Origin: Basidiobolus ranarum
Lineage: Eukaryota
DNA: 46,356 nucleotides
Assembly (NCBI GenBank): GCA_040143965.1
Contig: JASJQH010000024.1
Location: 1 to 46,356 of the forward strand
Reading direction: 5' to 3'
Shown here: positions 1 through 46,356 of the stretch, one piece after another
Layout: each line of letters opens with the position of its first letter
Numbering within the stretch: the stretch's first letter is position 1
Program-made: the position numbers and the translations under genes
Notes under the pieces: model-generated
Seen by the model: the letters and a program-made list of their open reading frames with translations, nothing else
What the model was told of the DNA's origin: nothing
Database searches by the model: none

Positions 1-1
1 T

Positions 2-118
2 TAGTGTAATACTGAAAACATGCTTGCAGATATACTAACTAAACCACTCAAAACTTCAAGCTTTGAGAAGTTAAGAGCTGGCATAGGCATTAGTGAATAT
101 AGGCACAATGCTGAATAA
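2..118 (+). pseudogene. Ty1/copia pol 3' end (RNase H C-terminus), truncated by window edge
   Basis: Frame from nt 2 reads *CNTENMLADILTKPLKTSSFEKLRAGIGISEYRHNAE*. ADILTKPL is the hallmark copia RNase H motif. It is followed by a PPT and an LTR start. Confidence 0.88.
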
Positions 119-123
119 GAATT

Positions 124-132
124 AAGGGAAGG
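124..132 (+). mobile_element. Polypurine tract of copia element
   Basis: AAGGGAAGG directly precedes TGTTGGA (LTR start at 133) and follows the pol stop codon. Confidence 0.8.
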
Positions 133-449
133 TGTTGGATAATTGATCTTTATTCAACATCATAGTTAACTTTAGTTATGGTACATATATCAGAAACAGA
201 AAGCAACATATTTATAGCCCCTATATTCTAAATAGGAATGTCTCTACATCTATATAGCAAGTATGTCTTATTACCCCCACTTATCTATCATATCTTATTA
301 CACAAACTCCTGAATATGTTAAACAATTGACTTACTTTTCTACTATATAAGTCACCATATACTCTTAAGAATAAAGTGACTAAAACACACTATCATAAGT
401 TGCTTGTAATATACAAAGTCTGCCCCCATTATGTCAAGATCCTCCAATA
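133..449 (+). mobile_element. Ty1/copia 3' LTR (~317 bp)
   Basis: Begins TGTTGGA and ends TCCAATA; the second copy has the canonical TCCAACA. Contains CTATATAAG (343-351) and AATAAA (370-375). 234-447 matches the reverse complement of 46143-46356. Confidence 0.85.
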
Positions 450-612
450 ATGACATGTTAAAGTATTCTTTGAGCCTGTTGGAAGTGGTTTGTAGAATGA
501 GAAATTGGTGGTTCTCACTTATTGATTTATTGAGTAGAAAGTTGGCATTTATACTTTGGTCCAGATGTAGGCAAACTAACATAAATAATAAGTTAAAGGA
601 GATCTCAGAGAC

Positions 613-803
613 ATGTGTGCAAGGTTTGGGGCTTCCATCACAAGTTTGAAAAATTTGTATACTTGAGAACTTCTAAGTTGGTGCTAATATTCCAAGTAAA
701 TTCCAATCAAAAATAATGGGTAATATCTTAGTTCAATATAGGATAACTAAATACTAAGTTATATTTGACTATATAGGTGTTTAGGCAATGCTAACTTCAA
801 CCT
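613..803. repeat. Degenerate dispersed repeat, unclassified TE relic (copy 1)
   Basis: Direct-orientation similarity to ~45723-45894, with shared blocks AAGTTTGAAAAAT, TGAGAACTTCTAAGT, AACTAAATACTAAG and ACTATATAG.TGTTTAGGC. No CpG. Confidence 0.75.
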
Positions 804-1371
804 AACTATCCAACAAGGAATCTCCAGGTTGGGAAAAAAAGATACAAGTGGAAGAACACTAATGAAATGGTGGATTCTTTTTGAGCTGCAAGAACAATGT
901 AGCAAGGGAGATATTACTTTTCACATAGTAGCCCAATATTCTATGGAAGAGCATCTATATCTTGTCAGAATGTAATGAATTAAACAAAAGTAATTTTTTG
1001 TGTCCTGCAATGATTGCAGTAGAATATGTGTGAAGATTCTATCAAGACTTTTACCCAATAGTCAATGGATGATCCAGTGGACTAATAGATATGGTGGATG
1101 AAAATGATAAAATAAGATGCATGTTGTATCAACTCGCTTGAAAAGTGTGTTAGGTGGGTCTGATATACATTCATTATAGATATATAAATATACACATCCA
1201 ATGAAGCAGTCTAGGATTGGATTTAATACTAGTGAGATATATAAGTTGTAAAGTAAATAATATTTTCAAAGATCAATGACCAAAGCTTTATATAATCAAG
1301 TTTGCAACTTTGGGCCTATTCTAAAGATTAATTTTCAATATAGAGGGGAATGTTCTCGACTCAATTCGGAG

Positions 1372-2456
1372 TTAAATAAGTAACAATGATTTAGGATCAT
1401 AACCATGCTTAGCCAGATCATTTCTAGTTTCCAAAGGATCCTCTAAAGTTTGTTGAAGGAAGAATTCAAAGAAACCCTTCATTGTAAGACCCTGGGAATT
1501 CGAATCGAACATTTGACAAAGTTGTTGAAAGAAGGGTGGTGGTGGATGCATTCCGTTGGTTTGATATACAAATCCATCTAATTCTGACATATTCAACGCA
1601 CCATCATTATCTTTATCAAATTTACGGAAAATCCCCTCTAATACTGATTGTAATGGTTCACTTAACTCCGTTCCATCTAATAATGGTTGCTCGCCTTCCT
1701 CTCCTTCAATACCATCGAGTAATCCAACAATTTCTTGTTCAAGATCTAAAGTAATTCAAGTTAGTCATTCATTTGAGAAAGGGAATGAAGTTCAAGTTGA
1801 GTACTAACCATCGATAGGCTCATAGGACTCATCAATTGATTTTCCAATTTGAAGTAAAGTTAAAGCTTGATTTAAAGAATTAAGTAGGTAGCATATGAAA
1901 CCGAGTAAATGATAACACCCAGCGTTTCCAGGATAGAAATCTAAAGAAAGTTGGTGAGAAAAATTCACTTTACAGTCATCTTTTTTCAGACTTTACTTAC
2001 CCAAAATGGTGAAGATCTTTAAACAAGCTTCAACGAGAATGTTCATATCTTGTTGTTGTTGAAATGTTCTTAATAATTCTTGAACTTGAGTAAAAACATT
2101 GTTCGTTTGAGTTTCTTCGGAAACTTTGGCTTCTTGTAAATGGGTATATTTTTCCAAGAAGAACCCTTTCCAATCTTCGGGATTTAAGGTACTTTCTTCG
2201 GGAAGTTGAACTCCAGCCTCAGCTAATATACTTACAACTAAATTACGATCCCCGAAAATCTCCACATATTTACTAAAAGTGAAGTAACCAAGAATCAGTA
2301 AACATAGAATAAACCATGTTTCTTGCACATGCAAATATCCATGTGGTTGACTTACTTTTCCCAAAAATCCTGGGAATCGACGTCCTCCTCAGCATCGTTT
2401 ATGTCCAAACTATCATACAACTTGGAGAGCTCTTCTTCTGTGTATTTATCGTTCAT
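1372..2456 (-). CDS. Acidic protein with TPR-like segment and C-terminal EF-hand (4 exons)
   Basis: ATG at 2456 (MNDKYTEEEL...) and three GT-AG introns. Spliced product contains YPGNAGCYHLLGFICYLL (TPR-like), a canonical EF loop DKDNDGALNMSE, and GLTMKGFFEFF...DPLETRNDLAKHGYD. TAA at 1372-1374. Confidence 0.8.
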
Positions 2457-2567
2457 ATTTACTAACAAGGCACTAGGGATAGGAGAAAGTACCCGACAAT
2501 CCACTAAAAAGAGATAATTAAGGGGAGAAAAGAAAAAAAAAGGTAGCTTTTCAAACAAAGAATTTAT

Positions 2568-3406
2568 TTAAAAGGTTTTATAGGGTAAGAATTTCCCGTC
2601 AAGTGTGATCTTAACACGCTCTCCACCTCCAGGATTTTCAACCTAATAGTTGGATTTATAAGCAACCAATTACAGTAAGCATACGTTGATGGAAATGTAA
2701 ATACCTTCTCCACCTTTGTTTCAAAGTCGATAGCACTCATGATTCCATCACCAAACTAATGGAGAGCAGGAGAAGGTTAGTAGAAGAATTGAACGCCGAA
2801 TCTAGAGGCTCACCCTACCTTTTCATGAATAATAGACTTTAACGGATAGCCGTATACTTGTAGGATCTCATAGAGTCGGTACAAGGTAGGATCGGTGGGT
2901 GGAATAGCCATCAAACTAGAGATAATAAGGTTAGAACTATAGCCTTAAGGTTTAATGAATGAGTTAGTAACTCACCCGCCGCGATCTGGGAACCAGCTCA
3001 ACATCGATTCCTCGGTCAGTCTAACCTCAGTAAGTTTCAAGATTGATGCCAACTTCTTCATATCTTTTTCAGTGGGTTTGGCCTAAAGTAGATACGAACT
3101 TGTTAACTCTATTTCAACAAGAAGAGCCTTCCAACTGATTTACCTGTCCGTAAAAGACTGCAGCTACCCATACTTCGTTGCGTTCCATCTTTTTACCGAT
3201 ATCGTCGAAGCTTAAAGATGTAGACGTTAGTGTGCACTCCAGCGTTCACTTCAGACATCTTCGTAGAGTAAATACCTCAATCCAAGACTTTCCTTGGCTT
3301 CAAAAAGAGTACGACAGTAACGAGGCAACTTATTTCTAACTTCCTAGAAGAAATGGACATCAATCTCAAGGAAATATAATATCTAACCCTGCAAAAGACT
3401 CACCAT
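2568..3406 (-). CDS. CYN1: Cyanate hydratase (cyanase), 7 exons
   Basis: Spliced: [49 protein letters not shown]...[38 protein letters not shown]...[18 protein letters not shown]. Catalytic R/E/S motifs (YRLYE, MSAI) are intact. Missed by the ORF track. Confidence 0.96.
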
Positions 3407-3461
3407 GGCGTTCAATAAAGAATATACTATGATTATTGATAAACAGCTGCCGAGCCTTCGC

Positions 3462-3468
3462 TTATATA
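3462..3468 (-). promoter_or_regulatory. TATA box of cyanase gene
   Basis: CTATATAAG on the minus strand ~55 nt upstream of the ATG. Confidence 0.55.
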
Positions 3469-3894
3469 GGAGTAAGAATGAGAATGAATCTCATTACGAC
3501 TACATTTGATTGGTCTTCGTCCAACGTGAATACATCAGCCCATTTTCGATGTGCAGTATTGGCAGCATTCCAGGAATTCAAACTACGAACCTGGTAAATT
3601 TACTTCTGGTAGAAAAGCTGACGTCTGATATAATCATCGGGATTATGTATTTACAGACCATTTTTCTACGAATGATAACGCATTCCAAAAATGGTGCGCG
3701 GGAATTCAAATAGGGTTCGTTCTATTTGATACCTTTATAATCATCGTCACCGGAGATTAATAATATGTGGCTATATTTTATTTACGTCACTTACAAGGCA
3801 GAAAATCAGAGATAGGATCACAAATGGAAAGGGTTAAAGAAAGTGATGTTATCGGAAGACAAGGGAATTAGACATTTTGGATATGGGTAATCTA

Positions 3895-5108
3895 TTAAGC
3901 TTTCTTATCTTCTGCTTTTACACCAAGATCCTACGAAGATGGAAATCAAAATTGGTAAATTGGGATGTACATGCATGGTTGCCTAGAATAACACTTACTT
4001 TTAATTCGATTTCGTCAGCAAGTTTTTTGTACTCGTTCGATTCCCCTTCTACCTGTTTCTTCAGGGCATCAATGTCACGCTCATTCTTCTTTAATTCGGC
4101 GATTTCTTCTACGAGCTCAGCAATACGCTTCTTTTGTTTTTTATCATTTTCTTCCATACTATGAGCTTCTTTGTCAAGGCTTCCAGAGCTCTACAAAAAT
4201 TTAGCACTTCGTGAGCACATGTTATTTAGTATTTTGAAATGATTGATCTGGTTACCTGGCCTTTAATCTTCTCAAGCTTCTCCTCAGCTAGGAAGAGATC
4301 CATTAACATAGAGAAGGTACGATCAAGAATCCTACAATTTAGGTTTGAATATGGTTATGATTTTACCACCAGTATATAACCCAATACTTACAAGGAAAAG
4401 AATAGAGTGAACCCGGTCAAGTACCTGAGTAATAATAACAATAAAGCTTAGATCATGTACTTTTAGAGAATAGTTAATATCGGTTGGCTTACATGTTTCT
4501 TTGACTGTAGAATTTTTTCACATGGAGTTGAGTATCTGTGCGAGGATCAGATATATTCGCTTGTTCTGCCTCACTTGTGGCATTAATCATTCTATTTATA
4601 GAATCTAAAAGTACATATAAAGTTAACTCAGATATATATATATATATATATGTACTGGCAAACTTACCTGCAAAGAGGATAAAGACGAAACTAAACAATA
4701 GAAAGGAAAGAATAATTTTCAGTAAGAGAACCGTAATGACAAGAGAGTAAAACTATTCTCACACTCCAATGACATTGAGGATCCACTGGTTTTTCCTTAT
4801 CTACATAAACAGTTAGAGAATGTAGTAACTATATTCTTAAGTAAATGGTATTTACAATGCCTGAATCGTCAATTTTCATTAGAACAGCCCTCCGCCACTT
4901 TTGGGGAAAGGGGAACTATAAAAAAATCATGATATTAGTTACGTAGATAAAAACACTGTTATAGAGAGAGAAATACTTACCACCATAACAAGGAAAAGAG
5001 ACATCTGAAATTGATATACTTTTGAGTTAAAGAATTCGTATCCACTCAAAAGATATTACTTACCTCAGAAATAAGGAGGGCGAATACTAAGCTATAATAG
5101 AGTGCCAT
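3895..5108 (-). CDS. BAP31/BAP29 (Yet) family ER membrane protein, ~10 exons
   Basis: Spliced: MALYYSLVFALLISE|MSLFLVMV|FPFPQKWRRAV...FVFILFADSINRM...KKFYSQRNMYLTGFTLFLSLILDR..., then a coiled coil with IDALKKQVEGESNEYKKL, ending DLGVKAEDKKA*. FYxQRNMYLTGF is the family signature. Confidence 0.93.
4632..4651. repeat. (AT)n microsatellite in BAP31 intron
   Basis: About ten AT units in gatatatatatatatatatatg. Confidence 0.9.
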
Positions 5109-5512
5109 GATACCAAGGGTTTTCAGGTGATAATGGTTTACGGAGGTAGTTAAGTGAGAGACGGAAAAGCTGCTCTCCTAGGAAATGTAACGAATTTATT
5201 GTACTCACGAATTCTAGCATTTTTCTTCACTGTTCCTTTATGTATGCTATGTGACGTGTTCATCCATGACTACTGTTATTTCAAAGAAAGCCCAGTCAAA
5301 ACGCATGTGATTCCAAACGAATGTTGACGATACAAGCACTACCGGATGAGATCTCGATCTTGATTACTTTTAGTTAAAAATGATACCAAAAGTAGGAATT
5401 CGAATCAAACTTGTTGAAGATATTGTTTATTTAAATTTTCAATTTTGTACAGAGATTCATGGAGAATATTACAGGGAAGTTAGGGTGGAAATGCACTGAC
5501 TGAGGGATATGT

Positions 5513-7024
5513 TTAGAACATAATCAAGGCTGTATGCTTTTTCCCTTGGGGATAAACCAATAAAGAAGCCATGAAAAGTCCCATAGCAATGCTTAGAGCG
5601 ACTACGACCATTTGAAAAGCAAGTTGTGATCCATCGGAATTATTACCAAAGGCTCGTAGGAAACCTTTCACACCTAAGCTTCCAGGAACCAGTATCATCA
5701 CAGCTGCCAGTACTGCACCGAACCCAAATCGATTTGAGATACGTGCGTACATATTTCCAACCAGTGCGATAACAAAGGAGGATATTGCAGCAGAAACGGT
5801 GACATCCATAAACCGCGCTGTAAAATATGAAACAGTGTAACCAATGAAAACGAGCACCATCATGGGTGGCCATTGTTTAATGCTAGCATTCAATGACACG
5901 CAATATCCTACAGACAACATGGGTATCAGCAGAAAATCCCAGTAAGAGCTGACGGTGTCACACGTCTCACTTTTCACTGCTTCTGAGTCGATAGCACTCC
6001 ACGCTTGAGACCCAATATTTAGCCCAAACCCTAGCATGAATGCCATAACTAGAGCGTATACTAGGCGAATCACTCCAGAAATAGGGTTCTTAGAGGCGAG
6101 TTCTAATACGGCCGAGGTCAACTGTAACCCAGGCAACAGCAGAGTGACAGAAGAAACCACGACATTTATATAGCAAATGTGTCTATGTAAAGCAGTGGCA
6201 ATAAATGCACACATAATTGCAGCAGAGAGTTCAAACACGTTATGGTAACTGTATATCTTCTCCGATAATAAGGCCAAAGTTCCCACTCCAAAGCTAAGTC
6301 CGGCTCCGGTAACTGCATCTAGCCAACTGCCATTCAGTAAGGAAGGAGTCATGCAAAAGGAGCATAACGGGTACGTCAACAGTCGTATCCACCATGGCCA
6401 TGTTGGTGGAGAGGTAAGAAGGTCCTCCAAAGCGGCGTACGCATCCTTCAGCGTAGCCTTCTCGTGAATAACTTGTTTAGATAAGAAGTAAGTTTGCTCC
6501 AATTTGTTCATATGAAATCCTTCTACTGTTCTTATAATGTGGGTGTCACTTGTGTGAGTGTTGGAGTCCCAAAAAGAAATGAAAGTTACACCTGGCATAT
6601 GAGCCACGCTTGAATTCAAATTCAGTGCTTTAGAAGTTTCATACAAGTTCTGCTCCAACCGATGAGCAGGAGCTCCAAAGGTGATCATGGCTTTAGACAG
6701 TAATATTAAATAATCATGGTGAAGTAGAGTGTTCGCGATTTGGGTAGTTAATGAGATATGGTTTGAAAAGGGATCCAAGACATCGGAAAGGTTGTTTTGA
6801 GAATCAAATGAGGAATTAAGGTAGTTGGAGATATCGAGGTTATTTTGACACTCCAACTCTTGCAGATTGCAGGCCGAACGTGTTTTCCGCGGTCTATTTA
6901 AATAAAATTGATTACATTTGGCTCTATTCGCATTCCAACTAAGCAATTGAGAAGGAATACCTCCTTGACGCCCGTCAAGTCGATGTCGGTGGCCAGTGAT
7001 CTCCTCTATAATATATTTGTCCAT
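5513..7024 (-). CDS. ThrE/DUF1212 family (PRM10-like) putative threonine/serine exporter, ~10 TM, intronless
   Basis: Motifs LSKAMITFGAPAHRLE, LLLPGLQLTSAVLELASKN..SG..RL and MILVPGSLG. First ATG at 7024. Confidence 0.9.
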   Translation of the reverse strand: MDKYIIEEITGHRHRLDGRQGGIPSQLLSWNANRAKCNQFYLNRPRKTRSACNLQELECQNNLDISNYLNSSFDSQNNLSDVLDPFSNHISLTTQIANTLLHHDYLILLSKAMITFGAPAHRLEQNLYETSKALNLNSSVAHMPGVTFISFWDSNTHTSDTHIIRTVEGFHMNKLEQTYFLSKQVIHEKATLKDAYAALEDLLTSPPTWPWWIRLLTYPLCSFCMTPSLLNGSWLDAVTGAGLSFGVGTLALLSEKIYSYHNVFELSAAIMCAFIATALHRHICYINVVVSSVTLLLPGLQLTSAVLELASKNPISGVIRLVYALVMAFMLGFGLNIGSQAWSAIDSEAVKSETCDTVSSYWDFLLIPMLSVGYCVSLNASIKQWPPMMVLVFIGYTVSYFTARFMDVTVSAAISSFVIALVGNMYARISNRFGFGAVLAAVMILVPGSLGVKGFLRAFGNNSDGSQLAFQMVVVALSIAMGLFMASLLVYPQGKKHTALIMF

Positions 7025-8007
7025 CTGGAAAGTCAAAGGTGGACTGAGCTAGACTATTTAGAGATTCAGTACTGGATTGCAATGATGTGGAGGAACTGGT
7101 GCAGTATCTCCAGCTGGATGGAGAGGAGTAATGTTCGGATATATATATGTGTGTGTATGTGTATCAGATCTCTGGTATATACATGCGCATAAAGAGTCGA
7201 TATAAAACTGTGTTATAACAAACTGAGCAAATCACATCGACTCTAGCTTTCAACAATACGTCATTTACGTTGAGAATACTTGCAGGCATTCTTGCGCGCG
7301 ATGTACAGGCCATGATGAATATCTTCGCTGAAATAAGACTACAGCACTACCTATAATCACCAGCTATTATCACTGACTATTACCGAAGGAACCATCAAGC
7401 ATGCATGGTGTGCTTTAACCACGATCAATGTTGATTCTCGACTGTTCATGCAAAGGAAAGGTAAAAAATTATCTGATTTTAGAGAAGCATTACATGAAAT
7501 CATCGTATTTCCTATTCTGATCCTTATTATGTTTAGATTAGCTTCTTTTTGAATGTTAAAGTTGGCTTTGGTTCTGTGAAGCCGCTGTCACGGTCACCTA
7601 CTTGATTGGTGCCCTGACAGATTTAGTGAGACAACAAACGTAAGTTGCTGGAAGGAAGGCTTTTAATTTGTATCCATTGCCATTGCCATTACCATTGACC
7701 TGTGAACTCACTAATGACACAACCATCGCTAGAAAACCTTTCTCATCTATTTGCTTTGGTCTTAGTTCCATGTTTAGGATTGTTTGTATGTGGCTCACCA
7801 AGTGGCTCACTGCGAATCCAACTAAAGCCATTGAGTGATCAATTCAACTGAAATGGAAAAACCGAAATGGAAAAAATATATGCCAACCCGTTTGTTTTGA
7901 TTCCATTCAAACCCCGAGTCAGATGGCGATGTTGGTTTTCTAGTTGAAGACTACGTTAAACTCTAGCTCTATCTCCTAGTTCAGTATTCCATAACCCAAG
8001 AAAAGTC

Positions 8008-8823
8008 ATGACCGAACGTAGTAAGAAAGCTTCTACTGGCCCCATCGAGGCTTCCATTGTAGTTCCAACTTTCCGTGAGGTTGGTAATATTGAACAATTA
8101 ACAAAGAGAGTGTATGCTGCTCTTCAAGAGCACCAGATGGAGAACTCGACTGAGATTATCATTGTTGACGATAACTCTCGTGATGGTACTGAGGAACTAG
8201 TAAATAAATTAGCCAGTGAAGGATATCCCGTTCGCGTCATCGTAAGAACTACTGAACGTGGTCTTTCAAGTGCAGTATTGAGAGGTTTCAACGAAGCACA
8301 AGGTGAACTTCTCTTATGCATGGATGCTGATCTTCAACATCCTCCCGAAAAAGTCCCAGAAATGTTGCAAGCCATTGATACCGCTAAAACTGGTGCCGAA
8401 TTTGCTATTGGTACTCGTTACGCTTCCGATGAGTTTGTTGTTGACGAAAACTGGCCTGTGTATCGTCAAGTGATCTCCAAAGGAGCTCGTTTAATGGCCC
8501 GTCCTTTGACTCCTCTCTCTGATCCTATGACTGGTTTCTTCTCCATTCGTCGTGAGGCCTACCTTCGTGCTCGCGACGTTAATTCCGTCGGATTCAAGAT
8601 CTGTTTGGAACTCTATGTCAAGTCAGACATTCGCAAACATGCTGAAGTTCCAATTATGTTTGGTGTGCGTACTGTTGGTGAAAGTAAACTCACTGGTAAA
8701 GTTATCATTAACTACTTGAATCAGCTTCAAGAGCTTTATCGTTACAAGCATTCTGTCCTCTGTCTCGCAACTCTTACCTTGATCATCTTCCTCTTCTTTT
8801 ATATCTTATCTTTTTTCGCTTAA
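8008..8823 (+). CDS. DPM1: Dolichol-phosphate mannosyltransferase (GT2), S. cerevisiae-type with C-terminal TM
   Basis: Motifs IIIVDDNSRDGT, RTTERGLSSAV, MDADLQHPPE, SDPMTGFF, GFKICLEL and GESKL, plus a hydrophobic C-terminal helix. Intronless. Confidence 0.95.
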   Translation: MTERSKKASTGPIEASIVVPTFREVGNIEQLTKRVYAALQEHQMENSTEIIIVDDNSRDGTEELVNKLASEGYPVRVIVRTTERGLSSAVLRGFNEAQGELLLCMDADLQHPPEKVPEMLQAIDTAKTGAEFAIGTRYASDEFVVDENWPVYRQVISKGARLMARPLTPLSDPMTGFFSIRREAYLRARDVNSVGFKICLELYVKSDIRKHAEVPIMFGVRTVGESKLTGKVIINYLNQLQELYRYKHSVLCLATLTLIIFLFFYILSFFA

Positions 8824-9121
8824 ACTTTTCTTGAATACTACTTTCACTTTCTCGTTAATGTAAGAAATAAATAAATCTTAAGCTTTCAATAATCAACAAC
8901 TATTTGAGTGTAGATAGTCCAAGTTGATCTAGCAAACTAGAATAACACCAAAATAACTCAATACTTGTGCCTTGTGCAAATAAACAATATTCGATTTAGT
9001 CAATATTAGCATGGAATTCATGCTAATTTAGTCACATATTTGATTCAGCCAACATCCAAAAAAATCATTTAATTTTATAAAGGTTACTAAAAAATTTGTC
9101 TTTGTCGTTTATCTCTCTAAT

Positions 9122-10607
9122 ATGGTGTTCATGTATCGAATTCGCACTATTCCTTGCAGGAATTTGGGTCAAACTACTTTCTTTAAGTTAAGACCTACCG
9201 CCGCCGTCTTCGCTGCTTCGAAAAGGTTCTCTTCTTCTCTTCACCAAGAGACTTTCGAGGTGACTAAGGAGCAAGTTAAAGTGGAGGGGAAAGTGTATCC
9301 AACTGACGAATCGACCAATGTCACTGCTTCCATTTTATCAAAGGTCGGACGAAACTTGCATAATATACCAGAGCATCCTCTAGGCATTATTAAGTCTCTG
9401 ATATATTCCAAATACTCAAACTTCGATAAATTTGATTCTTTCAGTCCAGTTGTGACTACCAAACAAAATTTTGACGATTTACTCATTCCACCTGGACATC
9501 CAGGTAGAGCTCTGACCGATACTTATTACCTTAATAGTAATACTATGCTACGGACCCATACTTCCGCTCACCAATCCGGTGTTTTAGAGAGTGGAAGTAC
9601 GAAGTTCTTGGTGACTGCCGATGTGTATCGTCGTGACGAAATAGACGCCAGTCATTATCCTGTATTCCATCAAATGGAAGGTGCTCAACTTTTTGACATG
9701 AATAAAACCGCTGAACAAGTTCGCGAAGATATCGAGGCTCAAATAGCCCACTTCGGTGAGGATAAGGTGATCAGTATTAACACTCAAGATAACACGATTA
9801 TTACCGAAAAGAACCCTCTACAAGATTGCCATTCAGAGGAAGCGGCCCAGGCTACTATCGCCCATTTAAAGCATTCACTCAACTCTATGGTCCGAGAATT
9901 GTTCAGCGATGAGAAGGATCTTCAAGTACGCTGGATTGACGCATATTTCCCATTTACGAGTCCCAGTTGGGAGATGGAGATTTTGTATAAAGGCGAGTGG
10001 TTGGAGGTGTTTGGATGCGGTGTAATTAAACAAGAGATTTTGAACAACGCAGGACAAAAGGATAAAATTGGTTGGGCCTTTGGACTTGGTTTGGAGCGAT
10101 TGGCCATGGTACTTTTCGGTATCCCCGATATTCGTCTCTTCTGGAGTCAAGATGAACGCTTCCTAAGCCAATTCAAAGATAAGGAAATCGTGAAATTCAA
10201 GCCGTTCTCCAAACATCCATCGTGCACCAAAGACATTAGCTTTTGGGTAAATGAAACGTTTCACGAAAACGATTTTTGCGAAATGATCCGTGATATTGCT
10301 GGGGATCTGGTTGAAGATGTCAAATTGGTAAGTCTCTTTTCAGGATGGTTAGTTCTATAAACTCGATATTAATAATGACATGCCGTAGGTGGATAGCTTT
10401 ACCCATCCCAAGAATAAGAAGCAAAGTCTATGCTACCGTATCAACTATCGCTCCATGGACAGGTAAGTATTTTGTGAGAAGAGCCCTTCACCTTCCATTC
10501 ACTAACATGCCCTCCATTATAGGAATGTAACCAACGAGGAAATCAATGCCCTTCAGGAGACTGTTCGTAGCCAGGTTGCTGAGCAATTGAAGGTCACCTT
10601 ACGCTAA
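9122..10607 (+). CDS. MSF1: Mitochondrial phenylalanyl-tRNA synthetase (3 exons)
   Basis: Arg-rich presequence, [51 protein letters not shown] and an anticodon-binding domain. Introns 10328-10388 and 10463-10522; TAA at 10605-10607. Confidence 0.96.
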
Positions 10608-11573
10608 CTTCCATCATTCTAACTGCATACAACTGGCATGTTTTCGAAGATTCCATCGAAATACAATACATAAAATATACAACATTTCATACAAGCAATT
10701 AAACTTTATTATCAGTAAAATACGTGCTTTCCGGAAATGGGTGATTTATGACCACATTTCGGTAATATATTCCAAAGTTACCTCGCGCAAGTCAAAGAAA
10801 GACAATCACCAAGAATTTACCGAGCAGTTACACTAATTGTGGTTTCTTCGCTGCGTTAGGAAAATCATGGATTTAAGTACAAGTCCAATTTCCATATGAG
10901 GTTATATATCATTTGGAATGGTGCACAAATAGTAATCATTTGAGATACATGTATGCCCCTTTACGCCTTTGAATTCGAATGTTTTCTGTTTCATAAACTA
11001 TCGATTTTGCGATTTACTTCAATTTTGAAGGTAAGGTTTGGCTTTTGGATTATCATTCCAAACTCTTTTCATCGATCCTTGAATTCCTGACAAGCCTTCA
11101 TTTTGTGGCCTTTTAGTCTACTTAACCGTTTCTTCCTTTTAAAACCCCGAACCTTGCTTCTTCATTGTCAACATTCTCCTCTCGCTAGTGAACTTAGATA
11201 GTTTACCCCAGACTTAAGCACAAAACCACATTCGACTTCAGTCCATACTCCCTCCGTATTTCCTTTTTAATATCAACTATATGTCCTTGGCCTGAGTACG
11301 ATACAGTTATTCTTGTCCAGTTACTTCGCTTCACTTCATAATATTTTATCGGTGTCAGTTGACCTACCCGTATTTGAACTCATTTTTTGCTACTTTTTCC
11401 AAGCCTTGATGGCAATTAGCTTACAATCATAATCAACTCTATTGCGATTTCTACAATCCTCCTTACCTCCTTGACTATTTTATATCTACTTTGAACTATT
11501 GATTTCATACTTCCTACACACATATATCTTCTCCATTATCACCCTCTCGTTTAATTTATCCTTTTCTTCGAAC

Positions 11574-13390
11574 ATGGGAGTTTGTCTGTCTCAAGAAGAA
11601 AAAGAGGCCCGCGAGAGAAGTTCAGCCATCGATAAGTTGATAGAAGTTGATAATCGAAGAAATAACAAAGAATGTAAAATTCTTCTATTAGGTTAGTGAG
11701 GGAGGGGAGAAGTATTATTTGTTTGTTTATTTAGTGAAAGCCATATTTTCACCGTTCATATATGACCAAAAGTTAACCTATTCAACATATTCTATTGAAT
11801 CCCCTTAGGAAGTGGAGAATCTGGGAAATCCACTATCGTTAAACAAATGAAAATTATTCACCAAAACGGATATACAACCGAAGAATTATCTCTATTTAGA
11901 GCCACCATTTTCAAGAATTTGATCGATTCTGCGCAAAACCTTGTCCTTGCTATGAGGAAATTACAATTGGAACCTTTTGAACCTAAAAATAAGGTAAACC
12001 TTTTGGAATTGTTGTTTGAGATAAACCAAGTCTCAACTTATTCTTTTGTTGTGACGGATTTAGGAATATGCCAAAGTTATACTCAATGTTAAATATGAAG
12101 GAGCATACGCATTGAAATTAACACCAGAAATGGTAGAAGCAGCAGATTCCTTATGGAAAGATCCCATTACTGCTAGTTTGTTAGATAGACAAAGTGAATT
12201 CTATTTAATGGACTCTGCAACATAGTAAGTAATTTCAATGATTTATTTTTGATACTTCCAATCGAAATGGAAAGTTAACTTGAAAATTCTCTTCAGTTTC
12301 TTCACTCATTTACGACGTATCGGTTCTCCAAATTACATTCCTAGTGAAGCAGACGTCTTGAGGGCTCGTACCAAAACTACTGGTATTATAGAAACGCGAT
12401 TTAATATGGGCCAGCTCAGCATACAGTAAGTGTTTTTGTTGATGTTACCTAGGGAGAGGTTTCTATTGACACAATCTTGTTGTTAGCATGTTTGACGTGG
12501 GTGGACAGCGGTCAGAAAGGAAGAAGTGGATCCATTGCTTTGAGGCAGTTACTTCGATCATCTTTTGTGTGGCTCTTAGCGAGTATGATCAAGTTTTACT
12601 GGAAGAATCTGAGCAGGTAAGAGATTGAGTTATCATTCAATGGCAAAAGGAAGCTCTGGTTCTAGTTACAGCGCCAATTGGGACCAAGTTTTATTTTGAC
12701 CTCAGGCTTGATAAGCATGAATAACCTAATTTATTTGGTAGAATCGAATGACAGAGAGTCTTATTTTGTTCGAATCTGTAGTGAATAGTAGATGGTTTCT
12801 GCGTACATCAGTCATCTTCTTTTTGAACAAAATCGATCTGTTTAGAGAGAAACTTCCTCGAGTTCCACTTGAGAATTACTTCCCAGAATACACAGGTGGG
12901 AAACCAATGAATTCATAATCATAGAAAGTAATCACTAACCATGACCATTTCGTAGGTGGTTCTGATATTACTAAAGCGGCCAAATACATCCTTTGGAGAT
13001 TCACACAAACCAACCGAGCGAAACTCAACATCTATCCACAGTAAGTCCAAGTGAACGAGTGCCTCTTTACCCCTACCTTAATGCTAACCAAACCATCGAT
13101 TCTTTTCAGTCTCACACAAGCAACAGATACATCCAAGGTTTGTAACCCAGATAAATGCTACCTCCTTTAAACCCTCGCTAACATATATGCTTCTATTACC
13201 CTATGCAATCATTTCACTTACTTTCTAATAACGGAACTCTTTTAATTCAGATAAGGTATGTGAAGTGATTTTAGATTCGGTAACCCACCAACACTTACTA
13301 ATCTCCGATATTTCTATCTCTAGACTCGTGTTTGCCGCTGTCAAGGAAACAATACTACAGAATGCTCTCAGAGATAGTGGAATTCTATAA
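11574..13390 (+). CDS. Heterotrimeric G protein alpha subunit, fungal group III (Gpa2/GanB/GNA-3-like), 10 exons
   Basis: MGVCLS (myristoyl/palmitoyl sites), [50 protein letters not shown], and C-terminus [33 protein letters not shown]. Confidence 0.96.
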
Positions 13391-14028
13391 TGATCAAAAT
13401 TCGGCTTATATACCTTTCTTGTACATCCAACTAATGTTAAAGATCATCTTTTAATAAACACATGTATATCTCTTGAAACTTCTGTATATTCATATTCCAA
13501 TGCTCACTCCAAGTCTGATCCCAATATCGCTTAACATATCGTTGAGTATGAAATAGAGTGGATTTAAGAATTCCAATTTCCCACGAATCAGTTGCTATGG
13601 TTGGATGCTGGATCTAACTAAAAAATCAGTTGGTTACACACGAAGATGATGCAGTGACTGGCATTGGAACTGGTCACTCATTGTTCCATGGATGTTTCAT
13701 GCATCAATATATACGTAATATGTAATAGAGAGTATTTTAAAGGCAATACGACATATTTTATTCCAGACTATTTCGTGTTAATCCAATTCCCTACTAATGA
13801 GATACTATATATAATCCCTATATTTATATCCAATCCCTTTCCATCCACCATTTCTAATTCTAACATATTACTAGTAGTAAGGTGGGATTTAGGGAACACT
13901 CGTCGCAGATCAAATGATACGGGTTGGTTATTCTAAATAAGAATATTGCATGAATGGCTTCTATGGGATGGGATAGGATGGGATGAGAGTGAGCGAGGAT
14001 GAGGTGATTTAACAGACACACTAGACCC

Positions 14029-14265
14029 TTACTGTTCTTGTGGATCCTCAGTGATAGATTCCAATGATTGGGACATCTTCATCCGAGGCCAAGTAGCAGA
14101 ACGTGTGAATGAACTTCTTGGGAACCTTTCAGAACTCGAAAAGATACAACTTTTTCTTTGATGAGGTTTCTTTAGACGCTGAAGAGAAGATGGGTAAATC
14201 TCTGACATATAGTTGGACTTCTCCATAGATTCCTCAAGAATCGATGACATATATACGGTTTCCAT
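14029..14265 (-). CDS. Putative 78-aa disordered microprotein
   Basis: ATG-to-TAA ORF with TATATAA at 14401-14407 upstream and a pyrimidine-rich 3' flank. Ser/Arg/Glu-rich with RSATWP and LESITE motifs. Confidence 0.55.
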   Translation of the reverse strand: METVYMSSILEESMEKSNYMSEIYPSSLQRLKKPHQRKSCIFSSSERFPRSSFTRSATWPRMKMSQSLESITEDPQEQ

Positions 14266-14400
14266 AGAAATTGTGTTTGATTTGGTGTGGATTCGAATGA
14301 AAATTTATGAAAGTTATCCTAAAGATGATGCTGATACTAGACTTGCTTTTCAAAAGGTAAGGAATTGACTTGGTCTTTCTAGTCCCTGGAAATCCCTCCC

Positions 14401-14407
14401 TTATATA
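14401..14407 (-). promoter_or_regulatory. TATA box upstream of 78-aa ORF
   Basis: GTATATAAGGG on the minus strand ~135 nt upstream of the ATG. Confidence 0.5.
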
Positions 14408-15540
14408 CGATTAAATCACCGCTAAGTATCGGCCAATTTCGGAGATTCTTGGTGGTATTGGATCAAACTCGTTTCTTAAAAGTACGTAAGCGGAAACAAT
14501 GTGCCAGATACCCTCCCTTTACCACTATCCCATCATTCAATTCACCATCTAATTCTTCCATGAAACTGACTTTGATTCGGTAGCGAATCGTTGGATCAGG
14601 AAACATTGTTACCACAGGATCATTGTTACAATGAGACACGGTTCACTTCTAACAATTCTTCTAGACAGCGGATGATCTTCCTTTCAATGAAGTATGTTTC
14701 GTGTAGAATGTTCGAAACAGCCACTATATAATCTACCGGAACATGCCCACCAATCCTGAAACTAAAATATAATGAGCTAGAAAAGGAAATAGAAACACAT
14801 CTAAAACACTGTCTCTGAAAAATCAGAAGGATCTTCGTTGGATTCATTGGTGAGAAAGTCGTGATTAAGATATATAACTGATGTGGAGATTGCTTCAGGA
14901 AAGGATTATTCCTCAAGAAAATGGGATCATACAACTCGGGATAATGGAAATTAATCAACTGCCATTCTACCATGCACTCCATCGTCACCCGTCACCCTTC
15001 ACGCTGCATACGATGAAACTAGTACAAATGGTTGATGTTACACTAAAAGTAAGGTTGTTGGACATCATTTACTCGTGGACTCCATCTATCAAGTCAATCC
15101 CGGATTATACAGAATCGATTAGTTCCCTACACTTTAGTTTCAAACACCATGCTAAATGGATAACCAGATTTACTAATATAGCATCTACCCACTAATAACC
15201 AATGGGCTGCAGCAAGTCCATACTATTTGAGTGGGAGTATATGTGTTTCGATTTGTGTAAAAAGTACGTGAGAACTCATTTGATGTATTAACTGGGTATA
15301 GTACCATCTTCTAATATAGTAACGGAAGTGGAGGAGCAAGTAGGCCAAGAGTATGTAAATTAGGATAGAGTGCATAGATTCAATAAATCTTATGTAAAGC
15401 AAGGGTATTGTCAATGGTTTACAGCAGTGGAGATTGGTGGTAAAAGCGGTAATAAATTAGAGTAGAAACAGATTACAGCACTAAGTTAGTCGATACAGCG
15501 CTCCATACTGTGGATGTAATAATACAGGGGATGTTGGTAG

Positions 15541-18500
15541 CTAGGTCGTGTTTTCGGTTGAGGTAGCGCTGTTCGTATTCAAATGCCGTTCTAACAGTGT
15601 TCGGTACTTTTTCAATGACCATCTATTTTTCCTTCCTAAATTGGGGCCATCTGTTCCATTACCGAAACTAGGGGTGGCTAATGGTGATCCTACGGCAGCA
15701 AGGCTTTGATAATCAGTATCAGTCCCGTCCATACTACTGCAGGTGGTGGAAGAACCACCAGATAAGCGTTTAAGTGCATAGGTGAAAGGATTGGAGCTTC
15801 GAGGGGATGGGCTTGTGTTCTCAACTGATTGTGATGTCATGGAGGAAGAGAGTGTATAAAGAGGATCAAATGTAGCATTATCAGAAAGCTGACTATCTCG
15901 CTTATTCAAACCCAAGCTTTGAGGGCTCTCGATGTATTTATGAGAGTTCGATGCTGGAGTGATGGGTGTGGTAGGGGACATCTGTATTGAGGGTGGTGTG
16001 CTTTGATTGTTGTTACGGGAACTGGATACGTCAAATGATAACGGCGGGTGATGTAATGTGATGGTAGACTTCTTAGCTGAGATTCTTACTAATTCGTCGG
16101 CAAAGTTCTTACGGAACACTAGTATGTCAAATTAGTATAGCATACATTGACGAATAACTTCAAAACAAGTACTTACGCATATCTAAGTTCTCATGAAGTG
16201 GTCTCATCTCTGCTGGGGCAATACGATTGTGGATTTCAAGGCAACGTTGTATGACCAATGTCTACATAAACGCGAACTGTTAGCATTTAACTGACGAAAC
16301 TTGATTCTCTTATTCGAAAGACCTACCTGATCATCAATAAGTTGAAGCAATTTATCGACCGTTCTTTCTTTATCAGGATGCTGGCTAATAAACTCTTTGG
16401 TTAAGAAAGCTTGCTTATACATCGAAACACCTCCATTGACAGCTGCATCGATAGCTCCATTCAAAGCCATTGCCAAGGGATTACTATTAACTTTGGAGGT
16501 GTCCGTACCAACGTATACTCCATACTTCTTCTCCAGGCGTAGCAATTCTTTGGTTTTACTCTCCATGGCCATAACAGCATTCTCTACGGGGGATTGTTCT
16601 TTTACTACCATAGATACAACCTCAGCTCGACGCAGTAAAGATGGAAATTTGAATTCGGTGACAAAAATCGTCTTTTCTGTCCACAACATCAAAAATTCAT
16701 TCACCGCATCTGTAACTCCGGGAGACACTAACGCGTTGGCATCTGTGCCCACTTTAGCCTTTAATAAGGTACTGTTTCGGGGAGAGGCCATTTCGCCAGT
16801 AGGAGATTTCTTTACGGGACGAGAAAAACTAAAAGTATTTACTTCATTGGCCTCATAATATTCCCGAACAGGCCCTGGAACGAGGTCGGGTTTTTCTAGA
16901 ATAGGAAGCGTCAAATCAGGCTCAGGGGTAACTGCGGTGATTTGGAGATATTGTCCGTGTGAATAAAGAAGGGATTCCGAGGGAGCCCCATTAGAACTAA
17001 GGAGCCGAGCAGAAGGATGCTTATTTTGAATTCTATCGCAAAACGCGCTGATTTTCTCCCAAGCCAAACCTCGGTACACGTACTGCTTATTTCTAACACT
17101 AGTGGGGAATCCTTTTCCATAGAATCCAACTCGAAAATATTCGCTATAGTAGCGCTCTTTATGCAATATGTTCTCATAGAGCTGGGCTCTGGTACGGAGA
17201 ATAGCAGCAAGTTTATCATAATCAAACAAAACATGCTCGTATTGATTGGCTAGTTCCTTACAAACTTCTATGCCATGTTCCCAAGCTTGACCTTCATCGA
17301 AGTATTTGAGGATTTTAGATAGTAACAGCTCCTTTCGCTGAAAAGTGGTTTGCGCAGGAAGATCCAAGCTGCTCATGGCTTCTAGATCGTTGGTTGAGGA
17401 CCAATCTAAGAGATCAACATGAAGCTTGAGGGTGATTCCAGCTTCAGCAAAATTCAGACTTCGAAGGTGCATATCGACCAGCTGATGGACATACTTGATG
17501 TAAATATCATCTTGATTCATGATTTTGATGAATTTGAGTAGCTTCATGGTACCCATGATGCGTTCATCTTCATATTCATCTTCGTCAGGTAGATCACGCA
17601 CGTTCAGCAACAATTCTAAGAATTTGTTGACCGAATCGATTAGCTTTATGAGGGCAAGCTTTAAAGTCTCGTCGGACTTCTCTTTCTCGATCTTAGAGAT
17701 GAGCCCCTGAACGAATAAATCATATGTGGTCAAATCTCCTTTGACTTCGGTCATGACAAGATGCTCCAGTCGGTCGAAACATTCCACCTCCATATGCTTG
17801 AAATCCGACTTGATTTCGTATTCCGAAACCATAATCGAGTAGAGTATGTTTAGCGCACATTTACGCAGACTGTCGTGAAGTGAAAGATTCAAATCCAAAA
17901 TAGGTCCCAGCAGTGCAAGAATTATACTTCGATACTTTTCTTGACCAATTCTGGATTTGAACGATTCAAGGCAATACCACATGGAGATAAGAAGATCAGG
18001 TCCCTGGGTTCTGACGTCCTGGAGTAGGTAGATCGTAGCGTGTTGCATTTGAGGAGTGAGGGTCTCCACTTTGAGCCGTTTGTTCGCCAAAATAAACATC
18101 AAAACCGTGTAGAATTTAACCCAGATATTAACTACTAGCTCAGATATTCGAGTAGCACTATTCAGACTCTCCTTGAGAATGATACCAAGAGGAATCAGGG
18201 TTTTGAAAGCTATTCTCAGGGAAAGTACAGATAAATTAAGCCAATGTTTTGGAAATGCACTCTCCGATAAGATCGAGTGAAGAATATCGAGAAGTAGTAT
18301 TATGTCTTGGAGTCTCTCTGCTTTAGCCAAACATGTCTGAAAGTAGAGTCTCAGTTGGTTGGCTGATGTAAGGGATAAAAGTGTCAAAATCATGGATGCT
18401 GATTCTCCAAATATGTTAGAACATTCATCAGATATTTCGACAGGCAATAGGTCGGGAGAGGATGAGATTGGAGAAAGAGGGCCACTTAGTCCAGAGCTGT

Positions 18501-21500
18501 GCTTGGAAGCAACACCGGGATGCTCAAAGCCAGTCGGTGTTGATATTTGACGGAGTCTATGGTACACTCCCAAAAGAAGTGGTAATATATTTAGCATAGT
18601 TCCGATGTCAGAATCCTCCCATTCCTTCTCACTCAAATGAGTTTTTACCTCCCCTTGAGCATCATAATGCGTGGAATGAATCTTTTCCAGCATCTCCGTT
18701 ACGATGATGTTATTTAATCGAAGGGTTTCCTTCCATTGCTCTACATCCGCATAGTCGGTTATAGGCTGCTCCAAGTACTCTTCAGCCCATCCTACTGCGG
18801 CCTTGACTAGTGTGTGTCGAGATTCGGAACAATCAAACAGCACACCATGGATCAGTTGATACACAAGTCGTAGTCGATGGTGTGCAAGATTGCCTTTTCT
18901 AAAGCTGGCTATAGAGTTGACAAATGACACGGCCACAACTGCAAGATCATTAGCAGGAAAGCGAGTTACAAGATCCTGAAAGATGGTGTGATAGTATTGC
19001 TGCGCAATCGTCTGAGTTCCGAGAATCGAAAGTGGAGTAGTGAGAGACATCAGCTTATTGATGTCCTCGAAGAGCCCCCATAGGCTAGTTTTGAATTCCC
19101 CTTCGGTCTCTACCTGATTCTCGCATATGATAGGCGATTGAGGCTCAGTATCGTTACTGACGTTTTTACCTTTTTCCTCAGCTCTATGAATACCCCAAGA
19201 TTTAACAATCAGCTTAAATAAATATTCCCAAGCCTTTATACTCGAACGGAGCGCCATTGCTTGAGTTGAATCCACTGGATTGGAGAGCAGCTTCCTCATA
19301 GAGGTAATTAAATGTTGGGAGACCCGGGGTGAGGAGAAATGATCCTTGATATACACATCCAGAACTGGTCGGAAGTTAGTGAAGCGTCGATCAGATACTA
19401 TATTCAATACGAAGACCAACGCCGCAAATACTAAATCATCCAAAGTAGGGCCTGCCCCCGAGGCCGAGGGTTGACGCTGGTGAGTGCCCTGCCTGGTAGG
19501 GGCATCTTCATGTTGAAATGAAGACAGAGGAGCGCCCAGCAAATCGAACAATACGTCAAATATATCTTGAAGGAATTTAACAATCTCCAATTCACCTATA
19601 AATGTGAAGTTCTTCAAAATAGAACGCATGTCATGTCGAGTAAGCAGTGCCTCTTTCCAATGTAAAAGATTGACTAAGGATTCGCTGTGAGTCAATTTGG
19701 TCGAACATAAAAATGTTTTTACGCTAAAACTGTCTTTCAAGGCAACAAGTCCAGAAGTGGGATTCTTCATCAGATCCAAACTCTCAAACGGTTTGAGTTT
19801 GCTAGGCTTTGGCGCTTTGGTACTAGATTTCAGGTATGAAGTTGATGAGACAACCTTGGCATCATATTTATACAATGTTAGAGAATGTGTATCATCCGAC
19901 ACTATAGTGTGATGGTTGTCTAACGAGAGAGGTAAAAAGGCAAATGCAAATATGCTACTGTCGGTGGATTTCTCTTTACTACCTAGAGATATAGAAGATC
20001 CTGACTGTTCTTTACTGGAGCAATGTCGAAAGGTAAAGAAGATGTGGGCGCTCTTAAACACGTCTGGAGTTAGCTCAATTTTGATTGACTCATCCCATCT
20101 GGGATTATTGGAGTGATAAATTACTACAGACTCATACCGAGTTACATTGGCTTCTCCAGATCCACGGCATATAGCGCCATCTAATGCTGATCCGTTCCCA
20201 GTATTTGAACGAACCTCCACTTTGACTTGTATATTCTTGGCTGTTGTTCTGCGACCTTGCTGAAAATCACCGGAACATATGGTCAAATGCATAGCATTCC
20301 GACTGTCACCAGGAAGAACTACATCAGGAAATCCTAGCCTTGATGTGAGAGGAATATCAAGTAGCAGTGTTGGATGCTCTCTGATTAGAGTTTGCGCTTG
20401 TCCTTGAAACACGCGAAATGATACGCAGATACTTTCAGCCCTTGGGGATTGCTCATATTCGCCAGTTTGATTTATAATACTCTCGTGCAATGTGGCGAAG
20501 GTAGTGTCATTCCAAGGAGTAAATATCTTGACGACACATTCTCGCAAAGTGTCAACTTGATCACCGGCTTGAAGAATATCACTAACAGCAAGGACAGCAC
20601 ATCCAAAGGGTCTCCTGTAACTGTTGATCTCGTTGCCTATCTTGGTTGAATTTACACGATTTGAGATATCTACAGATGAGGAAGATGAAAGATCCGTAGC
20701 TTTATCCAGCAATAAGGTCCGACCAATACGGACTATTCTACACACCAGATACACTTGATCACTGATATCCTTCCGGGATAAGTCACTGAACAAGGTTCGC
20801 AGTCTACCAATCCGGTTGGTATCACGAGGCATCCCTTGAGATGTAAGAACAATCAGGAACACTTCACTAATGAATTTGGAGGTAGTTTTGTTGAACAAAG
20901 AGAAATGCAGCTCCGTGTATTCTCCTGTTAAACATATTGATGCCACAAAGGCCTTTAAATCGAAGAAGAGATGATACAAATTAGGGATGGTGTCTACTTC
21001 AGATTTGCTCAATCTCTTGCGAACAGGAGTCGAACTGAATCCCGATGGAGAATGGCTCGGATAAACATTCTCAACCAGTGCACTACTATCACCGGAGATC
21101 TCAACATGCTTTCTGTAGAGTGCCGTCAAAGGGGAGCTCTTCTCATCGATGGGAAGTCCTTTCTCGTTGTGAAGAACAATGGAATCTAACTTCTGTAATT
21201 TGTTACCAGACAAAATTGTATGAATTAACTCTGATCGCAGCTTGCTTAAATCCTCTAGGGATAATGTTTGTGAAAGAAGTTGTCTTCGACTCTTAAAAAG
21301 TGTGATCATGTGAGCCTTTACTTGGTTGAATAACTCATATTCGCACTTTCTTAAATATGTTTGTAAATAAGAACACCACTCTTTTAACACTGAAGTGATC
21401 ATGTCAACTAATGGCTCCGAAAATCCACTAGCTGTTCTATAGGATCCCATTTGAGAAATGGTTGGTGGCAATGGGCGAGTGTCATCGACTCCCTTTTCTT

Positions 21501-22068
21501 GTAGACTCAGCGGACGCATGCGATTTGTAGATATGGCAATGCTCCCACTAGTTGAATTCCTGAAAGAGTGTTCAGAGTTTGACCTTATCAAGGATGGCAT
21601 TTTAGGAAGTAACGCAGCAGGTTCTTTGGAAAGTCCTGCAGCTTTTCCTGGTTCCTCTGAATCAGTGAAAATAGTTGAAGTAGGGTGTAATTCGTCGATG
21701 GTATCGTGTAGTTTGTCATATTTATTCAGTTCGGTAGTCATAGAACTGGAATAAGCTCGACTCGGAAGGTAGGAGCGAATATGAACATGACTTACAGGGA
21801 ATATACCACAACGAGGTTGAGAATTTGGAGGGAATGTTGACACCACGTAACCCTTGTACCATTCACCCAATTGCTCAAATGCGTAAATAATGTCACCTAC
21901 TTCTAAATTGGCAAAGTATGACGTCCGAAGAGAAGCAAGTTGGGATATGAGCGGCTGAGGTGGTTCACTATCCTCCTGCACTTCATTGGTTGCACTAGGG
22001 TTGGCTAACGCAAAGGGGAAGATAGCTATTCCATTAGCAACTCGAGGAAGAGGTTGCCACTTTGGCAT
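15541..22068 (-). CDS. DOCK-family (DOCK1-5/Dck1-type) Rac GEF: SH3-like, DOCK_N, DHR-1 C2, DHR-2
   Basis: SH3-like LEVGD...WYKGY...GIFPVSHV, C2-region RRPFGCAV and YHSNNPRWDE, DHR-2 EYFRVGFYGKGFP and LNGAIDAAVNGG (nucleotide-sensor Val). Introns 16262-16326 and 16119-16176 join the 15541..16119 ORF as a Ser-rich tail. Confidence 0.95.
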
Positions 22069-22851
22069 ATTTTCATTCAATAGCGTTTATGGTATCACGA
22101 AATATGGAGTTTGGGTATCCAACACCAGAGAAAGTAATTCGTTCAACCAAAAAAGTTACAAAAGGTATACGCGGAAAAAATAGACTACTGGGAGGTGTAA
22201 TCCTAAGTCTTTTTCCAAACTTGGCTTGTAAATCCTTGGTTTGGTTAATATATGAGAATGGTGAAAGAGGGTGCAGATAGTAAATAGGAGGCGTAAAAGA
22301 AGCACCAAAAACTACTAATAGTAATATTCAGTATAATAGGCTATATGCAGTTAGAAAGCTTGTGTCACGATTGTGTCCTTTGCAAGCCTGGCTAACCAAG
22401 GCTTAAAGGTAAAATAGAATTACTTAACCACCTAACTATGGTTTAAGCTTCACAAATTGTAGTTAAACAATTGGAACGCCAGCTGTTAAATCACTACCAA
22501 TAAAACTAACATAAATATATGAAAATTACCCCTTTGTGGTTGGGAAGTTAGGGGCATCATATCCCTCTTCATCAGATTTGACCAATTCGATCAGATTACT
22601 ACGGGATACTAAATCGATTCAATCCTGTTGCGATATCTAGGGGGAATACCGCATTTACCAATCTACCACCCTAAGTTTGGTCAAAGTGGATAAATTTCAA
22701 TGTAATTTCATTGTAATTTTAGATTCACTCAATGATATTCTTGAAATCATTATGATAGTACTGTTGGAAATTAGTTGTTACCCTCAAGAAACATTGTTTA
22801 CTTTTCTACGAACTCAACACAACTTTACAATTTGTAAATACCAAATAGAGC

Positions 22852-24750
22852 ATGACGTTGGAGACCGTACAGGGGGTGGTAATTAAAGTACAAGCCAGTG
22901 AATCTTATGTCTATCCTTCATGTAGTAATTGCAGCGCAAAACTAGGCACGCAACCAGGATATAGGGGAAGTCCTGGCTTTCGAAGGTTAACTCAGAATTC
23001 CTATTCACCAAATGTGAAGAAGAATTCACAAAATAACGTTGTTACCCCAATCAAAACTCTGGATAACGTTAAAGCCTTAACACCTGGACCACAAATGTTT
23101 TGCTCTCGTTGTCATTCAGATTATTTAAGAGAATGCGTTTCTTTCAAGTTTAGACTAAGTTTTGTTATCGCCCAAGCTCAAGAATATAAATCTGGTATTC
23201 TTTTTCCATACTATACTTCAGTTAACCTACAAAACACTAATGTTTTGAACCCTCATTTAGTAACTGTCTTTGGTGAGGATCTAGATACTATATTTGGTTG
23301 TAACGCTACGGATTTTCGCAAATTTCTGCGTTTGATTTCTCAAAAGTCGAAATTAGACAGACTCGAACTAAAGAATGCGTTATTAGAGTCTTTAGAGTCG
23401 GTTATGGTTGGGCAATTGTTTACGTTGAAAATTTTTCGAACTAAATCTACCAAGAGAACTTTACTTCAAAACAAACGGATTCCATTATCAGACAAAACAT
23501 CCGAGTACTTATCCAAGTTGAGACTTGGTAAAGACAACGAGGATTGGAAAGTAAGACAAATCAGGCCAGTGTACGGTCTTTCGAATACAGTGTTTTTCTA
23601 TTTAAGAGAAAGACTGAATTTGTCACCAGATTGTTTATCACAAGAGACAGATGTTTATATGTTTAGCTCGAAAAACCTTCTCAAGATGTTGGACGCGAAG
23701 AAATATGATGATCCTTGGTTAAAAGAACCTAATCAAGTAAAGGCTAATTCACCTCCACCCCAGATTCAAAATACAATGAATGCCGAGTGGGAGTATGGAT
23801 CTTTGGATGAAAGTGATTATACTGTAAAGCATACCCTAGAACAGAGTCATGATGGGGCTATAAAGAACATAAACTTATCCCCTTTCGCCCCACATGACAC
23901 CCAAAATCCTTGCTCATTTCTCTCAATTCCCGAATATGGTGATATCGATGAGAATCTCCGTAAAAAGATGAGCAACTCTCAGGTTTTCCGAATGTATACC
24001 CAAGGACGGAACTTCGATGACATGTCGCCTTATGTTTCGCATCTACTCCCAAATAGCTCTCTCCCTACACACACCTCCACGCCTACACGATATGATTTGC
24101 TGTCTGCTAGTCAGGCTAGTCAATTTTTTGACGATTTCTATGACGGCACTCCCAACAGTCAGAATATGGAACCAGCTCTCTCTATTGCCGATCTGACGAC
24201 TCCATGTCAGCTCAAAAGATTTTCAAACAAAAGCCCTATTAAGCCTGCTGAGGATGTTCATGAACACCCAAAGCAACATGTCGAATTACAAGGTGATAAA
24301 AGCACCCATAACTTCCAAATTACGAAGAAATCCACAACGCTATTAGTTGCTGAAACCCCTGAAAATCCAAAGGCAGAATTTCGAAACTGGATGTATACAA
24401 CGCCTACTGATATTCAAACCCCAACAAAATCACATTCAATTTCATCTCTTCGTTTGGCAGGATGTCGTTGGTATCCACTTCTTAAGTATCATGAAAGTCA
24501 TGGCTCAGTTAAAGGTAAAAGTACCATACCCGCTCCAGACCATACACCCAACTTTCATGAAGTTATTCCTGAGACTCCTTTGAAGCCCAAAAACTCCACT
24601 AATTGTATGAATTCACCGTTGTATATACCTGATTCTGTAAAAAGATTTGTTCCAGAAACACCTGCTAAGGAGCCTTATGAGATGCCAAACCAAGAGCAAA
24701 GTTTCTGGTTAGATGACGATATCATCCCACCATCAGATGAAGAGGACTAG
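22852..24750 (+). CDS. DDIAS/noxin-like protein: RPA1-C-type Zn-OB fold plus disordered S/T-P tail
   Basis: YVYPSCSNC...FCSRC...FKFRLSFVIA...(S)VTVFGEDLDTIFGCNATDF closely resembles the DDIAS N-terminus as recalled (FIYPSCQKC...YRYKLSLKVA...ITVFGSCLDTFFGLTATGL). Probable in-frame 66-nt intron at 23195-23260. Confidence 0.8.
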   Translation: MTLETVQGVVIKVQASESYVYPSCSNCSAKLGTQPGYRGSPGFRRLTQNSYSPNVKKNSQNNVVTPIKTLDNVKALTPGPQMFCSRCHSDYLRECVSFKFRLSFVIAQAQEYKSGILFPYYTSVNLQNTNVLNPHLVTVFGEDLDTIFGCNATDFRKFLRLISQKSKLDRLELKNALLESLESVMVGQLFTLKIFRTKSTKRTLLQNKRIPLSDKTSEYLSKLRLGKDNEDWKVRQIRPVYGLSNTVFFYLRERLNLSPDCLSQETDVYMFSSKNLLKMLDAKKYDDPWLKEPNQVKANSPPPQIQNTMNAEWEYGSLDESDYTVKHTLEQSHDGAIKNINLSPFAPHDTQNPCSFLSIPEYGDIDENLRKKMSNSQVFRMYTQGRNFDDMSPYVSHLLPNSSLPTHTSTPTRYDLLSASQASQFFDDFYDGTPNSQNMEPALSIADLTTPCQLKRFSNKSPIKPAEDVHEHPKQHVELQGDKSTHNFQITKKSTTLLVAETPENPKAEFRNWMYTTPTDIQTPTKSHSISSLRLAGCRWYPLLKYHESHGSVKGKSTIPAPDHTPNFHEVIPETPLKPKNSTNCMNSPLYIPDSVKRFVPETPAKEPYEMPNQEQSFWLDDDIIPPSDEED

Positions 24751-25020
24751 ACCCACCTGAAATCAGTATTAATAAAATAGATGTTATCGATGTACATAGC
24801 AACCTAGCACATGTATATAGATTCGACGTTAATCCCAGAGCGATGTTGTTTCAAATAGTAGTTTTATTTGTGTAGCAACTAACGGGTTATGAATAAATGC
24901 AAATTATATACATCAGATATTGTGGATGTTAATTCATAGCATGAGTCTAGTTATAGATGAATGTAAGTACAGGGCTATTACAGGCCAATTAATAGGATAG
25001 TGAGATTCGTGGAAAAAGAA

Positions 25021-28000
25021 TTACACACGAATAGCCCAAGGCTTTTCACCCTCCTTGGGTACTATCTTAGAGAGAGTAGCAATTTCATCAGCACAGGCCA
25101 TACGAATTTGTTCTGCAGTTGCTGGATGGGAGAGGGTAAAGGTTTCAGTGACATTGCTATCCTTGCGAGCAGCAGAGATAGCATCACGAATAGCGTAGTA
25201 GACAGAAGTACCCAAGAAGAAAGGTGGTTCTCCAACACCTTTACTGCCGTGGATAGTTTTAAGGTTCTTGTACTCAACACCATCAAGAAGATCAACACGG
25301 AACTTTTGAGGAATATCACGGAATCCTGGAATTTTATAATTTCCTGGGCCTCGAGTAAAGAGCATACCGTTGGGGAAAAATAGAGTTTCTTCCATTGTTG
25401 ACCAACCAGCTCCTTGCAACCAAGCACCCTCCACTTGACCAAGATCAATTGAGTAATTGAGTGACTGCCCAACATCCATGAGTACGTCAGTGCTTAAAAC
25501 TGTATGATCACCAGTGAGAATATCAATTTCTACCTCAGAAACTGCAACTCCCAATGTGAAATAGAAGAACATCATTCCTTCGTTCTTACCCCAGGTATAA
25601 CCAATATCAGGAGTTTTGTAATGACCATTAGCAGAGAGATTCACGCGATCGAAATAAGCAGCCTTAGCAAGATCACCAAGAGAAGCATCAGGCATCTTTT
25701 CGCGATATGGTCTCAATCTCTCGGAAACTTCGTCACATGCGGCTTTAACAGCTTGACCATTAAGATCAGAACCCGCTGAGGCAGCAGTAGGACTTGTGTT
25801 TGCAACAGTATTGGTAGATGTTTCACTAATAAACACTTTATCCAATGGAACATTCAAGGCTTCGGCGGCAATCTGAGCCATCTTGGTATGAATACCTTGT
25901 CCCATCTCGATACCTCCATGAGTTAAAAGGACAGAGCCGTCGGTATAAATGTGGACAAGCGCACCAGCTTGATTAAGGAATCTAGCTGTGAATGAAATAC
26001 CGAACTTGGTGGGAATAATGGCAAGTCCTCTCTTCTTGAATTTGTGAATTTTGTTAAACTCGTCAACTTCACGGCGTTTGTTCTCGTAATCGGAAGTTTC
26101 CTTGATTTGCTTCCACATGAGAGGAATGTGCCAATCGGTAAGTTCTTGATTGAAATGAGTCAATTGACCCTCCTTATACATGTTGATCTCACGGAAATCA
26201 TCAACAGGAATCTTAAGTTTCTCTGCAACTTCATAAACCCAGTTCTCACAAATAACCATGCCTTGAGGGCCACCGAAACCTCTGTAAGCAGTGTTGGAAT
26301 GGATATTGGTGATACAGGCTTTACCAATGACACGAACATGGGGGATGTAGTAACAGTTGTCACTATGGGACATGGCACGCTCAACAACAGCCATGGTCAA
26401 ATCAGCAGACCAACCAGCATTAGCATATAGTTGGAGGTCTAATGCTTGGACTTTACCATCATTATTGACACCGACCTTCCATCTACCCAAGAATGGATGT
26501 CTTTGACCAGTTAACAGCATATCTTCATCACGATCAAGCATACAACGAATAGGCTTGCGTAAGTGGTGAGCGGCAATAGCTAGAGGAGCGGACACCATTA
26601 TAGTTCTACTCTCTTTACCACCGAAACCTCCACCAAGACGTTTGGTACGAATAACAATTCTGCTGTCAGAACAGCCAAGAACTTTAGCTACAACATGTTG
26701 AGTTTCGGTTGGATTTTGAGTGCTGCTGAAAATCTCCATTTCGTCGCCTTCTTTTGGAACAACGATACAAGCATTGGTTTCAAGATAGAAATGTTCTTGA
26801 CCACCAACCTTAGCCTCACCTTCAAATATATTGTCACAATTTTTGAATGCCTCATCAACATCTCCGCGAATAATCTCTCTATCAGCTGGGACATACGACT
26901 CCTTTTCAATCGCCTCTTCAATGGTAAGAATATGTGGAAGCTCCTCATACTCGATATGGACCATTCTAGAAGCGGCCTGTGCTTGATCCTGGGTTTTTGC
27001 AACGACTATACCAATAATTTGGCCCAAGAAAAATACCTCATCACTAGCAAAAATCTCTTCATCTTGGAAGACAGCACCCCAGGTGTTGCAACCAGGTACA
27101 TCTTTGGCAGAAAAGAACCCTACAACACCATCGGCTTCTTCAGCAACTTGTGAATCGATCTTGAGAATCTTGGCATGAGCTTTCTTGGAGGTAACCATAG
27201 CACCGTAAAGCTCACCACTGTAAGAAGGCATATCATCAACATATATGGCCTCTCCAGTGACTTGTTTAATAGCACTTAAGTGAGCAACATTTTTACCAAC
27301 GATAGATTCCGGACGAGTAGGCATAGATTGCGAAGCTTGTGAAACTGTACGTTCAATGTCCTTCAATTCGTTGGCAAACTTAGCTTCAGGAATATCAAGA
27401 CCTAGTTTGTTTGCAACATCACACCAGAATTTATAGAAGAAACTGGAAGCTAAAGCTTTACGATACTCAGCCATACCACCTGGAGAGGAATATTGAATGG
27501 GAAGATCGAATCCAAGTCGCTTAACAACTTCTAAATAATCCTCACGATAACCCCATTCTTTGCCGACCAAGTATTCCATAGCAGAACTAGCTTGAATAGT
27601 AGTAGGACCCATACCACCAAAGGCGAAAACGGAATCCTTGACAAAGAATTTTTCGTCTTTCTTTTCAAACTTGACTCTTAAACCGCCATTGACAATAGCG
27701 ATATCATCATCTTTTCTTTTCGCCTGTTTGAAAGATTGAGTGTATTCGAATTCAGATGTGAATGGAACAGTCAAAGAAACTACAACTTCTCCAGGACGAA
27801 GTGCAGTTTTACGATATCCAAGGAAGAATTCAGTCATTTTGATGGACCGTAAGCCACCATCTTTGGAGGCAACAACCATTACAGCTCGAGAAGTGACAAA
27901 CACAGGATTAAGATCCGAAATAGGGGAAGCAGTTACAATATTTCCAGCAATAGTACCAACGTTTCTGATTTGACGACCAGCGAACCAACGGAGATTGCTA

Positions 28001-29163
28001 AGATATGCTTTGAAATTTTCAGTCTTGGAGGAATCGTATTTCTCGACTGCTTCTTTTAAAACATGTTCGAAACTAGATAAAGTGATGTTTGCACCGAAGG
28101 TTATTCCATCTGAATTATATTCGACCTTTCTTAATTCTTTAATGTCTCCAACATAGATCATAACTGGATAGTAGATGTGCTTGAACTTGATTTCAATTCC
28201 GACTTCAGAATTACCGGCGATAATCTTAGCATCTGGATACTCGGCTTTGAGTTGAAGAAGCTCTTCAAGCTCAAGAGGACGATACCATTTGTATTTGTTA
28301 TTGGAAAATGCCAAAGGTCTGAGGCCACTGTTAACTTCGTTTTCAGCATGAGCATATTTGATCAAACCAGGAGGGAAAATCAATTCTTGAGAAGGATCGT
28401 ACTTCTTGAACTTAATTTTTTCAAATCTATCGTCAATCACTGTGTCGAGTTGGTCGTCAATCTCTTTGTTATCTTGGCAACAACCGCCAGCTCTACCACA
28501 ACCTTTAGTAGCTTCTACTTTGACTACTTCCTCTTTGACATCTTGGCAACAGCCCCCAGCCTTTTTTTCACCGCAACAACCACCTGCGGGGGTAGCAAAC
28601 GTTTTGGCGGCATCTAAAATGGGTCTGTAGCCAGTACAACGACAGAGATTTCCATCAAAAGCCTCTTCAATATCGTGCTCAGTAGGGTTAGGGTTGTTTC
28701 TCAATAATGCATAAAGAGACATGACGATTCCAGGAGTACAGAAACCGCATTGTGATCCGTGACTCAGAGCAATTCTTTCTTGGACTGGATGAGGATTTTT
28801 GGAGTTACCGAGGCCTTCGACAGTTATAACATGTTTTCCGTCCATAGAACAAAGTGGGGCCAAGCAAGCATTGACGGAAGTGTGGAAAATTTTGCGAGTA
28901 TCTGGGTCGTAAGAAGAAACCAATAGTGTACAGGCCCCTAAATATTTGGTTATATCATTAATAAACTATTGTCCACCTGCTTTACTACAAAATCAAAGAA
29001 AAGACATACCGCAACCACCTTCACCACAGCCCAATTTAGTGCCAGTCAAGCCAGCGTGACGAAGATACTGAAGAAGAGTCATTTCAGGGTCAGGGTTCCT
29101 GAGTACAACGCGAGACCCATTGACATAAAAAGTCAAAGTATCTGAATAACTTTGAACGCTCAT
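25021..29163 (-). CDS. XDH: Xanthine dehydrogenase (2Fe-2S/FAD/Moco), 2 exons
   Basis: [14 protein letters not shown] spans intron 28938-29009. Also [50 protein letters not shown] and KGVGEPP. Substrate-site Glu and Arg equivalents are present. Confidence 0.97.
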
Positions 29164-29282
29164 AGTGTCTGAATATTCAAAATCAAGAATGCAAAAATAA
29201 AGTGAGAACTATTTAAAATGAATATATAAAAAGTGCACAATGAGATGATCAATAGTGTGAGAGAGTGAAAGATGTCAAGTGC

Positions 29283-29289
29283 TTATATA
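29283..29289 (-). promoter_or_regulatory. TATA box of XDH
   Basis: CTATATAAGC on the minus strand ~120 nt upstream of the ATG. Confidence 0.55.
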
Positions 29290-30440
29290 GAAGAACAGGG
29301 AGTTTGATCACGTTACAACAAGTATTTAAGGCCTCCCCACAAAGTTTGCACCTTAGCCCAAATCTCCATATAATTTAGTAAGAGAACCTTATTATTAATA
29401 CTACTGACTGTTAAGATGAATGCAACCATTCTAAGAAACATTACAATGCGACCAAATGCGACCAGTGTTCCACGCAGCAAGTGAATTTTTTATTGGTGTG
29501 AATTACTTGGTTCTCCATTGATATTTCCAATCAGTGAAACTATCACCATCTCATCTATTAATATTACATATTTAGAGATTGTACTACCATGTCAGAAAAT
29601 AGCGGTATTTAGATATCGGCACCATATTTTTGGGACTCACAAAAAGTCGAGTATTTCCGAGGTTATAGGCTATAACCCCCTTTTGGGAGTGAGATTCGGT
29701 TGAGGATTTATTTAGGCATTTAATGAATGGTTTAGGAACTGATTCTTGTACTATTGTTTATCTCAAGGTAACATGCAACTACTGGTGATTTGCTACATTC
29801 GAAGAATTGAGCGTACTTAATAGGCTCAGTCCTGGAGTCGTATCACATGCGTTTCTTTCCCCTGTCTAAAGGTAGTATAGTCACTCGATTGGGTACCATT
29901 CTGACTGAGCCATTCCCACACACAACGTCGCTACTCCCAATTAATTAGAAATATTGAAGCTAACCAATCATCTACTGGATGAGAGAGACAGTATGCTTAT
30001 CTGACATAATTGACTTTGGCTGCGCACAAAATTGAGTAAGTTATGAGACAATCCAATCTATACATAAAATAAACACTATTATCCGATTTTTGTTTAATTT
30101 ATTCATGTTGCTTAGAACTATGGTTAAAGTAAAACATTGATGATAAATGGGAATACACTATTCTTAGTTGACTAGATGAGTGACTCACGATGAAATGTCA
30201 CTATGATATATGCTTTTCTAAAAATTGCTGATTTATAAGAATCGAGCATATTCCTTCGGTCATTGATAACGTGGCATCGATCATAATTAAATGTTGGATT
30301 TTGTTGGATTCCCTAAGTGGTAGGCTCCGGATATCCGTAGTCCGATAGTCAAAGGTGATATAAAATGTGTTGACTTGGTTAAGCGATATTTGAAGTTATT
30401 TCATATACACTCTTCTTAAACAGGGCTCTACTCACTAATA

Positions 30441-31354
30441 ATGAATGTTCCTAGCCTTGACTCGGTAAGTGTTTATTTATACAATCCTTCCAGAGGAATT
30501 ATTCTAAATTTCTTTTCTGATTTTTCTAGATTACCCTTAAGAACATTCGCACTCAAGTTCCACAAGCCTATACGCTTACGCAAAGAGATATATCTCGTTT
30601 CTGGTATGCCAATAAGGGTCATTTCAAAGAAACTTGTAAAAGTTTAACTGAAACTATGGTAAATTTCGAGCACTTTTATATACATTAGTTTGATGGTATA
30701 TTAAATGAAACATTCAAATAGCACTGGCGTCATAGTTTTAACTACGATAAAATTCTCGAAGAAGACTTCTCTGATCTTATCAAGACGCGAAAAGTCTTTT
30801 TTCATGGAAATGCCAAAGATGGAACCCCAGTATTAGTCTGGAGAAGTTGTAAACATTTTGCCAATTACGAGGAACGTGAACGGGAAAAGCGTTTTTATGT
30901 ATGGGTTATGGCTAAGGCTGAGAAAGAAGGGATTCTACCTGGTAAAGTGACTATCGTCTATGATCGTACTGACGCTACAAAAGCCAATGCTGACCTTGGT
31001 CTAGCAAAGGAGGTCTTTCCACTATTTCAAAACCACTTTCCTGAACGTCTTCAAAATGTGTTCGTATTTCCATCATCCTTTTTATTGAGCTCGTTATGGT
31101 ATTGTATAAGACCTTTTGTTGATACTGTAACCGCACAAAAAGTACATATTTGGAAAGAGCACGAGTATCAGTCCAATATCTTGGAGTATATTGATACGGA
31201 AAATTTACTAGAAAGATTCGGAGGCAAAGGGGTCGAGTCAACTGGTACATCCATTGGTACAGAAACTGTGAAAGCATTCCCCCCACCTACCCCAGAAGTT
31301 CACTGTATGGTAGAAGAAACCATCCAAACTCCTGTTGTAACAGAAGTTGCATGA
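30441..31354 (+). CDS. CRAL-TRIO/Sec14-like lipid-binding protein (3 exons)
   Basis: Exons 30441-30464, 30530-30658 and 30722-31354. Motifs FFHGNAKDGTPV, FQNHFPERL, LWYCIRPFVDTVTAQKV and LLERFGG. Confidence 0.9.
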
Positions 31355-32399
31355 TTTGAAGTCGAAAGCCTCAGTATCTGATGTATAGAGTATGTTGAAG
31401 ATATGAGAACCAAACTGTATTTTAATATTTTAATTATATTTACAAATATAATAAAGAAGATTCCATCGAGAATTGAACTCGAACTACGAAGAATCCAAAA
31501 GATTAATCGTGTGCAGACCACTACACTATAGAATCCAATAATTTTTTGTGCCAGTGACAAATCTCGAATTGCAGTAAAGACAATCAAGTTTATGTTCAAC
31601 GGCTAAAAATGTACCCATGTTCTTTACACATCGATGAGTTAAATGGTTCATGACGTGCCTTTAGCATGGGATAGAAAAAATCATGACAAAATAAGTAAAT
31701 ATTAACCAAACTCAAACAGAAACCAAAGAATGGTGAAACCACTTGGTTGATAAAGTACGTTCGGATCTTGGTCAACTTTGGAATATTATTGGAATGGAAG
31801 AAATATGGATTCAAATGACCTTTATTCGATTTAACTAAAAAGATCAATCGAAATTTAACGTCTCATTCCATCACAATTAATTACAACAAAAAATGAACTA
31901 AAACTTACCATAAACTCAGTTGAGCGACAAGTGTTCCATCACTACAGGTATTTATTCACTAAAAATCTATTTGGCAGGGGGTAGTTTTTTTCTTAGCAGA
32001 GGAATTCTATTGGATAATTCATATTGAAATTATGATCTGATTCGTTTATGAAAATTTGACATGCCATTCTTGAAGCATTCGAAATTCATTAGCAAGTATG
32101 ATGGTTTATTTAAGAAACCTGAGATTAAAAGCTTGGTTATTAAGCATAATGTACGATGTTAACTTAATTTACGAATGGTTATGATGAGACTTCTAAATAT
32201 TGAGATTGAGGACAAACACTAACAAGTATTTAAACCCAGTATCAACTGACTTATTAAATAATTAAATATAAACTACAAGGAAACGCCTGATTTCATTAGA
32301 AGGAAAAAGTTGTGGAGATGTGAGGATATCTTAGTGTACAGGAACCGTCAAAACGAGTGGTAGTATGTTGAAACAATAGCACAGCTACTACATGCAAAA

Positions 32400-35300
32400 T
32401 TACTTGGATCCAATCCACTTTGATTTGACTGAATTGTGATTATCTAAGGTTGAAGTTGAACGTAAAGAACGAAATGTATTGGAGCGAGGGATGCTAGCTG
32501 TTCGAACGACGCGTTTCATAAAACTATTTTGTGAGGAGTTGTGAGAATTCAAATGGTGTAGCTCTTGAACTTCTCGACGTAGCTGATCCAAGTCATTTTT
32601 CATCGCGTGACGTACATATTCCTCAGATACCTCGTTGCCATCAAGTTCAAGATTATTCAAATGTTGTCCAAACAATTCTCCTTCCTCTTCCCCGGTGTTG
32701 TATAGATTTTCAGCCACACATTGCTGGCGAAGAAGGATGTTCTGTGTAATTAACGATTCTAGGCCAAGGTCATTGCCGAAGAATCTGCGAAGCTTTGAAA
32801 GCTTTTTCTGACGGTTTACCTTATTTACGCCATCGCTAGCTAGACTACCATCATCATCAGATACTTCTTCTTCACTAAAAGTATCCAAGTTATTTTCAGT
32901 GGATCCAAAACCAGTGGACGACTGATCATCTCTGATTCCTGACAATAGTTCGAGATAGTGCATTAGGTCTTCTACTGAGTTTTCCGTCTCTAGAAGATAG
33001 GATACGATAGAGGAGCGTTTTTGGAGAGGAACCTCGGTTTCCTTATTAACTTTAATAAACTCTTTGGGCGGATGTTGACCAAATACTTTCTCAAGCTTGT
33101 TGGCCCTCTTCACCTGTAGCTTTCGAATTTCAGGCGGTGCTGTTTTAGCATTTCGATAGATCATGCTCTCGGTACGCTTCACATTTGAAGATCCATTCTC
33201 AATTTCGTTGGGAGATGGGTATATACCTAAGAGTTGGTGCAGTTTGACGAGCTTTTTTCGTTTGATTTCTTTAGAGTTAAGCCTCGAAGGGAATTCTTGA
33301 TCATCCGAATCTTGTTCACACTTCTCGGACTCTGATACAGGAGAATTGTAACAATCAGCTGGGTCTTTGTTGGGATCGCAATTTAATTTATGAGCCATTA
33401 TTGGATTTGTTAGCGATTTGGAGACAAATTGCTCATCCATTGGTTCTCCGAAAAGCAGTTTTAGTTTTCGCGTACGCTTTGTAAGTAATCGACGTTCTTC
33501 TGGAGAAAGATCATTGTAGGTAGTCAACGGACACAGTGGAGCAGGCCCATCAGATTCAAAAGAGTCCCGGGTCTCGAAGTCCTCCTCTGAATTGACCAAG
33601 TTCTGATGAGCTAGCTGATTAGTCGAAAGCCTTTTTCCAAAGAAATCTTCCAACTTCCCGAGCTTTTCGATCTTCTTCTTTTTCATTGTTTCATGATTCA
33701 TGTTCCACGAAAAATCATCATCTGGTAGACATTCTGGTGATTTAGATGGTGTATTGGAAGATGGAAATAGTTCATCTATAATTTGTTGGATGCTCTCTTT
33801 TTCAGCAGATCGCTGTCCCATTAGTCTAGCTAGCTTCTTCTTCATCATGATTCTTTTGGTATTTTGTTCAGCATTCGGGTGTCTTGACCCAGTAAAGTAA
33901 GGGCTCATTGGGATGGGTGTGAACATTTGATTCATGATTTGTTCAAGTATGTTGTCTCGTTCTTGTAATGCACTCTGCATATCTAACTGATTTTCCTGGT
34001 ATCTACTAATAGTATCCATCACAGTAGCCACAGTACCAATATCAAACTGTAACCACTTAGTTGTCGACTCGCTAATATAAGCCTCTTCGAAATTCGCGCC
34101 ATCTAGAAAAGAAAAGAACCTTAATAATGTGGAATTAAAGCCATATCTTGTAGACTCTGTTACCAATGGTTCTATCTTGTACAAGTTTAACATAGAGATC
34201 ACTGGCTTCGAACTGGGGTAGAATATTATGGACCAACAAATCAAATATATATTCCTGTGCTTCATCAAATATACTCAGATTGGGGAGGTGCTCGGGAGAG
34301 AGTATCGATGGGGGTATAGCATTTCTGAGTTCATCTGGAATGTTGATACGTAGCGGACCATCGTTGGAAATATAAACCTTGTAAAGGTAATCGGCAATGA
34401 CAGGGACCAAAGAAGATTTTGTACATCTATAAACCTCTACTTCGACCCAAAAGAGAAAATTCTCCAACGCATATTCTTGTAAACAAAATTGTCGGAAATA
34501 ATTTAGACAGATTTTGTTTTGAAAAATGCCTTGAAATTTGACTTCAGCTGAATTATTCTTGAGCGTTGAGGTGAGTTCACTTATTCCGTAAGAATCATGT
34601 GGCTTTTTGTTGATGGTGCAATTTCTGGGGAGAGCAACACTACCTCGTTTCTCATCCAAAATATTGTCCCAAGGCCGAAATTTCTCCGGGGGGCAAGACC
34701 ATCTTCTAGTGTCATCTTGAAGAATTTCATGTGTGTCGCTCGTATTAGCCATATCTAGTAAAGAACCACAAGTCAATTTTTAGCTACAAGCAAACGTAAT
34801 ATGACGAATTAAGGTAAAAACCAACCTTCGTAAATATTCACTACACGTATGATGTCATTTTCATTCAAGACATTTCCAATAGTATCGGAAAAAATCAACT
34901 CCACTTTTCCCGAAAATATAGCACCGCAAATTAGAGGCTTAGCATTGCCTTCACCATCGTCCTCAAAAATTTGCTCAGGCCCTAAAAGCTCCGAATCGTT
35001 CAAATCTTCCATTAAACCTTTATCGAGAAGCTGTTTCAGACTTTGTGTAGACTCTTTAACATAATCCAAGCTGCTAGCGGGAGTGGGTGAGCATAGGTAG
35101 TTGAAAGAATATTCAGCTTCAATTAATTTGGATAATTCTTCCACAGTACTTGAGCGTGATATGGTTACCGGAAAATAGTGATTCAAAGATACAAAAACAA
35201 TCACTCGTATGTAAGACTCAATATGTTCAAACGCTCTTTGGTTACGTGCGGCTTGAATTCTCAACCGTCGTGTTCGACGGGGGAATTGGTTCAAGCAAAA

Positions 35301-35456
35301 GATATCCTCTTGATTACGAATATCAAGAACGTGTCGACTGGGTAAAGCTGAATACCGGCACGAGGGTTTACTACTATTTTTTTGAGCTACATTGGGTGGA
35401 AACCCCATTTGACAAAGTTTCCCAGGAGATCTTGGGATTGGGGTCTTTAGGCTCAT
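32400..35456 (-). CDS. RGS-domain protein with N-terminal ubiquitin-like domain and C-terminal KLxxFFG repeats (3 exons)
   Basis: Introns 34755-34825 and 34103-34163 join three ORFs in frame. RGS box YFRQFCLQEYALENFLFW...IADYLYKVYI..GPLRINI...IFDEAQEYIFDLL..NILPQF..S.LY. Confidence 0.88.
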
Positions 35457-37220
35457 ACGAAAGAATCGAAAAGGCTGTTAGGTGTACACTTATGATATTT
35501 GGGAAGACAGCTTGGTGTATGGTATTTTGAATAGTAGATGTATAAAGCTAGTGAGTGATGTGACTTGCGACGAGAAATCCTAGAAATACTGAATTTAAAA
35601 AAAGTACTCGCACTTCATGATCATTTTTAAATAGTTTAAAAAGGGGCTAAGAGCGGAGAAATGGCTGGAAATCGATTTAGTTTAAAGGACTATGATCACA
35701 AATGTACATCATTGAGCTTAGAAAGTTGAATGGTTAAATGAATAGTAGTAAGAATTATGCACCGCTTACACCGAATGGCCATCATCTCACTAATTTCGGC
35801 CATTAAAATAGCCTGACATAATCAGGGCGCTTAAGCAAGTATTTCATCTCAGTGGTGATGGCTTAGCATGTAGAATTGATCTTAAATTAATGTGAGGATA
35901 TGCGAAAGTATGACTGACGATCATCGATTTTCAGCGAGGGTTGTGTAGAGATTTAGGTGGATAATTCCCTTTGCACTTCTACACGCGAGTAGGGTCAACG
36001 CATGTAAAATTCCATTCAATACTGATTGACGTATCATTTTTAATTATCGATCTACTTTCTTGTTGGAAACCTCCTATCAACACGTATATCTTACTCCTAC
36101 ATGAATACGTTGAGGGTTGCACCTGGAAGAAACTGCGAGATTCACTTCGGTGTCGCCTATTTTGCCAACATAGAGTCTGGCCACATCTACCATACAGCGG
36201 ATTCATGCAGCAGATGCCATTTAAATCCAGTTTTTTCCTGCTAGTTTTCGAACAAGCATTGAGAAAGCAGAGAACACATTAATCCGTTTTTATTGAACAC
36301 CATCACGCCGTAATGGTGACCATGATCTCCGAAATTGGTATAGTTGCTCCTCATCGTACATTAATTAAAGAGCGCTTCAAATCGTTCTTCTCAATTTGCC
36401 TAGAGATGTTCTTGTTGCGCCCTAAGTATTGAGATGTCATTCGAATGCTCGATCTATTTCATTTTTGGCTTTAATTCAAAGTGGGAGTGCATATATTCAT
36501 AGCGATCATGTGCGAATGAAAAGCTGGTATGTGACGTAGCCAATCAATTCCATAGCCGCACTGTATTAACCTTGATTGTGATCCGGGTAGGCTTCTCTAC
36601 GTAATTCCAATATTTCCAAGTTGCTTCTTTTAATCCTTGGAACTATCTCAAAAGGGTGAGTGGCCCGGTTGCACTTCCATCATTCTTACCAATCGTATAT
36701 CGACTCTAGTGTTGGTGATTCTTGAATAGGACAAGAGTTTGTTGATGACCTATTTCCATTTAGCTAGTTTTTGGTATCTTGAAACTGGTGTGAAACGACG
36801 CAATTTAGTTCGAAATACTGGGTGTTGTGTCACGAATCTACTGGTCTGTTCGATGGAGAGACCGCAAATACTGAAAGGACAATGTGTTTAAAAAGTTCCG
36901 TTGGTGATTACTTTTTGCTACGACCAGGATCTGGATCAGGTGGCTGAAAAAGGGGGGAGTCCCCTAAAATCTGGGAATTTTCTCACAGCCTCTTATCCAA
37001 CTACATCATTCAAGCTATTTTCAAGTAGATACATGCGAAAGCGCAAATAGTATTTCCCAGATTGCCATTTAATAGTCTACAGAGTCAGACAGTATATGCT
37101 AATGTTGGACAAAGTCACGTTGATGTGGGAATTTCAATGTCAGCTTTGACTATATAGTTATTGTAGCTCTTTAGAAGTCAGTTTTTGAAATATTCTATAG
37201 TGCTTATACCTCCAAACGAA

Positions 37221-38240
37221 ATGGTAGGGTTATCTAAACCTGGTTTTTACAAAGGACACCGATTCTAACTGTGTTTTTTAAGCCTACTCAAGATAAACCA
37301 GTACTCTACACTTATTTCCGGTCTGCTTGTTCTGCTCGAGTTCGAATCGCTCTAAATCTCAAAGGAATAGAGTATGAACCTCACTTTGTTAACCTTCTTG
37401 AGGGTAAACAGGTACGGAGACTAAAGATATTTCAATATTTGAAGTAAACTAACTTTTACCCCTAGCTAACTGAAGAATATGCCGCGAAGAATCCACATAA
37501 ATTGGTTCCTACCTTGGAAATAGACGGCCAAACATTCTCTCAGTCTATGGCTATCCTTGAATACTTGGAGGAAACTCGTTCTGGTAAAGCTTAATTGCTC
37601 AAGTAAACTCTTTTAATGATTCGTAATATCTCATACATACAATAGAGTTCCCACTGCTTCCTAAGGATCCTGTTAAGAGGGCTGAGGTTGGCCTTGTGTT
37701 TATAATTGCGATGGCTGTTTGAAAATCGATACTAAGTGTTAATCATAGATTCGTGGTCTTCTTTATTCTATCATCGCTGATATACAACCTATTCAAAATC
37801 TCCGTGTATTGAATTATGTTGGAGAGAGTAAAGTTGAATGGGCCAAGCATTGGATCACCGTTGGATTTGAAGGTATCAATTACTTGCTGAGCGTTGATAT
37901 CGGTTAGATTTAAACTAACTTCCATATTTCTATTTCCTTAGGAATCGAAAAAGCACTCGAAAAGACTGCAGGAAAGTACTGCTTTGGAGATGATATCACA
38001 TTAATGGATGTATGTTTGGCTCCACAAATGTACAATGCCAAAAGGTAAAGTGACTCTAAATTCAAACCTTTACCAACACTATTACTTATTTTTGGACCTT
38101 TTAGATTTGGTGTTGATTTGAAGAAGTTTCCCATCATCTCTCGTATTGATGAAGAACTTAATCAAGTAGAAGCATTCAAGCTGGCTCACTGGCAATCACA
38201 ACCTGATTGTCCTGAAAGTCTCAGAGAATCTACCAAGTGA
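37221..38240 (+). CDS. maiA: Maleylacetoacetate isomerase / glutathione transferase zeta (7 exons)
   Basis: Spliced: M|PTQDKPVLYTYFRSACSARVRIALNLKG...NPHKLVPTL...SQSMAILEYLEE...DIQPIQNLRVL...GKYCFGDDITLMDVCLAPQMYNAKRF...AHWQSQPDCP. Missed by the ORF track. Confidence 0.95.
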
Positions 38241-38513
38241 TACCCTGGTTTGAATCATTCAAACAAAGCCAAATTGAATCTTCTCATAATTAAAGAAATA
38301 TGCATAACCACGAATCGTCTATCCAATATTCATGTGAATTAAATTAAGTTTGGTACGTCAAGACGTTCTGGTAGTCTTCAGATGTAGACCCATTTCAAAT
38401 AGAGATAGAAACATAGAGTTTGGTATGCTGACACACTCTGATGAAAATGATACTTTTTTATATTATTAATATATAAAAGATACACTATTAGATAGAAATG
38501 TAACTTATATCGA

Positions 38514-38972
38514 TTATATTCCTTTGGCCTTTGTGGGTAAAGGACGATATTTCTTGGGTATAAATCTACCCCACATACGAAGAGCAATCTGTTGGAAATG
38601 AAGACGTCTACCAAAAATTGTACCAACAGTAACTAAAATACAGGAATAAAGAGGAAGAGTAGTCGCTAAGTAAGCTCCTCGATATGACCAAGGGCCTTCT
38701 GTGAAAGAGCCTTCCACACCAAGAACATCTTTTAATACTGGTCGAACTACTTTTACAGTACTAGAACCAGTTATAGCAAAAACTGTCATAATAATACTCC
38801 ATTCTTTCCACCAAGGCCAACTCCATCGTGTGAGATTCAGTCCTTCCGGAACTAGGGAAAAGTTCCGAACTTGTAGACCAGCTCTAAATGAAGAAGTTTT
38901 AGAACTGCTTGAGAGAAGAGTGCTGCGAACAGGAGTAGCAAGTGTGTAACGGCGTAGGGCTGTGGTGAACAT
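38514..38972 (-). CDS. DUF6787-like small membrane protein with mitochondrial presequence, intronless
   Basis: N-terminus is Arg/Ser-rich and lacks acidic residues (MFTTALRRYTLATPVRSTLL...RNFS). Core motifs VFAITGSS and PLYSCILVTVGTIFG...F resemble DUF6787 as recalled. Confidence 0.75.
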   Translation of the reverse strand: MFTTALRRYTLATPVRSTLLSSSSKTSSFRAGLQVRNFSLVPEGLNLTRWSWPWWKEWSIIMTVFAITGSSTVKVVRPVLKDVLGVEGSFTEGPWSYRGAYLATTLPLYSCILVTVGTIFGRRLHFQQIALRMWGRFIPKKYRPLPTKAKGI

Positions 38973-39556
38973 CTCACGTTTACGCTACTCTTGGAAGTTC
39001 AAAGGAAGAAGGTTTTCGGAATATATGACTAGAAAATTTCTCATGTATTTAAAACTACAATGTGGCATCAATCTCATAGTATGTACACAGTTCGTGTATT
39101 TTTCATATAGCCAATGATCAACTAACTCCAATGCAAGTGCAAATAAACAGAAAAATCTATTAGTAGATTTAATAGCTACTTGTTTAATTCATGTGATTTT
39201 AAAAGTAGAGCAGGCAGGGGATAGCATGATTTGATTGAAAGAGGAACTGCTCAGTCTATTTAGTGGCTAACATTCCAAGTCAAGTCATAAAACCTGACTT
39301 AGTGTTCTAAAGGAATATCTAAGTACGCATCCGCATGTTTGACAAAGACCTTTAAAAAGCAAACCTTTCTATTTGTTGAATATGATCACGCAAAGCCATA
39401 TTTTCTTCCTGAACTCGCCTAAGCTCTTTTCTTAAGCCTTCATTTTCCATTATGAGGGCATCCTGCTTCTGGTTCTCTTTCGAGAGATCCAGGATTTTCT
39501 TTTCTGCTTCGATTACTAGAAGAAGGTGTTACTGCTAGTGTATTCCTACTTAATAT

Positions 39557-42103
39557 TTACGGCGAATAGACAAACATTGGTTTCCAAGATTTTCTAATTG
39601 ATTTCTGTAATACATAGTTGTGTCGGTGGAGGCTTTCATGGGGCTGTCCACTGTTGTAGGTAACTTTGTGGTAGAGTACTTGCTGGATGATGCGGGTGCT
39701 GATACATTGATTGTAATTAGATATCAAAAATTGGCTTCTATTACAAGTTATTGAGTCACCTTCAAATGCCAGTTCGACACTGGTGGTAGGGGTTGTAGTG
39801 AAGCAATAACTCAAATCGTCGGGGCACTCCAGTTTCTAAAGCACAACAGTGTTAGTTAGAGGAAGCTTGCCGATATGAGTGGTGGAGAGGATGCATACAC
39901 TGGTTGTTAAAAGCATTTGTTTCTGTTTTTCTGTGAATGTCGAGACCATCAACCCTGCTCGAACCTAATTAATGTTAGAGACGATCTTTGCCGGGCCAGG
40001 GCTAGGGTCAGAGCCAGGACTTACCATTCGCAATAAAAGGGTTTCATCGATATTATGCTGAATGATGAATGTGAATCAGAAATCTTGTAGTGAACCTTCA
40101 ATTAATGACTATGCATACATATTCCTTCGTGAAGTGACCCTTCAATGATTCTATGGCCACTGTGATTCAGTAGTATTAGTAGTGGTGGTTAATAAGTGAC
40201 TGTTAATGAACTGTTCTCCACGACTACTTACACTTGAGCATTTCAAATATATGGTCTCGATGAAGAGTCGTGATGATATTTCGCTGATGCCACGGACACT
40301 TCACTAAAATACTTATAACTGAAAATAGCAGTTGTGAGTTTCATAATGTATCCTTTCATAAATTATCCTGAATGGACATCCTACCATTTTCGAAAGGTCT
40401 TTCGGCACATTTTCTAGAGAAATGTAACTATACAAATAGACACAATTATATACCAGAATATAGAGGACTTGGTACAATGGGACACAGAGAGAGGTGAAGT
40501 TCTACCTTATAGTTTTTACAAATCATCAGCACAGAGTTGATTTCATCTCGAGATAAGAGCATTGTTGGTTGTGCATTTCTTTCACGAGAAGAGTCTTGTG
40601 GCATGATGACGTTGTTTCCCACAAATGATCCTCTCCAATTTGGGAAAATTGCTCGCATAAGTTCCTCTTGAGAGGATTTCGAAACACCTACGATCCGCCC
40701 TTTAAGAACCTTTAGGTTTCTTGTTTGTATCATGTCCAAGGCTTCGTGGATGGTTTGCACCTCTATAAAAGCGTAACTCAACGTCTTCCCAGTTGATCTA
40801 AGACACTGCTATAGTTAATTCTCATCGATCTATTCATAATAGTATTCAAAATCATTGTATACCGATCCATAATTATATGTATGGCTTGAGCAAGGATCTT
40901 CTCATTGGGAATCTGAATGAACGATTAGATGCAGGGCCAAATGCAGGGTTTTTAGCTTTAAGACTAAGAATGTCACCTCATATGGTTGCAGAAATGCTTT
41001 GATATCATTCTGCGACACATCCCAAGGAATCTAAAAGCAATGTATTAATTAGAAGGCAGTTCGGTTGTATCAGCAAAGAGACACAAGACCCACGTTACTT
41101 ATTTTGACTACCAGAAAGTCATGAGCTGTTGCTTGAGATTCATATATACCTGGGTCCGTTGCTTCCGATGCCGACGTAACGTAGGATCGAAAGATCGTAG
41201 GAGAAGAAGTTTGTGCCTGAGATTGGAAGTAGGTAAGTACCTGGCCACTTTGTAAGATGGTTATTTACCTGTTGGCAGATTCCACAACTATTGGACAGGC
41301 TGTATAAATTCCAGCACTGATGACAACTCCTGGGGTGATGAGTATGTTCAATAAAAGCTCTTTTACAATCCATGAATTTAAATGAATCCTACCTATGACC
41401 ACAAGGCTGCATCACTGTAGTGGTATAGACTTTACAGTGGTCACATGGCCCTAATCCTCTGGTCGGAGTGTCAGCTGGGCTCAATAAACTCTCTCTATAT
41501 GTGGCGCCTCTTTCATCATAAGTCAAAGGATCCCATGAGAGTGGAGTTTCCTGTCCTAATCGACTCCTGATCGTGAATTTTGGTGGTTCTATTGGATTGG
41601 GGGTTGTACTGCTTTCTCGAACTGAGAAGCGTCTGTGCGACATGATAACCTGATCCAATGGCGAGGCAGGCGAGGTGGGAGTAGGGAAAGGCATCATTCG
41701 TGATGGATGGATATCCTATTGAAAAATAAGGTTAAGTTTCAAATGAATTATCCGTGAATACAGAAAATACTAACAGCACGTGGGCCAAACCGTTGCATCT
41801 CTTGGTAACGAAGGTGCTCTCTTTTTGGTGTGACTTCTTCTAAAAGAGTTTCATACAATTGTTACATCCTGTGAGCTAAATGTGGCACTATCTGGCTGGT
41901 TTACCTTTCCGATATTGACGGGCCTCAATCTCCGTATGATATGCAGTATCTACGTTGTGCCAATGACCACTTTGTGGTCGCACTGGCCTCTTGTCATCAA
42001 GCTCCTGTCTGGATTCAATCCCAGAATAGTAAGTTGGAGCCTGTGGATTTAATGAAGAGCTTCCTGAGGAAGAGTGTTGTGGATGGGGCTTATCTCCCTC
42101 CAT
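39557..42103 (-). CDS. RING finger + RRM RNA-binding protein (~14 exons)
   Basis: Spliced product has a C3HC4 RING (CDHC..PCGHRSCHQC..CGIC), an RRM (VVKISNIPWDVSQNDI...IHIIMDRSTGKTLSYAFIEV) and a conserved helical block LHFSRKCAERPFENVISILVKCPW. TATA at 42311-42317. Terminal exons are less certain. Confidence 0.82.
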
Positions 42104-43864
42104 AAATGTATTTTGATTATGTAGAAGCAAAGGCAGATGTTATCTATGACTAACGAACAGAATAAAGAGGTCAAAGGATGGATGGAAATGTCAACGGCAA
42201 CTGTAGAACCCTGGTGTCATGGGGCTTCTCTACCGTGAGTTCAGAAGCAAGCAGCGATCACAATGCACTGAGATAGGTTCAGAATAAGAAAAAAGTCACG
42301 CTTTTTGTTTTTATATAGGGTCTAATATTGAAGTACGAAACTATGCTCTTGAATCCCAAAATGGACAAGATCGCAACCACTATAAGGATGCGATATAAGC
42401 CATTCGCAACTCGGGTGTCAAGGCAGTTGTTTAATCCATGTATATTTTAAGTGTATACATAACAGCTCACTAAGTCCGGCTGCATTTGGAATGTCAATCA
42501 TTCGCTTCTTAAGGAAAATCCCTCTATCCCAGCAAAGCACAGCATGAGGAGGTTCATACACATTTTATTATGGCAAACTCGCTCGATGGATGCTATCAAC
42601 CCATGATTGAGCTTTCGAACACAGGGCTGTTAAAAATGAAACAACGATGAGAATTTTGAGACAAAATATTAAGTATAGCATCTTTGTTTCAGTTTCCTAA
42701 TCTAGCTAAAACTTCCTACACTCCAACCTGCCCGCTGAAAATTGTCTTCAGGTTTGCTTTAGTTACGCATCTATCCAACGGCCAGGTAAAACATCCACCG
42801 CGATGCCCTACATGCAAGGCTGAGCACTGCAAGCACTGGATTCAGAACATTACTAAGATTAGATTTAAGTTCCGAACATTGCCAGAATTGATTAACTGAG
42901 ATACTTTCCTTTGCTGTACATGATCATCCTCTCATAGCTATCAGTAACAGATCAATATCAAATGAACAACGGCAAAGGCAGCATTGTTTCATTATACTGG
43001 GGCTCGCGTAACAGACATGCTTTCCCTGTCTATATGTTGTTGCTCATCGAAACAACTCTCCTCTCGTCTCTGTGCTCGGTGAGCAGCCATTCTAACTCTC
43101 TTACTGCCATACCTCATACGCCCTAGAAGCTTTAACACTCATACGTCTCCATGTGATTTTATTTATCACACGGTGTATTTGGCATGCCGTCTGGTCCAGC
43201 CTCTCCCTTCAAACGTTCCATAGCCTGAAAAAATTTGCTTAATCATCGTCTCGGCATTATGACTCTTTTCCTTAGCTATAAAATAGGAATCGCAAGATGC
43301 GATAAAGATTTACATCTGTTATTGGAATACACAAATGACTTTCTGGTTACACATCAACTTAAACATTCATCATCTGCTTACTACTTGCCGCTTTACACTG
43401 GGCGATAGAGGTTCATATCAAGATCAAGCATAATAATGGGGAAAGATCTGATGCATCTTGTTCCGTCCACCCTGGATTACCACTTGTCTTCGTGATGAAT
43501 TAAACCGGAGTGATACTTGCTATCTCGAATCAACGGGGTTAACTATGTACTACGTGTGGAGTCCAGATCGCTGATGCTTCGGTACTTAGAATGAATGGGT
43601 CTCTACTTCAAAACCGCTGGCTTCGGGCAACTCACTTTTCGACAATCTTATTTTCACTGATTTGATACACCTCCCAGATAGCTTGATACCCTATACTTCT
43701 CACCCACATTCCCTTAATTGTGGTTTCCGAGCGACCACAGGAGAGATACAGTGTGACAGTTTAACAAACGTCGTAGATTAAGATCCAATATGCAAGTCAC
43801 AGAGAGATTGCTTAACTGAAATTCCATTTATAATAAGAGGCTGGCGATTTTCTGCTTAGCTTCG

Positions 43865-44801
43865 ATGAGTATGTCGAATTCTAACACGATGGAACAGGCT
43901 CTTTTGGAAGATACTATCACTGCTGTAATTATCGGGCTTTCACTCCCACTCGCCCTGGATAGTGCCTACCAAGCAACTCGAATGGTATTCAAAGAACCGG
44001 CGCTTATCTACAAGCTGAATTTCATCCAGGCTTGGGTTCGATGCATCTGTAGTCTATTAGAAGTTGGATTGGAATTGCAAACGAACAAGGATTGCTATAC
44101 TATCACAATCCAATATCACGTGGCTGCTTTCATCTCTTTATCGTGTATTCATACTATTCTATATCTTAAAGCCTATTATACTTCGCTGTCTACGAAGTTA
44201 GTTGCAGTTATTTGCGTATCGTTGCAGGGACTTGGGGTATTTTGCCTCATTCAGATGTTCGCCAATTATGAACACACCAAGACGATGTTGGGAGGCTGTA
44301 TCATTAATTTCTCTACCTGGTACACATTGGCATTGTTATCGTGCACCACTACCATCATGATCCTTCTCAGCTCCATTTTCGTCTATAATATCATTCGCTT
44401 ATCAAGATTTAACAACAGAGGATTCTATCGTATCCTGGCTAGAGATGGAGCAATTTTCGGGATAGTCATTGTCTTTTGCGATATTATCTTGGCCGTCACC
44501 ACTGTCTTGAACTTCACCAACTCCTGGTATCTGCTTTATGTGGGATGTAAGAAACTTGTTATTTGAATACTAAGGTAGTACAGAACTAACCCAAGCTTCT
44601 ATAGGGACAATTAAAAGCCGGTTAATGTCTGAGATGATGTTAGCCACACATAACAGGCGTAAGGGTGGATGGTCATCAGAAGATAGTCCTGAGAGCAATG
44701 CTACCTATTTCGCAGGAACACTGATGAATGAACAACCAGAAAGTAATAATACGAGAAACATCGAACTACTAGACCTTTCAAAAGATGAACCTGACAACTG
44801 A
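43865..44801 (+). CDS. Orphan 7TM (GPCR-like) membrane protein (2 exons)
   Basis: About seven hydrophobic segments, with Cys at the top of TM3 (DCY) and in the ECL2 position (GGC), and ILARDG before TM6. Intron 44548-44604 gives VGWTIKSRL. TATA-like TTTATAA at ~43827. Confidence 0.7.
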
Positions 44802-45722
44802 AAACCTTATCCCCTTTGCCTTCCTCACCTTCTCGCTTACCCCAATCCATTAATCTGTTCTTGTCGAACTCTCACATGCATTCTTCAGCACCTATCATAT
44901 TACTCCACCACCTGGCACACCCTTTCATCTAGATCTACTAAGTGTTACCTGAAGATATAAATCTTCGCTCGAGATTCGGCCGACATCTATGGTTGATTAT
45001 CGTAGTCTAGATGATCAAGGTGAAGATGATCGTAGTTGCACAACCATTTTCCACTCTAAGCTACAGTAACATTTTCCATCATATTAAGTGCTTATGTATA
45101 TACATGCCTAGCTAAGCAACGGAAACCTAGATTAATACTTGACTGCTTGTATAACTTCAATACAAAACTCTAATTAGCCTAATCTACTACAAATATACTC
45201 TCGATACGTCGTTGTATCACTTTCAAGGTATTGGCCACCGTATCTGTACAAGGTTGAATGTCTGAATATTTTCAAAGTAACTGATGTCACATACAGTAGA
45301 TATGCTTAAGTGAAGCGGCTCTTTGGCTCTCAGACTATCCCAGTGGAACTTTTCCTGGATCAAAACTCAAGCCAGTTCGAACTGCTAGTCGCAAATCTTT
45401 AACAGACAGATTGAGTAATTTCATCTTGGAAATCTTATAATATTGGATTTGTATTGATGGACAAGTTCAATGACTCCGGCTGGTCCATATAAGATAACAT
45501 ATATTTCATATATATTATGTTTGCTAGTACCAATCAACTCTCTTCGTGTCTACCAATAAAGGATACAAGCCTACCAAACTATCAGATGTTCAATACATTT
45601 ATTATTTCCATGTTGGCAGACATATATTGTCAAAAATGACATGGCTTATGTTGAAATAAGCATAGACGAAGCATCTATATAGTTATATAATGCTTGGTAT
45701 TTACTTAACCTATATTTTATCA

Positions 45723-45894
45723 AATGTGCTAAGTTTGGGGCCTCTAGCAGAAGTTTGAAAAATCCATGTATATGAGAACTTCTAAGTAAATTCTGATTGA
45801 TAATAGAGTGTGTAATCTTATTGAGATATAGAAAAACTAAATACTAAGCATTGTATAACTATATAGATGTTTAGGCTATGTTTATTTCAACCAA
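45723..45894. repeat. Degenerate dispersed repeat (copy 2)
   Basis: Direct-orientation similarity to 613-803 with a ~20-nt deletion. Confidence 0.75.
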
Positions 45895-46140
45895 AACCAC
45901 CAATTCTTCTAGTCTTCCAAATCACTTCGAACAACTCCCAAAAATACTTCCACATATATATCATACATATAAATGTTAAATAGAGCCCATTTTGATATAT
46001 ATACTACTTATCATGAGAGACAGAAAACTGGTCTCTTTCAACTCTTTTCCCGATTTTGACTTTTTGCACCAATATTTAGCAAATTATGAAAATGCTAGGG
46101 GGAAATGTTACTTCAGGAGTCACTTTCAAAGAATTGATTG

Positions 46141-46356
46141 TGTTGGAGGATCTTGACATAATGGGGGTAGACTTTGAGTATTAGAAGCAACTTATGATAG
46201 TGTGTTTTAGTTACTTTATTCTTAAGAGTATATGGAGACTTATACAGTAGAAAAGTAAATCAATTGTTTGAGATATTCAGGAGTTTGTGTAATAAGATAT
46301 AATAGATAAGTGGGGGTAATAAGACATACTTGTTATATAGATATAGAGATATTCCT
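46141..46356 (-). mobile_element. Ty1/copia LTR, 3' portion, reverse orientation, truncated by window end
   Basis: Reverse complement matches 234-447 without gaps (14 mismatches in 214 nt by hand count). Ends in canonical TCCAACA at 46141 and is not followed by a TGG primer-binding site, so it is a 3' or solo LTR. Confidence 0.87.

What the first reader, a model, noticed from the sequence alone, without database searches (positions are those of the whole stretch)
24340..24750. Array of TOPBP1/Rad4/Dpb11 BRCT-type phospho-docking motifs in the DDIAS-like tail
Seen: five related motifs in the last ~135 aa: LLVAETP (24346), EVIPETP (24565), LYIPDSV (24622), RFVPETP (24649) and terminal DIIPPSDEED. 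An SQ/TQ-rich stretch lies upstream (HDTQ, NSQ, YTQ, SASQASQ, NSQ). Knowledge: hydrophobic-hydrophobic-x-x-pT/pS(-P) is the TOPBP1/Rad4 BRCT1/2 ligand pattern (53BP1 IPETP, Treslin VAETP, acidic RAD9 tail). Inference: a CDK/CK2-gated multivalent scaffold linking an ssDNA-binding OB fold to TOPBP1, which would be an undescribed fungal DNA-repair or mitotic module.
Basis: partly seen in the sequence, partly recalled or inferred. Interest (0 to 1): 0.75.

Follow-up and report, generated by a model that had tools for sequence, protein, structure and literature searches.

The report
Fungal DDIAS with rewired TOPBP1-docking tail
An early-branching fungus carries a relative of the human mitotic DNA-protection protein DDIAS, whose tail keeps four short motifs predicted to dock the scaffold TOPBP1, three of them at different pockets than in humans, and its genome also encodes the partners TOPBP1 and CIP2A, so this pathway likely predates the split of animals and fungi.

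Summary
The motifs are present, in the tail of a 610-aa protein of Basidiobolus ranarum (window 22852-24750, one 66-nt intron). The protein is a DDIAS-family member: its N-terminal Zn-ribbon OB domain hits animal DDIAS first, and a mammalian DDIAS domain finds only this locus in the genome.

Four of the five motifs are kept in B. meristosporus in a tail only 37% identical; LYIPDSV is lost. Three (LLVAETP, VIPETP, FVPETP) fit the TOPBP1 BRCT1/2 consensus. The terminal IIPPSDEED fits BRCT5 better and resembles a vertebrate DDIAS motif. The SQ/TQ stretch is not significant.

The genome also holds a TOPBP1 with BRCT7/8 and two CIP2A-site-like motifs, a CIP2A and an MDC1-like gene.

The design (ssDNA OB fold plus multivalent phospho-docking on TOPBP1) is already described for human DDIAS, which uses BRCT5 and BRCT7/8. 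New here are the fungal occurrence of the trio and the switch to CDK-type BRCT1/2 motifs. Against generality: 0 of 4 Glomeromycota and 0 of 12 animal homologues carry these three motifs. Binding is untested. Verdict: new variant of a known kind.

The parts
22852..23194 (+). Exon 1 of the DDIAS-family gene (start ATG, first half of the OB domain, all four Zn cysteines)
23195..23260 (+). 66-nt in-frame GT-AG intron; its removal gives the annotated 610-aa protein P0002
   Evidence: spliced form equals P0002 and scores 86.6 bits against 67.6 unspliced on an animal-DDIAS profile; the 22 residues are absent in B. meristosporus; no RNA check
23261..24750 (+). Exon 2 (rest of the OB domain and the disordered tail, to the stop)
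22852..23625 (+). DDIAS-type Zn-ribbon OB domain (C24, C27, C84, C87; end approximate), predicted ssDNA binder
22948..23091 (+). About 45-50-residue insertion between the two CxxC pairs, with conserved VVTPIK and LTPGP; Glomeromycota homologues also have an insertion here, animals do not
24100..24129 (+). Conserved LSASQ(A/T)SQFF island holding the only two conserved SQ sites; role unknown
   Evidence: no significant match to the animal DDIAS helix motif
24340..24360 (+). LLVAETP (T480 spliced): hydrophobic triplet at -5/-4/-3, E at -1, P at +1; predicted BRCT1 ligand
   Evidence: 6 of 6 core residues conserved; consensus from PMC6175577
24415..24432 (+). QTPTKS: conserved full CDK consensus site, not a BRCT motif
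24559..24579 (+). EVIPETP (T553): predicted BRCT1/2 ligand; T-P-x-K here but not in B. meristosporus
   Evidence: 5 of 6 conserved
24619..24639 (+). LYIPDSV (S573): fits the loose pattern but is not conserved; not counted as a motif
   Evidence: 0 of 6 conserved
24643..24663 (+). RFVPETP (T581): predicted BRCT1/2 ligand, full CDK consensus in both species, 28 residues after T553
   Evidence: 5 of 6 conserved
24718..24747 (+). DIIPPSDEED (S606): Pro at -1, acidic flanks (CK2 consensus); predicted BRCT5 ligand, like vertebrate DDIAS EW[IV]PP[ST]
   Evidence: 5 of 6 conserved; best window for the vertebrate block in both species, P=0.030 and 0.0026

Best explanation
The gene encodes a fungal DDIAS-family protein, a Zn-ribbon OB domain followed by a low-complexity tail with four conserved short motifs, which likely works as a phosphorylation-gated adaptor between single-stranded DNA and the TOPBP1-CIP2A complex. 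Shown: the sequence, the family, conservation of four motifs in a sister species, and TOPBP1, CIP2A and MDC1-like genes in the same genome. Inferred: CDK phosphorylates T480, T553 and T581, and an acidophilic kinase (CK2 or Polo) phosphorylates S606. Two of the three ETP sites would then fill BRCT1 and BRCT2 together, most simply T553/T581, while S606 fills BRCT5. The OB domain would bind ssDNA left on chromosomes at G2/M and protect it or help resolve it, as human DDIAS does. The inferred difference from humans is the docking surface: BRCT1/2 plus BRCT5 and direct CDK control, instead of BRCT7/8 plus BRCT5 and a CDK1-to-PLK1 relay.
For: Family. An HMM search of 1.84 billion proteins gave 19 hits: 2 Basidiobolus and 17 others. 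Of the 10 looked up, 7 are named DDIAS/noxin, 2 are Glomeromycota and 1 is unnamed. The three top Atlas hits (0.92-0.93) are chordate clusters, two named DDIAS. An animal-DDIAS profile scores this protein 86.6 bits and the genome's own unspliced RPA1 C-terminal frames about 20. A mammalian DDIAS domain finds only this locus. The Zn cysteines and 3 of 4 basic positions mutated in the human ssDNA-binding mutant are kept.

Motifs. The four cores are 5-6 of 6 identical in a 37%-identical tail, whereas only 19 of 294 six-residue windows outside the motifs reach 5 of 6. The register matches the published consensus. The T553-T581 spacing is 28 (26 in B. meristosporus), against 28 for MDC1 S168/S196 and 32 for Treslin T969/S1001.

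Partners. The TOPBP1-like gene at G000:C248 has a BRCT7/8 matching human TOPBP1 at E 2.5e-32. It keeps the phosphate-binding lysines of BRCT1 and BRCT2. It has two F-D-x4-L-x2-L motifs between BRCT5 and BRCT6, matching 4 of the 5 residues needed for CIP2A binding. The CIP2A_N family hits G000:C212 over its cut-off in two collinear exons.
Against: No binding, phosphorylation or expression data.

The ETP motifs are seen only in two species of one genus: 0 of 4 Glomeromycota homologues (276-376 aa, one labelled partial) and 0 of 12 animal homologues have the strict pattern. The BRCT7/8 motif, present in 11 of 12 animal proteins, is absent, and no S-T-P Polo-box site is conserved.

Single [IV][PA]ETP matches sit in unrelated proteins such as a sugar transporter, fatty acid synthase and UPF1 (13 of 18 frames scanned got a family, none a DNA-repair family), so one match alone means little.

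The BRCT5 resemblance is modest (P=0.03 here) and was one of four blocks tested. The BRCT2 Trp is Arg in this TOPBP1 and no BRCT0 was found (a search without a positive control), so specificities may differ. The second CIP2A exon ranks a repeat enzyme above CIP2A by summed score. One of the 19 profile hits (P0014) is a false positive.
Confidence: 0.68

Rival explanations
1. The protein is DDIAS, but the ETP repeats are cell-cycle control sites rather than TOPBP1 ligands: CDK or MAPK sites acting as Cks1 priming sites, Pin1 sites or a degron, so that the tail sets timing or turnover.
For: 8 of 14 S/T-P sites in the tail are conserved. P-E-T-P fits a Cks1-type pattern at T553 and T581 in both species (consensus recalled, not from a call). 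Full CDK sites outside the motifs (QTPTK, VVTPIK) are conserved too.
Against: It does not explain why hydrophobic residues at -4/-3 and E at -1 are kept at three sites. T480 (A at -2) is not a Cks1-type site. No Cdc4-type degron, conserved PP2A-B56 motif or conserved SIM was found (recalled patterns). The terminal IIPPS motif has no proline at +1.
Confidence: 0.14
2. The tail does bind TOPBP1 BRCT1/2, but in interphase: the protein acts like RHINO, Treslin or the 9-1-1 tail, bringing TOPBP1 to ssDNA for checkpoint or replication control, independent of CIP2A and mitosis.
For: BRCT1/2 are the pockets used by RAD9, Treslin, RHNO1, Crb2, Sld3 and Mdb1. The human mitotic wiring (BRCT7/8 motifs, PLK1 site) is missing.
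Against: CIP2A and its likely binding sites on TOPBP1 are kept in the genome. The BRCT5-type motif resembles that of vertebrate DDIAS. Human MDC1 uses BRCT1/2 in mitosis, so these pockets are not interphase-only.
Confidence: 0.12
3. The motifs bind another phospho-reader (the PTIP/Brc1-like, NBS1-like or MDC1-like BRCT/FHA proteins of this genome), or arose by local duplication in Basidiobolus and have no partner.
For: These other BRCT proteins exist in the genome (identities read from sequence). The motifs are confined to one genus among the homologues found.
Against: Canonical tandem BRCT pairs read residues downstream of the phosphosite (pS-x-x-F), whereas conservation here is upstream. Conservation is focused on the motifs while their flanks have diverged.
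Confidence: 0.06

Closest known systems
Human DDIAS (C11orf82/noxin) in the CIP2A-TOPBP1 mitotic complex (bioRxiv 10.1101/2025.09.09.675193; 10.1101/2025.09.09.675108)
   Same: Single N-terminal RPA1-C-like Zn OB domain starting at residue 1; long unstructured tail; several phospho-motifs in the C-terminal half; a BRCT5-type Pro(-1) motif; TOPBP1 with BRCT7/8 and CIP2A in the same genome.
   Different: No pS/T-x-D/E-L-Y/F BRCT7/8 motifs (two in human) and no conserved S-T-P PLK1 site. It has three BRCT1/2-type ETP motifs that 0 of 12 animal homologues have. It is 610 aa against 998, with an insertion inside the Zn ribbon.
Dual-site TOPBP1/Rad4 BRCT1/2 ligands: Treslin pT969/pS1001, MDC1 pS168/pS196, Sld3 pT636/pT650, Crb2 pT187/pT235, 53BP1 pT670 (PMC6175577, PMC8651625, PMC6509287)
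   Same: Same motif register and similar spacing (28 residues for T553/T581); VAETP is the Treslin T969 core.
   Different: Three such sites plus a BRCT5-type site on one tail, attached to an ssDNA-type OB domain; no homology to those proteins outside the motifs was seen.
BRCT5 ligands BLM pS304 and 53BP1 pS366
   Same: Hydrophobic -4/-3 and Pro at -1.
   Different: Acidic CK2-type downstream residues rather than S-P; the TOPBP1 Tyr678 contact was not checked against the human sequence.
RPA1 C-terminal OB domain; SPIDR and SHLD2 OB domains
   Same: Same Zn-ribbon OB superfamily.
   Different: Scores stay below Pfam cut-offs; a canonical RPA1 lies elsewhere in the genome (G000:C54); SPIDR and SHLD2 carry tandem C-terminal OB folds, this protein one N-terminal one.

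Membership tests
DDIAS | N-terminal RPA1-C-like OB domain closer to DDIAS than to RPA1, SPIDR or SHLD2 | tested here: met
   no tree was built
DDIAS | Four Zn-binding cysteines (human C25, C28 and the second pair) | tested here: met
   C24, C27, C84, C87
DDIAS | Basic surface residues needed for ssDNA binding (human R3, R31, R56, K58) | tested here: inconclusive
   K30, K99 and R101 align with three of four; R3 is not kept
DDIAS | ssDNA binding | not testable with these tools
   needs EMSA
DDIAS | BRCT7/8 motifs pS/T-x-D/E-L-Y/F | tested here: not met
   0 in both Basidiobolus tails; present in 11 of 12 animal proteins. A feature of the animal branch, so it limits 'same wiring', not orthology
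DDIAS | PLK1 Polo-box S-T-P site | tested here: not met
   HTSTP is not conserved (TTP in B. meristosporus); one S-[ST]-P is what chance gives
DDIAS | BRCT5 (BLM-like) motif | tested here: met
   IIPPS in both species; best window for the vertebrate block, P=0.030 and 0.0026. That this block is human T868 is inferred from its position; the papers' figures were not visible
DDIAS | CIP2A and a TOPBP1 with CIP2A-binding segment in the same organism | tested here: met
   (F, D, L, L kept; V839 is T)
TOPBP1/Rad4 BRCT1/2 ligand | Hydrophobic residue at -3 (and -4/-5 for BRCT1), D/E at -1, S/T acceptor | tested here: met
   T480, T553, T581 in both species
TOPBP1/Rad4 BRCT1/2 ligand | Receptor has intact phosphate pockets | tested here: met
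   BRCT1 VGSEKY against human VGSKKY; BRCT2 EGRKF against KGQKY; T-G-L starts read from exon translations; W257 is R
TOPBP1/Rad4 BRCT1/2 ligand | Phosphorylation in vivo and phospho-dependent binding | not testable with these tools
RPA1 (Rfa1) | Four OB domains with the Zn OB at the C-terminus; Rep_fac-A_C above cut-off | tested here: not met
   21.5 bits against a cut-off of 28.5, single N-terminal domain; true RPA1 at G000:C54, 139.5 bits
SPIDR / SHLD2 | Tandem C-terminal OB folds | tested here: not met
   DUF4503 14.9 bits against 27, over 36 residues only; SHLD2 cluster 0.75
ATM/ATR SQ/TQ cluster | Dense, conserved SQ/TQ sites | tested here: not met
   6 against 3.0 expected, P=0.06; 2 of 6 conserved

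The most novel reading that the evidence does not exclude
The CIP2A-TOPBP1-DDIAS mitotic module dates from the common ancestor of animals and fungi, and in Basidiobolus DDIAS has reversed its role. By taking TOPBP1's BRCT1/2 pockets, the ones MDC1 and 9-1-1 use as anchors, it would itself recruit TOPBP1-CIP2A to ssDNA under direct CDK control. That would be a natural MDC1-independent recruitment route, the step still unexplained in human cells. The loss of the BRCT2 Trp in this TOPBP1 would be a matching change that lets all three double-hydrophobic motifs bind.
Probability: 0.22. Interest if true: 0.68.

Novelty: new variant of a known kind. Interest (0 to 1): 0.46.

Why it matters
The CIP2A-TOPBP1-DDIAS pathway is a synthetic-lethal target in BRCA-deficient cells and has been studied only in vertebrates in the papers read; the two DDIAS preprints contain neither 'fung' nor 'yeast'. 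Finding all three genes, and both predicted interfaces, in an early-branching fungus moves the origin of the pathway back. It also gives a natural case of short motifs switching between pockets of one scaffold, with four named phosphosites that can be tested directly. The 2023 review PMC10566317 notes that a second, MDC1-independent way of recruiting CIP2A-TOPBP1 is unknown; this variant suggests one. The specialist surprise is moderate, because the general design is published and the motif switch is so far seen in one genus.

Tried and rejected
Searches that gave nothing:
- No RNA holder was listed for the gene, so expression and the intron were not checked with reads.
- Two metagenome scans found no relative (596 and 13 pattern matches, none confirmed).
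- Three word-index protein searches gave only 2 Basidiobolus, 4 Glomeromycota, 3 coral and one unnamed fragment. They are insensitive (one search missed P0006), so absence from other fungi is not shown.
- A single-sequence PDB search of the unspliced domain found nothing; the profile found RPA1-C.
- TopBP1_BRCT0 found nothing in the genome, without a positive control.

The structure prediction had not finished, so no model or fold search of my own exists; only the Atlas model was used (low overall confidence, OB part TM 0.73 by the target to a plant RPA1-C-like cluster).

Readings rejected:
- LYIPDSV as a fifth motif (not conserved).
- An SQ/TQ cluster.
- Homology of LSASQASQFF to the animal D-x-[LF]-P-S-S-E-x-L-x-x-F helix motif. 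It looked plausible by eye, but P=0.90 in an ungapped test.
- BRCT7/8 and Polo-box motifs.
- RPA1, SPIDR or SHLD2 identity.
- P0014 as a homologue (a CxxCH repeat protein).
- A single ETP match as a marker of DNA-repair proteins.

Literature searches for a fungal DDIAS or CIP2A-TOPBP1 module listed none by title or abstract start. Only 15 of 27 papers were listed, and subscription journals are not covered. The preprints' figures and supplements could not be seen; an ortholog alignment there is described as vertebrate only.
Full report
1. Observation. The finding lies at the 3' end of a + strand ORF, 22852-24750, between a DOCK-family gene (opposite strand, upstream) and xanthine dehydrogenase. 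All five strings are there. The protein databases hold the gene as a 610-aa hypothetical protein of Basidiobolus ranarum (P0002) and its orthologue in B. meristosporus (P0003, 612 aa). P0002 equals the ORF minus a 66-nt GT-AG intron at 23195-23260. Residue numbers below are for the spliced form.

2. Is it more than chance? In 20,000 shuffles of the tail (residues 250-610), the pattern taken from the literature occurs 4 times against 0.56 expected (P=0.002). Genome-wide, DNA able to code [IVM][PA]ETP occurs 181 times against 94 and 90 for controls, partly inflated by one repeated 14-mer. Of the 100 places listed, 3 are this gene. I fetched 56 of the other 97, leaving out 35 that start with ATG and 6 on small contigs. 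Of the 56, 11 have a hydrophobic residue at -4 and none has a second strict motif in the same open frame. Of 18 such frames scanned, 13 belong to unrelated families and 5 have none. A single match is therefore weak, and the triple is exceptional in this sample.

3. Conservation. The OB region is 68% identical between the two species and the tail 37%. The cores (-4 to +1) of T480, T553, T581 and S606 are 6, 5, 5 and 5 of 6 identical; LYIPDSV is 0 of 6. Outside the motifs 19 of 294 windows reach 5 of 6. Of the tail's S/T-P sites 8 of 14 are kept, but only 2 of 6 S/T-Q sites, and S/T-Q is not clearly enriched (P=0.06). So there are four motifs and no SQ/TQ cluster.

4. Family. A two-sequence profile run over 1.84 billion proteins gave 19 hits. 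Apart from the two queries and one false positive (P0014), all align to the N-terminal domain. Of the ten looked up, seven are named DDIAS or noxin (mammals, lizards, a fish, a soft coral), two are Glomeromycota proteins and one is unnamed. The Atlas ranks three chordate clusters first (0.92-0.93, two named DDIAS), above POT1 and SHLD2. A profile of 13 animal domains scores P0002 at 86.6 bits and the genome's own RPA1 frames, unspliced, at about 20. A mammalian DDIAS domain finds only this locus in the genome, and a canonical RPA1 lies on another contig. The joint profile finds RPA1-C structures in the PDB (E 7e-10). The four Zn cysteines and three of the four basic positions of the human DNA-binding mutant are kept. 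No tree was built and my own structure prediction did not finish.

5. Which pockets? From PMC6175577 (passages) and PMC8651625 (passages and section 3.5): BRCT1 and BRCT2 need a hydrophobic residue at -3 and often D/E at -1; BRCT1 also takes hydrophobic -4/-5; BRCT4/5 ligands prefer Pro at -1. LLVAETP has the full BRCT1 triplet. VIPETP and FVPETP fit BRCT1 or BRCT2 and lie 28 residues apart, the spacing of MDC1 S168/S196 (PMC6509287, passages). The terminal IIPPS has Pro at -1 and is the best window in both species for a block built from five vertebrate-type DDIAS EW[IV]PP[ST] motifs (P=0.030 and 0.0026; one of four blocks tested). I infer from position that this block is the human T868 BRCT5 site. 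Its acidic continuation also resembles MDC1 S196, a CK2 site that binds BRCT2, so the assignment is not certain.

6. Human DDIAS. From the two preprints I read the abstracts and the sections on recruitment, kinases, the OB fold and (for .675108) the discussion; figures and supplements were not visible. Human DDIAS binds ssDNA through its OB fold. It binds TOPBP1 multivalently through pS676 and pS993 (BRCT7/8; consensus pS/T-x-D/E-L-Y/F) and pT868 (BRCT5), with a PLK1 site at T775 under CDK1 control, and its OB fold is not needed for foci. In my sample the BRCT7/8 motif is in 11 of 12 animal proteins and in neither Basidiobolus protein, while the strict ETP motif is in both Basidiobolus proteins and in 0 of 12 animal ones (the 12 include isoforms and near-duplicates). 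The four Glomeromycota homologues are short and carry neither strict motif; two have one loose match. This counts against a general fungal module, although one is labelled partial and the others may be incomplete models.

7. Partners in the genome. G000:C248 holds a multi-BRCT gene. Its last pair matches human TOPBP1 BRCT7/8 at E 2.5e-32, ahead of SLF1; the review states that yeast homologues lack this pair. BRCT1 and BRCT2 keep the phosphate-binding lysines, and the BRCT2 Trp that narrows the pocket is Arg. Between BRCT5 and BRCT6 lie two F-D-T-T-x-x-L-x-x-L segments. The human CIP2A site needs F837, D838, V839, L843 and L846 (PMC10566317 and bioRxiv 2021.02.08.430060, passages), so four of five match in both copies. 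The pattern occurs 4 times in 446,038 translated positions of the other loci, plus once more in a frame of this locus that overlaps an intron. G000:C212 has two collinear exons over the CIP2A_N cut-off. The first has human CIP2A as best PDB hit (E 2e-9, residues 153-226); for the second a repeat enzyme ranks above CIP2A by summed weak pieces. An earlier agent's note on the same genome also calls this a CIP2A gene; it is not independent evidence. G000:C8521 reads as MDC1-like (FHA-like start, acidic VIDSDDD, C-terminal BRCT pair); the FHA call is by eye only.

8. Mechanism. Shown: family, motifs, conservation in one sister species, partner genes. Inferred: CDK phosphorylates the three T-P sites and CK2 or Polo phosphorylates S606. 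The tail would then engage BRCT1 and BRCT2 with two of the three ETP sites and BRCT5 with S606, joining an ssDNA-binding domain to TOPBP1-CIP2A at G2/M. I put this at about 0.68 (DDIAS orthology about 0.9; TOPBP1 as the reader of the motifs about 0.8; mitotic CIP2A context less sure). The rivals are plain CDK timing sites (0.14), an interphase TOPBP1 adaptor (0.12), and another reader or none (0.06). Because BRCT1/2 are the pockets by which MDC1 anchors TOPBP1 in human mitosis, the fungal protein may be an anchor rather than a passenger; that is the bold reading (0.22).

9. Novelty. Searches for DDIAS with TOPBP1, with 'fung', with related OB proteins, for CIP2A with fungi and phylogeny, and for TOPBP1 with Basidiobolus (listings only, except the papers named above, PMC10238375 and PMC11377751, passages) showed no report of a fungal DDIAS. 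The scan's own index has no DDIAS finding. Subscription journals and database annotations were not covered. Verdict: a real feature, a new variant of a known kind, interest 0.46.

Noticed in passing
L016 (G000:C248:200-10199) 1570-7852 +: TOPBP1-like gene of animal-type architecture, with BRCT7/8 and two F-D-T-T-x-x-L-x-x-L segments (L016 4991 and 5126) where human TOPBP1 binds CIP2A; no BRCT0 found.
   Followed up: partly
L016 2436-2528 +: The Trp described as conserved in BRCT2 domains (human W257) is Arg in this TOPBP1, which could widen the pocket to a BRCT1-like one.
   Followed up: partly
L015 (G000:C212:4500-13000) about 1970-6130 +: CIP2A-like gene: armadillo exons over the Pfam cut-off, followed by coiled-coil-like exons.
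   Followed up: partly
L081 (G000:C8521:900-5289) about 3-3160 -: MDC1/Mdb1-like gene: FHA-like N-terminus, acidic VIDSDDDD site resembling MDC1's TOPBP1 sites, S-D-T-like stretches, C-terminal BRCT pair.
   Followed up: partly
P0024-P0026, P0010, P0016, P0018, P0020, P0022: Coral and vertebrate DDIAS share a motif D-x-[LF]-P-[SF]-S-E-x-L-x-x-F (twice in corals) upstream of the four motifs described in the preprints; it was not mentioned in the sections read and may be an unknown binding site.
   Followed up: partly
P0024-P0026: Coral DDIAS proteins carry one to three [ST]-x-D-L-F BRCT7/8-type motifs but no BRCT5-type motif, so motif content varies within animals too.
   Followed up: partly
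P0006, P0027, P0028: Glomeromycota DDIAS-like proteins share EDHFDLDLF-like and FDKHGDI-like tail motifs that are absent from Basidiobolus; unexplained.
   Followed up: no
window 22948-23091 +: Insertion inside the Zn ribbon with conserved T-P sites (VVTPIK is a full CDK consensus); could regulate DNA binding.
   Followed up: partly
window 16204-22086 - and 25021-28965 -: Neighbours are a DOCK-family GEF (1960-codon open frame, head-to-head with the gene, about 770 nt apart) and xanthine dehydrogenase (1314-codon open frame); no functional link seen.
   Followed up: partly
window 5516-7048 -, 7960-8820 +, 9044-10357 +, 30722-31351 +, 34138-34779 -, 38517-38984 -: Other genes by Pfam: ThrE exporter, glycosyltransferase 2, Phe-tRNA synthetase, CRAL/TRIO, RGS domain, DUF6787; 32403-34274 - and 43820-44563 + have no family.
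   Followed up: no
L016 1072-1143: Short tandem repeat of about 15 nt, four to five copies, upstream of the TOPBP1-like gene (seen by eye).
   Followed up: no
G000 small contigs C1154-C6692: An identical 14-mer recurs on more than 20 small contigs in the pattern search, probably part of a repeated element.
   Followed up: no
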